Position numbers and translations under genes: made by a program. From positions 96,001-160,000 of the forward strand of contig CAWCTR010000008.1 in the NCBI GenBank assembly GCA_963798485.1: a stretch of 64,000 bases of DNA, in the 5' to 3' direction. The stretch comes from an uncultured delta proteobacterium. Its GTDB lineage: Bacteria; Desulfobacterota; Desulfomonilia; UBA1062. Shown piece after piece: positions 1 to 64,000 of this stretch (positions are counted from its first letter, which is position 1; the number at the start of each line of letters is the position of its first letter). The notes beneath the pieces were generated by a model that had not been told where the DNA came from, made no database searches, and saw only the letters and a program-made list of their open reading frames with translations.

Positions 1-509
1 AAGTCCAGCTCGTCCCTGCTGCCATAGGCCCAGATGACCCTGTCTAAAAGCTGTTTGGAACAGGAGTAGATCCAGCGCTGCATGGGGATGGGCCCCAGTA
101 CGAGAGGGGAGCTGTATTCATCAAAGGCCTCATCAGCGCTCATGCCGTATACCTCTGAGGTTGAGGGGAAGATCACCCTCTTGTGGTATTTCACGCACGC
201 TCGGATGATGCGCAGGTTTTCCTCGAAGTCCAGCTCGAACACGCTCAAGGGACGCTCCACATAGGTCTTGGGGGTGGCAATGGCCACCAGCGGCAGCACC
301 ACGTCGCATTTCTTGATGTGATATTCGATCCATTCCTTGTTGATGGCGATGTCGCCCTCGATGAAGTGGAACCGCTCGTTGTCGATCACTGCTTTGAGCT
401 TGTTATCTCCCAGGTCCATGCCGTAGACGTTCCAGTCCGTTTCTCTCATGATCCGCTCGCTTAAATGCGAGCCGATGAACCCGTTCACACCCAATATGAG
501 TACTTTCAT
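1..509 (-). CDS. arnA: UDP-glucuronic acid dehydrogenase/decarboxylase (ArnA C-terminal domain as a stand-alone gene), runs off window start
   Basis: Manual translation [16 protein letters not shown]...STSEVYGM...[19 protein letters not shown]; Rossmann motif; ATG overlaps the upstream stop (ATGA). Confidence 0.9.
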
Positions 510-1420
510 TGCACCAGTTCTCCTTCGTGGTCTTTGAAATATTTCTGCAGGGCTTCCTCCTTGAGTGTCCTGCCGTTCACCTCTATCTCAAGGGGCCTTA
601 TACATCCGTAGCCGGTGCCGATCAAAACAGTATCTTCGTGAAAAATGATCTTGCCAGGCTCCTTTGTAGCCCCTGCCTCAGGCACGGCCCACCAGAAGGT
701 GACCATTTCATCACCCACAAACCCAAAGGCGCCGGGGTAGGGCGTTGTAACTGCACGTATGAGGTTATAGATCTCCGAAGCGGGTTTGTCCCAGAATATC
801 CGGCCGTCTTCCGGCTTCCTGCCCCCATAGTAAGAGCCTTTGGACAGGTCCATGTGCATCTTAGGGATATCTCCCATGATAATACGCGGCAGGATCTCGG
901 TAAGCATGGCATCGGCGGCCTGTTCGAGTTTGTTAAAGAGGGTAAGCGCAGAATCGTCCGGGGTGATCTCCACCTTCTTCTGGCTTACGATAGCCCCGGC
1001 ATCGGGCTTTTCCACCATCTCGTGCAGCGTAACGCCCGTTTGCTGTTCGCCTTTGATGAGAACCCAGTTCACCGGGCACCGGCCACGGTAGGCGGGCAGA
1101 TATGAGCCGTGGAGGTTATAGGCGCCGAGCCTCGGGATGTTAAGGATCGCGGGTTTGAGCATGTGCCGGTAATAGAAGCTGAAGATGATGTCCGGTTTAG
1201 CCGACTTGATCCGTTCGATCCACCCGTACTGGTTTGGGTCTCTCGGATGGACGCAGTCAATAGCAAGCTCACGGCACAGGTCAGGTACCGAGCCGAACCA
1301 CACATTCTCGCCCGGGTCATCCTCGTGGGAAAAGACCAGGGGGATCTCAAAGCCTGCACGCCCAAGCCTCCTGATGCCGACGAGGCCCATGTTATGGTAG
1401 GCGAAAACCACGGCCCTCAA
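506..1420 (-). CDS. UDP-L-Ara4N formyltransferase (ArnA N-terminal domain as a stand-alone gene)
   Basis: TTG start ([12 protein letters not shown]), [18 protein letters not shown] formyltransferase motif; TTGA overlap with arnC stop. Confidence 0.9.
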
Positions 1421-2346
1421 TGGTATACCTTCCTTATGGTATACGGCGGGCGTTTCTTCACCTCGCGGTAGATCCTGCCCACATATTCGCCCATGACTCC
1501 GAAGGCCAGGAACTGCGCGCCCACAAAGAAGAACAACACGGCAAACAGGGTGAATATGCCTTGCGCCGCCCACTGGGCCCCAAAGGCGAGCCTGGCCACC
1601 GCAAGAAATGTGCCGAAGCCCATGCCGAGGAAGGCCAGGACAATGCCGGTATAGAGCATTGCCTTTAAAGGGAAGTCCGAGAAAGAGGTCACCAGGTCGA
1701 ATTGCAGAGAGATGAGCTTTGAGAGCGAATACTTGGACTCGCCTGCAAACCGTTCTTCGTGCCTCACCTCGATCTCGGCAATGTCCTTGGCGAAGCTGGT
1801 GGCGAGCGCAGGGATGAAGGTCGAATGCTCTTGGCTCGAAAGCATGTAGTCCACTACGTGCCTTTTGTATGCCCGGAGCATGCACCCCCAGTCGGAAAGG
1901 TGCACGCCGGTAATGCGGCGGGTAATGGCATTGACGATCCTGCTGGCCGTCTTCCTGAAAGACGAGTCCTGCCTCATCTTGCGTACCGTTCCCACCACCT
2001 CGTAGTTACCCGTCTCCATCACATCCACCAGGCGCGGTATCTCCTCGGGCGGGTTCTGGAGGTCGGCATCCAGGGTGACCACGATTTCGCCGGTGCTGTT
2101 CTCAAACCCGGCGAATACGGCCGCATGCTGGCCGTAGTTGCGGGAAAGCTCTACGATGATGACGCGATCTGATGCATGGCTTCTCAGGATATCCAGAGAT
2201 CTGTCCTTGCTGCCGTCATCAACGAGGATCACCTCATAATCCCTGTTCATTGCTTCCATGGCCGGCATGAGCCGTTCGAAGAGTTTTGGGAGCACCTGCT
2301 CTTCGTTGTATACCGGTATGACAACCGAGATCCTGGCCTGGTTCAT
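1417..2346 (-). CDS. arnC: Undecaprenyl-phosphate 4-deoxy-4-formamido-L-arabinose transferase (GT2)
   Basis: SVVIPVYNE, VDDGSKD, LDADLQNPP motifs; two C-terminal TM helices; arn context. Confidence 0.9.
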   Translation of the reverse strand: MNQARISVVIPVYNEEQVLPKLFERLMPAMEAMNRDYEVILVDDGSKDRSLDILRSHASDRVIIVELSRNYGQHAAVFAGFENSTGEIVVTLDADLQNPPEEIPRLVDVMETGNYEVVGTVRKMRQDSSFRKTASRIVNAITRRITGVHLSDWGCMLRAYKRHVVDYMLSSQEHSTFIPALATSFAKDIAEIEVRHEERFAGESKYSLSKLISLQFDLVTSFSDFPLKAMLYTGIVLAFLGMGFGTFLAVARLAFGAQWAAQGIFTLFAVLFFFVGAQFLAFGVMGEYVGRIYREVKKRPPYTIRKVYH

Positions 2347-3464
2347 GTGAAGGTCTCCTTGAGCGCGGTTATTACCCGGTCAACCTGTGACTCGACCAGA
2401 GAAGGATACAGCGGAATGCTTAAGATCCGTTCCGCTGCCGCCTCGGTCTCAGGCAAGTCCGTCTTCCCGAAGAGTTTTTTGATATATGTCAAGGTGTGGC
2501 ATGCCGGAAAGTGAAGCCCGTAGCCGATATTACGCTCTGCAAGCTCGGCCATGAGTGTCTTCCTGTCAACGGATCGGGCCTTGATCACAAAGAGGTGCCA
2601 GGAATGGACATGGCTGTAGGCAAGCACGCCCGGCAGGTCGAGACCCTTGACCTGGGAGAGGCCGTCAATATAACGCAGTGCTATATGGGTCCGCCCGGCA
2701 TTGATCTCATTGATCTTATTCAACTGCACAATACCGAGCGCCGCCTGCAGGTCGGTCAGGTTGTACTTGAATCCCGGTTCCTCGATGTCATAGGTGGGGT
2801 CTGAGGCCTTGCCGTAGCGCTTCCAGGCATCGCGCTCTATGCCATGGAATTTCAGCAGTTTCAGCTTATCCATCAGTTCCTTCGAGCCACCAGTGACCAT
2901 GCCGCCCTCTGCGGTGGTGATGTTTTTGATGGGGTGGAATGAAAACACGGCAATGTTATGTGCCCCGATATGGGAACCCTTGTAAAAGGTGCCGACGGCA
3001 TGGGCCGCATCCTCGATGATAGGGATCTTTCCGCAGGCCGCAACAATGGCATCCATATCCGCAGGTGCGCCGGCGAAGTGGACGGGGATAACGGCCCTGG
3101 TCTTTTTGGTGATGGCCTTGGCGATATCGTCGGGCTTCACCAGCAGCGTGCCGTAGTCTATATCGACAAACACAGGCTTGGCGCCTGAGAGCACAATCTG
3201 GTTCACCGTGGAGGCAAAGGTCATGGAAGGCGTGATGACCTCGTCGCCCTTGCCGATACCCAATGCCTTGAGCAGCAGGTGCATGCCGGCAGTGCCCGAG
3301 CTCAGTGCCAGGGCATGGCTGGAGCCGGTGTACCGTGCAAAGTCCTCTTCAAACCGGGCGCATTTGGGTCCGGTGGTTATCCAGCCGGACTTTATGACCT
3401 CGGTGACTGCATCGACTTCTTCGGTACCGAAGTACGGTTTGCTCATAGGTATGAATTCATCCAT
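2343..3464 (-). CDS. arnB: UDP-4-amino-4-deoxy-L-arabinose aminotransferase (DegT/DnrJ family)
   Basis: SGWITTGP, EDAAHAVG, FSFHPIKNITTAEGG PLP-lysine motif. Confidence 0.9.
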   Translation of the reverse strand: MDEFIPMSKPYFGTEEVDAVTEVIKSGWITTGPKCARFEEDFARYTGSSHALALSSGTAGMHLLLKALGIGKGDEVITPSMTFASTVNQIVLSGAKPVFVDIDYGTLLVKPDDIAKAITKKTRAVIPVHFAGAPADMDAIVAACGKIPIIEDAAHAVGTFYKGSHIGAHNIAVFSFHPIKNITTAEGGMVTGGSKELMDKLKLLKFHGIERDAWKRYGKASDPTYDIEEPGFKYNLTDLQAALGIVQLNKINEINAGRTHIALRYIDGLSQVKGLDLPGVLAYSHVHSWHLFVIKARSVDRKTLMAELAERNIGYGLHFPACHTLTYIKKLFGKTDLPETEAAAERILSIPLYPSLVESQVDRVITALKETFT

Positions 3465-3466
3465 CG

Positions 3467-5119
3467 TTAGTGGACCCCTTTCGATGGTGATGGTTTTGAG
3501 AGGAGCCAGAGCTCGGTGAGTCTCATTGTTTCCTTATCGGTAAGTTTGGGCATCAGGCCGCTCCATGCCGGGATATGTATGGCATCCGTCATCTTGTTAT
3601 CAATATGTAAAAGCATATGGCCGGTCGATTCCAGTAAATGTCCCAGTTCAATATCATTCTTCCTTGGCAGGAACAAGACATACCGGGTTTTGCCTGTTGA
3701 GACAAGATCAAGGAACTGTTTTCGATCAGTCACGTTCTCTATGGGGAATCCGCCATAGAAGGAACTCAGGGCCAGCGCGGTCTCGGTCAGGTCATACCCG
3801 ATTATATCGGCCTTGCCCACTGCCTTTCCGGCTTCCGAGAAAAACCCTTTGTAGCTCTTGATTGTGTCCACCTGGGGAAATAAAACGATTGACCAGGCGA
3901 TGATCAGGATTGCCCAGCCGCATATGATCCGCTCGGGTATGGTGAAGGCCAGGGTCTTGAATAGAAACCACTGGAGTGCAATGGACAGAACACATATGGC
4001 CGCGGCTGCCGGCAATGACCCTCCGATTATCATATAAATTATAGGAAGGCCAAGGCCTGCAAGCCCCACCAGGGTGGCAATAAACCTCAGCCAGCGCTTC
4101 TCCCACTGTGAGGCGGCCCCCTGTGCAGCCCTCTCCGCCCAGACAGTGATTATTACTGCCATGGCAGGGTACATGGGGAAGAAGTAGATGTTGCGTTTTG
4201 TGGAGGCAAGGCTCAGGAGAAGCAGCCCGCCAAAGAACCAGCAGTAAAAGAACCGCAACCTTTCATCGGGTTTTTTCAGGAAGACGAGTGCCGGGATGAG
4301 GATGAAAGACCATGGCATTCCCTCGGAAAAGAGAACAGGGATATAGTGATAGAAGGGCATCACATGGCCCCCCTGGTATATACCCACATTGAGAAATCTC
4401 CCGAGGTTGTTGTACCAGAAGAAGGTAGAGAGGAACTCCCTGCCGCCGCGCAAATACAGGATTCCGCCCCAGGCGCCGAGGGTGGCGGCCAAGAGGATTA
4501 TCCCTGGTATCACCCATGCCCTTTTGATGATTGTGAAGTCTTTCTGCCAGAGCACAAACAGGAAGACAGCGATTCCGGGGATGGCAAGCCCGATGATGCC
4601 CTTGGTGAGAAAGGCGCCTGCCAGGCACAGCCAGAAGATGGGGTAACCCTGCTTAAAGGTTCCCCGGTAGGCCAGGAGGAACGCAAAAAGCGCTGTCGTG
4701 ATGAAGAAGCCAAGGGCATTATCGACGATCATCTTATGCGTTATCATGAAGAACCCTGCCGTAGAGGCGAGCATAAGCGATGCCGGGGTTGCCGACTTGT
4801 TATCGTAGAGGGATCGCATCCCGAAGAATACCACCATCAGCGTGCCCAGGGCAAAGAAGACGGAAGAGAGCCTGCCGAAACCCTCGTTGCCGGTGCCGAA
4901 GATCTTCCACAAGAGACCGGTCAGTGCATAATATACAGGTGGCTGCTCAAGAAATGGCTCTTTCCCGAGATGGCAGATGAGGTAATCCCCTGTTATCGCC
5001 ATTGTTCGTGAGATGTCTGCAACGCGTGGCTCATCTGGCGTCCACAGCGAATGGTCGAAGATGCCCACAAATAACAGGGTAAGTGCCAGTATCAGTAAGA
5101 GAAAGTCTTTTTTCTGCAT
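3467..5119 (-). CDS. arnT: ArnT-family (GT-C/PMT-like) lipid A aminoarabinose transferase
   Basis: LWTPDEPR, QPPVYY, FLTKG motifs; multi-TM; heads the arn operon. Confidence 0.8.
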   Translation of the reverse strand: MQKKDFLLLILALTLLFVGIFDHSLWTPDEPRVADISRTMAITGDYLICHLGKEPFLEQPPVYYALTGLLWKIFGTGNEGFGRLSSVFFALGTLMVVFFGMRSLYDNKSATPASLMLASTAGFFMITHKMIVDNALGFFITTALFAFLLAYRGTFKQGYPIFWLCLAGAFLTKGIIGLAIPGIAVFLFVLWQKDFTIIKRAWVIPGIILLAATLGAWGGILYLRGGREFLSTFFWYNNLGRFLNVGIYQGGHVMPFYHYIPVLFSEGMPWSFILIPALVFLKKPDERLRFFYCWFFGGLLLLSLASTKRNIYFFPMYPAMAVIITVWAERAAQGAASQWEKRWLRFIATLVGLAGLGLPIIYMIIGGSLPAAAAICVLSIALQWFLFKTLAFTIPERIICGWAILIIAWSIVLFPQVDTIKSYKGFFSEAGKAVGKADIIGYDLTETALALSSFYGGFPIENVTDRKQFLDLVSTGKTRYVLFLPRKNDIELGHLLESTGHMLLHIDNKMTDAIHIPAWSGLMPKLTDKETMRLTELWLLSKPSPSKGVH

Positions 5120-5265
5120 AGCGATATGATCACAATCGTCCCCATCATAAGAAGGATCTCTGGAAATAACAAGCCCATTTCAAGGGACCGAAGAACTCTC
5201 CGGACCTTGGGTTGGATGCCTTGCGGCTTTTCATAAGGGCTATATTATTATAAAGAGATGGAACC

Positions 5266-6870
5266 ATGAGATGTGATCGTGAGAGATTTTTAAAAGGGGC
5301 ACTAATAGCCGGTTGTGCGGTCATGTTCCTCAGCCTGTGCCCCCGTGCCCTGTGGGACCCTGATGAAGGCAGGTATGCAGAGATGGCCCGGGAGATCCTC
5401 GTGCTTCATGACTGGGTCACCCCCCACCTGGATTATCTGCACTATTTCGAGAAACCCATGATGTTCATGTGGCTTGAGGCCATCAGCTTCAAGGTGCTCG
5501 GGGTCTCCGAGTGGGCGGCACGGCTGGTTTCCCTCATGGAGGCCCTGGGCGGAGTATTTCTCGTCGGCCTTATGGCCAAAAAGTTGTGGGGAATAAGGGC
5601 AGGTATCATAGCATCGTTATGCCTCATAACCTCTGTTGAATATTTTGTCCTGGCAGGCGCTGTGGATATCAACATGACGTTGACCCTGTTCATCACTGCC
5701 GCCTTTGTGTTCTTCTGGCTTGGTCATACAGAGGCAACGGCCGGGTACTTCTATCTCTTCTGGGCGTCCATGGCGTGCGCCACCCTCACCAAGGGGCCCA
5801 TCGGAGTCATCCTGCCCGTGGGTGCCATCGGGATCTACATCCTCTTGACCAGGCAGTTTAAACTCATCAAACAGTCGAGGCCGGTAACAGGAATCCTGCT
5901 GTACCTTGCCCTGACGCTGCCCTGGTTCATCCTTGTGAGCATGAGGAATCCCGATTTCTTTTCATTCTTTTTCATAAACCAGAATATTCAGAGATATGCC
6001 ATATCGGAAGAGCGATACCAGCCGTTCTATTACTTTTTCCTGATAATCATAGTCGGGTTTCTGCCGTGGACAGGCCTGCTCCCAACAGTGGTGAAAGAGA
6101 CATGGATGCACAGGATGTCACGGGAAATCATCTATATTGCCCTCTGGTTCGGATTCATCTTCGCCTTCTTTACACCGTCACATTCCAAACTCGCCACCTA
6201 TGTGCTTCCGTGCTTTCCGCCCCTGGCGCTTCTCTTGGCATATGCAGTTCATAGAGCACCGACCAATGCGCGGATGCCGCTCATCGCAACAGGTTTCTTC
6301 TGGTGTCTCGCAGGAATCGTCCTGGTCATGTCCCCATTTATGCCTATTCATGGGTTGATGAGTTTATCCGGAAGTGGAATTGAGCCGGTCATGCACGATG
6401 GACTGCTCATCGGGGGGGGCGTCATCATAGGGGTTGTTTCGGGCATGCTCTTCGGATTGAAATACGACAATGTTGCAGGCATAGGCATCATAGGGGCAAC
6501 TATAATGATTATAGCCCTGATATTCTCGCCGCTATGGGATGATATGCAATCGACCAAGACCCTGGTTAAGGATATGCCGCACCAGGCAAGGCTTTATACC
6601 TACAAGGACTATTACCCGAGCTCGAGCTTTTACACACAGGGCAACGTTGTGCTTGTAGATTACTCAGGTGAGCTGGATTTCGGTGTCAGGCACAGCATAT
6701 CTCAAGGGGTCGTGCTCACGGTCGATGAGCTGGCAAGGCTCATGAAGACAGACAAGGATACCTATTGCCTGAGCACGATGAAACGTCTCCCCGCACTTCG
6801 CGCAAGAATCCCGAATTTAATCGTAGTGAGGCAAACGGGCGGTATGTGCCTTTTGAATATACCCAGATGA
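5266..6870 (+). CDS. Second ArnT-family glycosyltransferase, divergent
   Basis: LWDPDEGRYAEMAREI, YFEKP, LTKGP, SKLATYVLPCFP motifs. Confidence 0.85.
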   Translation: MRCDRERFLKGALIAGCAVMFLSLCPRALWDPDEGRYAEMAREILVLHDWVTPHLDYLHYFEKPMMFMWLEAISFKVLGVSEWAARLVSLMEALGGVFLVGLMAKKLWGIRAGIIASLCLITSVEYFVLAGAVDINMTLTLFITAAFVFFWLGHTEATAGYFYLFWASMACATLTKGPIGVILPVGAIGIYILLTRQFKLIKQSRPVTGILLYLALTLPWFILVSMRNPDFFSFFFINQNIQRYAISEERYQPFYYFFLIIIVGFLPWTGLLPTVVKETWMHRMSREIIYIALWFGFIFAFFTPSHSKLATYVLPCFPPLALLLAYAVHRAPTNARMPLIATGFFWCLAGIVLVMSPFMPIHGLMSLSGSGIEPVMHDGLLIGGGVIIGVVSGMLFGLKYDNVAGIGIIGATIMIIALIFSPLWDDMQSTKTLVKDMPHQARLYTYKDYYPSSSFYTQGNVVLVDYSGELDFGVRHSISQGVVLTVDELARLMKTDKDTYCLSTMKRLPALRARIPNLIVVRQTGGMCLLNIPR

Positions 6871-6926
6871 AGTTTATCTGGTGAGGCAGAAGGCTTGCCG
6901 TCAAGGATAACAAAGAATATCAATAA

Positions 6927-7373
6927 TTAAGAGATATCCAGGGCAACCCTGATCTTGAAGACCTTGCTGGCGGGTAGGTCCAGGATCTTGATATCGAGGG
7001 CCTGCTCTATTTCACGAATGATCTCTTTAAGGCGCTCTTTGCTCGGGGCGATGAGGGTGAACCAGCAGTTGGGCTGGCCATCTCTTAAGTAGTTATGTGT
7101 AACCTCTTCATACCTGCCTACGAAGGCAGCAAACTCTTCAAGGCGCTCCATGGGGACATCAACGGCGCATAGTGTCGAATGCCAGCCGATGCCCCTGGGA
7201 TGAATGACAGCCCCGATCCTTCGGATGATGCGCCCGGCCTTCAGTTTCTTTATGCGGTCAATGGTTTCTTCCTCTGAGATGCCCACTGACCGGGCAACGA
7301 GCTGGAACGGCCGTTCTGCAATTGGAAGCGTATTATTGATGATACTGAGGATCTTGCGGTCAATCGTGTCCAT
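6927..7373 (-). CDS. ahbA: Siroheme decarboxylase subunit (AhbA/NirD-like, Lrp/AsnC fold)
   Basis: MDTIDRKIL, LPIAERPF, IIRRIGAV, VTHNYLR; follows ahbD and hemB. Confidence 0.8.
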   Translation of the reverse strand: MDTIDRKILSIINNTLPIAERPFQLVARSVGISEEETIDRIKKLKAGRIIRRIGAVIHPRGIGWHSTLCAVDVPMERLEEFAAFVGRYEEVTHNYLRDGQPNCWFTLIAPSKERLKEIIREIEQALDIKILDLPASKVFKIRVALDIS

Positions 7374-7381
7374 ATGATCTA

Positions 7382-8371
7382 TTATCCATGGTACCAGCAT
7401 ATGGAGTCGACCTCCATGGCGTCGCCATGGACCTCATAGGCCCTGGCCCGGCAGCCACCGCAGACCGTGACAAATCTGCACGTGCCGCACTTTCCTTTCA
7501 GATTGCCCTCATCCCTTAACTGCATGAGCATGTGCGATTCGGCCCAGATGCCGGCAATAGGCTGTTTGCGGATGTTGCCGCAGTCGATCTGGAGGAACCC
7601 GCAGGGCTGCACCGTACCGGTGGCTGAGACAAAACCGAAGCCGGTGCCTGCCAGGCAGCCCTTGGTGGGGCTTGATCCTTCCTTTTCTGCGAGCATGCGG
7701 TAGTATTGGGGGGCGCAGGTGGCCTTGCATTCTATCTCAGCGCCCTTGGAGACGGCATGGAAGTCTTCAAGCATCTCGCGATACTGCCTGATCCTGGCTG
7801 CTTCAACGTTTTCGCCCCTGCCTGTGGGCACAAGGAAAAACACATGCCAGGCCATGACACGTAAGGACTTCAGGAAGCCGGGGAATTGCCTCATCTGGGA
7901 TATGTTTATGGCGGCTACGGTGGTGTTCACCTGTACGGGGACCCCGTTTTCAACGAGAATCCTGATGCCGGACAATGCCATATCAAAGGCCCCGGATAGC
8001 CCCCGGAAGGTGTCATGGATGTCGCTTGTCACGCCGTCGAGGCTCACGGAGACCCGGGCAATGCCCGATTCCTTCATTTTCAAGGCGACCAGCGGTGTCA
8101 CCAGGGAGCCATTGGTGGCCAGCGTCATGCGAAGGCCCAGGGAGGTTCCGTATGAGGCAAGCTCGAACACATCGTGGCGGGCAAGGGCCTCGCCGCCCGA
8201 GAGGATCACAAGCCGGGTGCCTCCTTTGGAAAGATCGTTCAGCAGGGCAAACCCTTCATCGGTTGTAAGCTCATCAGGGCCGGGTATATTTGTAGCCGAG
8301 GCCCTGCAGTGCATGCAGTTCAGATTGCATGCCTTGGTGAGCTCCCAGGCAAGGATGTTCGGCAGTTTCAT
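7382..8371 (-). CDS. ahbD: Radical SAM/SPASM heme b synthase (AhbD-like)
   Basis: AWELTKACNLNCMHC (CxxxCxxC), KATCAPQYYR, C-terminal SPASM KCGTC..CGGCRARA. Confidence 0.8.
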   Translation of the reverse strand: MKLPNILAWELTKACNLNCMHCRASATNIPGPDELTTDEGFALLNDLSKGGTRLVILSGGEALARHDVFELASYGTSLGLRMTLATNGSLVTPLVALKMKESGIARVSVSLDGVTSDIHDTFRGLSGAFDMALSGIRILVENGVPVQVNTTVAAINISQMRQFPGFLKSLRVMAWHVFFLVPTGRGENVEAARIRQYREMLEDFHAVSKGAEIECKATCAPQYYRMLAEKEGSSPTKGCLAGTGFGFVSATGTVQPCGFLQIDCGNIRKQPIAGIWAESHMLMQLRDEGNLKGKCGTCRFVTVCGGCRARAYEVHGDAMEVDSICWYHG

Positions 8372-9339
8372 GCGAGCAGCTCGGCCAGCCTCGGTGCAAA
8401 GTAGGTGATGATAATATCCGCGCCTGCACGCTTGATGGAGGTGGCTGACTCCAGTATGCACGCGTCTTCACTCAGCCAGCCACGCTCGCAGGCGGCCTTG
8501 ATCATGGAGTACTCGCCCGAGACCTGGTATGCCCCCAAGGGGCAGTCGAATTCGTCGGCAACAAGGCGGATGACATCCAGATAGGGCAGCGCCGGCTTTA
8601 CCATGAGCATGTCCGCGCCCTCCTCGATATCGTATGCCGCCTCGCGCATGGCCTCGCGCACATTGGCCGGGTCCATCTGGTAGCCCTTCCTGTCGCCGAA
8701 AGAGGGATTCGACCCGGCCGCCTCACGGAAGGGGCCGTAGAAACACGAGGCATATTTCACGGCATAGCTCAGGATGGGGAGGTGTTCATAGCCGTTTTCA
8801 TCGAGCGATTCGCGGATCATGCCCACGCGGCCGTCCATCATGTCGGACGGCGCGATGATGTCTGCGCCTGCCTTGGCATGCGAGAGCGCCACGGTAGAAA
8901 GCAGTTCCAGTGTGTCGTCATTGCTTACCTGCCCGGCGTCATCCAGGATGCCGCAATGGCCGTGGTCCGTGTACTCGCACAGGCACACATCCGTTATGAC
9001 CATGATTTCCGGGGCCGCATCCTTGATGCGCCTTATGGCCTGCTGGACCACCCCGTCTTTATGATGTGCCGAGGTGCCGGTAGGGTCTTTCTTTTTCGGT
9101 ATGCCGAAGAGCAGGATTGCCGGGATCCTCTGTGAGGAGATCTGTTTGGCCAGCTTGGGCAATAGGTCAGGGGAATACCGGAACTGGCCGGGCATGGCGT
9201 CGATGGGCTCTTTCAGAGAAGAGCCTTCCTTTATGAAGAGCGGGTAGACGAGGTTATCCACATGGACACGCGTCTCCCTGACCATCCTCCTGAGCGTATC
9301 CGTGCGCCGAAGCCTGCGGGGTCTGTTTTCTGGGAACAT
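8368..9339 (-). CDS. hemB: Porphobilinogen synthase
   Basis: RPRRLR, DVCLCEYTDHGHCG, APSDMMDGR, MVKPALPYLD. Confidence 0.97.
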   Translation of the reverse strand: MFPENRPRRLRRTDTLRRMVRETRVHVDNLVYPLFIKEGSSLKEPIDAMPGQFRYSPDLLPKLAKQISSQRIPAILLFGIPKKKDPTGTSAHHKDGVVQQAIRRIKDAAPEIMVITDVCLCEYTDHGHCGILDDAGQVSNDDTLELLSTVALSHAKAGADIIAPSDMMDGRVGMIRESLDENGYEHLPILSYAVKYASCFYGPFREAAGSNPSFGDRKGYQMDPANVREAMREAAYDIEEGADMLMVKPALPYLDVIRLVADEFDCPLGAYQVSGEYSMIKAACERGWLSEDACILESATSIKRAGADIIITYFAPRLAELLA

Positions 9340-9402
9340 GCCAATCCTCCGGGTATGGTAAGAATGTTTAAGTTATATATCGTTATGCTTAAAGGATGCA
9401 AG

Positions 9403-10017
9403 CTAGGGAATGGAGAGCAGTATGGGAACGATCCCGGTTTTCTGCAAGTACCCAAGGAAATGGATAAGGATGAAGGCCAGCGGGAACCACATGACGCTGA
9501 ATAACGCCCGCCTGAAGAGCCGTGCATCAACCGGATATTCCTTGGGCTCATGGAAGAGGGATAACTTCGGAGTGAATGACGGCACGACAGAGCAGTATTG
9601 CCTGAAGCTTTCGCCGTGGACCTGGGCCAGGTGCTTTTCCTCAGCCCGGATAACCAGGGGGTAGTAGACGGCAAAGGCCAGCAGGATGGAGCCTGAGACG
9701 AGGATGCTCGTGGAGAGGAGGCAGATACCCAATGCCCCGCAGAGGCTGAAGAAGTACAAGGGATTTCTCATGATGGAATAGGGCCCCTCGGTGATCAGGT
9801 CTTTGGTCTTGTGGCCGCTGATATAACTCAAGGCCCAGAGCCTGCCGAATGCAGCGAACAGGACCAGGACAAAGGCCAGCAGCTCGCTTGCCATATGTGC
9901 TGCCAACCCCGGCTGCCAGACGGACCTCGAGAAGATCATAAGCAGCACCACGCAGCCGATAAACACCCGTGAAAGAAGGATACGGTTCTTTTTCGTGAAG
10001 GAAAGTATCTTTTTCAT
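9403..10017 (-). CDS. Isoprenylcysteine carboxylmethyltransferase/PEMT-family membrane protein
   Basis: LITEGPYSIMRNPLY and EEKHL..HGESFRQY..VPSF motifs. Confidence 0.8.
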   Translation of the reverse strand: MKKILSFTKKNRILLSRVFIGCVVLLMIFSRSVWQPGLAAHMASELLAFVLVLFAAFGRLWALSYISGHKTKDLITEGPYSIMRNPLYFFSLCGALGICLLSTSILVSGSILLAFAVYYPLVIRAEEKHLAQVHGESFRQYCSVVPSFTPKLSLFHEPKEYPVDARLFRRALFSVMWFPLAFILIHFLGYLQKTGIVPILLSIP

Positions 10018-10139
10018 ATAATGGGTGTAGGTTCTAGGATACCTTCCGACTTGTCGTCAACTAATTAATTAGAGTATAACAAGCCAATTCTTCAGTATTA
10101 AAAATCCAAATTCCTTTTGAGGGGATCAGGAGGGGTATT

Positions 10140-11195
10140 ATGGCCCTACAGGTTGTGATTATGGCAGGGGGAAAAGGGGAGAGGCTCTGGCCGGTATCAT
10201 CTGCACAGATGCCGAAACAGCTTATCCCGTTCGAAGGCGATAAGAGCCTGCTCAGGACAACTTTTGAGCGGTCGCTCGATCTTGCGCCGGCTGAGAATAT
10301 TTATGTAGTTACCTCCAGGGACCTGGCCGCCAAGGTCGCGGAAGAGGTCCCGGAGATCCCATCAGGCAATATCCTTGCCGAACCCGTAGGGCGCAATACT
10401 GCGCCATGCATCGGGTATGCGGCCGTGGTCATCTCGAAGAAGGACCCTGATGCAATGATGGCCGTATTTCCATCAGACCACATCATCCGGGAACCGGCCA
10501 AATTGAAAGAGGCGATACTCTTCGGCGCCAAGGCGCTGCACTCGCATCCGGACCTCCTTATAACCTTAGGTGTTGTGCCTGAGCGGCCCGAGACAGGGTA
10601 TGGGTATATCGCACCTGAGGTCGTCCTGTTGAGCCAGGGCGGTCTCACCCTTAAAAGGGTGAAGTCTTTTCATGAAAAACCTGCCCGGATTCTTGCCGAG
10701 CAGTACCTCAAGAGTGGGTACCTATGGAATGCAGGCATGTTCCTCTGGCGGGTGGACACCATCCTTGACATGTTCTCCCGCTACATGGCCGATCTTTCCG
10801 GCGAACTCATGAAGCTTAAATCTTCTCTTGATAGCGATCCTGATTGCGTCGAACGTTTCTACCTGGCCGCACCAAAGGTCTCCATCGACTATGGTATTAT
10901 GGAAAAGGCATCCCGGGTGGCCGTGATACCGGTGGACTTCGGCTGGAGCGATGTGGGCAGCTGGGATGCCATGGGGAACCTGTTCATGACGGATGCCAAG
11001 GGGAATACCATACGGGGTTCCGGGGAGCTTGTAGATGCCGAGCGAAATGTCATCTGGTCCACGGACAAGCATATCGTGCTCATCGGGGTAAACGACCTTG
11101 TAGTGGTGGAAGGGCCTGATGCAATCCTTGTATGCCCGAGGGCATGGTCCCAGCAGGTGGGTGCCATGGCCAAGAAATATTCAAAGGGTGATTAA
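10140..11195 (+). CDS. manC: Mannose-1-phosphate guanylyltransferase
   Basis: IMAGGKGERLWP, EPVGRNTAP, FHEKP, WNAGMF, GWSDVGSW. Confidence 0.92.
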   Translation: MALQVVIMAGGKGERLWPVSSAQMPKQLIPFEGDKSLLRTTFERSLDLAPAENIYVVTSRDLAAKVAEEVPEIPSGNILAEPVGRNTAPCIGYAAVVISKKDPDAMMAVFPSDHIIREPAKLKEAILFGAKALHSHPDLLITLGVVPERPETGYGYIAPEVVLLSQGGLTLKRVKSFHEKPARILAEQYLKSGYLWNAGMFLWRVDTILDMFSRYMADLSGELMKLKSSLDSDPDCVERFYLAAPKVSIDYGIMEKASRVAVIPVDFGWSDVGSWDAMGNLFMTDAKGNTIRGSGELVDAERNVIWSTDKHIVLIGVNDLVVVEGPDAILVCPRAWSQQVGAMAKKYSKGD

Positions 11196-11361
11196 ACTTA
11201 TAGCGAATCATTATAATGCGTTAAAAGCCAGGCATCAGAACAAGGAAAACCCTTCCCTTAAGATTATAGTTTCCTTCTCAAAAAGCCGAAGAGAAGGGAG
11301 ATCAGTTCAAAGAAAATGGTGTGGAAAATGCACATTGTTTAAGGTAAAGGTACCAGATTAG

Positions 11362-12111
11362 ATGAAGATCGAAATCCTCGGCTGCAGCGGATCGGTGATG
11401 CAGGGCTTCAACACGACCAGCATCCTGATCAACAACAAGATCCTGATTGATGCAGGGTCTGTTATGTCCGTGCTCCCCGATAGCGCGCTCGAGGGGATCA
11501 GGAACATCCTGATCACACATCCGCACATAGACCATATCAAGGAACTTCCGTTCCTGGTGGATGCGCTCTTCGGCCAGAAGGCCCAAGGGATCCGGATCAT
11601 GGGCAGCCGGGCAACCATCGAGGCCTTAAAGGCGCATGTCTTTAACGGACTCATATGGCCCGACATGGCCGAGCTTGATACCGACAGGTCATTTTTAAGC
11701 CTTGAGCCTGTACCGCAGGACTGGTTCGACCTTGAGGGTATCCGTATTATGGCCTTTGCGGAAAACCATATAGACGGCTCATTGGGCTATGTGCTCTGCG
11801 AAGAAGGCAAGTATGCCCTGTTCACCGGGGATACCGGGTCCCATAAGGACCTCTTCGATCTCATCAAATCTCTCGGTTCCGACTTGAAGGCATGCTTTGT
11901 GGAGGCATCCTTCCCAAGCTCAATGGGCGCTATCGCTGCAATCACCCAACACCTGACTCCCGAACTGATCATGAAAGGCTTAAACGGTGTCCTTTCTCCC
12001 TCCACCCGGGTAATCATCTACCATATCAAGCCCAAGCATATGGAAGAGGTCGTAGCCGAGCTGCCAAAAAGGTACGAATATATCCGAGGGGGGGAGGTAA
12101 TAACCATTTGA
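11362..12111 (+). CDS. MBL-fold hydrolase, class II cyclic-nucleotide phosphodiesterase-like
   Basis: ILGCSGS, LIDAGS, THPHIDHI, FTGDTG, EASFP, HLTP, YHIKP. Confidence 0.8.
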   Translation: MKIEILGCSGSVMQGFNTTSILINNKILIDAGSVMSVLPDSALEGIRNILITHPHIDHIKELPFLVDALFGQKAQGIRIMGSRATIEALKAHVFNGLIWPDMAELDTDRSFLSLEPVPQDWFDLEGIRIMAFAENHIDGSLGYVLCEEGKYALFTGDTGSHKDLFDLIKSLGSDLKACFVEASFPSSMGAIAAITQHLTPELIMKGLNGVLSPSTRVIIYHIKPKHMEEVVAELPKRYEYIRGGEVITI

Positions 12112-12857
12112 CAGAGGTATTAGATATCGCCAAAAAGGACGGGAGATGGTCCGAGTGCCCTTCCTGTTCCGAGATAATCATAACATCCAAACTGCAAGAA
12201 AATAAGCTGGTCTGCCCCCACTGTGATTTTCACATGCGCATGAACGCGAAGGACCGGATAGCCCTTATCTGCGATGAGGGTTCGTTTGTTGAGATCGAGC
12301 CTGCCGCAATGCGGTCAGAGGAGCTCTCCTCTTCTTCCGATGATGCGCTGAAGTGCGGCCGGGCAATGATCCTCAGACAACCTTGCGTGTTAGGCGTCAT
12401 GGATTTTTCCTTTAAGGGCGGGTCCATGGGTGTGACTGTCGGCCAGACCATTGTGGACCTGATGCATAATGCCCAGCGCAAACAGATCCCCTTTGTGGTT
12501 TTCTGCGCCTCGGGCGGGGTGAGGGTTCAGGAGGGTATATGGGGCCTGCTCCAGATGCTCCGCACGGTCCATGCAAGGGCGTTGACCGGGGATGTCCCCA
12601 TGATCACCATATTCACCGATCCTACGACAGGCGGCGTCAGTGCAAGTTTTGCAGGATTATCGGATATCATGCTTGCAGAGCCCGGCGCACGGATCGGCTT
12701 CGCCGGACCACGTGTCATAGAAGCTACCATGAGCTGCACACTGCCACCGGACTTTCAGGATGCGAGTCGCTTGATGGCGAACGGTTTCATTGATATGATC
12801 GTGCACCGTCACCGGTTGCGCGAGGTTCTCGCCTTCTTCCTGAAATGGTTCTCTTAA
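12108..12857 (+). CDS. accD: Acetyl-CoA carboxylase carboxyltransferase beta subunit
   Basis: TTG start overlapping upstream stop; C4 zinc ribbon (WSECPSC..VCPHC), GGSMG, SGGVRVQEG, PTTGGVSAS, GFAGPRVI. Confidence 0.9.
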   Translation: MTEVLDIAKKDGRWSECPSCSEIIITSKLQENKLVCPHCDFHMRMNAKDRIALICDEGSFVEIEPAAMRSEELSSSSDDALKCGRAMILRQPCVLGVMDFSFKGGSMGVTVGQTIVDLMHNAQRKQIPFVVFCASGGVRVQEGIWGLLQMLRTVHARALTGDVPMITIFTDPTTGGVSASFAGLSDIMLAEPGARIGFAGPRVIEATMSCTLPPDFQDASRLMANGFIDMIVHRHRLREVLAFFLKWFS

Positions 12858-13999
12858 GTGTCGATCAGCACAAGTGGTCCTTTGGCCTTGAGAGGGTAAG
12901 AAGGGCTCTTGATACCCTTGACCACCCGGAACGCGCGTATCCCCATGTTCTCGTAGCCGGGACCAACGGCAAAGGTTCCACCTGTATCTATCTCGAGAAG
13001 ATCCTTATGAGCACCGGACGCCGTGTCGGAACGACCATATCCCCCCATGTGAGCAGGTTCACGGAAAGGTTCAGGATCAATGGAAAAGAGGTAAGCCATC
13101 ATGAGCTGAAAAGACTACGCGAAGAGCTGGAAACCCTTGTCGGCAGTTTCAACCTCACCTATTTCGAATGGTGCGTGATCCTTGCCGCCCAGCTGTTTGC
13201 CAGGAACAAGATAGATGTGGGCATCTTCGAGGTCGGGCTTGGAGGCAGGTATGATGCATCCAATGCCCTGGACCCTGCCGTCTCGATTATAACCGGCATA
13301 TCCATAGACCATACCGACTACCTCGGTAACACAATAGCGGCTATTGCCGGAGAGAAGGCTTTGATAGCAAGGCCCGGCAGGCCCCTTGTTTCATCAGCCA
13401 CGGATGATGCCCTTCAGGTGATCAAGGACCATGCACGCTCTATCGGTGCACAGCTGTATGTGATGAATGATCCGATCGAATCGGCTGTAGCCTTGGCCGG
13501 GGGGCCTCAAAAGGATAATGCGGCGCTGGCTTTACAGGCCGCACATCTCCTTGGAGTCTTTGCCGGAGAACCGGCGCTGACCCATGCCCTTATGACCTCA
13601 TTCCTTCCGGGCAGGATTGAAAAGGTGGGCCCACATATCATCATGGATGTGGCGCACAATCCCTCATCTATGCTAGTCCTTGTGGAGCACTTGAAGAATA
13701 ACGGCTTTGATGGGGTGGCGGTTGCGGGTATCTTGTCCGATAAGGACTACCTGACGATCATCACGACATTGAAAGAAGTATGCTCCCACCTCTTCATAGC
13801 CCCGGTGCGATCGCCGAGATCGTGGGGAGAACCCGAAATGAGGCGTGTGGAGGCATTAGGCGGTGTCACGGTATTCAAAAGCATCACGCAGGCCTTTACT
13901 GAAGCGATTCAGACCGGATTACCCGTTGTGGTCACGGGTTCATTCTATACCGTAGGAGAGGTAAGGGAACTGCTCATATGCCCAGGCTGGTCTTCCTGA
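12845..13999 (+). CDS. folC: Folylpolyglutamate synthase/dihydrofolate synthase
   Basis: VAGTNGKGST, SPHV, EVGLGGRYDASN, DVAHNP, TGSFY. Confidence 0.93.
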   Translation: MVLLSVDQHKWSFGLERVRRALDTLDHPERAYPHVLVAGTNGKGSTCIYLEKILMSTGRRVGTTISPHVSRFTERFRINGKEVSHHELKRLREELETLVGSFNLTYFEWCVILAAQLFARNKIDVGIFEVGLGGRYDASNALDPAVSIITGISIDHTDYLGNTIAAIAGEKALIARPGRPLVSSATDDALQVIKDHARSIGAQLYVMNDPIESAVALAGGPQKDNAALALQAAHLLGVFAGEPALTHALMTSFLPGRIEKVGPHIIMDVAHNPSSMLVLVEHLKNNGFDGVAVAGILSDKDYLTIITTLKEVCSHLFIAPVRSPRSWGEPEMRRVEALGGVTVFKSITQAFTEAIQTGLPVVVTGSFYTVGEVRELLICPGWSS

Positions 14000-16089
14000 T
14001 TGTCCTGATCTGTTTTTTCCTTCATGGGATTGCCGTGGCAAAGATGCTCAATGTGGAAGCGGATGATGTGCTCAAGATCGGCCAGCGCATAGAGGCATAC
14101 GGTAACGTTGTGGTAACGGGAGAGGAGCTCACCTTAAAGGCCGATTACATTGTCTACGATACCTCAACGGAAGATATCTGGGCCACAGGGGACTGCACCA
14201 TGAAGGAGGCCAAGGGAGAGGTCAAGTCCGATTCTCTTTCCTATAATGCCATGAGAAAAGACCTGCATATCCAAAACGGGACGATTTTCAGCTATAACCA
14301 GGCCATGACCATATCAGGAGAATCCATCACACGCTATGGTGACGATTATATTACCGGAGAATCCGTTGAATTCACCCACTGCCTTGGGACCCCGCCCGAC
14401 TGGTCCATTGCCGCCGATGAGCTTGAGGTCCCGGTGGGGGGGTATGGAAACGCACAGGATGCACGGTTCAAGGTCAGGTCATGGCCCCTCTTATGGAGTC
14501 CGTATCTTTTTTTCCCGGCCGACCTCGACCGTCACTCCGGACTGCTTTTCCCTGAGATAAGCCATGGGTCGGATTATGGCTATCGCCTTGGCTTGCCTGC
14601 ATATATCGTACTTGGCAGGTCAATCGACTGGACCATCACCCCTACCTGGCTTTCGGATCGAGGCTTGCTCATGAAAAACGAATTGAGGTACTGCAAAGAT
14701 TACGATCAGAACGGTCTCATCTATTTCGAGACCCTTCATGACAAGCTTGGAGGGGAAAAAGGGAATGGAGGTGTGCTGCAAACTGTTCCCTTCGACAGAT
14801 GGTTTGTCAAGACAGAACAGAGCGGTGGTAACCTGAACTGGGATATCAACCTGGTGAATAATGTTGACTACTTCAGGGACATAGGTACATTTTATGATTC
14901 GAAATACCTAACAGAATCGATGCCGGGCGGTGATGTAAATCAGCTTGATGATTCAAATCTTACAGAACTTATATCCAGGCTCCAGTGGGTGAATTCATAT
15001 AAGGGAGTTTCCTTGGCCTTATCCGGTCAATGGAAACAGGACTTAACCCAGAAAGACAACGGAACCACCCTCCAGGAGCTCCCCAAGATTACCGCAAGGG
15101 TGAGGGAGCAAAATATACCGTATACCCCCCTTCAGATATCAGCAGAGGCTGACTCCACAAGACTTTACACTCTTGCTTCCATAGAGGCCTTAAAAGATAA
15201 TGCCCAAACCGAGATCTCATGGCCTCTGAATGTATTTCCATACTTCACCTTCAGGCCATATGTGACGGAATTCTATCGCGACACATTGTTCTCCGAGACA
15301 AAGGATCTTTTTCCTGATTCAACCTATCAGGAGCATTGGGAAGAGCGGGGTGCATCACTATCGACAACACTTTACAGCTCCAGGTTTGCAGGAGGGTTGT
15401 ATCATCAGGTGATACCGGCGATATCATGGGCACACTTATCCCGAATCGGGGGTAACTATAATCTGCTTGATCCTAACGATACCTTCCCGCAACTCCTCAC
15501 CGGCGATGACTGGGAGAAGACCTCTAACATGGATTTAAGTCTATCCAATTATCTTCGGAACGCCCAAGGCGCATCGTTGGCTGATTTGAGTGTTGACAGC
15601 TATTACAGTTACCTCACAAAACAATGGAACGATATCAATGTGAGAGCAAACCTCCATCCATTCTCCTGGCTGAGTGCATCCCATACCAATATTTTTAGCA
15701 GGGCGCCGGGTAGTCCATATGCTACATCAGAACATTCAACAAGGCTTTCATTGACTGATACGGGGGGAGATGTGGTAACCTTTGGGGAGGAATATCACAG
15801 GCCGGACACAAAGCTCATTACTGCGGGCATTCAGGAAACGCTGACGAAAGGGTTTGTGGCCGGATGTGAAGTAAAGTTCAACTCCATAGACCATAAGCTC
15901 GACGACCAGACGCAAACCATTGGCTATAACTCTCAGTGCTGGGCCGTCATTGCCGAAAGACGAGTGGTGGCGCAAGGGAGTATCACTCCCAGGAAGACTA
16001 CATGGTCGCTGAATGTGAAACTTCTCGGCATGGGAGACCTTATACGTTCGGGTCAGAGTAATACTAATACAGGGGCAACTCAAAAATGA
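13978..16089 (+). CDS. lptD: LPS assembly outer-membrane protein LptD
   Basis: Signal peptide, OstA-like N-terminus, FTHC..PDW, RHSGLLFP, YNSQCW; follows folC. Confidence 0.8.
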   Translation: MPRLVFLIVLICFFLHGIAVAKMLNVEADDVLKIGQRIEAYGNVVVTGEELTLKADYIVYDTSTEDIWATGDCTMKEAKGEVKSDSLSYNAMRKDLHIQNGTIFSYNQAMTISGESITRYGDDYITGESVEFTHCLGTPPDWSIAADELEVPVGGYGNAQDARFKVRSWPLLWSPYLFFPADLDRHSGLLFPEISHGSDYGYRLGLPAYIVLGRSIDWTITPTWLSDRGLLMKNELRYCKDYDQNGLIYFETLHDKLGGEKGNGGVLQTVPFDRWFVKTEQSGGNLNWDINLVNNVDYFRDIGTFYDSKYLTESMPGGDVNQLDDSNLTELISRLQWVNSYKGVSLALSGQWKQDLTQKDNGTTLQELPKITARVREQNIPYTPLQISAEADSTRLYTLASIEALKDNAQTEISWPLNVFPYFTFRPYVTEFYRDTLFSETKDLFPDSTYQEHWEERGASLSTTLYSSRFAGGLYHQVIPAISWAHLSRIGGNYNLLDPNDTFPQLLTGDDWEKTSNMDLSLSNYLRNAQGASLADLSVDSYYSYLTKQWNDINVRANLHPFSWLSASHTNIFSRAPGSPYATSEHSTRLSLTDTGGDVVTFGEEYHRPDTKLITAGIQETLTKGFVAGCEVKFNSIDHKLDDQTQTIGYNSQCWAVIAERRVVAQGSITPRKTTWSLNVKLLGMGDLIRSGQSNTNTGATQK

Positions 16090-16133
16090 TTCCCTATGAA
16101 AGATGCAATGTAGACTTGGAAGGCCTTGTGAAC

Positions 16134-17204
16134 TTAAACCTGATACCGCTCAATCAGGCGCTCTATGGCCGATGAGGTCTCCTGGGAGATTACGGACCTG
16201 TTGATAAGCAGTATGAGGGCGAAAATTTTGAAAGGAAAGAGCAGAACCAGCCTGCCCTGGTCGATAAACGTCACCTTTTTTGGCCTGGTGGGGCAGAGTT
16301 CGCCGAGCGCCTCGGGAAGGCTCATATAGAATTTTGCAACATAAGGAATATTAATTTCCTTACCGATGTTGCCGCTCTGGTAGAGGATTTCCTGAGCGGA
16401 TATCATCAAGGCGATGCCTGTACATTCATTGAGGGATGAGAGATTTTTCACAAGCGTACGTGTGGATTCGTCCACCGGCGCTGTATCGCTGTCCTCGATC
16501 TCGCCGCGTTCCAGGGCCAGGCTCATCTCGTCGGCGCGCCGCATGCCCTCTATGAGAAGGTATTCCCAATTTGTGGAGATGGAGTTCCTGGGCGCCTTCG
16601 TGCCGCCCACGAACTTGAAATTTCCTGTGGACCATGACAGGATGGTAAAAAGGGCCTCTTCCCCTTCGATGGCCCCCACCTCGGAGTGGGTGATCTGGCC
16701 GTCTTCAAAATAGATGCAGCCCTTGCGATCGTCCTTTTTTACAAAGAGGGCCGTGGTCATCTGGCTCAGGCAGTTCATCTGGATAAGGTCCGGCAGCTGC
16801 AGGCCGGTGATGCTTCCTGCAAACCCGCGTGCAGAATCCTCCTTGAGGGCCTTGAGGATGAGCCCCCTCATCTGTTCTATTTCAAAGGGTTTTTCGATGT
16901 AGAAAAGAGAGCCCCTCGCCTTGGCCTTTTCCTTAACATTTATCGACCCATAGGCAGTCATCATAATAACCTTTGTAGCAGGCTTCTTTTCCTTGATCTT
17001 TACCAGGACATCCAGCCCGCTTATGCCCGGAAGCCTGATATCAAGCACTACGACATCGAAGGCGTGTTCTTCAAAAACACTAAGCGCGGTTTCTCCATCG
17101 TTCACCGTTGTCACTTCGTAGGTTTCACGGTCATGTGCAAGCGATTTTGCCAGTGACCAGGTCAGGGTTTCTTCGTCGTCTACGATGAGTACCTGCTTGG
17201 GCAT
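16134..17204 (-). CDS. Response regulator: REC + DUF4388 (PATAN-like) + probable C-terminal roadblock-like domain
   Basis: VLIVDDE, LDIRLPG, YIEKPF receiver; GFAGSI..LQLPDLIQM..GCIYFEDGQITH..GEEALFTILSW..GNF..LLIEGMRRADE. Confidence 0.85.
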   Translation of the reverse strand: MPKQVLIVDDEETLTWSLAKSLAHDRETYEVTTVNDGETALSVFEEHAFDVVVLDIRLPGISGLDVLVKIKEKKPATKVIMMTAYGSINVKEKAKARGSLFYIEKPFEIEQMRGLILKALKEDSARGFAGSITGLQLPDLIQMNCLSQMTTALFVKKDDRKGCIYFEDGQITHSEVGAIEGEEALFTILSWSTGNFKFVGGTKAPRNSISTNWEYLLIEGMRRADEMSLALERGEIEDSDTAPVDESTRTLVKNLSSLNECTGIALMISAQEILYQSGNIGKEINIPYVAKFYMSLPEALGELCPTRPKKVTFIDQGRLVLLFPFKIFALILLINRSVISQETSSAIERLIERYQV

Positions 17205-17205
17205 G

Positions 17206-17955
17206 CTATCTCCTCGAGATCCTCTCAAGGGCCATTTCCAAAGAGGTCTTTAAACGGAGATATGATTCGGTGAATGATTCCATCTCTTTGCTCTTTGTTG
17301 CTTCAATCTCATGTTTGAAATCGCCCAGGCTCAAGGCCTCTAAGGCATCGAGCGCATGGCGGGTCGGGGCTGCAACGGTCCTGGTTATGACATACGCTAT
17401 CAATATAGCTATGCACGATCCGATAATCAAGAAGATGCCCAATATCGTTAAAATGCTCGACAATGCATCTTTGATCTGTTTGTTGTGCTCCGAAAATAGG
17501 GCATTTTCCCATGCCTTTGGCTTCAAGGCAATGATGGACTGTTCGGCATTGAGCGGTTGAACCACCACCATGAATTCTTTGGAGCTCACTGTTGATGGTT
17601 TCTCGGATTTTATCGCATTTATGATTTTATCCGCCTGGTCCAGAAGATCAGGGTGTTTGTACAGGGCGACACCTTTGTGGGCCGCGTTCGTGGAAGAGAC
17701 AAGCTGAAGATCACTGTTGTTCACCACAAAGATCTCGGCCCATGATTCGGGCAGCCTCAAGGTATCTATCTTTTCAGGGGGGATTGATGATAATATCCAC
17801 GTCAGGATCTTTGAATCCTCTTTAAAGAGAGAATCCGTCAGCGGGTCCAGATTCACCTTCTGCACGGAGCGCACCTGGGTGAAAATGAGTATTGATGAAA
17901 GCGCCAACATAACCACAGCACCAATGCACACTATGAAAAATACCTTTATCTTCAT
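17206..17955 (-). CDS. Membrane protein: 2 TM, extracytoplasmic Cache-like domain and a terminal HAMP, no output domain
   Basis: N-terminal TM, second TM followed by AAPTRHALDALEALSLGDF..SKEMESFTESY HAMP pattern, then stop. Confidence 0.7.
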   Translation of the reverse strand: MKIKVFFIVCIGAVVMLALSSILIFTQVRSVQKVNLDPLTDSLFKEDSKILTWILSSIPPEKIDTLRLPESWAEIFVVNNSDLQLVSSTNAAHKGVALYKHPDLLDQADKIINAIKSEKPSTVSSKEFMVVVQPLNAEQSIIALKPKAWENALFSEHNKQIKDALSSILTILGIFLIIGSCIAILIAYVITRTVAAPTRHALDALEALSLGDFKHEIEATKSKEMESFTESYLRLKTSLEMALERISRR

Positions 17956-17961
17956 GGGAGA

Positions 17962-18768
17962 TCAAACCTCCGCCTTGAGCCAGTCTGTCATGGCATCTAA
18001 GAATTTCAAGGACATCTTTTCACTGGGTATCTTGCTGGAGAGCGTTTCAATGAGGAATGCCTTCTGATCCGTGCTGTCTGAGAGGAGATCGGCCTTCAGG
18101 TCTTCAGCCGTCTCTACGATGATATAGGGGGCAATGGGCCCCATGGCCTGTGTAAGGGCGCTTCTCAGGGAATTGATGAATTCCGTCTCGGGCAGATTTA
18201 TTGACCGGCGTATCTCCTGGTTGTCCTGCTGGGTTGCATCACGGAGCAAGCCCATCCTGAGCAGGGTGTAGAGAATCTTCATGCAATCCGAGACACCGAG
18301 GTTGATCCCCTGCGCTATGTCGGCTATGGATTTCTTACCGTCGATGGCGGTCAAAACCCTCCACTGAATGGATTTGAGCTGGACCTCCTTGTCTCTGATG
18401 TCCGGTTCCAGGGTGTAGACAGCCGAAGAGGACGGGATGAGTGAGGTGATCTTATCCATCTGGCGTAAATGAGAAGTGGTTTCAGCAAGCACCTCATCAA
18501 TGCCCATGATGACGGTCTGCATGTCTGCAGGTTCATCGACAAAGAAGCGGTATTCGCCGGATGCCCAGACCGCAATCTCCTGGACGGCCTTAATGCCATT
18601 TAAGGAGCCGCACTGGGCATGAATAACCTCTCCGTCAGTGAAAAAGATATTGCCGGAATCGGACCCGTTGGTCAGGTAGAGCCTTCCCGATCGCTTGCCC
18701 AGTGAGAGTATCTTGATGATCTCCGGGCACCGTGTGTTTTCAAGATCGCCGCTGATATCCTGCTTCAT
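17962..18768 (-). CDS. DUF4388-domain protein with central HTH-like segment
   Basis: SGDL..PEIIKIL..SGRLYL..GNIFFTDGEVIHA..W..GEYRF; QWRVLTAIDGKKSIADIA; ALTQAMGPIA C-terminal motif. Confidence 0.8.
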   Translation of the reverse strand: MKQDISGDLENTRCPEIIKILSLGKRSGRLYLTNGSDSGNIFFTDGEVIHAQCGSLNGIKAVQEIAVWASGEYRFFVDEPADMQTVIMGIDEVLAETTSHLRQMDKITSLIPSSSAVYTLEPDIRDKEVQLKSIQWRVLTAIDGKKSIADIAQGINLGVSDCMKILYTLLRMGLLRDATQQDNQEIRRSINLPETEFINSLRSALTQAMGPIAPYIIVETAEDLKADLLSDSTDQKAFLIETLSSKIPSEKMSLKFLDAMTDWLKAEV

Positions 18769-18777
18769 ACGTTCTTA

Positions 18778-19098
18778 TTACTCCTTGGTCATATTCGCAA
18801 TAATAAGCTTGCCGGTCATGCGAAGCAGCGCCTGGTTGGCCCTCAGGCTCGATACCACCATCAACATGGTGTCCCCTGAGAGGAAGACCGTAAGCAGCAC
18901 ATCATCCAGGAGGATTTCCACCGTATTTCCAGGGCGGCAGTTGTCTCCGATAAGATCATGATAAAGGAGCCACAACTTGTCTTTTGCCCCTGAAAACTTG
19001 TTTTTTGAAGGCAGCTTAATCTGCATGCTCTTCCCTTGTGCTATGATATAACCCTGCACACCTGGTATCTGCAAGAGGTCTTTTATAGCTCCTTTCAT
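18778..19098 (-). CDS. Roadblock/LC7-like small protein
   Basis: 106 aa, IKDLLQIPGVQGYII N-terminus and ANQALLRMT C-terminus typical of roadblock/MglB-like folds. Confidence 0.6.
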   Translation of the reverse strand: MKGAIKDLLQIPGVQGYIIAQGKSMQIKLPSKNKFSGAKDKLWLLYHDLIGDNCRPGNTVEILLDDVLLTVFLSGDTMLMVVSSLRANQALLRMTGKLIIANMTKE

Positions 19099-19213
19099 AT
19101 CAATTGCCCTATCGGCAAAGGGGCGTTGTTTCTTTACGTGCAAGGAAACCTCAAGGTTTGCCATGCAGGGCCGATAAGTCATTTATCAAGCAAAATACGG
19201 CAGGATTAAGGGA

Positions 19214-19486
19214 ATGTTTACACAGATACTACGTGCACTAAGAAAATTCTGGTTATGGATGACAGGCAATCCGTTTCAAGGCGTAGAACTTTACCGCATT
19301 AAAGATGAAGACCTGCAATTTGACCCGGATATAGACCGGATTATGCGTGAAAGCGAGCTTGATGAAATCTTCAGGAGCTTCGGAAACCTGGAGGAGTACA
19401 ACAAGGAGTTTGTAGTCTTTTTCAAGGCTCACCGCAGGGAATTCCTTCTCGATTACTCACAAAGAGACGGCCACTTCCGGGTATAG
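19214..19486 (+). CDS. Hypothetical protein
   Basis: 90-aa ORF with AAGGGA RBS, divergent from the DUF4388 operon. Confidence 0.55.
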   Translation: MFTQILRALRKFWLWMTGNPFQGVELYRIKDEDLQFDPDIDRIMRESELDEIFRSFGNLEEYNKEFVVFFKAHRREFLLDYSQRDGHFRV

Positions 19487-19640
19487 CGTCAAATCCCCTC
19501 AACAAGACCTCGACCACCTCGTTTCTTTCCACATTTTTATCCTATGTATGCGCACAGGCGTTTCAATGGATTTTGATCCTTGTGATAAGGGCTCTTCTCA
19601 CCTATTATGATAAGTAATTATTGAAATGTAAGGATTATGA

Positions 19641-20201
19641 ATGGAAGACACAATTTCTGCAATCTTTGAGGAAAGCAAAGGCCTCCATGAACGGCTTATG
19701 CCTTTGGCCCCGAAGATCGAGCAGGCTGCCCGGTTGATGATTGAATGTATCGAAGTGGGCGGCAAGATCATGTTTGCAGGAAATGGCGGGTCGGCAGCCG
19801 ATGCCCAGCATCTTGCCGCAGAGCTGGTGAATAGGTTCAAGAAAGAGCGCAGGCCGATGGCAGGCCTTGCGCTCACTACCGATACCTCGGTGATTACTGC
19901 AATCGGGAACGACTATTCCTTTGATGAGATATTCGCAAAACAGATCATGGCCGTCGGCAGGGCAGGGGACCTTTTTGTCAGTATATCCACAAGCGGCAAT
20001 TCAAGAGATATTATCAGGGCTATCGAGACTGCCCGTGACATGGGCATAGCCACCATAGCCCTTATAGGTGAAGGCGGGAAGATCAAGGACCTTGCAGGCT
20101 GCGCCATCGCTGTACCTTCCTGCAACACCCCGAGGGTCCAGGAGGTGCATATCCTCATCGGCCACATCCTGTGCGAACTCCTCGAAAATGCCTTGAGCTG
20201 A
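19641..20201 (+). CDS. gmhA: Phosphoheptose isomerase
   Basis: GNGGSAADAQHLAAEL, TAIGNDY, STSGNS, TPRVQEVH. Confidence 0.96.
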   Translation: MEDTISAIFEESKGLHERLMPLAPKIEQAARLMIECIEVGGKIMFAGNGGSAADAQHLAAELVNRFKKERRPMAGLALTTDTSVITAIGNDYSFDEIFAKQIMAVGRAGDLFVSISTSGNSRDIIRAIETARDMGIATIALIGEGGKIKDLAGCAIAVPSCNTPRVQEVHILIGHILCELLENALS

Positions 20202-20245
20202 TTTGACAAATGCCAACAGAGGTACTATTAACAAGTATAACCCAT

Positions 20246-20600
20246 GGGGGCGTAATGGGTTCGACGGGGGTAGTTGATACCCAAGGAGCATGCCGAGTTC
20301 TGCTGACTCGTAAAACAGGCAGAGACACGATAAGTGCCGACGATTATAACTACGCAATGGCTGCTTAACGAGTAGCCCGTCTAAGCATGACCCCGCCCAT
20401 CGGATCATGTTTGGGCGTCAAATTAAGATGGGCAAACCCTGCAGTCAGACCCCTGGGTTGCAGGGTATCAAAGAGGGGTTGGGGCCGGGAAGCCTGTCTG
20501 TGGGCGGAACGAGCCCGAGACATTAATACACTGACTAAGCATGTAGACGCCTTGTGTTGAAGGCCTTCGGACGGGGGTTCGATTCCCCCCGCCTCCACCA
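20246..20600 (+). ncRNA. ssrA: tmRNA; tag reading frame 20336-20368 encodes ADDYNYAMAA-stop
   Basis: 5' GGGGGCG..GGTTCGAC; 3' T-arm and acceptor GGGGGTTCGATTCCCCCCGCCTCCACCA; internal tag ORF ending in AA. Confidence 0.96.
20575..20593 (+). repeat. att core copy 1 inside the tmRNA 3' end (GGGTTCGATTCCCCCCGCC)
   Basis: Identical 19-mer at 22456-22474. Confidence 0.9.
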
Positions 20601-21033
20601 AAAAATATAATATAATCAATAGGTTGAATATTGTATATCATAAGTGACATTACTGTAAGCAATTAGTATATCGTCTGATAAACCGCATAGTTCCTGGGTT
20701 TCCTGGAACTTACATACCGTAAAGCGCACAAAGAGTAATATGATGTGTAAAAGAGGTGTGGACTATCTTAAACAGCAGGCTGGATGTAGGAGTACGGGGG
20801 TGCAGTTTTTACTATGTAGCCAGCAGTTTCATGGATCGATTGAAATATATTGAGTAGGAAAATCAGTCCGAAGAATTGATTACTCATCATCATGATTTAA
20901 GCGAGAACCTCCAATCTATTGAGTCCAAGCATATCAGGCTATCAGTTTAAATCTCTTCGCAAATTGCTAGCATTCCTAGCATTACAGGTACTATTATAAA
21001 CTAAGATTGAATGGATGTCCCAAGTAGCAGTTT

Positions 21034-21130
21034 TATTGCCTAACAATTGCTTTGCAAACAACAAATGTTAGGCAATATTTCTGTTGATTTATTGCCTAAC
21101 AATATCTATAATTAATCAGAATGTTAGGCA
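21034..21130. promoter_or_regulatory. Two tandem inverted-repeat operators TATTGCCTAACA-N20-TGTTAGGCA(ATA)
   Basis: Arms at 21034-21045/21066-21077 and 21090-21101/21122-21130, directly upstream of ATG 21141. Confidence 0.8.
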
Positions 21131-21140
21131 GAGGTCAGAT

Positions 21141-21455
21141 ATGAGTGTCATAAGGGGTATTTTAGAAGAAGAATGCGACCGGTTGGAAGAGCTTTCTGTT
21201 TTCTATAAGGAAAAGATTGCAGAAGCCCCTCGTGGATCGATATCAGTGAAGGGAAGGGGTGGAAAGAAGTATATCTATCTCGCACGTCGTGAAGACAAGA
21301 AGATCATTTTCGAGTATGTCGGGAAAGATGTTCCCGAAGTCCGAAATGCCCTCAATGAACGTATAAGGCAGAGGAAAGAATATCAGGCAAAGCTGCGCCA
21401 AGCGAGGGAAAATCTCAAGGAAGTAAAGAGGGCCCTTCGTGGAAAAAGAGCATGA
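21141..21455 (+). CDS. Small basic putative antitoxin/DNA-binding protein
   Basis: GAGG RBS; PRGSISVK..GKKYIYL..EYVGK beta-sheet motif flanked by coiled coils; overlaps the next gene. Confidence 0.7.
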   Translation: MSVIRGILEEECDRLEELSVFYKEKIAEAPRGSISVKGRGGKKYIYLARREDKKIIFEYVGKDVPEVRNALNERIRQRKEYQAKLRQARENLKEVKRALRGKRA

Positions 21456-22122
21456 TCTATTCCTCGTCATATTAGCCAAGCTCGATAAGGAAGAGGTTCT
21501 CCAGGACATCATTCTTATAGGCGGCTGGTGTCCTCTCATTTACAAGGAATATTTCGGTAACCCGGTGGAGATTTCCATGCAACGGACAGCCGATTTGGAT
21601 TTCCTGATTCCCAACCCTCCACGGATACATAAAGACGTCGATGTCTCTCTGATCTTGGAAGGTTTGGGCTTTGACAAGAAATTATCGTTGTTGGACGGTT
21701 ATGAGAAGTATGTCCATCCGGATCTGGAAGTTGAATTTCTCACACCTGAAAAGGGTAGAGGGCGGGATAAGCCCTATACAATTGATAAACTCCACATTAA
21801 TGCGCAAGGGCTGAGGTATCTGGATCTTATACAGTCTTACATAATGAAAACCGTATACAATGGAATATCAATCAATGTGCCGGAGCCGACGGCCTATGTT
21901 TTACACAAGTTCATCGTAAGCGGTAGGCGCAAGAAGTCTTTTAAGCGGGAGAAGGATATCGAAACCGCGCGACAACTTGGAGAATACCTTTTAGAGCAAG
22001 AGAAGCAGAGGAAAAGAATGCATGAGATTTATGTGGACATGGCTGATAAGTGGAAGAGAGATCTCATGAGAATCGTGAAAGGAGCTTCAGAAAAGATCTA
22101 CACATTTTTGAATTCTATTTAG
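21439..22122 (+). CDS. Nucleotidyltransferase-fold protein (GSU2403-like), putative toxin
   Basis: LIGGW..RTADLDF (G-G/S..DxD), VEFLTP, VPEPTAYVLHKF, KREKD. Confidence 0.75.
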   Translation: MEKEHDLFLVILAKLDKEEVLQDIILIGGWCPLIYKEYFGNPVEISMQRTADLDFLIPNPPRIHKDVDVSLILEGLGFDKKLSLLDGYEKYVHPDLEVEFLTPEKGRGRDKPYTIDKLHINAQGLRYLDLIQSYIMKTVYNGISINVPEPTAYVLHKFIVSGRRKKSFKREKDIETARQLGEYLLEQEKQRKRMHEIYVDMADKWKRDLMRIVKGASEKIYTFLNSI

Positions 22123-22455
22123 AAATAGTGTGCTGCAAGTGATGTCAATCCATCGTGCTGTTCCTATGGCAAAGTCACTCAGACGATGAATCTCCCATAA
22201 GTGCAATTCTCCAGCCTATGGACCGAACAGTATGCGAAAGATTTAACCGCGCACACGCAAGAAGATCAGTTGTAACGATGTGTTCATTCGTTCGCTTTCA
22301 CCATACATACGTGCTGCATGACCATACAAATATTAATACAACAGTCACTGTTAAGGTTGTCCTAGAACTATCCATATCAAGAACCTAATTTGTGCAAAAC
22401 CTGTGTAGCAAGATTATAATACCTTATAATCATTATCAATAAATTACTATGAGAA

Positions 22456-22474
22456 GGGTTCGATTCCCCCCGCC
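22456..22474 (+). repeat. att core copy 2 (duplicated tmRNA 3' fragment)
   Basis: Identical to 20575-20593; 67 bp from the integrase stop codon. Confidence 0.9.
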
Positions 22475-22541
22475 ACTTTAGTGATTAATATTAGGTAGAT
22501 ACATTATTTTACTCTCGCCCGCAACTCACCCGTAATAGGTA

Positions 22542-23666
22542 TCACTTTTTTTCAAGGATTTCCCTCTTTTTCGCGACACTTGCCTTAGCGTATGCCTCGG
22601 TGCTCTCGATTCTTGCCCAATCACCAGCAATCTGAAGCTCCGCTCGCGTGATCCCTACTTCATTCATCAGTTGAGAGGCCCGGCTTGTTTTCGTGCCACG
22701 GTACACATCAATGTTCTCCCCTGCTTTCCCACAGGCCTCTTTCCAGATTCTTCGATAGACCTTCTCAGTGTATCTTTTCCCTGGTACCCGAGAATCTCTA
22801 CAGGTGAAGAGGAAAGGGCTGAATGGATTGCTGTTCATAGCCAAATTAAGGTAAGGTTTAAACTCAGAATGGCAGGGTATGATGTGGATCTCACCAGTCT
22901 TTGTCCTATCAATCAACTGGCCATTGCTTACGCCCCTTCTGACGATAAATATATCCTGGTCTGAATCATAATCTTCTTTAAGTAAGGCACAGGCTTCTCC
23001 AGGTCTCCTAAGATGGAGATACAACCACATGAAGAAAGGTTTATCCTCTTCGGGTATATACTTTATTACTTCATTATAACGTTCTGTGGGCAACCATACC
23101 GGTTGCTTCTGTCTGATGTCATAAAGGTTCCGTTCCGGGAAAGGAGGAACAGCTTGGATACGTTCAGACTTCCAGGCATATTTTAAGCAGCAACGCAGCG
23201 TATCGACTACGTTCTTTTTATTCTTACCCGAGCCTTTGACACAGTTAAGGAGCTGCACCAGGGTATCATATTTGATCTCATGGAGCATGATTTGATTCTG
23301 TTCGAAGAAGGGAACAAGGTGCTGCTCGACAGCTGTCCTATACTTCTTATATCCGCCAGGGGTCAACGTGGGATGCCGTGCATCAAGCCAGGATCTTAGG
23401 TAAGGAATAACATCGGTATAAATTTCACCAATGTATTTCTCGATCCTAAAGACACCTCGTTCGGTATCACCTTGCATGAGGGCCATAAGTTTATCGGCCT
23501 TCCTCTTTCCGATATCATGTTTTTCAATCGGGTGGGTCTGGTACATTACCTCGGTTTCGCCGGGGTAGCGGGATATCTTGTATTCCTTGTTGTGTGGAAC
23601 ATGCCACCAGTGAACCCGCCAGTAAGGCCGGTTTACGTCTGTCCTTAGTTTGACACACCCCTTCAT
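22542..23666 (-). CDS. Tyrosine recombinase/phage-type integrase (alternative TTG start at 23744)
   Basis: LRRPGEACAL (R), TKTG (K), YRGTKTS, GDW, STEAYA (Y); GGGAGG RBS; adjacent to att. Confidence 0.88.
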   Translation of the reverse strand: MKGCVKLRTDVNRPYWRVHWWHVPHNKEYKISRYPGETEVMYQTHPIEKHDIGKRKADKLMALMQGDTERGVFRIEKYIGEIYTDVIPYLRSWLDARHPTLTPGGYKKYRTAVEQHLVPFFEQNQIMLHEIKYDTLVQLLNCVKGSGKNKKNVVDTLRCCLKYAWKSERIQAVPPFPERNLYDIRQKQPVWLPTERYNEVIKYIPEEDKPFFMWLYLHLRRPGEACALLKEDYDSDQDIFIVRRGVSNGQLIDRTKTGEIHIIPCHSEFKPYLNLAMNSNPFSPFLFTCRDSRVPGKRYTEKVYRRIWKEACGKAGENIDVYRGTKTSRASQLMNEVGITRAELQIAGDWARIESTEAYAKASVAKKREILEKK

Positions 23667-24051
23667 ACATAGACCTCCCACATTGCAATTGGGAGATATT
23701 ATGGAATTGGGCGCTATTCCCGCCAAGTTGATAGTGGTATCCAAGTGTCCTTCCTCCATTGCAGAAAAAAATAAAAACCAACTTTTTCCTCCCTTGCCCC
23801 TTTCACAGATGAATGAAGGGGAAGGGAGGAACGACCGGAGAAAGAACAGCCTGGAAGGCTCACCTTATGTGGTCACAGATTGTGGCCACGGAGGACCCCC
23901 GAAGCGCAGCAAGAAGCATGACAACAGTTTTTTGTTGGCGTGCTGCTTTCTCAGCGAGCGGAGGGGGCTTTTAGATTATTTTGATCATTTGCAAAACGTT
24001 ACAATAAGTGTTACTTTCTTCAAACGATCCATATTCTATTCTGAGGCAGAT

Positions 24052-24831
24052 ATGTATACGGGATTCATAGATGAACTTGTTGCCAAGGGACGCTTTTGCT
24101 TCACGATAGACGATATCAAGAAGCTGACGAATGGGTCCCAGCAAACGATCAGGGTTGCGCTGTATCGGCAGCAGAAAAAGGGCGAACTCGTTATGCCACA
24201 TCGGGGGTTTTATGTCATTCTGCCTCCTGAACATCGATCACGGGGTTGCCTGCCCCCGGAGCAGTTCATCCCGGACCTGATGGAGTATCTGAGAGAAACC
24301 TATTATGTCGGGCTGCTCAGTGCTGCTGAATACTATGGAGCAGCCCACCAGCGGCCCCAGGTCTTTCAGGTTATCGTTGCAAAAAGCCGCAGGCCCCTCA
24401 GATGCGGTAAAGTCACTGTACAGTTTATCTTCAGGAAGAATGCAGCCAAGATTCCGACCCAGTCGAGGAATACCCCTGCCGGGATCATAAAGATAGCCAC
24501 CCCTGAAGCCACGGCGCTGGATCTCATCGGATATGTCAAACATTGTGCAGGTCTGGACAATGTTGCCACGACACTGACAGAACTCTCTGAAAAGATCGAG
24601 GTGAAGCGTCTCATCGAGATTGCAGAACTATCACCCATTGCATGGGTGCAGAGGCTTGGGTATCTGTTCGATCGGATAGGTGAGCAGGAGAAGGCCTCTG
24701 TGCTTACAGACTACCTGATTAAAAAACACCCTTCACCCACTGCATTGATACCCACCATCACTATGAAGGGATCAAAGAAGGACGACCGGTGGCAAATTTT
24801 TGTCAATGCCGACGTGGAGTCTGAAGTTTGA
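24052..24831 (+). CDS. Type IV TA AbiEi-family antitoxin
   Basis: GRFCFT..RGFYVILPPE, YYVGLLSAAEYYGAAHQ.PQVFQV, ATPEATALDL. Confidence 0.85.
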   Translation: MYTGFIDELVAKGRFCFTIDDIKKLTNGSQQTIRVALYRQQKKGELVMPHRGFYVILPPEHRSRGCLPPEQFIPDLMEYLRETYYVGLLSAAEYYGAAHQRPQVFQVIVAKSRRPLRCGKVTVQFIFRKNAAKIPTQSRNTPAGIIKIATPEATALDLIGYVKHCAGLDNVATTLTELSEKIEVKRLIEIAELSPIAWVQRLGYLFDRIGEQEKASVLTDYLIKKHPSPTALIPTITMKGSKKDDRWQIFVNADVESEV

Positions 24832-25634
24832 TACCCCTGGCATATATCAACGAGTGGCAGCAGTTCGCCCCATGGCCGATGAGATCGCAGGTCGAGCAGG
24901 ACCTGATCATCTGCAGGGCACTTGTTGAAATATTCAATGATCCATTCCTGTCCAATGAACTCGCATTTCGTGGTGGAACAGCACTCTTCAAATTATATCT
25001 GCCACCGGCCAGGTATTCAGAAGACATCGACTTTGTACGGGTGAAGGCTGGTCCTATTGGTCCTGTCATGGATGCACTCCGGGAAAGACTCAACCCATGG
25101 CTGGGAACTCCAAAGCGAAAGCAATCAGAAGGAAGGATAACATTAATTTACAGATTTGAATCTGAGGAAGGCTTGCCGTTGAGGTTGAAGGTTGAGATCA
25201 ATTCCCGGGAGCAGTTCTCGGTTCTGGGGTTTGAAAGAAAGGATTTTACCATCAAATCGAGGTGGTATTCCGGAGGCACTTCTATCCTGACCTATCAGCT
25301 TGATGAACTACTGGGAACAAAATTACGAGCACTCTACCAGCGGAAAAAAGGGCGAGACTTGTTTGATATCTGGAAGGCATGTACGGACATGGATGCCAAT
25401 CCGGAACGGATAGTAAGTTGCTTCCTGAATTATATGGAACATGAAGGCCATACAATATCACGTGCTGAGTTTGAGAAGAACCTGTATGAAAAGTTGAACG
25501 ACCCTCGTTTCCTAGATGACATAGACCCCTTGTTGATGATTGACAGTGACTGGGATCTTCATAAAGCGATGGAGTATGTACTTGATAAAGTTGTAACATT
25601 AATCCCTGGAGATCCTTGGAAAGGTTTGTCGTAG
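24828..25634 (+). CDS. AbiEii/AbiGii-family nucleotidyltransferase toxin
   Basis: QVEQDL, AFRGGTAL, RYSEDIDF, KVEIN, TKLRALYQRKKGRDLFD. Confidence 0.9.
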   Translation: MIPLAYINEWQQFAPWPMRSQVEQDLIICRALVEIFNDPFLSNELAFRGGTALFKLYLPPARYSEDIDFVRVKAGPIGPVMDALRERLNPWLGTPKRKQSEGRITLIYRFESEEGLPLRLKVEINSREQFSVLGFERKDFTIKSRWYSGGTSILTYQLDELLGTKLRALYQRKKGRDLFDIWKACTDMDANPERIVSCFLNYMEHEGHTISRAEFEKNLYEKLNDPRFLDDIDPLLMIDSDWDLHKAMEYVLDKVVTLIPGDPWKGLS

Positions 25635-26231
25635 TCCTGCATTATAATGTGAAACAACAAAGTAAAATCTCTTGTTTGATCCTTCTTTTTTCTACTGATA
25701 TTTCCCAAGTGAACCTGATTTTTTCGGATGCATTCCTACCGCTTAAAAGAATATAAGTACAAATATTTTACCCCTTTTTTATTCATGTTCTGTCCTATCG
25801 ATTCTTCCGTGCTGATGTAATGCAACCCTGGATCAAGATAAATAGGTTTTATCAGGACATATATTGAGTACAATAATATCTGAGTTGCCTCATCAAACAC
25901 ATTAATGAATAACCTCAACAGGCAAGCCAACCATGCCCTAAACAAATTATATCTTCTCATAATAGTATCATCTGATAAATTACTGAAACATAATGGTATA
26001 AAATTACATTCCCGTTGTACACGTCAATTTATCTCGAGCAGGATTTATATTCATAAAATAATTATTATGCCTGATGCACCTCCCCAAGACATATTACAAC
26101 TTGATACGCCTGAAACAACAGCTGATCAATCTCTTTTTATCATTAATTATTAACACAGTACTCATCAATTGTCCTTATATTAATTGATAATGGCTATTGG
26201 TTGAGGGGTAAGATATGTTTACCCACAAAAA

Positions 26232-26987
26232 TCAAATAAGCCCCCAAAACATTTTGGCGGCAATTGCGTAGAGCACGATGCCAATTACTTTCTTCACCTG
26301 ACCCGCCTCAAGCTTATGTTGCATGAGCCATGATCCAAGCAGGGCACCGGCCACAGACCCAATGGCTGAAAATGCAAGCAGCGTCATATTGATCTTTTCT
26401 AGAGCAGCGTGCCCAAAAAATCCACTCAGGGAAGAAAATACCACTATGAACGCAGTAGTGGCGGAGGCACGTTTGGGGTCAAAACCAAGCCAGACTAGGG
26501 CGGGAACAATAAAGTTGCCTCCCCCCACTCCCAGGAGCCCCCCAAGATACCCTGCGCCGATACCCAGACCGATGCCCGTCTTTATCTCTCTATCCCGATG
26601 CCCAGCATGATCGATCCGGACCTGTGGTTTGTAGAAAAGCATCATGGACCCGGCAAAAATTAGAAAAAGAGAAAAAAGTATGATCAGCAAGCTCTTGGGA
26701 AACAAGTGTGCCGAATAGGCACCGAGTGGTGAAAACACAATCGCCAGAAGGATGATTGGTATAGCAGTTTTGAATACCACTAGCCTGTACCTTATGTAGT
26801 TGAACGAGGCAAAACTCATACTGAGGGCATTCAGGAGCAGGGCAACAGCCATTGCCTCCGTCAAGGGGAAGCCGAGCCAGTAGAAGGTGGGGATGATGAT
26901 GAATGCTGCCCCGACACCCGCAATTGTGAGCACTGTGGTGAAGAGAAAAACAAGTACCGATGCGATAATAATCGTGGAAGTCAGCAT
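26232..26987 (-). CDS. Sulfite exporter TauE/SafE (TSUP) family protein
   Basis: Multi-TM; AGVGAAFIIIP and GLLGVGGGNFIVP repeats. Confidence 0.88.
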   Translation of the reverse strand: MLTSTIIIASVLVFLFTTVLTIAGVGAAFIIIPTFYWLGFPLTEAMAVALLLNALSMSFASFNYIRYRLVVFKTAIPIILLAIVFSPLGAYSAHLFPKSLLIILFSLFLIFAGSMMLFYKPQVRIDHAGHRDREIKTGIGLGIGAGYLGGLLGVGGGNFIVPALVWLGFDPKRASATTAFIVVFSSLSGFFGHAALEKINMTLLAFSAIGSVAGALLGSWLMQHKLEAGQVKKVIGIVLYAIAAKMFWGLI

Positions 26988-27016
26988 TCCTCATCCCCTT
27001 TTATTTTGTTCTATAA

Positions 27017-27625
27017 TTACCTATTCGATTCGCTGCACGGGATGCAGAGCAGCTTGCCTCCGGGACCTTCCTTCAGCTTGTCCGTAAAAACGGCCTCACC
27101 GCACTCCGCACATCTCTTGGTCTCGAAGTTCCCCTTGCCTTTGGGCAGCTTCCTGGTGAACACTTCGCTCAGATTGAGAAAGTCTGCCTCGGGCAGAGAG
27201 AGTACCCGATCCACCTGGGGCTGGGTAATCTCTGCAGGGATATCCTGAGGCAGGACCCCCTCCTTCCTCTTCTGCACAAATGGTGAGGAAAGGGCCTTTT
27301 CAAAGAACTCGGGCTTGAGCGAGACTCTGATGGCCCGGTCTGTAGCTGTATCGATGAGGGTGAAGGCCATCTTGCTGTATCCCAGCTTCTTTATGTTCGA
27401 CTTGCCGTAGGTGGCTCCAGTGGCGACCATGACACCGTCCACGAAGCACCCGGCGGCATGGCCTTCTGCAGTCTCGGCCTCCACCACCAGTTCCTTGTCC
27501 TGTGAGCGTTTCACGCCGAGGACATTCATTGCGGCAAGACCGGCCCTGATCCCCATGGGCATGGCGGGGCATTTGTGTCCGTGAAATTTCAGTCCGACTT
27601 CAAAAAGTTCCTTCAGTTCGTTCAT
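27017..27625 (-). CDS. FmdE-family protein with C-terminal zinc finger
   Basis: [36 protein letters not shown]. Confidence 0.88.
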
Positions 27626-27776
27626 AGTTATCTCCTTTCTCTTGGGTACGAATATCCTCGTAACCGAACATGCTAAAGTCTGAACTACATCGTTTGATGA
27701 TCCTTTACTCACAGCAACACTTCCTCTTTGGTCAATCAATAATACCTTTCAATTTTCTCCCGATATCTCTGCATAA

Positions 27777-28124
27777 TTATGCTTGTTTTCTGATACAGCA
27801 TGCGATCTTCATCTGCTCATCAGCCAGGTCGCACACGGCTTGTTCAACACAGGAAAGCATGGAGATAAGGCACGGCATCTTGTTGGAGTAGTAGACATTG
27901 AGGCCGTCCTTCCTTGTGGCTACGAGGCTTGTAGTCCTGAGCACAGCAAGATGCCGTGAGGTATTCGCCACCTTTTCTCCAATGATCTGTACGATATCTC
28001 CCACGGTCTTTTCCCCGGCTGCAAGAGCCTCAAAGATCCTGATCCTTACAGGATGGGCAAGAGCCTTGAGAATAATAGCCTTGTGTTCGGCAGTATCAGT
28101 TACTCTATCTTGTGCCCTTGTCAT
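27777..28124 (-). CDS. ArsR/SmtB transcriptional regulator
   Basis: LKALAHPVRIRI, SRHLAVL, RKDG..VYY; C-terminal Cys residues. Confidence 0.9.
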   Translation of the reverse strand: MTRAQDRVTDTAEHKAIILKALAHPVRIRIFEALAAGEKTVGDIVQIIGEKVANTSRHLAVLRTTSLVATRKDGLNVYYSNKMPCLISMLSCVEQAVCDLADEQMKIACCIRKQA

Positions 28125-28152
28125 GTGGAAGTTGTCTCCTTTTGAATAATTA

Positions 28153-28176
28153 CTAATTTACTGAATAGTAAATTAG
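28153..28176. promoter_or_regulatory. Perfect inverted repeat CTAATTTACT-N4-AGTAAATTAG, probable ArsR operator
   Basis: Lies about 30 bp upstream of the arsR start. Confidence 0.65.
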
Positions 28177-28335
28177 ATGCCGCATGTCAATACCGTTTAT
28201 TACTCTACCGAAAAGAAGCATTTATGCCCTACACGGAAGGAAATAGATATCACCGCAAGAAATTATCAAACTACGATGATCTAATAATTAACATCTACGT
28301 GTAGGGATATCCAATCCTAAATCCTAAAATCCACT

Positions 28336-29511
28336 TCACAAGAGAATCAGTGAAATAACAGATCCTATTAGTACGACATATAAAATGTCTACCTTCCTGA
28401 AAAGGGCTACCGTGGAGGCTGAGACTAATATGATCCTGATCAAATCCCAGTGCACTGTTACTGCAAACTTAATAGTTACAAACATAAGCAGTCCGACAAA
28501 GGAAGCCAAGATCCCCTGAGAAGCACTTATGAAGAGCCTCGATTGCTTCAGCCTATCAAAGAACGGAGCGGTAAAGACAAGTAAAATAAATGAAGGTGTG
28601 AAAATAGCGAGAGTAGCCACGAGAGCACCCAGGAGCCCATTAGTCAATAACCCGACAAAGGTTGCTGTTATGATAATCGGCCCAGGTGTGACCTGACCGA
28701 GTGCGATCCCGTTCATGAATGTCTTGCTGTCCATCCACTTCTGCACATGGACCACCTGCTGCAGCATAAGAGGCAGGGAAGAAAAACCACCCCCAAAGGC
28801 AAACAAGTCTGTCTTGAGCATGAGGAGAGCTAATTTAAAGAGATGCGTATTCAGTAGATAAAGCATTGCAAGACCAGTCAAAACCGGGAGCAACAGCCCC
28901 GCAATGTGGGCAATGGGAAACCCATGCTTTTTCTGTATAGATGCTGAAGGCGAAGGGGTTTTTGTCCACAACAAGGCAATGCCGGCTATTGAAGCACCTA
29001 TGATGATGAAGAAGGGGCTCAAGCTGAAGCTGAAAGCAACTGCGGATGCAGATGCTACGATGACATCGGCAATCCCCTTTATGGACGTTTTGCCAAATGT
29101 ATATGTTGCCATAGCCACAAGGGACACGACGATTATCTGCAGACCTGCAAATATGGATGTTATCCAGTGCAAGTCATGGGAAATGGTATAGAGCAAGGAT
29201 AGTATGGTCATGAAGAAAAAAGCAGGAAGACCAAAACCTATGTATGATAACAAGGCACCCGCCAACCCTCCTACTCTCAATCCCACAAAAGCGGCTACCT
29301 GCATGGCAGTTGCACCGGGGAGAGACTGACAAAGGACAGTACCTTCTTTAAAGGTCTCCTGGTTCAGCCATTTTTTACGCTTTACAGCGAGGTCAGAGAT
29401 ATACGCAACCATGGCAGGGCCGCCGAAGGCTGTCAAACCGAGACGGAGGAAGGAAAAGAACAAGTCCGCGAGTGGAGGCGTCTTCTTTTCCGGGGTCAGA
29501 TTGCTTGACAT
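28336..29511 (-). CDS. chrA: Chromate efflux transporter (long-chain CHR)
   Basis: FLRLGLTAFGGP, CQSLPG, FAFGGG, GQVTPGP. Confidence 0.9.
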   Translation of the reverse strand: MSSNLTPEKKTPPLADLFFSFLRLGLTAFGGPAMVAYISDLAVKRKKWLNQETFKEGTVLCQSLPGATAMQVAAFVGLRVGGLAGALLSYIGFGLPAFFFMTILSLLYTISHDLHWITSIFAGLQIIVVSLVAMATYTFGKTSIKGIADVIVASASAVAFSFSLSPFFIIIGASIAGIALLWTKTPSPSASIQKKHGFPIAHIAGLLLPVLTGLAMLYLLNTHLFKLALLMLKTDLFAFGGGFSSLPLMLQQVVHVQKWMDSKTFMNGIALGQVTPGPIIITATFVGLLTNGLLGALVATLAIFTPSFILLVFTAPFFDRLKQSRLFISASQGILASFVGLLMFVTIKFAVTVHWDLIRIILVSASTVALFRKVDILYVVLIGSVISLILL

Positions 29512-29540
29512 CGATTATTCCATAACCATATGTTCATAAT

Positions 29541-30092
29541 GTGTCAAATGCTCTGACTGAAGACATCAACCTGATCATCCGTTTCAAGGATGGGGACCTT
29601 TCAGCATTCGAGGAGCTTGTCCGGAAGAACGAGGACAGGATATACAACCTCTGCCGCTACATGCTTCGCGATATATCCGATGCACAGGATGCAGCACAGG
29701 ACACCTTCATAAAAGCCTACAAGGGCCTGAAAGACTTCCACCCCGAGGCATCTCTCTCCACATGGCTTTACCGGATCGCAGTAAACACCTGCCTTGATCA
29801 CAGAAAGAAATACCGCCGTGATCCATTGAACGGGGAGATCCTGTCAGAAGACCTGCAGTCACCCGAGCCCTCACCTGAGGGCCGTTATCACGAGAAAAAG
29901 AGCACAGAAGAATTACGTGCAGCGCTCCGGAATCTTCCTGAAAAGCTCAGATCGGCAATTGTCCTAAGGGAGGTCGAAGGGCTCTCTTATGAAGAGATCG
30001 CCGTGGTTCTCGATAGCTCCGTGGGTACAGTGAAATCGAGGATAGCACGGGCACGTGATGAGCTGAGGGTTATTTTCCACGGAAAACGGTAA
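29541..30092 (+). CDS. ECF sigma factor
   Basis: GDLSAFEELV, DAQDAAQDTF, STWLYRIAVN, GLSYEEIA..GTVKSRIARAR. Confidence 0.92.
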   Translation: MSNALTEDINLIIRFKDGDLSAFEELVRKNEDRIYNLCRYMLRDISDAQDAAQDTFIKAYKGLKDFHPEASLSTWLYRIAVNTCLDHRKKYRRDPLNGEILSEDLQSPEPSPEGRYHEKKSTEELRAALRNLPEKLRSAIVLREVEGLSYEEIAVVLDSSVGTVKSRIARARDELRVIFHGKR

Positions 30093-30110
30093 GCTAAAAA
30101 TAATTTTCAC

Positions 30111-30141
30111 GGAACAAATTATCTCCTCGCTCGTTTAATCA
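30111..30141 (+). promoter_or_regulatory. ECF-type promoter GGAAC-N16-CGTTTAATCA (copy 1)
   Basis: Same motif and spacing at 34575-34604. Confidence 0.7.
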
Positions 30142-30177
30142 TATGAAACAGGATGAACAATAGAGAGGAGAAAGTTC

Positions 30178-31530
30178 ATGCGTTCCACGTCAAAAGGCAT
30201 TGGTTATATTGTTTGTGTCGTCTGCGCTTTCCTTATTCTTCTCTCGGATGAATCCGTAGGAGCGCAGGAGGTAAACTACCAGGCACTTTCCCTGGAAGAC
30301 TGTCTGGCCCTTGCTCAGCAGAATAACCCGATTCTCGGCGCAAGCAGGGAGAAGGTCCGGGAACTGGAGGCCGACTATCAGGCGGCACGGTCGAAGTTCT
30401 TCCCGAGGCTGGCCTTGTCGTCTTACTTTGAACGGCTTGCCCCGGGCCGTCTGTCACCTGGCGGAGCTTCTGCAAACGTACCATTGTTTGGCCTTGAAAC
30501 ATTCGGTGGTATTTCCGGCAAGCAGATCCTGTTTGACGGGATGAAAACTTATTATAACTCTCAGGCTGCCGAGCTTGGGACCCAGGCGCAGAAGCAGGAA
30601 GTCCAAAGAACCTCGGACGAGGTGACCTTTACGGTGACCGAGGCCTATTGTCGTCTGATGGAGGCCAAAGAGGATGTGAAGGTTGCCGGGGATGCCTTGA
30701 AGCAACGACAGGATTTTGCACTACTTACCCGGGCTTTTTTCAAAGCCGGTAAAGTGACCCATCTTGATTCCTTGCGAGCTCAGTCGCAGGTTGCTGATGC
30801 AGAGCAGGCAAATGTCGAGGCGGAAAACGCAGTCCGCATCGCTCGGGAAATCCTGATCCGGGTCCTGGGGCTCAAAGAGCACGTGGAAGTGGATATCCAG
30901 GGGCAATTGCCCCAGCAGGCGGTTCAGGCCGGGAACGTCGAAAACTTGTGGCAGGAGGCTTTACAACACAATCCTGAAATCAAGTCGCTCGATCTGGAAA
31001 TAGAGCAAAGCCGGACCTCGGTTAAAGCAGCACAAGGCGGGTATTTCCCGGAGCTCAGCCTGCAGGGAAGCACTGGGGTGCGCCACCGGGACATCGGCGG
31101 CTCCGAGCCGGAATGGCTGGCCGGAGTTTTTGTGGATTATCCCCTTTTTGAAGGAGGCGTGACCAAGGCCCAGATAGCCAAGGCTTCCTCCCAGAACCTG
31201 CAGCTTCTGGAGAAAAAAAGGGACCGGCTTGGCAGCCTCAAGGTGGACCTCGCAGCAGCATGGAAGGATCAGGAGACTGCCCGCCAGGGAATGATTGCTA
31301 CCAGGCAGATTGTGACAGCGAATGAAGAGGCTTATGCGAGCGCAGAGAGTCTCTATCGATACGGCAAGGTAACCGGCCTCGATGTGCTTCAGGCCCAGGT
31401 TGATCTGACCACATCGCGTTTCAGGATGATACAATACCATGTTTCTTACAAAATTGCCCTTGCACGGATCAAACAGATCATAGGCTCCGGTCCTTCGGTC
31501 CCTTCCCAACAAAGTCATATCGGGGGTTAA
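30178..31530 (+). CDS. TolC-family outer-membrane efflux protein
   Basis: Signal peptide, LSLEDCLALA..NNP, FFPRL, YFPELSL, DVLQAQ. Confidence 0.9.
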   Translation: MRSTSKGIGYIVCVVCAFLILLSDESVGAQEVNYQALSLEDCLALAQQNNPILGASREKVRELEADYQAARSKFFPRLALSSYFERLAPGRLSPGGASANVPLFGLETFGGISGKQILFDGMKTYYNSQAAELGTQAQKQEVQRTSDEVTFTVTEAYCRLMEAKEDVKVAGDALKQRQDFALLTRAFFKAGKVTHLDSLRAQSQVADAEQANVEAENAVRIAREILIRVLGLKEHVEVDIQGQLPQQAVQAGNVENLWQEALQHNPEIKSLDLEIEQSRTSVKAAQGGYFPELSLQGSTGVRHRDIGGSEPEWLAGVFVDYPLFEGGVTKAQIAKASSQNLQLLEKKRDRLGSLKVDLAAAWKDQETARQGMIATRQIVTANEEAYASAESLYRYGKVTGLDVLQAQVDLTTSRFRMIQYHVSYKIALARIKQIIGSGPSVPSQQSHIGG

Positions 31531-31534
31531 AATA

Positions 31535-32686
31535 ATGAGATTACCAAGGAGGAATAAATCCATAGGGATTGCCATAGGGGTCGCATTACTGGTTTTGCTG
31601 GGATATCGTTTTTTCTGGTATCGTCCGCCGGTGGCAGTAGTAACTGTCGATATGGCAGAGATTCACGGGAAAGTCCACGGACCGGGAACGGTTCAATCCA
31701 GGGTGTCCGTGACAGTAAGCACAAAAATTACCGGTATCCTTGAGAAACTTCATGCAGATCAGGGCGACAGGGTGCAAAAAGGTCAACTCCTAGCTGTACT
31801 TGATGCTGTGGAACTGAAAGCACGGAAAGAAGCGGCCAATGCAGCCAAAGGCCGGACGGAACGTGATCTGGCAAAGGCCCGGGCTGATTTGATAAGGACC
31901 CAGGCCAACTTGAGCCTGGCGCAAAGCAATTATCGCAGGGATCTGGAGGTATTTAAACCCGGTTATATCTCCCAGGCCGCCTTCGACACCACAAAAGCAG
32001 CGCTGAAGATTGCCGAGAGTGAAGTAGACGCCGGTCAGGCCACCGTGAAGGCCCTGCAGGCTGCGGTCAATCAGGCGGAATCGGAAACCCGTGCAGCTGA
32101 TGCGCTTCTCGGCTATACCCGCATCTATGCCCCCATGGACGGCCTGATCACGGTGCGCAAGGCGGAAACAGGGAGCACGGTTGCTCCGGGGACTGCCATC
32201 TTTCAAATGGTTGACCTGAACCAAATCTGGACAGCCTCATGGATCGATGAAACCAAGATAAGCGGGCTCCGTTTGGGACAGAAGGCTACAATCCGATTGC
32301 GCTCAGGATGTATGTACCAAGGGGAGGTGGCACGCATAAACAGAGAAGCCGATACCGTAACACGTGAACTGGAGGTCGATGTGAAATTTTACAAGCTTCC
32401 CGAGCCCCTGGTCATCGGTGAAGAGACTGAGGTCGATATCGAAACCGGCTCTCAATCTGCTCTTGCCGTCCCATTATCCGCCATCATGGAACAAAGTGGC
32501 GTAAAAGGTGTGTTCGTAGTTTCCATCGGGCGTACCGGTTTTCAGAAAGCCAGCCTGGGGATACATGACGACCGAGTGACTACCGTTCTCTCCGGCCTTA
32601 AGAAAGGTGACCTGGTGGTTCTTAATCCTCTAGGGATCAAGCCGGGTATGCGAGTTCGGCCTGAGATTAACAGCTACGGAAGGTGA
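31535..32686 (+). CDS. Efflux periplasmic adaptor (MFP)
   Basis: DQGDRVQKGQLLA lipoyl half-motif, coiled coil, IYAPMDG. Confidence 0.9.
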   Translation: MRLPRRNKSIGIAIGVALLVLLGYRFFWYRPPVAVVTVDMAEIHGKVHGPGTVQSRVSVTVSTKITGILEKLHADQGDRVQKGQLLAVLDAVELKARKEAANAAKGRTERDLAKARADLIRTQANLSLAQSNYRRDLEVFKPGYISQAAFDTTKAALKIAESEVDAGQATVKALQAAVNQAESETRAADALLGYTRIYAPMDGLITVRKAETGSTVAPGTAIFQMVDLNQIWTASWIDETKISGLRLGQKATIRLRSGCMYQGEVARINREADTVTRELEVDVKFYKLPEPLVIGEETEVDIETGSQSALAVPLSAIMEQSGVKGVFVVSIGRTGFQKASLGIHDDRVTTVLSGLKKGDLVVLNPLGIKPGMRVRPEINSYGR

Positions 32687-32689
32687 TGA

Positions 32690-33889
32690 ATGGACCTGGC
32701 ATTCTATGATCTCAAGCTTCATAAAGGCCGTTTCATCGCCACCATTATCGGCGTAGGACTCCTGTTTACCATCGTTCTGGCCATGAACGGTCTCTATCGC
32801 GGCAATATCTATGAAGGCCTGGCAATCATCAACAGCACCAATCCCGACCTCTGGGTGGTGGAACGTTACAAAGGAGGGCCTTTCAACGAACAGTCCACCA
32901 TGCCCGAATTTTTCCATTACAGCATACGGGCTATACCCGGAGTGGAGAAGGCAGGTCCCTTCATCTACTACAGTGTGGAAAGACCGGTGAAAGGAACCAG
33001 TATGCATTTCGGTATCATCGGCTATGACGTCTTCGGCGGCCTGGGTGGACCGAAGAATATCTATGCAGGAAGGAATATCGAGCATGCCCATTATGAAATG
33101 GTTGCCCATCCCAACCTGGGGGTACACCTTGGGGACAAGATTACTTTGGGGCTTCACACCTATACCGTGGTGGGCCTGACTAAGGAGGCCGTTTCCACGG
33201 ATGGTGAGCCGTTAATCTATTTATCTCTGCCGGATGCCCAGGAAGTGCTCTTTCAGAAAGACAACGAAGAGGTGCGCAACCAACGTGAGCGGTTGCTTAA
33301 TACTCTTTCCGGACAGGACTCCTTAACTCCTGCAGAGGCGGAAAAGCTCCTTCCCAAGCTGGAGCCGGATACCCATACCATCAATGCCGTCCTCGTGAAA
33401 CTGAAACCCGGGGTGAGTCGCGCCGAAACAGCAGACAGGATCGAGAGGTGGCTTTATTTCTCCGTCTTCACCACGCAGGAGGAGATCCAGCTTATGCTGA
33501 AAGGACGACTGGCGGGAATGACCAAGCAGCTCCTGCTCTTCAGGACCCTCCTGCTGATCATTTCCGTGGTTATCATCACCCTGGTGATCTACACGTTTAC
33601 CATGGAAAAGATCCGCAGTATCGCAGTCCTGAAGCTTATTGGTGCTCCGAACCGGGATATTGTCCGGCTTGTGTTGGAGCAATCTCTCCTGCTGACGATC
33701 AGCTCTTATATATTCGGCCTGGTCCTGATACAGGGCACGTACAACCTCTTTCCAAAAACTATACTGCGAGTGCCGGGAGATGATCTCCTTACCTTTGCCG
33801 TAGCGGTTTTTGGAGGAATTCTTGCCAGTATCCTGGGCTTATGGCAGGCCTTGAAAACCCAGCCAGCGATGGCCCTTGGAGGGAATTGA
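32690..33889 (+). CDS. MacB/FtsX-type ABC permease
   Basis: N-terminal TM, periplasmic domain, EKIRSIAVLKLIGA. Confidence 0.88.
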   Translation: MDLAFYDLKLHKGRFIATIIGVGLLFTIVLAMNGLYRGNIYEGLAIINSTNPDLWVVERYKGGPFNEQSTMPEFFHYSIRAIPGVEKAGPFIYYSVERPVKGTSMHFGIIGYDVFGGLGGPKNIYAGRNIEHAHYEMVAHPNLGVHLGDKITLGLHTYTVVGLTKEAVSTDGEPLIYLSLPDAQEVLFQKDNEEVRNQRERLLNTLSGQDSLTPAEAEKLLPKLEPDTHTINAVLVKLKPGVSRAETADRIERWLYFSVFTTQEEIQLMLKGRLAGMTKQLLLFRTLLLIISVVIITLVIYTFTMEKIRSIAVLKLIGAPNRDIVRLVLEQSLLLTISSYIFGLVLIQGTYNLFPKTILRVPGDDLLTFAVAVFGGILASILGLWQALKTQPAMALGGN

Positions 33890-34572
33890 TGGAAGTCCTC
33901 AAGATTGAAAAACTGACCAAGATATTCGGCAGCGGGCATATGGAAGTACGGGCACTGGAAGATATCGATCTCTCAGTGTCTGCTGGGGATCTGACAGCCC
34001 TTCTGGGACCAAGCGGCTCGGGCAAAACTACACTGCTCCTATGCGTCAGCCTGATCCTCGACCCTACCATCGGGAATATTATCTTCGACGGCGAGCCAAT
34101 TTATCAGGACGGTTGGGCTGTTGGCGATATCCGGCTTCTGCGCCGGGAGAAAATCGGTTTTATCTTCCAGTCCCACAATCTGATCCCCTTCCTTACTGTC
34201 CGACAGAACGTGCTTCTTCCCTTAAGCCTGGTAGGTATTAAGGGAAGGGCAGCGCAGCATCGGGTGATGGAACTCCTGGAATATATGGAGATCGTTGATA
34301 GGGCCGACTATCTGCCTGCTCTGCTCTCCGGAGGTGAGCAGCAACGTGTGGCCATCGCCCGTGCCCTGGCCAATAATCCGAAACTCATCCTGGCGGATGA
34401 GCCCACTGCTGCATTGGACAGCGTGAGGGGGAAAAAAGTCATGGACCTGCTCAAAAAAATTGCTAGAGAGAATAACTCGGCAGTTATTGCGGTAACCCAC
34501 GATGTTCGGATGATCGAAGGGTTTGACCATGTCTATCATCTCAAGGACGGCCGTTTGAACAATAATAATTGA
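33889..34572 (+). CDS. ABC transporter ATP-binding protein
   Basis: [26 protein letters not shown]. Confidence 0.93.
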
Positions 34573-34574
34573 AG

Positions 34575-34604
34575 GGAACAAAATCCGATCTCAATCGTTT
34601 AATC
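34575..34604 (+). promoter_or_regulatory. ECF-type promoter GGAAC-N16-CGTTTAATC (copy 2)
   Basis: Matches 30111-30141; precedes the anti-sigma gene. Confidence 0.7.
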
Positions 34605-34620
34605 AATATGGAGAGAAGAA

Positions 34621-35094
34621 ATGGGATGCAGACGGATAAAAAAAATGATGTCCCTGTACATCGATAACGAACTGTCACCTGTCGATAAGGAGACCTTTCT
34701 GCTTCATATAAAGAGCTGTCCTCATTGCAGTAAGGAGCTTGCGGAATCACAAGCCGTCCATCAGCTGTTCACCAAAGCTGAAAAATCTCCTGCGCCCTAT
34801 GGGTTCACGGCGCGCGTAATGGCGAACTTGGAGCAGAAAACACTACCAGAAAAAAGGATTTGGGATATCTTCGTTTTCAGGCCTTTCCTTCCCCGGTTTG
34901 CCGGAGTGGTCCTGGCCCTCGCAGTCATGGTGTTCGGGATTATTACAGGGAACCTGCTCGTAACAGGTATGGCTGTTCCTAAGAATGCCGCGACTATCGA
35001 ACAGGTATTCTCTCTCGATGTGTTTCAGGCAAACCCTCCTGGGACCCTTGAGGGTGCTTATGCCACCATAATGGAGGTGGACAATGAAGGGTAA
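34621..35094 (+). CDS. Zinc-binding anti-sigma factor (zf-HC2/ZAS) with TM helix
   Basis: C..YIDNEL..HIKSCPHC (HxxxCxxC). Confidence 0.88.
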   Translation: MGCRRIKKMMSLYIDNELSPVDKETFLLHIKSCPHCSKELAESQAVHQLFTKAEKSPAPYGFTARVMANLEQKTLPEKRIWDIFVFRPFLPRFAGVVLALAVMVFGIITGNLLVTGMAVPKNAATIEQVFSLDVFQANPPGTLEGAYATIMEVDNEG

Positions 35095-35569
35095 TACGCT
35101 GAAGTTCATACTTGTTATCTCTCTTATTCTGAACCTTTCAGTCTTCATTTCAGCAGGGATTGTCTATTACAGACATCACACAGGCAATTATGCACCACCC
35201 TTTGTATGTGATTTCCAGAAAGGAAACAGGTTTATCTTTGATAAACTAGACCTCAAACCTGAACAGATGAGCATATTCAGGGATAAGGCATTACCCTTTC
35301 GCACTAAAATTATTGAGAAGAGACATGAGATACTTCAGAAGAGATCGGCTCTCCTTGAACTCATGCGAGCAGAAATGCCCGATAAACCTGCAATCGATGC
35401 AGCCATAATTGATATCAACAGGATGCAGGGGGATATGCAGAGGATGGTCATCAGCCACATGCTCGAAATGAAGGCTATGCTCAACAAGGATCAGCAGAAA
35501 AGGTTTTTTCATCTAATAGAAAAAACCATGGGTTCAAACATAGATATGCCAATGCCGATGATCCGATAA
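35084..35569 (+). CDS. Periplasmic Spy/CpxP/ZraP-like heavy-metal sensor
   Basis: SLILNL signal, LDLKPEQ and MLNKDQQKRF (LTxxQ-like) motifs. Confidence 0.8.
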   Translation: MKGNTLKFILVISLILNLSVFISAGIVYYRHHTGNYAPPFVCDFQKGNRFIFDKLDLKPEQMSIFRDKALPFRTKIIEKRHEILQKRSALLELMRAEMPDKPAIDAAIIDINRMQGDMQRMVISHMLEMKAMLNKDQQKRFFHLIEKTMGSNIDMPMPMIR

Positions 35570-35584
35570 TCCTGGAGATAAATA

Positions 35585-35866
35585 ATGAACTTGCACTATT
35601 TTGTAAATGAGCTCTACTACCATAAGAGAAGAACACTGACTGCAATCATCGGCCTCTCGATAGGTATTGAGCTCTTAATTGTCATAAATGCCCTTTCCTT
35701 GGCCTACCACGATGCGGCACGTGCACCATTGAAAGAGATCGGGGCTGATATAACGGTCCAACGTTCAGGGAATGTTCCCAAAGAACTTATAGGTCCTGTT
35801 TTTCCGTGTTCAGCCATCACTATAAACAATGATGAGGTTAAGAAGATTGCAGAACTTATATCATAG
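35585..35866 (+). pseudogene. Truncated ABC permease (N-terminal 93 aa only)
   Basis: RRTLTAIIGLSIG..IGADITVQ permease N-terminus ends abruptly in AT-rich DNA. Confidence 0.7.
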
Positions 35867-35975
35867 CTCCCATAAGTTATTTCTAAGATCAAATTTATAC
35901 TTTTCCAGTTTTTTATCTACGTAGAAAATGTCAACCAATGTACCTATTGACAACATAAAGTAGCCGATATATATA

Positions 35976-35990
35976 GTTAACAGTATGAAC
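35976..35990. promoter_or_regulatory. Probable MarR operator GTTAACAGTATGAAC overlapping the marR start
   Basis: 14/15 match to the reverse complement of 36507-36521; TTGACA at 35947. Confidence 0.7.
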
Positions 35991-36467
35991 AAGATGGCAG
36001 CACACAAGAGCGATATCTTTCTCGGCAATCAGACTCTGAGACTCCGGAATCTCATTACAGAGATGAACAACTGCTGCGAAGACCGGCATCTTATCGAGAA
36101 GAAGAAGTTCTCGCTCCCCATTGCGGAGATGAAGTGTATAGTCCTCTTCAAGGAGGAGAAGTACCTGACCGTCAAAGGCATCGCCGCAAAGCTGGATGTA
36201 GCCAAAAGCCGGGTGACGAAGCTCGTCGACAATCTCTCCAGGAAGGGTCTGGTGAACAAGATCGAAGACCCCGAAGACGCCAGGATAAAGCTTATCAGTC
36301 TCTCTCCGAAGGGGAAGGTGCTTGTGGAAGAGATCCAAGAGTTCCAGGAGCAGCTGTACGAGGAGATCCTCACCCTGTTCGACGAGAAGGAGAGGGCGAG
36401 CATCCTTTCGAATCTCGAAACATTGAGATCGGCCATGGAAGTCGTCAAGAATAAACATGAGTTGTAA
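35985..36467 (+). CDS. MarR-family regulator
   Basis: KGIAAKLDVAKSRVTKLVDNL..KGLV..DPEDAR..LSPKG; CC pair and a further Cys. Confidence 0.9.
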   Translation: MNKMAAHKSDIFLGNQTLRLRNLITEMNNCCEDRHLIEKKKFSLPIAEMKCIVLFKEEKYLTVKGIAAKLDVAKSRVTKLVDNLSRKGLVNKIEDPEDARIKLISLSPKGKVLVEEIQEFQEQLYEEILTLFDEKERASILSNLETLRSAMEVVKNKHEL

Positions 36468-36495
36468 AAAAGCACCTCACGGGAGGTGTTTTTTT
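36466..36495 (+). terminator. Intrinsic terminator after marR
   Basis: AGCACCTC-ACGG-GAGGTGTT stem followed by a T tract. Confidence 0.75.
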
Positions 36496-36506
36496 AACAA
36501 ATAATA

Positions 36507-36521
36507 GTTCACACTGTTAAC
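36507..36521. promoter_or_regulatory. Probable MarR operator GTTCACACTGTTAAC upstream of psrA
   Basis: Inverted copy of 35976-35990. Confidence 0.7.
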
Positions 36522-36542
36522 GATATAGCAAAGGAGGGGTTC

Positions 36543-38753
36543 ATGGCAAAGTTCACGAGAAGAGAGTTCATAAAGATCTCCAGTGGGGCATTGCTCGGTG
36601 TTGCCGGTACAAGCATCCTCCCCGGTTTGAACCTACTCCATGCGGATTCCATACCTGATCCGGGGACCACGGCTGACAGGATTGTACCAAGTTATTGCGG
36701 TCTCTGCTTCTGGAATTGTGGGATACTGGTCCATGTCAAGGACGAGAAGATCATCAAGATAACCGGTAATCCGAGGCACCCTTTATCGAATGGAAAGCTC
36801 TGCCCCAGGGGGGCCGGGGGCACCGGACTTGTCTATGACCCTGATCGGCTAAGGAAGCCCCTGATACGGAAAGAGGAACGATCAAGGCAGGTCTTTAAGG
36901 AAGTAGGGTGGAACGAGGCCCTGGACTATACGGCGGAAAAGATGCTGGCCATAAAGAGCAAATATGGACCCGAGGCCTTCGCCCTCCTTACCCACGGCTC
37001 GGGTGGAGTATGGCTGAGACAGCTTCTCACCTCGTACGGCACGGCTAATATCGGAGTGCCCAGTTATGCGCTGTGCAGGGGTCCGGTTGAGACCGGTTTT
37101 TTCCTTACCTTCGGTGCCAGTCCGCCTGAAGTGGAAAACACCGACATGAGAAACGCCAGGTGCATCACTCTCATCGGAACACATCTCGGTGAAAACATGC
37201 ACAACACCCAGGTTCAGGATTTCTCCCAGGCCATCGGAAACGGCGCACAGCTAATTGTCGTCGACCCCCGTTATTCGGTTGCTGCGTCAAAGGCACGATA
37301 CTGGCTCCCCATAAAGCCGGGAACCGATACGGCCCTGCTCCTTGCCTGGATGAACGTCATCATTGAAGAGAAGCTGTACGATGCAGAGTATATCGGGAAA
37401 TACGCGACAGGCTTTGAAGAGCTGAAAAAACATGTGGCGGATAAAAACCCGGAATGGGCCTATACCAGGACAGGCATAACCCCGGCAATCATCCGAGAGA
37501 CCGCCCGGCTCATGGCTGCATACAAACCCGCATCCTTCATCCACTGCGGCAGGCGCACGACCTGGTATGGAGACGATACGCAGCGCCTGCGGGCTATTGC
37601 GATGCTCAATGCACTGCTGGGTGCCTGGGGACGTAAGGGCGGTTATTATCTGCCGGCTGAGATGGAACTTCCCCCGTACCCGTATCTCAAGAAAAGCGAC
37701 TACAAACCTAAAGCCCCTGTCGATCAGCCTAAAAATACTGCGTATCCTTTCGCTGAATCGATCCTGGCAACAGGCCTCAGAGACGCAAGCATCCCGGGGA
37801 CCGCAACCTACGATATCCATGGGTGGATGGTATACGGCTCCAACCCGATCAATTCATTCACACAGCCGAAGAAGACCTATGATGCGATACAGCATCTGGA
37901 TTTCATCGTCACCATAGACAACCTGCCAGTCGAGATAGCAGGCTGGTCCGATGTGATCCTTCCAGAATGCACCTACCTCGAACGTTATGATGACTTGAAC
38001 AGCGCACCCTTCAGGGTACCTTTCGCGGCAATGAGGCAGAAGGCTATCGAGCCCATGTATGATTCGAAGCCGGCCTGGTGGATAGCCAAGCAACTGGCGG
38101 CCAGGCTCGGGCTGGAAGACTATTTCCCATGGAAGGATGCTGAAGAATACCTGAGAGTACGGGTGAAGAACGCAGGTCTTGACTGGGAAACTCTGAAGAA
38201 GAACGGGGTGATCGTTGGGAAGGAGCAGCCCATCTATATCGAAGACGGCATAGTGCCGACCTTCGATACCCCATCCAAAAAGATAGAGCTGTACTCCGCA
38301 CAACTGAAGGCAGCAGGGTTCGATCCCATGCCCGAATACAAACCGGTGCAAGACCCTCCCGAGGGAATGTTCAGGCTCCTCACCGGAAGATCCCCCGTCC
38401 ATTCGTTCGGGAGAACAACAAACAACCGCCTGCTGGGGGACTGTTACCCGGAAAATGAGGTGTGGGTTAACGATAATGTCTGTGATGAGTTGGGTATCAA
38501 GGAGAAGCAGAAGGTCGTACTGGTGAATGCCGAAGGGGTCAAGAGCATCCCGGTGAAGGTCAAAAAGACCCAAAGGATCAGGCCCGACTGCGTGTTCCTT
38601 GTTCACGGCTTCGGACACAGGCAGAAGAAAATGGAATTCGCCTACAACAAGGGTGCCGACGACACGGAGCAGATGAACAATGACAAGACCGATCCCCTCA
38701 TCGGGTCGAAGGCCCTGAACGTAAACTTTGTCAAGATCGAACAAGAGGTGTGA
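36543..38753 (+). CDS. Molybdopterin oxidoreductase catalytic subunit, PsrA/PhsA/SrrA clade
   Basis: Tat signal TRREFIK, CGLCFWNCG..KLCPRG FeS motif, PSYALCRGP Cys ligand region, HSFGRT. Confidence 0.9.
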   Translation: MAKFTRREFIKISSGALLGVAGTSILPGLNLLHADSIPDPGTTADRIVPSYCGLCFWNCGILVHVKDEKIIKITGNPRHPLSNGKLCPRGAGGTGLVYDPDRLRKPLIRKEERSRQVFKEVGWNEALDYTAEKMLAIKSKYGPEAFALLTHGSGGVWLRQLLTSYGTANIGVPSYALCRGPVETGFFLTFGASPPEVENTDMRNARCITLIGTHLGENMHNTQVQDFSQAIGNGAQLIVVDPRYSVAASKARYWLPIKPGTDTALLLAWMNVIIEEKLYDAEYIGKYATGFEELKKHVADKNPEWAYTRTGITPAIIRETARLMAAYKPASFIHCGRRTTWYGDDTQRLRAIAMLNALLGAWGRKGGYYLPAEMELPPYPYLKKSDYKPKAPVDQPKNTAYPFAESILATGLRDASIPGTATYDIHGWMVYGSNPINSFTQPKKTYDAIQHLDFIVTIDNLPVEIAGWSDVILPECTYLERYDDLNSAPFRVPFAAMRQKAIEPMYDSKPAWWIAKQLAARLGLEDYFPWKDAEEYLRVRVKNAGLDWETLKKNGVIVGKEQPIYIEDGIVPTFDTPSKKIELYSAQLKAAGFDPMPEYKPVQDPPEGMFRLLTGRSPVHSFGRTTNNRLLGDCYPENEVWVNDNVCDELGIKEKQKVVLVNAEGVKSIPVKVKKTQRIRPDCVFLVHGFGHRQKKMEFAYNKGADDTEQMNNDKTDPLIGSKALNVNFVKIEQEV

Positions 38754-38754
38754 T

Positions 38755-39297
38755 ATGAGCCGGAAACGATATGTCATGGCCATGGATACGATAAAATGCG
38801 TCGGCTGCAATGCCTGTGTCATAGCATGCAAGAACGAGAACAAGGTCCCGCTCAATCATTTCAGGGACTGGGTGGAGCAAGAGCTCAGCGGAGACTATCC
38901 CCATCTCTTCATGGAGATCCGCTCCCAGCGCTGCAACCATTGTTCGGATGCACCGTGCGTGAAGGTGTGCCCTACGGGAGCGAGCTGGATAACCAAGGAA
39001 GGCATTGTGCTGGTGGACAAAAATAAGTGCATCGGCTGCAAGGCCTGTATCGCCGCCTGTCCCTATGGAGCAAGGTATGTACACCCCAAGGGGTATGTGG
39101 ACAAGTGCACGTTCTGCGTCCATCGCATCAAGAAATCTCTCGAACCTGCATGTGTCGAAATATGTCCTACCTCCAGCCTTACCTTCGGAGACTTGAACGA
39201 TCCTGCCAGCGAGGTATCCAAGCTCCTGGCGTCACGGAAGAACAAGGTGGAAAAACCCGAGGCCGGGTGCAAACCCAATCTCTATTTCCTGGTATAA
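38755..39297 (+). CDS. 4Fe-4S dicluster subunit (PsrB/NrfC-like)
   Basis: Four Cys motifs: CVGCNACVIAC, CNHC..PCVKVCP, CIGCKACIAACP, CTFC..PACVEICP. Confidence 0.92.
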   Translation: MSRKRYVMAMDTIKCVGCNACVIACKNENKVPLNHFRDWVEQELSGDYPHLFMEIRSQRCNHCSDAPCVKVCPTGASWITKEGIVLVDKNKCIGCKACIAACPYGARYVHPKGYVDKCTFCVHRIKKSLEPACVEICPTSSLTFGDLNDPASEVSKLLASRKNKVEKPEAGCKPNLYFLV

Positions 39298-39309
39298 GGA
39301 GGGCACGGC

Positions 39310-40266
39310 ATGAATACTATCGAGCTTATGACGACAAGGGCCAATCCGGGCATCGATCCGGTGCTGCTTATCTGGGGATGGCAGATACCCGTTTACCTCT
39401 TCCTCGGGGGGCTGGTGGCCGGATTGATGATCATAGCATCCCTGCAGGAATGGAGATTTAGGGATAAGTGGGAGCCCAGGCTCTCGAAGATCATCCCGAT
39501 TCTTGCCATGGCTCTGCTAACCCTGGGCATGCTTGCCCTGTATCTCGATCTGGAGATCAGGGGACTCAAGCTGAACGTTATCAGGCTCTACATGACTTTC
39601 AAACCGGCTTCTCCTATTTCCTGGGGGGCGTGGATACTGATGATTACCTATCCCTGCCTGGCATTATGGCTCATCGGCAGCCTCTCTTCCCAGGGGCTAG
39701 AACGTTTTACGGCCAAAGCCCGTTTCCTGAGATTCCTTACACCGCTTCATAGATGGGCATCAAGGGTGAAAGAGAAGGTGCTTGCGGTGAACATCATTGT
39801 AGGTATAGCACTGGGTATCTATACCGGCATCTTCCTGAGCGGCATGGTATCACGCCCCGTATGGCATTCAGGTCTCCTGGGGCCGCTGTTTCTGATCTCC
39901 GGCATGTCCACGGGTGCGGCGCTCCTGGCCTTGTTCAAGGTTAATCACGATCTGCAGCAGGCGTTCATCAAGTGGGACATATTCGCCCTTATCACCGAGT
40001 CGGGTATCCTCGCACTGTTCTTCCTGGATAACATCACCGGAACGGCACTCCAGAAGAGTGTTGCAGGTCTCTTTCTCGGCGGTCCCTATTCCGGCGCCTT
40101 CTTCGGGCTGGTAGTGCTGGGAGGAATCCTTGCTCCGCTCCTCATCGAGTGGGCGGACCTGAAGGGAAAGGCCAAGGCCCCTTTTCTCGTTCCGGTGTTG
40201 GTGCTCACAGGAGGTCTGGCGTTGAGGTTTGTCATGGTCTCCGCCGGCCAGGCACTCGGGTTTTAA
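39310..40266 (+). CDS. NrfD/PsrC membrane anchor
   Basis: WGWQIPVYLFLGG, SPISWGAW, YTGIFL..RPVW, LALRF. Confidence 0.9.
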   Translation: MNTIELMTTRANPGIDPVLLIWGWQIPVYLFLGGLVAGLMIIASLQEWRFRDKWEPRLSKIIPILAMALLTLGMLALYLDLEIRGLKLNVIRLYMTFKPASPISWGAWILMITYPCLALWLIGSLSSQGLERFTAKARFLRFLTPLHRWASRVKEKVLAVNIIVGIALGIYTGIFLSGMVSRPVWHSGLLGPLFLISGMSTGAALLALFKVNHDLQQAFIKWDIFALITESGILALFFLDNITGTALQKSVAGLFLGGPYSGAFFGLVVLGGILAPLLIEWADLKGKAKAPFLVPVLVLTGGLALRFVMVSAGQALGF

Positions 40267-40294
40267 TCTCTATCAGGATCTTACGGAGGGAACT

Positions 40295-40804
40295 ATGAAG
40301 AAACTATGGAACCCCTATATGGCAGGTGTTGCTCTCGGATTGGTGCTTCTCTTTTCGTATATGCTCGTGGGGCATGGACTCGGTGCTTCCGGGGCCGCAA
40401 ACATTCTCGGAGCTGAGGCTATGAAAGCAGCAGCCCCCGGCTATGCTACAGCCAAGGGAAGCTCTTTTGCCCATTACTTCGTTGACAGCCAGAATGCCAT
40501 GAACAGCTGGCTGATCTTCATGGCCGTGGGGATTTTCCTGGGAGGGTTTGTCTCGTCGGTGCTGAATGGGAGGAACAGCCTGGAGGTGACCAGGGGAGTC
40601 CATACAACAAATAAAAAACGGATTATCCTGGCTCTCATCGGAGGGATCGTCATGGGTGTCGGCGCACGTATCGGTAGGGGCTGCACATCAAGCCAGGCAC
40701 TAAGCGGCGGCGCCCTGCTTTCCGTAGGGAGCTGGATCTTCATGATGGCAGTTTTTGCAGGGGCTTACTCAATGGCTTACTTCGTAAGGAGGGAATGGCT
40801 ATGA
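40295..40804 (+). CDS. YeeE/YedE thiosulfate-transporter-family protein
   Basis: WNPYMAG, GLGASG, GARIGRGCTS. Confidence 0.88.
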   Translation: MKKLWNPYMAGVALGLVLLFSYMLVGHGLGASGAANILGAEAMKAAAPGYATAKGSSFAHYFVDSQNAMNSWLIFMAVGIFLGGFVSSVLNGRNSLEVTRGVHTTNKKRIILALIGGIVMGVGARIGRGCTSSQALSGGALLSVGSWIFMMAVFAGAYSMAYFVRREWL

Positions 40805-41988
40805 TGACTCTGTTTCCCATAATCAACGGAACCTTCCCACCGGCAATGGAATTCATCCCTGTGCTCATCATCGGGGTCCTCTTCGGTATGGCCCTTGAGG
40901 TGGCGGGCTTCGGCAGTGCAAAAGTCCTTGCAAGCCAGTTCTTTTTCCACGATATGCGGGTCTTCAAAGTGATGTTCACCTCCATCATCACCGCTGCTGC
41001 AGGAGTCGCCGTACTTACGACAACAGGTCTTCTCGATATGGACCTCCTCTATATACCGGAAACCTTCCTCGTACCGCTTGGGGTCGGAGGGTTTATCCTT
41101 GGAATGGGCTTCATGGTTTCGGCGTATTGCCCTGGGACCAGCATCGTTGGCGCAGCATCCGGCAAACTGGACGGGCTCGTGACCTTTGCGGGGGTGATCG
41201 TAGGGTCAGTGCTTTTCGGCATGGTGAACCCCTATATCAACGGTTTTTATATGAGCACGGCAAAGGGTGTGCTCACGTTCCCCAAGCTCCTTGGTGTTTC
41301 GTTTCCGGTCCTTGCCACAATACTGATCGCCATGGCCATCATGTTGTTCCTGGCCGCGGATAAGGTCGAAGCCATATTTGCCAGGAAGTTGGACATGCCC
41401 GAGGGGCAGAAGATGACCGGCAGGGCAAAGAAGGCCCTCGGCGTGGTGTTTGCACTGAGCCTTATGGCCATCATCTTCCAGTACACGCTGCCTGTTGGTA
41501 AAGGAATGGATAATGGGGGTAGGGTATCTTCCATCACCCCGGTTGAACTCGGGCAGATGCTTGTGGGAGACCCCCGGTCTCTGTACGTAGTCGATCTGCG
41601 TGAAGGCAATGCATGCAAAGGTGCTGAGAACATACCATCGGCAAGCTGTTTCAGTGAAATAAAGGATAACCTCGAATTTATGTACAAGGGCAAGACCATG
41701 GTCGTCTATTCCCAGGATGGTGAAAAACGACTGCCAGAGGATCTATTAAAATACCAGGGCAGAATCGCGACCTTGGAAGGCGGGTATGATGCATGGAGAA
41801 CTATGGTGATCGGGAAGCCGGAACAGGCGTATCAGGCCTTTCTGAATACTTCAAACAATGAAAAAAAGAACATGATTTCCGCTCTCCATTCCTATTTTAC
41901 CGGGGCGAAGATGGAAGCCCAGGCCGAATCCGCGAAGCCCGGTGTGATCATCGTAAAGCCCAAAAAGAAGAGCGGGGGTTGCTCATAA
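40795..41988 (+). CDS. YeeE/YedE protein fused to a rhodanese-like domain, C-terminal GGCS
   Basis: LEVAGF, DMRVFKVMF, AYCPGT; VVDLR..NIPSA..MVVYS..LEGGYDAW. Confidence 0.85.
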   Translation: MAMMTLFPIINGTFPPAMEFIPVLIIGVLFGMALEVAGFGSAKVLASQFFFHDMRVFKVMFTSIITAAAGVAVLTTTGLLDMDLLYIPETFLVPLGVGGFILGMGFMVSAYCPGTSIVGAASGKLDGLVTFAGVIVGSVLFGMVNPYINGFYMSTAKGVLTFPKLLGVSFPVLATILIAMAIMLFLAADKVEAIFARKLDMPEGQKMTGRAKKALGVVFALSLMAIIFQYTLPVGKGMDNGGRVSSITPVELGQMLVGDPRSLYVVDLREGNACKGAENIPSASCFSEIKDNLEFMYKGKTMVVYSQDGEKRLPEDLLKYQGRIATLEGGYDAWRTMVIGKPEQAYQAFLNTSNNEKKNMISALHSYFTGAKMEAQAESAKPGVIIVKPKKKSGGCS

Positions 41989-42007
41989 GGAATTTAAAGA
42001 AGATATC

Positions 42008-42298
42008 ATGAACTTTGTAGGATTACAGGCTGCCATGCACCTGTTCGGCCTCAGCGAGAGGGCCACGCTCAAGGAGATCAAGGCCCGGTACCGGAAACTG
42101 GTGAAGCAATATCATCCGGATGCCGGGAATACCAAGAATCAGGAGATGATACGGAAGGTGAATGAAGCAAATCGCATTCTACTTGATTATGTCCAGTCTT
42201 ACCGTTATTCCTTCACCGAAGAGGAATTCTGCGAGCAACACCCGGAAGAGCGAATTAGGAGGCAATTCAAGGACGATCCGCTCTGGGGGAATGGATAG
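42008..42298 (+). CDS. Small J-domain protein
   Basis: EIKARYRKLVKQYHPD..VNEA. Confidence 0.88.
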   Translation: MNFVGLQAAMHLFGLSERATLKEIKARYRKLVKQYHPDAGNTKNQEMIRKVNEANRILLDYVQSYRYSFTEEEFCEQHPEERIRRQFKDDPLWGNG

Positions 42299-42310
42299 GA
42301 ATATCGGTCA

Positions 42311-42825
42311 ATGGATAATAGCAATGTAAAAGTAAGGCCACAGCGAATTATGGTCTTTCAACAAAATGGAAGCGGGGAGAATAAAATCAAAGGAATACGT
42401 CAATTCGGAAGGGATCGTTTTGTTATTGAGACATATGATATTGATGCACCCTTGCCTGGCCTGATCGAAAACAGCAACGGGTATCTCCCGGAAACGATCG
42501 ATGCAGATATTGTCCTCGATTATCTGCAACATCCCGACCTGTCCAAGATGGTAGAGTTGCTGAAATCTCTGTACTACGGAGCGCTCCCTGCGGTGCAACC
42601 TGGGAAGCAGCAAAGCAAACGATCGGAATTCGAATTGAAGAGGCACCTGTACATATCGGCCTCAAAACACAGTACTATTGTACGGCCGATCCCGCTGGTT
42701 GGGATGTGATGTATGGTAAAAGTCCTGTGCATTTTTCGGCAGAACTCAACAAAGTCGCTTTAAAAAAAGCAATAGATCGTTTAAAATGGAAATACTATGT
42801 TGGAATCCACCACTCAAAACAATGA
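42311..42825 (+). pseudogene. DUF166-family gene with internal deletion/frameshift at ~42545
   Basis: Frame 1 VFQQNGSGENKI..HPDLS jumps directly to another frame, DGRVAEISVLRSAPCGATWEAA..YCTADP..GKSPVH. Confidence 0.7.
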
Positions 42826-43354
42826 TAGGGATGTCAGAAGATTCAAGCCGGTATTCCATGAAAAGGATAAATTCAATCATCCCGGTCAGTTTTTACAACG
42901 CAGATTCAAGGACCCCATGCATTTCGTGTACAATCTTATCGACCTGTTTAGATACACTCCCGATCTGATCCGGGTTTACTTCGGCAGAACGATCTCTCCC
43001 CGCTTTCGTGAGATGATTATGCTGACCGTAGCGAGTACCAATGACTGCAGTGCCTGAACCGATGCACACTATCGATTCGGTCGAATCGCAGGTCTCAGAG
43101 ATGAAGAAATCAAGAATATCGGCCCACTCAGGAAAGAGGATTACGACGAACAGATTTGGGTTGCATTACATTGGGCTAGAAATTATGTCCTCTTTGAAGG
43201 CGACTTCCCGGATAAGAGCGTGGACGAGATTTTCTGTCGAGCATATCCACTCTGTGAACAGAAGGCCATATTTGCCACACTGAAACTGATGCTGTTCTTT
43301 AACATGCTCATGAACGTTTTCAACAAAAAGGGTTCACGCCTGTTGAGAAAGTAA
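42797..43354 (+). CDS. AhpD/carboxymuconolactone-decarboxylase-family selenoprotein (CxxU; UGA at 43055-43057), 185 aa
   Basis: REMIMLTVASTNDCSA-U-TDAH fits the AhpD E..V...N.CxxC...H motif; frame stays open 98 codons after UGA; hairpin at 43073-43088. Confidence 0.85.
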
Positions 43355-43391
43355 AGATGTTTCAGTGGCTATCCTAAACTACAACTTTGTT

Positions 43392-43757
43392 TTAATGGTT
43401 GTGCTCTCCGCATCCGTCGTGGGCAGCGCATGTTGATCCTGAGTCATTCAAAGAGCCTCTGAGCCAGTCCTCGACTACATTTCGCACGTTGCCGCTGCAC
43501 CCGCGTACAACCTCGATCCCATGAGAGTTCAGCACATTGACTGCACCAGCACCCATGTTCCCGGCGAGCATCACCTTTACCCCCATGTTGGCAAGGGCAC
43601 CCACTATGTTGGACTTACAGCCGCAACCAGCAGGCGGTTCCACAATTTCCTGGTTAACGATCTTTTTCTGATCGTCGACCGTGATTACAGTAAAATATTC
43701 ACAATGTCCAAAATGACCATCGACCATGTTCCCATTCGAAGGCAGTGCGATCTTCAT
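43392..43757 (-). CDS. NifB/NifX-family (orange-protein-like) protein
   Basis: MKIALP..VDGHFGHC..GCGCK..AGNMGAGA; GGAG RBS. Confidence 0.88.
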   Translation of the reverse strand: MKIALPSNGNMVDGHFGHCEYFTVITVDDQKKIVNQEIVEPPAGCGCKSNIVGALANMGVKVMLAGNMGAGAVNVLNSHGIEVVRGCSGNVRNVVEDWLRGSLNDSGSTCAAHDGCGEHNH

Positions 43758-44055
43758 ATATTTCTCCATTCATGTATGTGTTACCCCAAAGATGCCGAAC
43801 ACATCGTCCATGATCATCTTCACTGGGGTTATCCAGAAAAGCGTGCAGAGCTTACAGTGCGTTTGATTCATAATAAGCATGCATTCTTAACTCTTCCCCC
43901 ATAGCCTGAAAACTTATCATTAGCAATCCCGACTTTGAGAGCAATGAGCCAACATACTTTTTTTAACGGGTCTTTAAAGGCTTACAAGTATTAAATCACC
44001 ATCTTTTAAGATCAATTGATCATTATAATTAGTTGGTTAGTTTTGTTCGACTCCG

Positions 44056-45399
44056 TCATTTCCGAGGAGCAACCTTGCGGTAGTTCATATTTGACATTAG
44101 TGCAAACATCGTCGCAGTGAAGTCATGGGTTTTCTGAAAGGTTGATAAGGCTTTGTGAAACAACACCGGCCAGGCATAGATTTGCCGGTTAATCTCAATC
44201 ATCTTTTGGGACAACTGATCAGGCTCCATACTACCGGGCCGATGAATCACTTCGGTCATGTCATAGTGGTCCCAATCTTTATGAAAATTGGTATAGAGTA
44301 ATCGCTGCTCTTTACAATATCGGTCAAAAATCCGTGTGCCAGGCAGCGGAGTCAGGAAGGTGGTCTGCATCACATCTATTTCATGATGAACCATGTAGTC
44401 GGCGCGCTGTTGCAGTTTATCGGGGGTGTCACTATCCACTCCGAAGATGAAGGCGCCCAAAACAGCAATCCCTGCACGGTTGATACGACGGAATGCCTGT
44501 GAGTAATAATCTACTCCACGATTAATATTGAGGTGCTTGTTGACCTCTTCCAGGGCACCATCTTCCTCTGCTTCAAGCCCTAAGAAGACCATCTTGCATC
44601 CGGCGCGGCTTGCCCAGGAAACCACCTCGTCATCATCCCCGAAGTTGAGTGAAGCCTGGCAGAACCACCACTTGTTCAGCCTGCGCTCCACCATCCCTTT
44701 GAAAATCGCCAAGGCCTGTTCACGCGACTCCTTGCCATACCCGATGATATTGTCATCCACAAAGAATATCATTTTCTCCGGGATAGTCTCCAGTTCAGCC
44801 AATACTTCCCAGGGAGGACGGCGGCGGTATCGCCTTCCATTAAAGGCGCTCACCGAACAGAATTCGCAGTCCATGGGACAACCCCTTGAGGTTTGCACAG
44901 AGGCGAACATGTAGCTAGGATGAAACAGGTCCCTCCGCGGGTTCGGTACGCCTGACAAATCAGACCAGCCGCCCTTGTACATCTGCTGGAGACTCCCGGC
45001 CTCGACATCGGCTATGACTTGAGGCCATACGGCCTCAGCCTCGCCGATAACCACGGCATCTGTAAAACAAAGGGCTTCTTCCGGGCACATGGAGGCATGG
45101 ATACCCCCTATCACCACAGGCACACCTCGTTGCCGATAGATCGAGGCAATCTCATATGCCCGATTCGCAGAGGCGGTAAAGGCCGTAATGCCCACCAAAT
45201 CCGCTTCTTCATAGGAGAAGGGCTCCCAGTTCTCATCAAGCAGCTTTACATCCCATGAGGAAGGGGTAGCGGCTGCGACAATCCCCAAGCCGATGGGGGG
45301 AAACCGTGAAGACCTGTTGACGGTGAGGCCTACACGCGCAGGATTCACAGGATTAATGAGGACCAGTCTCCGGTGGTTCAAGTTATTATTAAGTTGCAT
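44056..45399 (-). CDS. Cobalamin-binding radical SAM protein
   Basis: PPIGL, ADLVGIT, VVIGGIHAS, GEAE B12 domain; QTSRGCPMDCEFC. Confidence 0.9.
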   Translation of the reverse strand: MQLNNNLNHRRLVLINPVNPARVGLTVNRSSRFPPIGLGIVAAATPSSWDVKLLDENWEPFSYEEADLVGITAFTASANRAYEIASIYRQRGVPVVIGGIHASMCPEEALCFTDAVVIGEAEAVWPQVIADVEAGSLQQMYKGGWSDLSGVPNPRRDLFHPSYMFASVQTSRGCPMDCEFCSVSAFNGRRYRRRPPWEVLAELETIPEKMIFFVDDNIIGYGKESREQALAIFKGMVERRLNKWWFCQASLNFGDDDEVVSWASRAGCKMVFLGLEAEEDGALEEVNKHLNINRGVDYYSQAFRRINRAGIAVLGAFIFGVDSDTPDKLQQRADYMVHHEIDVMQTTFLTPLPGTRIFDRYCKEQRLLYTNFHKDWDHYDMTEVIHRPGSMEPDQLSQKMIEINRQIYAWPVLFHKALSTFQKTHDFTATMFALMSNMNYRKVAPRK

Positions 45400-45417
45400 T
45401 ATCAAACCATTATAATA

Positions 45418-45435
45418 TAATACCTATTGGTATTA
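45418..45435. promoter_or_regulatory. Palindrome TAATACC-N4-GGTATTA in the divergent promoter, probable MarR operator
   Basis: Perfect 7-bp inverted repeat between the radical SAM and marR starts. Confidence 0.55.
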
Positions 45436-45465
45436 CAACTATTAATTTGGAAGGAAGAAGAAATA

Positions 45466-45915
45466 ATGCCTCTTTCAGATAAGGAATACCTTCAATTAAA
45501 CCAGGCATTGTTCAGCTTGTCACAGGCCTACTACATACGTGCTGCAAAGTATGAGAAGAACAATAAGACCGGCCTTGCTTTTTCCGACCGGGCGGTGCTG
45601 ATGGTGGTGGGCCAATTGGCTCCGATCCACTCTCGCCAATTATCGAACTTGATGAGTATCAACCCCGGCACGATTTCTCAGTATGTCCATAGCCTTGTCA
45701 AAAAGGGATTGATCGAAAAAAAGCAGGATGAAAATGACCGTCGCAAATGGTGGTTGGGTCTTACGAAAAAAGGGCAGGTCATCTATCAGCAAACAATCAC
45801 AGAAGCGGTTGCATACACCAGAGACTTTATATCCGCACTGAATGGAACAGAACAAAAAACACTCCATCAATTGCTTTTAAAGGCATCCCATAGCCTTGGA
45901 TTCGAGTGGCAATAG
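45466..45915 (+). CDS. MarR-family regulator
   Basis: LS..INPGTISQYVHSLVKKGLI..DENDRRK..LTKKG. Confidence 0.88.
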   Translation: MPLSDKEYLQLNQALFSLSQAYYIRAAKYEKNNKTGLAFSDRAVLMVVGQLAPIHSRQLSNLMSINPGTISQYVHSLVKKGLIEKKQDENDRRKWWLGLTKKGQVIYQQTITEAVAYTRDFISALNGTEQKTLHQLLLKASHSLGFEWQ

Positions 45916-45917
45916 AA

Positions 45918-47087
45918 ATGCGAATCCTGTGGGCGGCCAGTTCAGTAGGAAAAGGTCACATCATGCGTGACATTGCCATAGTCAACCAGCTTCAGGGTAT
46001 AGCAGATGTCGAAGTTGATTGGCTTATCCCTGATCCTGGTGGGGAATTTGTGCGCTGTAGGGGTTACCATGTCTTGGATTATTCAGGACAACTCTCAGGC
46101 AGTGGAAAGGCCTATGCACAGGTTTTTAATAGCAGTACAAATGAATTCAACCTGATGAGGTATATAAAGGCTGATACGAGGCTTCACAAGCATGATTTCT
46201 TTATCAGCAAGAAGGCTTGGGAAGACAAAACATATAATGTGATCATTGGTGATGAGGCCTTCTGGCTCCTTACGGGTTTTGCTTCGAGATGGTCAAAAAA
46301 GCCTGCCCCCTTTATTTTCCTCACGGATTTTATTGGAACCAAGGCGATGCGCATGCGCATCCGTGATCACCTCATTGCATGGTACAACAACATCCGGTTT
46401 ACCATGAGCTTCCTCGGCCCTGATGTGTATATCTACATTGGCACAGCAGAAGAAATACCCGCTGAGCGGCTAGGCTTTCTACTGCCCAGCAGGCGAAAAT
46501 GGGCACAGCGTCATTGCCGTTTTGTTCAGCCTATTGTCAACTTCGATCCTATGGCCCTGCCTGGGAAAGTATTGCAACGGGAGCAGCTTGGTCTACCCAA
46601 AGACGGCATAATATTCTTGGCAACTATTGGGCCAGAAGGTGACTATCGGGCACGAACAGCATATATAGAGAAGGTGTTTGAACGTCTACGGTCGGATTTC
46701 CCTGTTGCCCATTTCATAGTTGTGTGCCCCGAGAATGGTGGGAAAGAGTGGATTCAGTACTACAATTATCTCGATAGATTATATGAATACTTTGCAGCTT
46801 CTGATTTTGTGTTCACCCAATCAGGATATGGGAAGGTAGTAGAATTGTCAGCATTGGGGGTACCGTTCATCGGTATGCCCTTGGATTACCACTTCGAACA
46901 AGAATATGTGATGTCCCATCGCTTGGAGCATTACGGGGTAGGTAAGCTGGTCACGCTTCGAGATCATTCTCCGGAAGCACTTGCAGCGGAAGCCCGAAAA
47001 CTCATGGGAAAGCACCCGAGAAAGATTGCTGCGAATAATGGCATAGAAGTGGCCGACATTATTCTGGGTGCCATCCGAAGGAACTGA
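45918..47087 (+). CDS. GT-B glycosyltransferase (MurG/GT28-like)
   Basis: SSVGKGHIMRD, AASDFVFTQSGYG..E..ALGVPFI..HFEQ. Confidence 0.8.
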   Translation: MRILWAASSVGKGHIMRDIAIVNQLQGIADVEVDWLIPDPGGEFVRCRGYHVLDYSGQLSGSGKAYAQVFNSSTNEFNLMRYIKADTRLHKHDFFISKKAWEDKTYNVIIGDEAFWLLTGFASRWSKKPAPFIFLTDFIGTKAMRMRIRDHLIAWYNNIRFTMSFLGPDVYIYIGTAEEIPAERLGFLLPSRRKWAQRHCRFVQPIVNFDPMALPGKVLQREQLGLPKDGIIFLATIGPEGDYRARTAYIEKVFERLRSDFPVAHFIVVCPENGGKEWIQYYNYLDRLYEYFAASDFVFTQSGYGKVVELSALGVPFIGMPLDYHFEQEYVMSHRLEHYGVGKLVTLRDHSPEALAAEARKLMGKHPRKIAANNGIEVADIILGAIRRN

Positions 47088-47130
47088 AGCTTGTTTGGCC
47101 TCAAACCACCCCTTCCTATACAGTCTGTGC

Positions 47131-50100
47131 TTACTCCCCCTGACCTTCCCTCTTCGGTACACTCGGGCATGGCTTGTTCTTAAAAAACTGGTAGTAGAGA
47201 AGCGGCACGATGATAAGGGTTAGGGCTGTTGAGGCCACAGCCCCGAACATCATGGCAATGGCAAGCCCTTGGAAGATCGGGTCGAACAGCATGACAAACG
47301 ACCCCACAACTACCGCAGCCGCGGTGAGCACAATGGGCCGGAAGCGTACCGACCCTGCCATGATCAGGGCCTGACGCAGCTCACCCTTTTCCCTCCACTC
47401 CATCTGGATGAAGTCAACGAGCAGGATGGAATTGCGCACCACGATCCCGGCAAGCGCAATGAACCCGATCATGGATGTGGCCGTGAAAAAGGCCCCGAAG
47501 AGCCAGTGTCCGGGCAGTATCCCCACCAGAGTCAGCGGTATGGGGGCCATGATGACGAGTGGTGTTACAAAGCTCCTGAACCAGGCCACCACCAGGATGT
47601 AAATAATGATAAGTACAACGGCAAATGCTGCCCCGAGGTCCCGGAAGACCTCATAGGTGATATGCCATTCACCGTCCCACTTCATGGAATACCTATCTTC
47701 CAGCCAAGGCTGGACCGAGGAATACTGCTTCATCGCATATCCTTCGGGCAGCTTCATCTTGGCGATTGCCTCCTTCATGGTCATGATGGCATAAATCGGG
47801 CTCTCTTCCTTGCCCGCCACATCGCCGGTAACATAGGTGACCCTCTTGAGGTTCTTGTGATAAATGGTCTTTTCCTCTAAGCCGTTATGAACCCTTACAA
47901 GCCCTGCCAAAGGAACGAAACCACCTGAGGGTGTCGGTACGGTAAGCGAGAGCAGCCTGTTCAGGTCGGATCGCTGGTCAAGAGGCATACGGAGCATGAT
48001 CTCTACCGGCTCCTTTTCGCTGTCCATGTGCACAAGCCCGGCCCCAGCACCACTCAAGGCAATACAAAGGAGCTGGGCAATTGCCTGGGTGCTTATACCG
48101 TTTTGAGATGCCTTTTCCTGGTCCACTTCGAAACTGACCTTATTCTGATCATCCTCCACCATCCAATCCACATCAACCACACCATCGGTCTTCTCGAATA
48201 TGCTGCGAACCTGCCTTGCGATCTCAACTTGCCTGTTCGTGTTGGGACCATAGATCTCTGCCACAAGGGTGCTCAGGACCGGCGGCCCCGGCGGGATTTC
48301 AGCTACCTTGATGCGGGCGGCATATTTATCGCCGATCTTCTTGAGCCCCGGCCTCAAGCGTTTGGCAATATCATGGCTCTGGGCCTTGCGATCTCCCTTT
48401 GCCGTGAAATTCACCTGGATATCAGCCACGTTGCTGCCGCTTCTTAGGTAGTAATGCCGCACAAGTCCGTTGAAATTGTATGGGGATGCAGTGCCTACAT
48501 AGGCCTGGTAATCCGTGACCTCGGGCACTGTCTTTAAATACTCGGCCATCTCCCTAGTGGCAGCAGCCGTCTCCTCCAATGTCTTGCCTTCTGGCATGTC
48601 GATGATGACCTGCAGCTCGCTCTTGTTGTCAAAGGGAAGCATCTTCACTGTCACTGCCTTTAAAGGCAAGAGTACCAAGGCGAGCACGAGCAGCCCAAAG
48701 ATTACAGCAAAGGCGATCATGCGCTTCTTCGGTATGTCGATAAGTGGGCCTAAGAGCTTCTCATAGAAGTTTTTGAGCCCTGCACCTTCTTCATGCCCCT
48801 GCTCATGGTGCACGTTTTTCAGGACCATATAGGCGAGCCATGGGCTTACAATAAACGCTACAAGCAGTGAAAAGATCATGGCAGCGGATGCCCCCACAGG
48901 AATTGGCCTCATATACGGCCCCATCAGGCCGGACACAAAGGCCATGGGCAGAAGAGCAGCTATGACCGTGAAAGTAGCCAGGATCGTCGGGTTACCTACC
49001 TCATCCACAGCAAAAACCGCTGTCAGGGGTTCGATAGCATGCATGCGGAAATGGCGATTGATGTTCTCCACCACAACTATGGCGTCATCCACTAGGATGC
49101 CTATAGAGAAGATAAGGGCGAACAGGGTAACACGGTTGAGTGTGTACCCATAGAGATAATTGATGAGCAATGTTAGTGCCAGTGTTACCGGGACAGCGAC
49201 TGCAACAACAATGGCCTCCCGGCGCCCTAAGGCAAGGGCGATAAGGATGATGACCGAGACAGTGGCAATGAGCATGTGGTACAGGAGCTCATTTGACTTT
49301 TCCTTTGCTGTCTCACCATAATCCCTTGTCACCGTCACCTGTACTTCCGTTGGTATGAGCTTACCCTTGAGGGCCTCGACCTTATGCAAGGCGTCTTCAG
49401 CCACAACACTTGCATTGGCACCCTTCTTTTTGGAGATTGCGAGGGTCACCGCCTCGTACTGCCCGGTAGGATCGGCCTTTAATCCCTTATGGGATGCGGC
49501 AGGACCGAGGCCCATAAAGACATAGTTCGCAGGTTCCTCCGGTCCATCGGTTATTCTGGCAACATCGCGCAGGTATACGGGCCTGTTATTATCGACATTG
49601 ATGACGATATTACCGACTTCTGTCGCGTCCTTAAGAAAACGGCCCGTCTCCACAATGGTCTCCAGGTTGCCTGAAGGGAAAGCCCCGGACGGGATGATGA
49701 CATTTGCCTGCTGGAGCATGTTCATGATCTGGAAGGCAGATACATGGTGTGCCTGCAGGCGCGTCGGGTCCAAAGTGACGATGACCTGGCGGCGCTGCCC
49801 CCCGGTCACTGAGGTTTCCGAGACATCCTGACCTTTTTTGATCTCCTCACCGAGTTGCATGGCTACCCGACGCAGCTCATAGCCCGAGTATTGTGGCTTG
49901 TCACTCCACAGTGTGAGCGTCAGAATGGGGACATCATCGATAGACTTTGGTTTCACCAGCGGCTGAGAGACACCTGCCGGGATGATGTCGTAGTTGGACA
50001 TCAGCTTGTTATAAAGTTTCACCAGGCTGGCTTCCATGTTTTCGCCAACATAGAAGCGGACGATGGTCAGATTGTAGCCGGGCTTTACAATGGAATAAAC

Positions 50101-50355
50101 GTACTCCACTCCCTTGATCTCCCAGAGAAGCTTCTCCATGGGATAGGTGACCCGTTGCTCAACCTCTTTCGGGGTTGCCCCGGGGTAGGGTACAAAGACA
50201 TCGATCATGGGCACCACAATCTGGGGTTCTTCCTCCCTGGGTGTTACCATGACGGCAAACACGCCCATAAGAAGTGCGGCAGCCACTATTAAGGGTGTCA
50301 GCTTTGACTGGATGAAGGCCTTAGCTATCCTTCCGGAGATGCCGACCATCTTCAT
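47131..50355 (-). CDS. RND efflux permease (AcrB family)
   Basis: [43 protein letters not shown]. Confidence 0.93.
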
Positions 50356-51485
50356 TGCCTTATCTCCGCTTTGATGACGCCCCCATCGATGGCCTTATCG
50401 ATACCGTCGGTGATGATCCGCTCATTCGGGAAGAGACCTGATAAGACTTCAATACCCTTGTCCGCCAAAGTGCCTTCTCTGATCAAGCGGTACGTGATGA
50501 CCCCTTTTGCATCGACAACATACACGCCGGTCAATTGGCCTTTGTGGACAATAGCTTTCTCTGACACAAGAATTGCTCTTCTCATTCCTACGGGGATCTT
50601 CACACGCACATAGAGGCCGCTTCTGAGTTCCTTCTCCGGAAGGCCTATCTTGATAAGAAATGTTCTGGAGCTGGGGTTGATATCAGGAAGAATCTCCCTG
50701 ACCGTACCCTTAAGATGTTTCCCAAATGACTCAATGTTCACATCTGCAGGCATGCCTGCCTTGATCTTACCGCTGAGGCCTTCGTCTATGGCTGCATCTA
50801 CATAGGCATCGCCCAGAGCCTCAATGACCAGCATAGGCATCCCTGGTGAGGCCATGCTGCCCATATCGATCTGCTTCTTTGTCACCACACCGGCAGCAGG
50901 AGCAACGATACGGGTGAAGGCCAGGTATGTCTCGGCCTCTTCCATCATGGCCTTTGCCCGTTCGAATTCCGACTTGGCCACATTCCGCTGCGTCTCGAAC
51001 TGATCCATCTCCTGGCCGGACAGTGCCTTTTGATCATACAGATTGTGATAGCGTTTCCATGTGGTCTCGGTCAGGTCCATGTTCTGGCGGGCAGCCTCCA
51101 ATGCCATAGAGGCCGCTTTCACTCGCTGGAACGCATCACGGTCATCCAGGGTAATGAGTAGTTGCCCTGCCTTGACAAAGTCCCCCTCCCGTACATGCAG
51201 GGAGGTGACAGCGCCCATCACCCGGCTGGCAATGACGCTTACACGGTCAGAACGGATGGTCCCTGAAGTCTCATACAACTCATCTACCTGAGAAAGGGCA
51301 ACAGCAGACACCGTGACACCGATGACGGACGGCCTTGCGGTATATTCTTTCCCGGCCTTTTCCCGGCATCCCAGCCACAGCCCACTGAACATCGTCATAC
51401 ATACAAAGAGACAGAAAATTGTCAGGAAACGAACACCCTGAATCTCCTTCATATCATTTTCTCTCAGAACACCTCTCATGCTCAT
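50352..51485 (-). CDS. RND periplasmic adaptor
   Basis: [28 protein letters not shown]. Confidence 0.9.
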
Positions 51486-51495
51486 CTCCCTGTCT

Positions 51496-52884
51496 TCAGT
51501 CTTCTATATTCAGGTCTTTCAGGATCGTCCCACTCTCATAGCTGAGTGTGGCCACTGCCAGAATATATGAGTTCTCACGGTCTAAGAGGCCTGCTCTCGC
51601 CTGTTCCAGACTTGCCTGGGTGTTCAGGAGATCTGCCAGAGACACAAGGCCGTTCTCATACCGCAATCGCACCAGTCGTGCACCCTCCTCGGCAGTTTTG
51701 AGGGCCTCCTGTGCGAGGTCTCGGTTCTTTCTTGCTTCCTCGATATTAAGGTATGCTTCTGTAATCCGATAGGAGACGCCCTGCTTCAGTGCGGCAAGCT
51801 GTTCATCTGCCTGAGATGCAAGGTGGATTGCTTTTGCCCGTTCGTATTCTCGCTTAGTTCCATCGAACAGATCCCAGCGCAGGAAGGCCATCACCTGCCA
51901 GCTGTCGCCCTCGGAGCCTAAGGGCCGGTTATGATCGTTAAACTGATATGTCCCGCCAACACCTACATAAGGGAAGTAACCTGCCTCCGCCATGCGGATA
52001 TTCTGCCGGGCATTCTCCTGGCGTAATTGTGCCGCTCGTATATCACTCCGTGATTCAGCAGCTTTGACATATAAGGAGAGATCCTTTAAAGGCAGGTCGA
52101 CGGTTCTATCCGAAACATCAATAGCCTCTGTTGTGGACAGAAGAAGGCCAAGAGCACGTTTAGCCAGATTGAGATTCTTATCAGCGCTGTTCTTTCTCTG
52201 CTGGGCTTCCATCAGGGCTGTGGTGGCACGTAGGGTGTCGGAATACTGGCCCAGATTGTTGTTATAACGGAGGTTTGCTATCCGAAGGTTCTCCTTGGCC
52301 TCTTCGACACTCTTTGCCACTGCTTGAACATATTCTTTTGTACTGATAATCATAAGGCTGGCCCTAATGACCTGAAAGGCCACGTCCTCCTGCTTCCGTT
52401 TAAGCTCATCATCCTTTGCGAGGGACTCCTTCTTGGACATGTCGAGGCCGATGAAGGCCTTCCTCACATATAATGGCTGCTCGACGGTGAATGATGTCTG
52501 GTAGTCGCCGATTGCATCGGGATGGTTGAGAAGATCCGGGTTAAAATCCTGCTGAGTGATGCGTTCCTGATTCAATCTATCCATGAATGCATATGTGGGG
52601 TTGGTCGTTCTGGAATACCGCTCTTCAAAGCTCACCTTTGGCAGGAGATAGCTGCGGGCTACTCCGATATCACTGCCCTGGGCCATGGATGAACTCGTCG
52701 TGGACCGGATCTCGTGATTGTTGTCGAGTGCAGAGTGGACTGCCTCGATGACGGTCATCTGATGTTCAGGAATCTGGTCCTGAGCCCAGGCACACGTATG
52801 TAATATGGGAAGGAGTGATACAATGCTAACCATCATGATTATAAGAATGGCGGGTTGCATGTTATGGTGAACCGACAGCTTCAT
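51496..52884 (-). CDS. TolC-family outer-membrane protein
   Basis: ALDNNHEI, YLLPKV, YFPYV, RYENGL..DLL. Confidence 0.9.
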   Translation of the reverse strand: MKLSVHHNMQPAILIIMMVSIVSLLPILHTCAWAQDQIPEHQMTVIEAVHSALDNNHEIRSTTSSSMAQGSDIGVARSYLLPKVSFEERYSRTTNPTYAFMDRLNQERITQQDFNPDLLNHPDAIGDYQTSFTVEQPLYVRKAFIGLDMSKKESLAKDDELKRKQEDVAFQVIRASLMIISTKEYVQAVAKSVEEAKENLRIANLRYNNNLGQYSDTLRATTALMEAQQRKNSADKNLNLAKRALGLLLSTTEAIDVSDRTVDLPLKDLSLYVKAAESRSDIRAAQLRQENARQNIRMAEAGYFPYVGVGGTYQFNDHNRPLGSEGDSWQVMAFLRWDLFDGTKREYERAKAIHLASQADEQLAALKQGVSYRITEAYLNIEEARKNRDLAQEALKTAEEGARLVRLRYENGLVSLADLLNTQASLEQARAGLLDRENSYILAVATLSYESGTILKDLNIED

Positions 52885-52961
52885 TTTATCGCCCCCTTAA
52901 TGAGATAATTTTCAGAGAAGAAATGTATTCAAAGCTATATTTCTTATACTGTGATACCCCG

Positions 52962-53084
52962 CTAATTCAATACCAACGCAGAATGTACTGCGAGAAAATA
53001 GACATGGGCAGTGTTGTCTGTCTTTGAGGCAAGGGCCTCAAACGTGTTGTCATCGGCATGGATAACGTATTCTTTTTCCACCAT
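52962..53084 (-). pseudogene. Probable thioredoxin N-terminal remnant
   Basis: AAGGAG RBS then MVEKEYVIHADDNTFEAL; no WCxxC follows. Confidence 0.4.
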
Positions 53085-53190
53085 TTTTCACTCCTTGAAA
53101 TGTTAATTTCTTTTGAACCAGGATTCTTCCTCATGATAAGAAGGTTTCATCCCATGAGGTTAAATATAGGTCAGATCAGTGGTATGGTCA

Positions 53191-53204
53191 TTGATCTAGA
53201 TCAT
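53191..53204. promoter_or_regulatory. FNR-type box TTGAT-CTAG-ATCAT
   Basis: 9/10 match to TTGAT-N4-ATCAA; TATATT -10 candidate on the minus strand at 53163-53168. Confidence 0.6.
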
Positions 53205-53399
53205 TGGAATGGATTTTTATGGACACGCTGAAACGGATTCAGGACATACCTCTCTTCGGAACATGCATCAAGAAAGATTTGTATACCAGGGGATAAGCCC
53301 CTTGCTTATATCGTCTCCTCCTTTATAAATCTATTGGAGAAACTGAAGGTTATACAGATTATGTCTCTATACATTTGGAGGATTTATAAACATGTATAA

Positions 53400-53561
53400 G
53401 GATATGTTGACCTGAGGATAGCAGCCGTTATCTGTATAGGGTTCTTTCTTGGCAGCATGTTCGGTGCGAAGGTGGCAACAAATTTATCGAATATCCTTTT
53501 GCAAAGAATATTTGGCATAGCTTTACTCTTAATTTCATTAAAGATGATATTTGTTAAATAA
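53400..53561 (+). pseudogene. C-terminal fragment of a TauE/SafE protein
   Basis: GYVDLRIAAVICIGFFLGSMFGAKVA..LQRIFGIALLLISLKMIF-stop with no N-terminal part. Confidence 0.65.
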
Positions 53562-53587
53562 ATGCCCTCTCGGTCATGAAATGGTTT

Positions 53588-53881
53588 TCATAATGAGCAA
53601 CTGCTCTTTGATGTTCTTCTATCTAAATCAGAGTAAAGCTCAATTCCCCACACCGATACATCAATTGTTACGTCACCGACTAATCGAACTACATCTTTGT
53701 CTACGACAAACGTAAACCCTTCGACCTTGTGTATCTCGTCATTTAATTTTGGCTCATCCAGAGCCATCCGCAGTTGCGGGCTCCCTCAAAGATATTTTAT
53801 AAGTATACGTAAACCAGAGGGGGCCTGGTCTCTGTAGGTATCCTTAAACTTCTTCATGGCTTGTTCTGTTACCTTGATCAT
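53588..53881 (-). CDS. HesB/IscA-like selenoprotein (UGA at 53788-53786), 97 aa
   Basis: AGGAGG RBS; MIKVTEQA..LRILIKYL-U-GSPQLRMALDEP..NDE..VEGFTFVVDK..VTID..SSCSL; absent from the ORF track. Confidence 0.88.
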
Positions 53882-53961
53882 ATGTGCATCCTCCTATGTA
53901 TAGTTTTCTTTATCTGATCGTATTGATAGTAGTGTTGTAGGCGAAAGAAGTTAATCATGCA

Positions 53962-53975
53962 TTGATGTGGATCAA
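53962..53975. promoter_or_regulatory. Perfect FNR-type box TTGAT-GTGG-ATCAA
   Basis: Exact consensus ~80 bp upstream of the HesB-like gene. Confidence 0.7.
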
Positions 53976-54215
53976 TTTTTGAAAAATTAGTGGTCTATAA
54001 AAATCCTGTGTGTGGATGAACGTACAATCCTGGGTATCATTTGTACCGGTATGTTTTTATGATTATTCTACCAATTCATCTATATTGGTATTGCTGCCGT
54101 CCTAATAAAGGAATAATCTTAATGACGTACATTTCAATGTCTCTGGAGGCTACACATGCCATAAACCTCTTGAGTAACAGCTATACAAATTGCTGATTTC
54201 TGGAAGGAGATCTCC

Positions 54216-55235
54216 ATGCATGAACTGATCTTTGATCCGAAGCTCTGTGAGGGCTGTAAGACATTGGACTGCATCATGAAGTGCCAGTACATCGAGATGG
54301 ACCTTGATGAGGCACGCAGAGAACATGCCAAAATCCTCCGGGGGGAGGAATCCCGGATCCTCAAAGATTGTGTCACCTGCTATGCCTGCGAGGAGTATTG
54401 CCCCAGCAGGAACCACCCGTTCTATCTCATCGTGGAACGACAGGAACAACTTGGCATCCATCCCGTCCCAAAGCCCATTGAGAAGTCCCAAGTCATCATG
54501 ATGGGACCTCGGGGCAAGATCAAACAGAAAAAGCTTAACCCCCCGGTCATCGACATGTGCTTTTTCGACATCATGAAGGGCGGCATCAGGGGAAAACTCT
54601 TCGATGGTGCCACAACCATCGGCGGCAGCGATGTTTTCTGCAACCTCATGTTCCTCCACTTTGCCCGGAACTCCACCATCCATGAGCGCCTGCCGCTGAT
54701 CATGAACAATATCATGAAATACTTTCTGGAACCTTCAGGTGTGAAAGAGCTCATCTGCTACCATGATGAATGTTACGGCACCTATACCTCATGGGCCCCT
54801 GCATTCGGGATTGAAGTCCCCTTCCGACCTGTTCACCTCTTTGATTATATCTATCACAAGCTCCTTGATCTGAAGCCCGATATCAAACCGCTGAATGTGA
54901 AGGTGGCCTACCAGAGGCCCTGTTCAAATCGCCTCTGCCCTGAGACGGACCACTTCGTGGACGACATTTTCAGTCTTATCGGCGTTGAGCGGCCAAAGAG
55001 GATCTATGAATACCAGAATGCCCTGTGCTGCGGAGGGGTCCCTGAGGCTGCCCAGCGATTCGAACTTGTGGAGGAGATCCAAAAGAAGAACGTGGAGGAC
55101 ATGAAATCAACCGGTGCGCAATATGGGGTGTTCAACTGCCCGTTCTGCTTCTGGACCCTTGCAGAACCCGTAGCAAAGGCAGGCATGTTGCCTATAATGA
55201 TGTCCGACCTATGTCTCATGGCGCTGGGCCAGTAA
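54216..55235 (+). CDS. Fe-S protein with ferredoxin and CCG domains
   Basis: CEGC..C..C, CVTCYACEEYCP, YQRPCSNR, LCCGG, NCPFC. Confidence 0.85.
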   Translation: MHELIFDPKLCEGCKTLDCIMKCQYIEMDLDEARREHAKILRGEESRILKDCVTCYACEEYCPSRNHPFYLIVERQEQLGIHPVPKPIEKSQVIMMGPRGKIKQKKLNPPVIDMCFFDIMKGGIRGKLFDGATTIGGSDVFCNLMFLHFARNSTIHERLPLIMNNIMKYFLEPSGVKELICYHDECYGTYTSWAPAFGIEVPFRPVHLFDYIYHKLLDLKPDIKPLNVKVAYQRPCSNRLCPETDHFVDDIFSLIGVERPKRIYEYQNALCCGGVPEAAQRFELVEEIQKKNVEDMKSTGAQYGVFNCPFCFWTLAEPVAKAGMLPIMMSDLCLMALGQ

Positions 55236-55241
55236 GGGGGG

Positions 55242-56636
55242 TTGAGCATGCTTGATCAAGAGATAATCGGAAAGCTGAAAACCATCGTGGGGAGCGATTA
55301 CGTCTCTGATGCAGCAGAAGAGCTCTTTATTTACTCGCGGGACCAGGGGGTCCAAGACCCCCACATGCCGGACTGTGTGGTCATGCCCGGTAGCGCCCCA
55401 GAGGTCCAGGAAATCATCCGGCTTGCTGTACAGAAAAAGATCCCGGTGGTGCCCATGGGTGGAGGCCTGGTGCTTTCCGGCCTCACGTTGCCGTTGAAGG
55501 GTGGGATCGTGCTGGATATGAAAAGGATGAACCGCATTATCGAAATCAATGAGAAGAGCCACTATGCGGTTGTGGAGGCAGGAACCTCCCAGGGCATGCT
55601 GGATGCCTATCTAAGGAAGCACCACCCGGGTCTCAAACACTCCCTTCCCGATGCGCCCCCTTCTGCGACCATCGCAGGGAACATCGCCATCCATGGCTCC
55701 GGCCACTTGTCCCAGAGTGAAGGCGGGTTCCATTCCGAGATGGTGACGGGTCTGGAGGTTGTTCTGCCCACGGGCGAGCTTGCCAGATTCGGGTCATGCT
55801 CCACTGTCCCATCCTGGTTTTCCCGCGCACCCCTTCCGGATCTCGTGGGGCTGTTCCTCGGCTGGAACGGGACCACAGGGGTCATCACCAAGGTGGGCAT
55901 CAAGCTCTATCCCAGGCCCAGTTTGCACGATGTCATGGTCTTCATGACCGAGGATATCGACCTGGCACCGGAGATCATCACTCGGATCATCAATACCGAG
56001 GTCGCCGAAGATATCAACTATGCATTGGCGCCCAAGCCCGACTATCTGAACGGATTCCAGATGACTGTCATCAATGTCACAGCCAACTCGGCGGCAGAAA
56101 TGAGGATGAAGAAGCAGATAATACGTGATGCGCTCCATGACTTCTATGAAACAAAAGAATCCGGATTCATGCCGGTACCGCCCAACATGAAGGCGGGCTT
56201 TCTGGAGGCTCCCCAGAAGGCCCTGAGTAAGTTTGCCGATGTGAGGAAAGGGGGCGGATTCGAGTACGTGGGTGCCATCATGCCCATCGAGAAGATCCCT
56301 GATGCCTGCCGCGCCGGCATGGAGATCACGGCCAGGAACCGAATCACCTACTCCCTTGGCGCCAGGATCATTGGCAGGGGGCACTGTGCCATGTTCTTCT
56401 TCGCTTACCCGTTCAACAGGGCCGATAGAGAAGAGGTGGAACGGGTGAAAAACGCCCTGGAAGATACCAATGAAACAGCCCTCAAGCTCGGCGGAATACC
56501 CTGGAAGGCAGAGGCCCAGGGACAGCAGCTCATCTTGAAACAGATGGAGCCGGAGACGTACAAGGTCATGAAGAAGATCAGGGATGTTCTGGACCCGGCT
56601 GGGATCATGAACCCCGGCAACTGGGAGGTGGGATGA
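55242..56636 (+). CDS. FAD-binding oxidoreductase (GlcD/D-lactate dehydrogenase family)
   Basis: PDCVVMP, VPMGGG, GIVLDMKRMN, ATIAGN, GTTGVITK, DPAGIMNPG. Confidence 0.88.
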   Translation: MSMLDQEIIGKLKTIVGSDYVSDAAEELFIYSRDQGVQDPHMPDCVVMPGSAPEVQEIIRLAVQKKIPVVPMGGGLVLSGLTLPLKGGIVLDMKRMNRIIEINEKSHYAVVEAGTSQGMLDAYLRKHHPGLKHSLPDAPPSATIAGNIAIHGSGHLSQSEGGFHSEMVTGLEVVLPTGELARFGSCSTVPSWFSRAPLPDLVGLFLGWNGTTGVITKVGIKLYPRPSLHDVMVFMTEDIDLAPEIITRIINTEVAEDINYALAPKPDYLNGFQMTVINVTANSAAEMRMKKQIIRDALHDFYETKESGFMPVPPNMKAGFLEAPQKALSKFADVRKGGGFEYVGAIMPIEKIPDACRAGMEITARNRITYSLGARIIGRGHCAMFFFAYPFNRADREEVERVKNALEDTNETALKLGGIPWKAEAQGQQLILKQMEPETYKVMKKIRDVLDPAGIMNPGNWEVG

Positions 56637-57796
56637 TGGAAAAGGGACTTGTCGATATCCTCCATCGATGCTTTCGGTGCGGCTGGTGCAAGTTCCCCAC
56701 CAATTATCATGATTTCAATTGCCCTGCATACCTGAGATACCGTTTCGAGTCCTTCTCTGCAGGGGGAAGAATGTGGCTTATCAGGGCCTGGCTGGATGGA
56801 GAGATCAAAACGAGTGAAAGGCTTGCCCAGGTCCTGTTTTCATGCGCAACCTGCAGGAACTGCGTGGAGGCCTGTGCCATACCGCTGATCAAGGACCAAC
56901 TCGTGGACGTCTTCATAGCAGCGAGGCAGGATATGGTGGAAACAGGGCTCATACCTCCGGCGGTACGGGATTACTTCAAGGCTATCACCACAACGGGGAA
57001 TCCCTACAAGATGCCCCGGACGGACCGGAAGAAATGGGCGGAGGGATTAAACGTCCCCGCATATACCAATCAGGAGTATCTTCTCTACATCGGTGATGAA
57101 GCATCCTACGATGACCTGGGCATGAGGATGTCCCGCTCTGTTGCACAGCTCCTGAATGAAGCCGGCATATCATTCGGGGCCTTGTTTGAGGAAGAGAATG
57201 GCGATGGCAATGAAGTTCTGGCATTGGGTGAGCTCGGATTGTTTGCCGAGATTGCACTTCAGAACATCTCGGACTGGAATCAGCGCGGCATAAAGAAGAT
57301 CATCACCATATCGCCCCATGCCTACCAAGCCATCAAGAATGAGTACGTTAAACATGGATCAAGCTTTGATGTGTATCACTACACTCAGGTTTTTAGCACT
57401 GCAATTCAGCATCTACCCATAAGAAGAGAATACCCCTCAAAGGTCACCTACCATGACCCCTGTTATCTGGGGAGGTGGAACAGGGTCTATCTCCAACCCC
57501 GCTTTATCCTGAACTCCATTAAGGGCTTGACCCTAGTCGAGATGGACCGTTCCATGCAGAACGCTTTGTGCTGCGGCGGCGGCGGGGGTAACTCTTTTAC
57601 CGACATCCTGGGTACGGGCCCTGACCTGGCCGGAAGGTCTCGCGTCAGAGAGGCACTTTCTACAGGGGCACAGATCATCGCAGTTGCCTGCCCCCAGTGC
57701 TACCGGATGCTCGATGATGCCGTGAAGGCGGAAAATGCTCAAGAACAGATCAGGGTGATGGAGATAACAGAGATCATGAATTCAGCACTACTATAA
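56633..57796 (+). CDS. GlpC/GlcF/HdrD-like Fe-S oxidoreductase
   Basis: [39 protein letters not shown]. Confidence 0.88.
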
Positions 57797-57809
57797 AAAA
57801 GGGCCGGGT

Positions 57810-59194
57810 ATGACGAGAGAAAAACCCAGATCGGGCTGTTCGACACCCACGGAGGCCATCTTAGAAAGCATATCGGACGGTGTGTTCACGGTTGATAGTG
57901 ATTGGGTCGTCACCTCGTTCAACCGCGCAGCCGAGGAGATCACCGGGGTGTCTAGGGAAGAAGCCATCGGAAAGCTCTGCTCCGAAGTCTTCCGCTCCAG
58001 CATGTGCGAGACTGACTGCGCACTGAAGCGGACATTAAAGACAGGAAAACAGGTGATCGGTAAGTCGTGCTACATCATCGATGCCAAAGGCCAGCGTATC
58101 CCCATCAGTGTCTCCACCGCCGTACTGAAGGACTCCAGTGGCCGCATTATAGGTGGTGCTGAGACTTTCCGTGATCTGACCGAGCTTGAGGAGCTCCGCC
58201 AGGAGCTTAAGGGGCGCTCCCATGTGGGTGAGCTCGTGAGCCGGAGTCCCATCATGCAGAAGGTGTTTGAGGTAATCCCGGCCGTTGCGGCAAGCCCCAG
58301 CACCGTCCTCATTCTCGGCGAGACCGGTACGGGCAAGGAAGTGGTGGCGAGGACCATACATGCATTGAGCCCCCGGCATGAAGGCCCCTTCATCGCGGTC
58401 AACTGCGCGGCCCTGCCCGATACGCTCCTGGAATCCGAACTTTTCGGCTACAAGGCAGGGGCATTCACCGGTGCAACACGGGACAAGCCCGGGCGGTTCG
58501 CCCTTGCAAAAGGTGGGACCCTGTTTCTCGATGAGATCGGCGAGGTGAGTCCAGCGCTGCAGGTAAGGCTGCTGCGGGTCCTTCAGGACAGGAAATATGA
58601 GCCTCTGGGCGCCACCCGGTCCGAGACGGCCGATGCCGGGTCATCGTGGCCACCAATAAGGACCTGGCGCAGCAGGTCAAGCAGGGACTCTTCCGCGAAG
58701 ACCTCTACTACCGCGTGAACGTAGTCCGGCTTCAGCTACCCCCACTGAGGAGGCGCAAGGAAGACATCCCGCTGCTGGTGGAACAGTTCATCGCCCACTT
58801 CAATGTCCTGCAGGAAAAATCCATCCAGGGTATTACCGCAGAAGCGCTGTCCCTGCTCATGGCCCACGACTGGCCCGGCAACATACGGGAGCTGGAAAAT
58901 GTCGTCGAGCGGGCATTCATACTGTGCTCCAAGGGCTCCATCGGCATTGCCCACCTGCCCGAGGAGCTGACGGTCCGTTACATTCAGCACATCACACAGC
59001 CGGGTCTGAAATCGGCCGGTGAAGTGATGGAGGCCCAGGCCATCCGGAAGGCACTTGAGCGCAATGCCAACAACCGCCTTGCAGCTGCAAGGGAGCTCGG
59101 CATCCACAAGAGCACCCTGTTCAGGAAGATGAAGCGGCTCGGCATCACCTCTACAGGCAAAGATGGCCGTGCCCGCCGCCAGATGATACAGTAG
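57810..59194 (+). CDS. Sigma54-dependent activator with Cys-rich PAS domain (OrpR-like); 1-bp frameshift at ~58636
   Basis: PAS with C-x8-C-x3-C ([14 protein letters not shown]), [20 protein letters not shown]; continues in another frame [28 protein letters not shown]. Confidence 0.85.
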
Positions 59195-59218
59195 CAGATC
59201 TGCTAGCTTGCCATTGAT

Positions 59219-59244
59219 CATGAGTCGCATTGATGCGACTCATG
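59219..59244. promoter_or_regulatory. Enhancer palindrome CATGAGTCGCA-N4-TGCGACTCATG (UAS copy 1)
   Basis: Perfect 11-bp inverted repeat ~100 bp upstream of a -24/-12 promoter; core repeated at 59595-59610. Confidence 0.75.
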
Positions 59245-59327
59245 GGACATGTTCCTACGCCCCTGTTTCACCAAATACTTCAAGTAAACTGGAATGTTGG
59301 CAACAACATATGAACCAGTAAGGGCCT

Positions 59328-59343
59328 TGGCATGGTCTGTGCT
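59328..59343 (+). promoter_or_regulatory. Sigma54 -24/-12 promoter TGGCATGGTCTGTGCT (copy 1)
   Basis: GG-N10-GC; identical 16-mer at 59699-59714. Confidence 0.8.
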
Positions 59344-59377
59344 CATCTTATGATAAAGGTGGGTATCTCCAGATCAT

Positions 59378-59594
59378 ATGAAAACAGCATTTTCTTCCTG
59401 GAACAATCGGATCGCCCCGGTCTTTGATGTGGCCCGGCAAGTCTTCCTCGTGGAGAGCGATGCGGATCTGATCAAAGGCGAGATCGAGGAGACCATCCCC
59501 CCGGACGACCTGATGGCTAAAGCCCAATGCCTGGCAGGTCTCGGAGTTAACACATTAGTCTGCGGTGCCATATCGCGCCCCTTGCAGGGTCTCT
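59378..59594 (+). pseudogene. Truncated first copy of a NifB/NifX-family gene
   Basis: MKTAFSSWNNRIAPVFDVA..LVCGAISRPLQGL interrupted by the second UAS. Confidence 0.75.
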
Positions 59595-59698
59595 GTCGCA
59601 TTGTTGCGACTCATGAGATATGTTCTTACACTCCCGTTTCACCAAAATATCCAAGTATACCGGAATGTTGTCAACATCCTCTCTCCCTGCAACCGTCT

Positions 59699-59714
59699 TG
59701 GCATGGTCTGTGCT
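59699..59714 (+). promoter_or_regulatory. Sigma54 -24/-12 promoter (copy 2)
   Basis: Identical to 59328-59343. Confidence 0.8.
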
Positions 59715-59747
59715 CACCTCAGGATGAAGGTGGATCTTCCAAAGCAT

Positions 59748-60315
59748 ATGAAAACAGCATTTACTTCCTGGAATAATCGGATCGCCCCGGTCTTTGATGT
59801 GGCCCGGCAGGTCTTCCTCGTGGAGATTGATGCGGACCAGATCATAGGTGAGATCGAGGAGACTATTCCCTCGGACGACCTGGTGGCTAAGGCCCAGTAC
59901 CTGGCAGGACTCGGGGTGAACACACTGGTCTGCGGCGCAATATCGCGCCCCATGCAATGCTGTAACTCCTACGGTATCAGGGTGATCCCATTTGTGGCCG
60001 GGGACTTGCGGGAAGTGATCCAGGCGTGTCTTGAGGGCAGGATTCATGACGAGATCTTCGCCATGCCCGGATGCTGCCCGCAGGCCAGACGCCGTGGGGG
60101 CAGGGGTGGGCGGCGCAGGGCAGGGACGGTGTGCCAAGGGTGATGTCCCTGAAGCGGGTTCCTGTGAAACCTGTATCTGTCCGAACTGCTCTCACCAAGA
60201 GCCGCATGAACGGGGAATTCCCTGCTCACGGAAACAGTGCCCAGTTTGCGGTAGCACTCTTATCAGGGGACAACAGAAGAGAGGAATACGAATAAAAGAG
60301 GACCAGAGGCCATGA
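59748..60315 (+). CDS. NifB/NifX-family protein with C-terminal zinc-ribbon tail; frameshift at ~60090-60140
   Basis: RIAPVFDVA..CGAISRP..FAMPGC; another frame CICPNC..PHERGIPC..CPVCG. Confidence 0.7.
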
Positions 60316-60361
60316 ACACACCCTCGGGTGGGCAATGGAAGAATGAGAAAGGAGACAAGCT

Positions 60362-60725
60362 ATGCCACAAGGAAATGGAACAGGCCCCCTTGGTATGGGG
60401 TCCATGACCGGCCGCAGGGCCGGGTATTGCGCGGGTTTTGATATGCCAGGATATGCGAATGCCGCACCAGGATACGGTTTCGGGCGTGGACGAAGATGCC
60501 GGGGCCTCGGCTCTGGCGCTAGTGGACGTGGGTGGCGCACTTGGTTTCACGCCACCGGACTGCCCGGATGGATGCGGTTCGGCGGACACAGGGATACAGC
60601 CCGCACAGATCGATCCGACCAGCGAGAGAGAGGCTCTCAGGGGCCGGGCCGACATGCTGCAGGCCGAGCTGGAATCCATAAGGCAGCGTCTCGACGAGAT
60701 CGATGCGTCTGCGAAGACTCGATGA
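60362..60725 (+). CDS. DUF5320-like Gly/Arg-rich protein; frameshift at ~60587
   Basis: MPQGNGTGPLGMGSMTGRRAGYC..ATGLPGWMR; coiled-coil tail EREALRGRADMLQAELESIRQRLDEI in another frame. Confidence 0.7.
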
Positions 60726-60817
60726 AGAAAGTCGTCTGAAACAGACCGTGCCGGTCCATCCCTCCTCTGTTTCATGTGGACGGTTGGCCGGTCTTTTCAG
60801 GAAAACCGGAGGATTGT

Positions 60818-61261
60818 GTGAAGAAGATAGGCATTATCATTTGTGACCGCTACCGCAGTTGCGGAGGAGGTAAGTGCTTCAGGGCGATCAGGGAGAGACG
60901 CGGCGCATTCGCGCATTACCCTGCCGATGAAGCTGTTGAAGTGGTGGGCTTTTCGAGCTGCGGGGGCTGCCCCGGCGGGAATGTGGAATATGTCCCGGCT
61001 GAGATGAAGAAGAATGGCGCCGAGGTGATACACCTGGCAACGGGTTTTGTTGTGGGATACCCTCCATGTCCGCATATTGCCGACTTTAAGAACTTCATCG
61101 AGACACAGTTCGGATTGAGGGTCGTAGTGGGCACTCACCCCATCCCCCTGAAGTATCAAAAAATACATGAGCGTCTTGAGTTTTGGGAACGCCAGGACAT
61201 GAAAGGACTTGCCGGACCCCTGATGGAAGAAGACAGGTCGGTCATGGAGGCATATGACTGA
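60818..61261 (+). CDS. CGGC-domain protein
   Basis: GGAGG RBS + GTG; KIGIIIC..CGGGKC..SCGGCPG..IHLATG..CPH..VVGTH. Confidence 0.85.
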   Translation: MKKIGIIICDRYRSCGGGKCFRAIRERRGAFAHYPADEAVEVVGFSSCGGCPGGNVEYVPAEMKKNGAEVIHLATGFVVGYPPCPHIADFKNFIETQFGLRVVVGTHPIPLKYQKIHERLEFWERQDMKGLAGPLMEEDRSVMEAYD

Positions 61262-61296
61262 TGCCGGTAATTCTACACCGGTGGAAGGAGAAGGAC

Positions 61297-61660
61297 ATGA
61301 AAGTTGCATTTACAACCTCTGGAGAAAGTCCTGGAAGCGCCCCTTGACAGCCGTTTCGGCAGGGCGCCGAAGATTCTCATATATGATCTGGATGCTGGGA
61401 CTTTCGAGATTACTGACAATACCCAGAACCTGAACGCCCCACAGGGTGCGGGCATCCAGGCGGCTCAGAACGTGGCCAGAACCGGGGCAAAGCATCTGGT
61501 GACCGGGCACTGCGGACCCAAGGCATTTAAGGTGCTCAAGGCGGCTGGAATCTCCATCTACACCACCGATGTCGCCACAGTCTCAGAGGCACTCGACCGG
61601 TTCCGGGCGGGCAGCCTTACCCCTGCACAGTCGGCTGACGTGGAGGGACACTGGGTATGA
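61297..61660 (+). CDS. Orange protein (NifB/NifX family); extra base at ~61330
   Basis: MKVAFTTSGES/LEAPLDSRFGRAP..GAGIQAAQ..TGHCGPKAF..ADVEGHW. Confidence 0.8.
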
Positions 61661-62187
61661 AAGGGGCGAAGCCCCATGCAGGGCATATCACCTACATACC
61701 CATCGGCATCATCCGCAGCCCTCACACGGTTCCTGAGCAGACTCCAGCGCAGTCTGTGTATGCACAGGGATGCCTGGGCACGGCTGAGATTATGCCCGAG
61801 TACGGTGAAGGTCTGGACGATCTTGACGGATTCTCCCATGTCATCCTCATCTACCACTTCCATCGGGCAGGCTCCGCGCAGCTGACCGTACAGCCCTTGC
61901 TTCAGGATAAAGAGCATGGCGTGTTCTCTACCCGTAAGCCGTGCAGGCCCAACACCATCGGCCTGAGCATTGTTGAGTTGGTGAAACGGGAAGGCAACAC
62001 CCTCCATATCGACGGGGTGGACATCCTCGACGGCACCCCCCTGCTGGACATCAAGCCCTATGTGGGCAGGTTCGATTGCTTCAAAAACACGATTGACGGA
62101 TGGCATCGCGAGGTGGACGAGGCATCAGCCCAGCTGCGTGGAAGGCGTGGATATCGTCCCGACAATGATCCGGAGGCCACCTCATGA
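61657..62187 (+). CDS. tsaA: TrmO/TsaA-family SAM-binding methyltransferase
   Basis: PIGIIRSP, GLDDLDGFSH, GVFSTR.PCRPN.IGLS, DGTPLLDIKPY. Confidence 0.88.
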   Translation: MKGAKPHAGHITYIPIGIIRSPHTVPEQTPAQSVYAQGCLGTAEIMPEYGEGLDDLDGFSHVILIYHFHRAGSAQLTVQPLLQDKEHGVFSTRKPCRPNTIGLSIVELVKREGNTLHIDGVDILDGTPLLDIKPYVGRFDCFKNTIDGWHREVDEASAQLRGRRGYRPDNDPEATS

Positions 62188-63042
62188 TCGTTGGCCGTGG
62201 CTTCGGGAAAAGGAGGGACCGGCAAGACCACGGTCTCGGTGAACCTGGCAAGGGTCATGGATTCGCCCGTGCACCTCTTGGACTGCGATGTGGAGGAGCC
62301 TAACTGTCACTTGTTCCTCAAAGGCACGGTCTTGAAGACCGAAGAGGTCTCCATACCTGTACCGGAGGTGGATGAGTCCCTCTGCAATTCCTGCGGCCAG
62401 TGCAGCTCCTTTTGCCAGTTTCACGCCATTGCGTCCCTCGATACGCTGACCATGGTATTCCCCGAGCTCTGCCACGGATGCGGCGGCTGCATCATGGTAT
62501 GCCCCCTTGGAGCCATGACCGAGACGGGTAAAAGGATCGGCACCATCGAAACCATGGACTCCAGCCATATAACCCTGGTCCGGGGGATTCTCGATGTCGG
62601 GGTGGCCATGGCCCCACCGCTCATTCGGGCTGTGAAGGACCATATTCAGGACAATGAGCTCACGATCCTGGATGCACCTCCCGGGACGTCCTGTCCGGTG
62701 ATCACAACGATCAAAAATGCGGATTTCGTGCTGCTGGTCACCGAGCCCACACCCTTTGGACTGCATGACCTTTCCCTGGCCGTAGATATGGTCAGAGACC
62801 TGGACATCCCCATAGGCGTGGTGATCAACCGCGCAGGTATCGGCGATGAGAGGGTCAACACCTTCTGTAAAGCGCAAGGGATACCCATCCTCCAGGAGAT
62901 ACCCGACGACCGCATGATCGCCCAGGCATATTCCCGCGGCGAGCTCATCGTGGACGCCCTGCCACAGTACCGCACGGTTTTCAAAGAACTCATGGATAAG
63001 ATCATGAACCATAAAAAAGGAGTGAGAGATGCCCACCTATGA
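62184..63042 (+). CDS. MinD-superfamily P-loop ATPase with inserted ferredoxin domain; extra base at ~62193
   Basis: MIV/AVASGKGGTGKT, DCDVEEPN, CNSCGQC..C, CHGCGGC..CP, DAPPGTSCP. Confidence 0.88.
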
Positions 63043-63277
63043 ATATGAATGCAAAAAATGCGGACACCGGTTTGAACAGCAGCAGGCCATGACGGATGCA
63101 CCGCTCAAGGCTTGCCCGGAATGCAAAGGGGATGTCCACCGCCTGGTATCAGGCGGGACGGGATTCATCGATAAGTCAGGCGGCCACGGCCATGCAGGAA
63201 GGTGCTCCCTGGAGCAGACAGGCAGGACTTGCTGTGGACGTGAAGAGCGTTGCGGTGCACCGCACTGTGAAGAGTGA
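63029..63277 (+). CDS. FmdB-family zinc-ribbon protein
   Basis: MPTYEYECKKCGHRFE..CPEC. Confidence 0.85.
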   Translation: MPTYEYECKKCGHRFEQQQAMTDAPLKACPECKGDVHRLVSGGTGFIDKSGGHGHAGRCSLEQTGRTCCGREERCGAPHCEE

Positions 63278-63283
63278 AAAGCA

Positions 63284-64000
63284 GTGGAGAAAGCCCCTGT
63301 TAGAGAGATCGTCATCATCAGCGGTAAGGGTGGCACGGGCAAGACCAGCCTTACGGCCTCGTTTGCCGTTCTCGCGGTCCGCTCGATAGTCGCGGACTGC
63401 GATGTGGACGCCTCAGACCTCCATCTCCTGCTGAGACCATGGGTGCGTGAGCGTAACGAGTTCATGAGCGGCCATCAGGCCGTGATCCGCCAGGATGCCT
63501 GCACCCGGTGCGGGGTGTGCCTGGAGTACTGCCGCTTCGGCGCAGTGAGAAAGGATATGGTTGATGATACGTATTCCATTGACCCTGCCTCCTGCGAGGG
63601 CTGTGGGGTGTGTGTACGATTCTGCCCTGAGAAGGCCATAGACTTCCCTGAACGCCTCTGCGGCGAATGGATGATCTCAGAGACCCTCTACGGCACAATG
63701 GTTCATGCCCGGCTGGGCGTGGCTGCAGAAAACTCAGGCAAGCTGGTTTCCCTGGTCAGGCGTGAGGCGAGACGCATCGCCGAGGAGCAGGGAGTCCCCC
63801 TGGTGATCGTGGACGGACCGCCAGGTATCGGGTGCCCGGTGATCGCCTCGGTGACCGGCGCTTCGCTGGTACTGGTGGTGAGCGAACCCACGGTTTCCGG
63901 TGAGCACGACCTCGAACGGGTCCTTGCTCTTACGCGGCACTTCGAGATCCCGGCCGCAATCTGCGTAAACAAGTGGGACATCAACCCTGAAATGACCGAC
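63284..64000 (+). CDS. Second P-loop ATPase with ferredoxin domain, runs off window end
   Basis: Manual translation REIVIISGKGGTGKTS..DCDVDA..CTRCGVC..CEGCGVC..ENSGKLV..DGPPGIGCP. Confidence 0.88.
   Translation, partial: MEKAPVREIVIISGKGGTGKTSLTASFAVLAVRSIVADCDVDASDLHLLLRPWVRERNEFMSGHQAVIRQDACTRCGVCLEYCRFGAVRKDMVDDTYSIDPASCEGCGVCVRFCPEKAIDFPERLCGEWMISETLYGTMVHARLGVAAENSGKLVSLVRREARRIAEEQGVPLVIVDGPPGIGCPVIASVTGASLVLVVSEPTVSGEHDLERVLALTRHFEIPAAICVNKWDINPEMTD

Follow-up and report, generated by a model that had tools for sequence, protein, structure and literature searches.

The window analyzed here, a 64,000-nucleotide stretch of DNA from an uncultured delta proteobacterium, contains a widespread, little-studied operon that encodes a polysulfide/thiosulfate-type reductase together with a two-piece channel bearing a cysteine-tipped arm. 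This operon (unit 1, positions 35985 to 41988) consists of genes for a MarR-family protein, PsrA, PsrB, PsrC, a YeeE C-half, and a YeeE N-half fusion protein. A second unit (unit 2, positions 42008 to 43354) consists of genes for a J-domain protein, a remnant of the DUF166/DfsP family, and an AhpD-like CxxU selenoprotein. An earlier note on this DNA had described one co-directional run, and every gene that it named was recovered by profile matches and motifs on the + strand between 35985 and 43354. It had also proposed the run as a single candidate module; on the sequence evidence set out below, the run consists of two separate units instead.

The reductase, the split channel, and its arm

The catalytic subunit, encoded by psrA (36543 to 38753, + strand), is a Tat-exported bis-MGD molybdoenzyme with Molybdop_Fe4S4, Molybdopterin, and Molydop_binding domains. 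Its N terminus, MAKFTRREFIK, is a Tat signal in which R6, R7, and F9 are invariant among 54 sequences, and the same 54 sequences share invariant cysteines at positions 52, 55, 59, 87, and 178 (PF04879, 54.5 bits). The closest match is PsrA of Thermus thermophilus (PDB code 2VPW; 695 bits over residues 5 to 734), in which chain Cys173 lies opposite Cys178, the Mo-ligand cysteine, as counted by hand in the alignment. Judged by this similarity, the protein is of the Thermus PsrA type. Among the NCBIfam equivalogs, PhsA (NF012032) was the best match, though its score of 459.7 bits lies below the cut-off of 694; ArrA (155 against a cut-off of 1600) and TtrA (53.4 against 1750) likewise fell short. 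Identity to the annotated PhsA of an E. coli plasmid is 30.4%, and in a FastTree phylogeny the module clade is set apart from that protein by branches with 99% SH-like support, these supports being local values from a tree that carried long-branch warnings. The gene psrB (38755 to 39297, + strand), whose start is matched by the beginning of the ortholog alignment at 38755, encodes a four-cluster ferredoxin subunit with four Cys motifs (Fer4_11, 83.4 bits), and psrC (39310 to 40266, + strand) encodes an NrfD-type, quinol-interacting membrane anchor (PF03916, 129.1 bits). The sequence marks of the Psr/Phs type are therefore present, namely, the Tat signal, the FeS Cys motif with the Mo-ligand Cys, and the FeS and NrfD partners.

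The earlier note had counted two YeeE proteins, one of them fused to a rhodanese. Both are indeed encoded here, but they are the halves of one split channel, and the rhodanese-like domain has no catalytic Cys. The first gene (40295 to 40804, + strand) specifies a PmpA-like C-half (Sulf_transp positions 166 to 309). The second (40795 to 41988, + strand), which overlaps it by 10 bp, specifies a PmpB-like N-half (Sulf_transp positions 4 to 200) continued by a central helix, an extra membrane helix, a rhodanese-like domain, a linker, and a KKKSGGCS arm. Together the halves cover PF04143 and retain both conserved central cysteines, as expected of a YeeE/YedE channel: R128, G129, C130, S132, G133, and Q134 of the C-half (RGCxSGQ) reach at least 95% conservation across 63 sequences, and C112 of the fusion (in YCPGT) is invariant in 54 sequences, as are G394, G395, and C396 of its tail. 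The halves scored far below the TsuA models (36.7 against a cut-off of 400 and 34.7 against 645). They are the sole Sulf_transp genes of the genome.

The rhodanese-like domain was recognized by PF00581 at 23.1 bits, just above the cut-off of 22.2. An AF2 model of the fusion protein (mean pLDDT, 83.3) gives about 90 for this domain and leaves residues 370 to 397 unstructured; a Foldseek search with that model returned single-domain rhodaneses in its top rows, with target-normalized TM scores of 0.5 to 0.67 at E values that were all above 0.001 (0.0015 or higher). At the catalytic loop the window protein reads VVYSQDGEKR, and the Cys is replaced by S, G, D, E, or A in 40 aligned orthologs. The tail, by comparison, is well kept: a basic run followed by GGC and 0 to 2 further residues forms the C terminus of 58 of 62 fusion orthologs, and one more ends in MGC. 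The nearest ESM Atlas cluster to the fusion protein has 6,489 members.

Three lines of evidence predict that the arm, with the rhodanese-like domain, is periplasmic. The portion of the YeeE crystal paper available to us places the N terminus outside, with H7 reversing the topology (PMC7449682); the loop ahead of the extra helix averages 6.08 K+R per sequence; and in Chondrinema litorale the rhodanese-like protein is a separate gene product that has a membrane anchor at its N terminus and ends in the tail KKKKKVQGGCS. A complex prediction with PsrA residues 35 to 736 and arm residues 236 to 397, run on custom alignments, reached a median score of 0.56 over three runs against 0.00 for the best control, with a partner pLDDT of at least 72 and agreement between runs in at least 67% of contacts. 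In calibration, solved complexes passed the same mark in 116 of 157 cases and mismatched pairs in 2 of 215, yet with scores of 0.60 or below only 18 of the solved complexes did so, alongside both of those mismatches; the prediction weakly supports a contact between PsrA and the arm.

The gene set is highly coherent across genomes. Wherever at least 3.4 kb follows psrA (59 loci), psrA, psrB, psrC, and the two yeeE genes are adjacent and co-oriented (59 of 59), in the order ABC-E1-E2 in 33 loci and AB-E1-E2-C, with the yeeE pair between psrB and psrC, in the other 26. Their carriers are labeled as belonging to more than six phyla. The regulator is more variable. In the window it is a MarR-family protein (35985 to 36467, + strand; PF01047, 37.5 bits) that is probably the local regulator of unit 1, and a copy with 68% identity stands immediately upstream of psrA in the related locus L035. 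In other phyla an ArsR/SmtB regulator takes its place (cluster present in 19 of 65 loci, with 16 copies upstream). Within the genus of the host, none of 14 genomes has a fusion ortholog above 30% identity, and the window clade sits among MAGs labeled Myxococcota (FastTree, 100% SH-like support); these comparisons suggest that unit 1 was probably gained by transfer.

The boundary at 41988 and the genes beyond it

The case for a single module begins with spacing: 19 bp separate 41988 from 42008, and 12 bp separate 42298 from 42311. No terminator-like site was found between 41988 and 42008, so that transcription of unit 1 may still continue into unit 2 in this genome; the promoter and terminator scan gave no more signals than shuffled sequence. 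Co-directionality itself carries little weight here, since the run on the + strand already begins at 29541 and takes in efflux and sigma-factor genes. Two breaks coincide at 41988. GC content falls from about 0.54 before it to about 0.46 after it, and L033 (86% identity) and L035 (76%), the two closest relatives, are syntenic exactly as far as this point. In tblastn searches (E ≤ 1e-5) over 80 psrA loci, the J-domain, DUF166, and AhpD(Sec) genes were found in none, a lack of co-conservation with psrABC-yeeE that the earlier note had itself named as grounds for abandoning its proposal. Conversely, none of 30 DfsP loci has a J-domain or AhpD gene within 1.5 kb. What survives of the single module is thus the psrABC genes with the YeeE pair and its rhodanese-like domain, while the three downstream genes fall outside it.

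The latter have features of their own. The gene at 42008 to 42298 (+ strand) encodes a small J-domain protein (PF00226, 46.5 bits) that has both the J domain and the HPD tripeptide (in KQYHPDAGN) of a co-chaperone; homologs with 40 to 47% identity occur elsewhere in six related genomes. The next (42311 to 42825, + strand) is a remnant of dfsP, of the DUF166 selenoprotein family, as the earlier note had correctly seen in calling it broken. NF041372 matches it in two frames, with model positions 1 to 92 at 42311 to about 42546 and positions 124 to 202 at about 42550 to 42822, and the frame changes near 42547 to 42549. About 60 codons, including the Sec-Cys motif, are lost. Intact homologs have 138 nt between the two aligned parts, where Sec stands in PPT-U-CGL; here the PPT-U/C-CGL region is deleted, and the fragments score 99.3 and 108.5 bits against a full-length cut-off of 200. 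Contigs from runs X1 and X2 span the junction, and those of X3 and X4 end at 42546 and 42550. To judge from these lesions, this copy of dfsP is dead.

The last gene (42797 to 43354, + strand) encodes an AhpD/CMD-like protein (PF02627, 36.9 bits; TIGR00778, 29.4 bits) with a single in-frame TGA at 43055 to 43057 in the motif C-S-A-U-T-D-A-H. Orthologs with the same in-frame TGA are found in three genomes of the same genus (G006, G007, and G010), where they stand without the psr module. A candidate SECIS hairpin at 43068 to 43093 (+ strand; RNAfold stem CGAUUC/GAAUCG, loop GGUC), for which no Rfam match was obtained, begins its stem 18 nt after the first base of the UGA; its core is shared by the four orthologs, in which one A-to-G substitution still pairs as G-U. 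The genome also has tRNA-Sec, SelD, and SelB. The CxxU selenoprotein of the earlier note is hence upheld as a genuine, working selenoprotein gene, with Sec insertion predicted.

For these reasons, we regard it as highly improbable that all ten genes form one sulfur/selenium respiration-and-handling module, in which periplasmic reduction and YeeE import of S/Se species would be followed by cytoplasmic processing by the J-domain, DUF166, and AhpD(Sec) proteins. The tight co-directional spacing, the missing terminator, and the organism's use of Sec speak for it, as does the fact that DfsP and AhpD-like proteins belong to thiol/selenol redox families (PMC9312934 and PMC13188914, as far as the portions available to us describe them). 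Against it stand the empty counts at the psrA and DfsP loci, the coincident breaks at 41988, the dead dfsP, and the AhpD-Sec genes apart from psr. Unit 2 would rather be a local group of small genes for thiol redox that are native to this lineage.

A narrower proposal keeps selenium within unit 1, as a respiratory or detoxifying reductase of selenite (or another chalcogen oxyanion) of the SrrA kind, with the YeeE pair and the Cys arm handling selenium. SrrA, the selenite reductase of Bacillus selenitireducens, falls within the Psr/Phs lineage, and rhodanese-domain proteins are encoded alongside it. Selenoprotein genes do adjoin unit 1 in this genome, and YedE-like proteins have been tied to selenium transport (PMC11582611 and PMC9312934, in the parts accessible to us). 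That adjacency, on which the selenium link of the earlier note rested, is peculiar to this genome; furthermore, the YeeE halves score 44.7 bits on the YedE/FdhT selenium model, against a cut-off of 350. The regulator that recurs in other phyla also points elsewhere, with BigR as the second-best model for all six ArsR/SmtB proteins tested, but at 41 to 63 bits against a cut-off of 155. We accordingly consider the selenite reading quite improbable, and a selenium role of unit 1 is not supported by the sequence comparisons.

Proposed function and known relatives

As predicted from its components, unit 1 most likely serves to reduce sulfane sulfur or thiosulfate in the periplasm, in a process coupled with the carrier arm and the channel. 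The Tat-exported PsrA would receive electrons from quinol via PsrC and then PsrB and would reduce inorganic sulfur in the periplasm, be it thiosulfate or sulfane sulfur in the form of polysulfide, elemental sulfur, or persulfide. It would do so with two obligate partners, a YeeE-type channel of two half-proteins and the membrane-tethered periplasmic rhodanese-like domain on the N-half. We infer that the tail Cys would shuttle covalently bound sulfur among the medium, the funnel of PsrA, and the mouth of the channel, in a role like that of Sud or SoxY elsewhere, and that the channel would pass a sulfur anion through the membrane. A two-unit model with a Thermus-type PsrABC, carrier arm, and channel is in our view somewhat favored as the best explanation.

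Known systems share parts of this arrangement. PsrABC of Wolinella succinogenes is a periplasmic Mo polysulfide reductase served by Sud, a soluble rhodanese-fold sulfur carrier with the canonical rhodanese active-site Cys; we know of no YeeE partner for it. In contrast to Sud, the domain in the window is membrane tethered and without the active-site Cys, and its conserved Cys ends a disordered tail. SoxY is periplasmic and bears a C-terminal GGCGG on a mobile arm; its Gly-Gly-Cys tip is like that of the fusion protein, whereas fold and partner enzyme differ, so that the likeness is one of logic rather than membership. PhsABC of Salmonella and E. coli is of the same superfamily, but its PhsC is annotated as a cytochrome b subunit, not NrfD, and no YeeE genes come after it. 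T. thermophilus PsrABC (PDB codes 2VPW to 2VPZ, deposited as "thiosulfate reductase") resembles unit 1 in its full-length PsrA, four-cluster PsrB, NrfD-type PsrC, and Tat signal. A PF04143 profile search of the T. thermophilus control genome gave no match; if that genome carries psrABC, the relative whose structure is solved may function with no YeeE partner. According to the available part of PMC3764938, the physiological substrate of the Thermus enzyme had not been tested in T. oshimai, and the enzyme is just 33% identical to Wolinella PsrA.

On the transporter side, YeeE/TsuA with YeeD/TsuB shares the Sulf_transp fold and a Cys-bearing partner with unit 1, but YeeD is cytoplasmic and TusA-like, whereas the partner domain in the window has a rhodanese fold and is predicted to lie in the periplasm. 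In the split PmpA/PmpB, PmpA corresponds to the C-half and PmpB to the N-half, with a conserved Cys in each (PMC11582611, in part). The earlier note knew of no characterized system with the full combination. This holds for the core, but a phsABC-pmpA/B-sulfurtransferase cluster is already in print from "Candidatus Electryonea clarkiae," "Candidatus Lernaella stagnicola," and Caldithrix abyssi (PMC9324843). As its text description has it, the cluster agrees with unit 1 in gene content and order and in the Tat signal on the catalytic subunit, and in "Ca. Lernaella" one PmpA/B transporter has a sulfurtransferase domain, as in our fusion. The portion of that paper available to us calls the transported species and the sulfurtransferase's role unknown, and makes no mention of the loss of the catalytic Cys, of the Cys tail at the C terminus, of the topology, or of conservation across phyla; it does report that fermentative growth and sulfide production of C. 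abyssi, with its homologous cluster, were stimulated by thiosulfate.

A reading in the opposite direction would have unit 1 work oxidatively, converting sulfide or thiosulfate to carrier-bound sulfane sulfur and feeding the quinone pool, or serve assimilation or detoxification, with thiosulfate split just to supply YeeE import. Many carriers are labeled Gemmatimonadota, Acidobacteriota, Myxococcota, or Planctomycetota, which are mostly aerobic or facultative. Proteins of the YeeE family take up thiosulfate or sulfane sulfur (PMC7449682 and PMC11582611), and PMC9324843 proposes that PmpAB takes up a product of thiosulfate reduction, as far as the accessible text of these papers goes. The closest characterized relatives nevertheless bear reductase names, the host genome has no dsrA match, and sequence does not fix the direction of electron flow; on balance, we think this reading unlikely, though better placed than the selenite one.

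Within the preferred reductive model, we further suggest, tentatively and with the odds somewhat against it, that Thermus-type PsrABC enzymes with this pair act on sulfur held covalently on the terminal Cys of the arm rather than on free polysulfide or thiosulfate, and that the arm also loads or unloads the split YeeE. Sulfur reduction in the periplasm and sulfur passage through the membrane would then be one coupled machine, which would bring a Sox-like carrier logic into reductive sulfur metabolism and be encoded by thousands of environmental genomes. Counting against the carrier model, the mouth of YeeE is positively charged (according to the available part of PMC7449682) and should repel a basic tail.

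Implications for the host and for marker genes

No dsrA match was found in the host genome (97.5% complete), and unit 1 would therefore be an extra electron sink for a syntroph-type organism. More generally, neighboring selenoprotein genes can hint at a selenium pathway that genome comparison fails to back. Counts of psrA/phsA in metagenomes are a routine marker for thiosulfate or polysulfide respiration, and a large psrA/phsA clade is always accompanied by the split YeeE channel and the cysteine-tipped arm. If it is true that this clade uses carrier-bound sulfur, such counts would differ in meaning from what is assumed, and the widespread half-size YeeE proteins, which are without an assigned function, would gain a concrete and testable one.

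Extent and distribution of the psr-yeeE unit

The ORF listing and Pfam/NCBIfam scans recovered, all on the + strand, every gene that the earlier note had listed for this stretch of the window. These encode a MarR-type regulator (35985 to 36467; PF01047), PsrA (36543 to 38753; Tat motif RREFIK and three molybdopterin-enzyme domains), PsrB (38755 to 39297; four Cys clusters), the NrfD-type PsrC (39310 to 40266; PF03916), two Sulf_transp (YeeE) proteins (40295 to 40804, matching profile positions 166 to 309, and 40795 to 41988, matching positions 4 to 200 with a weak Rhodanese match), a J-domain protein (42008 to 42298; PF00226, HPD motif), a DUF166 protein in two frames (42311 to 42825), and a CMD/AhpD-like ORF (42797 to 43354) with a single in-frame TGA at 43055 (motif C-S-A-U-T-D-A-H). 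The successive gaps from MarR to AhpD are 75, 1, 12, and 28 bp, a 10-bp overlap, 19 and 12 bp, and a further overlap. Strand alone is little evidence for one unit, because genes for sigma factors and efflux already open the co-directional run upstream, at 29541. GC content is 0.51 to 0.55 over psrA-yeeE versus 0.46 to 0.48 over 41500 to 43500; the promoter and terminator scan returned 9 and 10 sites versus 8.6 and 7.7 expected from shuffles, and Rfam gave zero matches within 35000 to 44500.

A PsrA scan with one genome per species recovered 592 relatives, from which the best 80 loci (53 to 86% identity) were kept and examined by tblastn with the window proteins, followed by a strict recount. 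At least 3.4 kb follows psrA in 59 of these loci, the remaining 21 being too short for the gene set to be judged. In all 59, psrB, psrC, and both yeeE genes lie on the same strand within 4.5 kb, in the order A-B-C-E1-E2 in 33 (E1 and E2 being the two yeeE genes) and A-B-E1-E2-C in 26, where the channel genes stand between two enzyme subunits. The psrABC-yeeE-rhodanese core, which the earlier note had proposed to survey for synteny, is thus a real unit. According to record titles, its carriers include Myxococcota, Acidobacteriota, Gemmatimonadota, Planctomycetota, and Bdellovibrionota, among others, with the isolate Anaeromyxobacter soli SG29 being one of them. The same psr-yeeE set is also found in Bacteroidota, on an annotated Chondrinema litorale plasmid. 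A plasmid search with the product of the second yeeE gene (the fusion protein, see below) gave only four partial matches, to its YeeE part.

A regulator of about 100 residues of the ArsR/SmtB type adjoins the cluster in 19 of 65 loci (16 copies upstream, 3 downstream), and MarR takes its place in the window and in L035, one of the two closest psrA relatives. BigR was the second-best model for all six ArsR/SmtB regulators tested, at 41 to 63 bits versus a cut-off of 155. These regulators (among L031 to L110) have C-terminal Cys pairs, e.g., CMxxC, and in 13 loci, proteins with an N-terminal sequence that by eye is sensor-like accompany the module upstream of psrA.

The surroundings of the unit contain further gene sets. 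On the + strand, 29541 to 35866 adjoins the psr unit and encodes an ECF sigma factor, a zf-HC2 anti-sigma factor, a Metal_resist protein, an outer-membrane efflux protein, HlyD, FtsX/MacB and ABC subunits, and an unassigned 93-aa ORF; it resembles a gene set for efflux under envelope or metal stress. About 7 kb upstream, a second oxyanion-related patch (26232 to 29511, - strand) has consecutive genes for a TauE/SafE sulfite exporter, an FmdE-domain protein, an ArsR-type HTH regulator, and a chromate transporter. Downstream (43392 to 45405, - strand), a NifX-like (Nitro_FeMo-Co) gene is convergent with the AhpD gene and lies beside a B12-binding radical SAM gene.

The J-domain, DfsP, and AhpD-like genes

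The genes from 42008 to 43354 behave differently from the core that precedes them. In the tblastn searches, the J-domain, DUF166, and AhpD genes were not found in any of the 80 psrA loci, and tblastx similarity to the closest relatives, L033 and L035, ends at 41988. The earlier note had read the run from 35985 to 43354 as one candidate selenium- and sulfur-handling module: this interpretation stands for psrABC-yeeE-rhodanese, but the downstream genes do not belong to it on this evidence and the selenium link is not supported.

Orthologs of the AhpD-like gene that share its in-frame TGA occur in 3 of 14 same-genus genomes (63 to 73% identity), none of them with a J-domain or DUF166 gene nearby. 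One (in G010) neighbors a NifX-like gene, as does the window's copy, and another has an AcrB efflux gene within about 6.5 kb, again as in the window. All four sequences retain a hairpin (stem CGAUUC/GAAUCG, loop GGUC) that starts 18 nt past the first UGA base, and tRNA-Sec, SelD, and SelB are present in the window's genome (G000). Both CxxU AhpD/CMD-like proteins and DUF166 (NF041372) are among the selenoprotein families listed in PMC9312934 and PMC13188914. The selD gene (G000:C14:110693-111616) has an in-frame TGA, so SelD, too, is a selenoprotein. This genome has two nearly equal copies of selB on separate contigs (C27:14132-15973 and C28:1576-3417), which, given an estimated contamination of 6.96%, may reflect duplication or the presence of another strain in the bin.

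Of 401 genomes from the phylum, 48 have a DUF166 (DfsP) match above the cut-off. One TGA occurs in 21 of the 30 best matches. Among six homologs inspected, five have Sec within PPT-U-CGL, and the other has PPTCCGL. All 30 loci retrieved have about 138 nt between the two parts matched by the window gene, where the window has them overlapping in two frames. Contigs from the runs X3 and X4 (sediment metagenomes of other studies, about 95% alike) diverge from the window at 42546 and 42550. From this spacing and these break points, we conclude that about 60 codons, the redox motif among them, are gone from the window's DfsP. The alternative that the frameshift is merely an assembly error is contradicted by contigs at ≥99% from two runs, possibly of the genome's own assembly sample, that bridge the junction unchanged. 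The relatives of 42482 to 43283 in X3 and X4 consist of a DUF166 gene with additional sequence where the window has its deletion, followed by an AhpD-like gene, so that the adjacency of DfsP and AhpD is older than the deletion; neither run gave cover over about 41000 to 42480. No J-domain or AhpD gene was found within 1.5 kb of DfsP in the 30 loci.

Homologs of the J-domain protein (40 to 47% identity; L156 to L161, in the same-genus and same-family genomes G006, G008, G009, G014, G019, and G024) adjoin a pyridine nucleotide-disulfide oxidoreductase of 445 to 476 aa in at least four of six loci. The window's J-domain gene adjoins two thiol/selenol redox genes, and there may be a recurring link between this J-domain protein and redox proteins.

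The split YeeE channel and its rhodanese-like arm

In the published half-size YeeE proteins, PmpB corresponds by alignment to the N-half of full-length YeeE and PmpA to its C-half, each with one essential Cys (PMC11582611). The first yeeE gene of the window corresponds to the C-half, with an RGCxSGQ motif whose C130 is at least 95% conserved (63 sequences), and the second to the N-half, with an invariant C112 in YCPGT (54 sequences). In the second protein, the N-half is followed by a central helix, a K/R-rich loop, an extra hydrophobic helix, a rhodanese-like domain, a helix, a linker (Pro/Ala rich in most orthologs), and a tail. Across 40 aligned orthologs, the rhodanese-like domain has S, G, D, E, or A at the catalytic-loop position and never a conserved Cys. 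The C terminus is GGC plus zero to two residues behind a Lys/Arg run in 58 of 62 orthologs (MGC in one, truncated or divergent in three), and G394, G395, and C396 are invariant in a 54-row alignment.

NCBIfam returned 0 families for this fusion, and database entries are named no more precisely than "YeeE/YedE family," "rhodanese-related sulfurtransferase," or "hypothetical." In the ESM Atlas, the nearest cluster comprises 6,489 members. Its AF2 model (mean pLDDT, 83.3) has a well-folded rhodanese-like domain, with residues 370 to 397 lacking secondary structure. Foldseek ranked rhodanese domains at the top, all at E ≥ 0.0015, with no row at E ≤ 0.001 and YeeE itself absent from the matches. 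Separately, distant YeeE-like matches (26 to 30% identity) in related genomes (L025, L026, and L030; G009:C164, G008:C1, and G019:C1) contain in-frame stops (respectively, three TGA; one TGA and one TAG; one TAG), and the TGA-bearing ones may be the listed GUxSG-type YeeE/YedE selenoproteins or broken genes.

The YeeE crystal structure has its N terminus outside, with the topology reversed by H7 (PMC7449682). By homology, the N-half plus H7 of the fusion is predicted to end inside, which fits the distribution of K+R (a mean of 6.08 in the loop after H7 versus 0.35 to 0.93 in the predicted outer loops), and the extra helix would then place the rhodanese-like domain and tail in the periplasm. 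Independent support for a periplasmic arm comes from Chondrinema, where the rhodanese-like domain is a separate 202-residue protein with MKSR and a hydrophobic anchor at its N terminus, no catalytic Cys, and the C terminus KKKKKVQGGCS. A cytoplasmic position of the rhodanese domain, like that of YeeD, is at odds with both the K+R distribution and this separate anchored form.

A complex prediction for PsrA 35 to 736 and fusion residues 236 to 397 gave a median score of 0.56 versus 0.00 for the best control. Among 157 solved complexes, 116 reach that mark, as do 2 of 215 mismatched pairs; those that do so at 0.60 or under are just 18 of the solved complexes, together with both mismatches. The partner pLDDT was at least 72, and contact agreement among runs was at least 67%, with our own alignments. 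The modeling hints that the arm may contact PsrA, and we infer a carrier-arm mechanism for the unit of 35985 to 41988.

Type of molybdoenzyme, probable transfer, and precedent

PsrA matches Thermus thermophilus PsrA (PDB code 2VPW) over its full length at 695 bits, with Cys178, invariant in 54 orthologs, aligned to Cys173 of that chain. It falls below the NCBIfam cut-offs for PhsA (459.7 versus 694), ArrA (155 versus 1600), and TtrA (53.4 versus 1750). The annotated PhsA of an E. coli plasmid differs in that it is only 30.4% identical to the window PsrA, has a cytochrome b anchor, and is without yeeE genes. In a FastTree tree of 78 rows, outgrouped with PhsA and the genome's own paralogs and subject to a long-branch warning, the module-bearing clade is split from this PhsA and four own-genome paralogs with 99% SH-like support. 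Of the reference enzymes that the earlier note had proposed for a catalytic-subunit phylogeny, this tree covers PhsA. According to PMC3764938, Thermus PsrA shares only 33% identity with the characterized Wolinella PsrA, and polysulfide reduction by T. oshimai had not been tested. A Sulf_transp search found no match in the T. thermophilus control genome, and the solved PsrABC may therefore lack a YeeE partner.

Within the tree, the window PsrA clusters with those of L033 and L035, nested among MAGs labeled Myxococcota or Pseudomonadota (100% SH-like support), a placement that suggests transfer. No fusion ortholog above 30% identity was found among 14 same-genus and 10 same-family genomes. The window's genome (97.5% complete) gave no match to dsrA and no Sulf_transp genes beyond these two.

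Literature searches found no publication on a Cys-tipped arm of this kind or on the module as shared across phyla. The available text of PMC12142623, PMC13490349, PMC13047784, PMC13609358, and PMC10952691 treats Psr, rhodaneses, and YeeE in sulfur disproportionators in general terms only. A precedent is PMC9324843, which reports that genes for PmpA/B transporters and a sulfurtransferase follow phsABC in Caldithrix abyssi and in two candidate phyla, with a fused form in one of them, and calls the function unknown; it also cites stimulation of fermentative growth of C. abyssi by thiosulfate, with sulfide production. The psrABC-yeeE-rhodanese core is a widespread variant of the Psr-type reductases, already mentioned in the literature but still uncharacterized.
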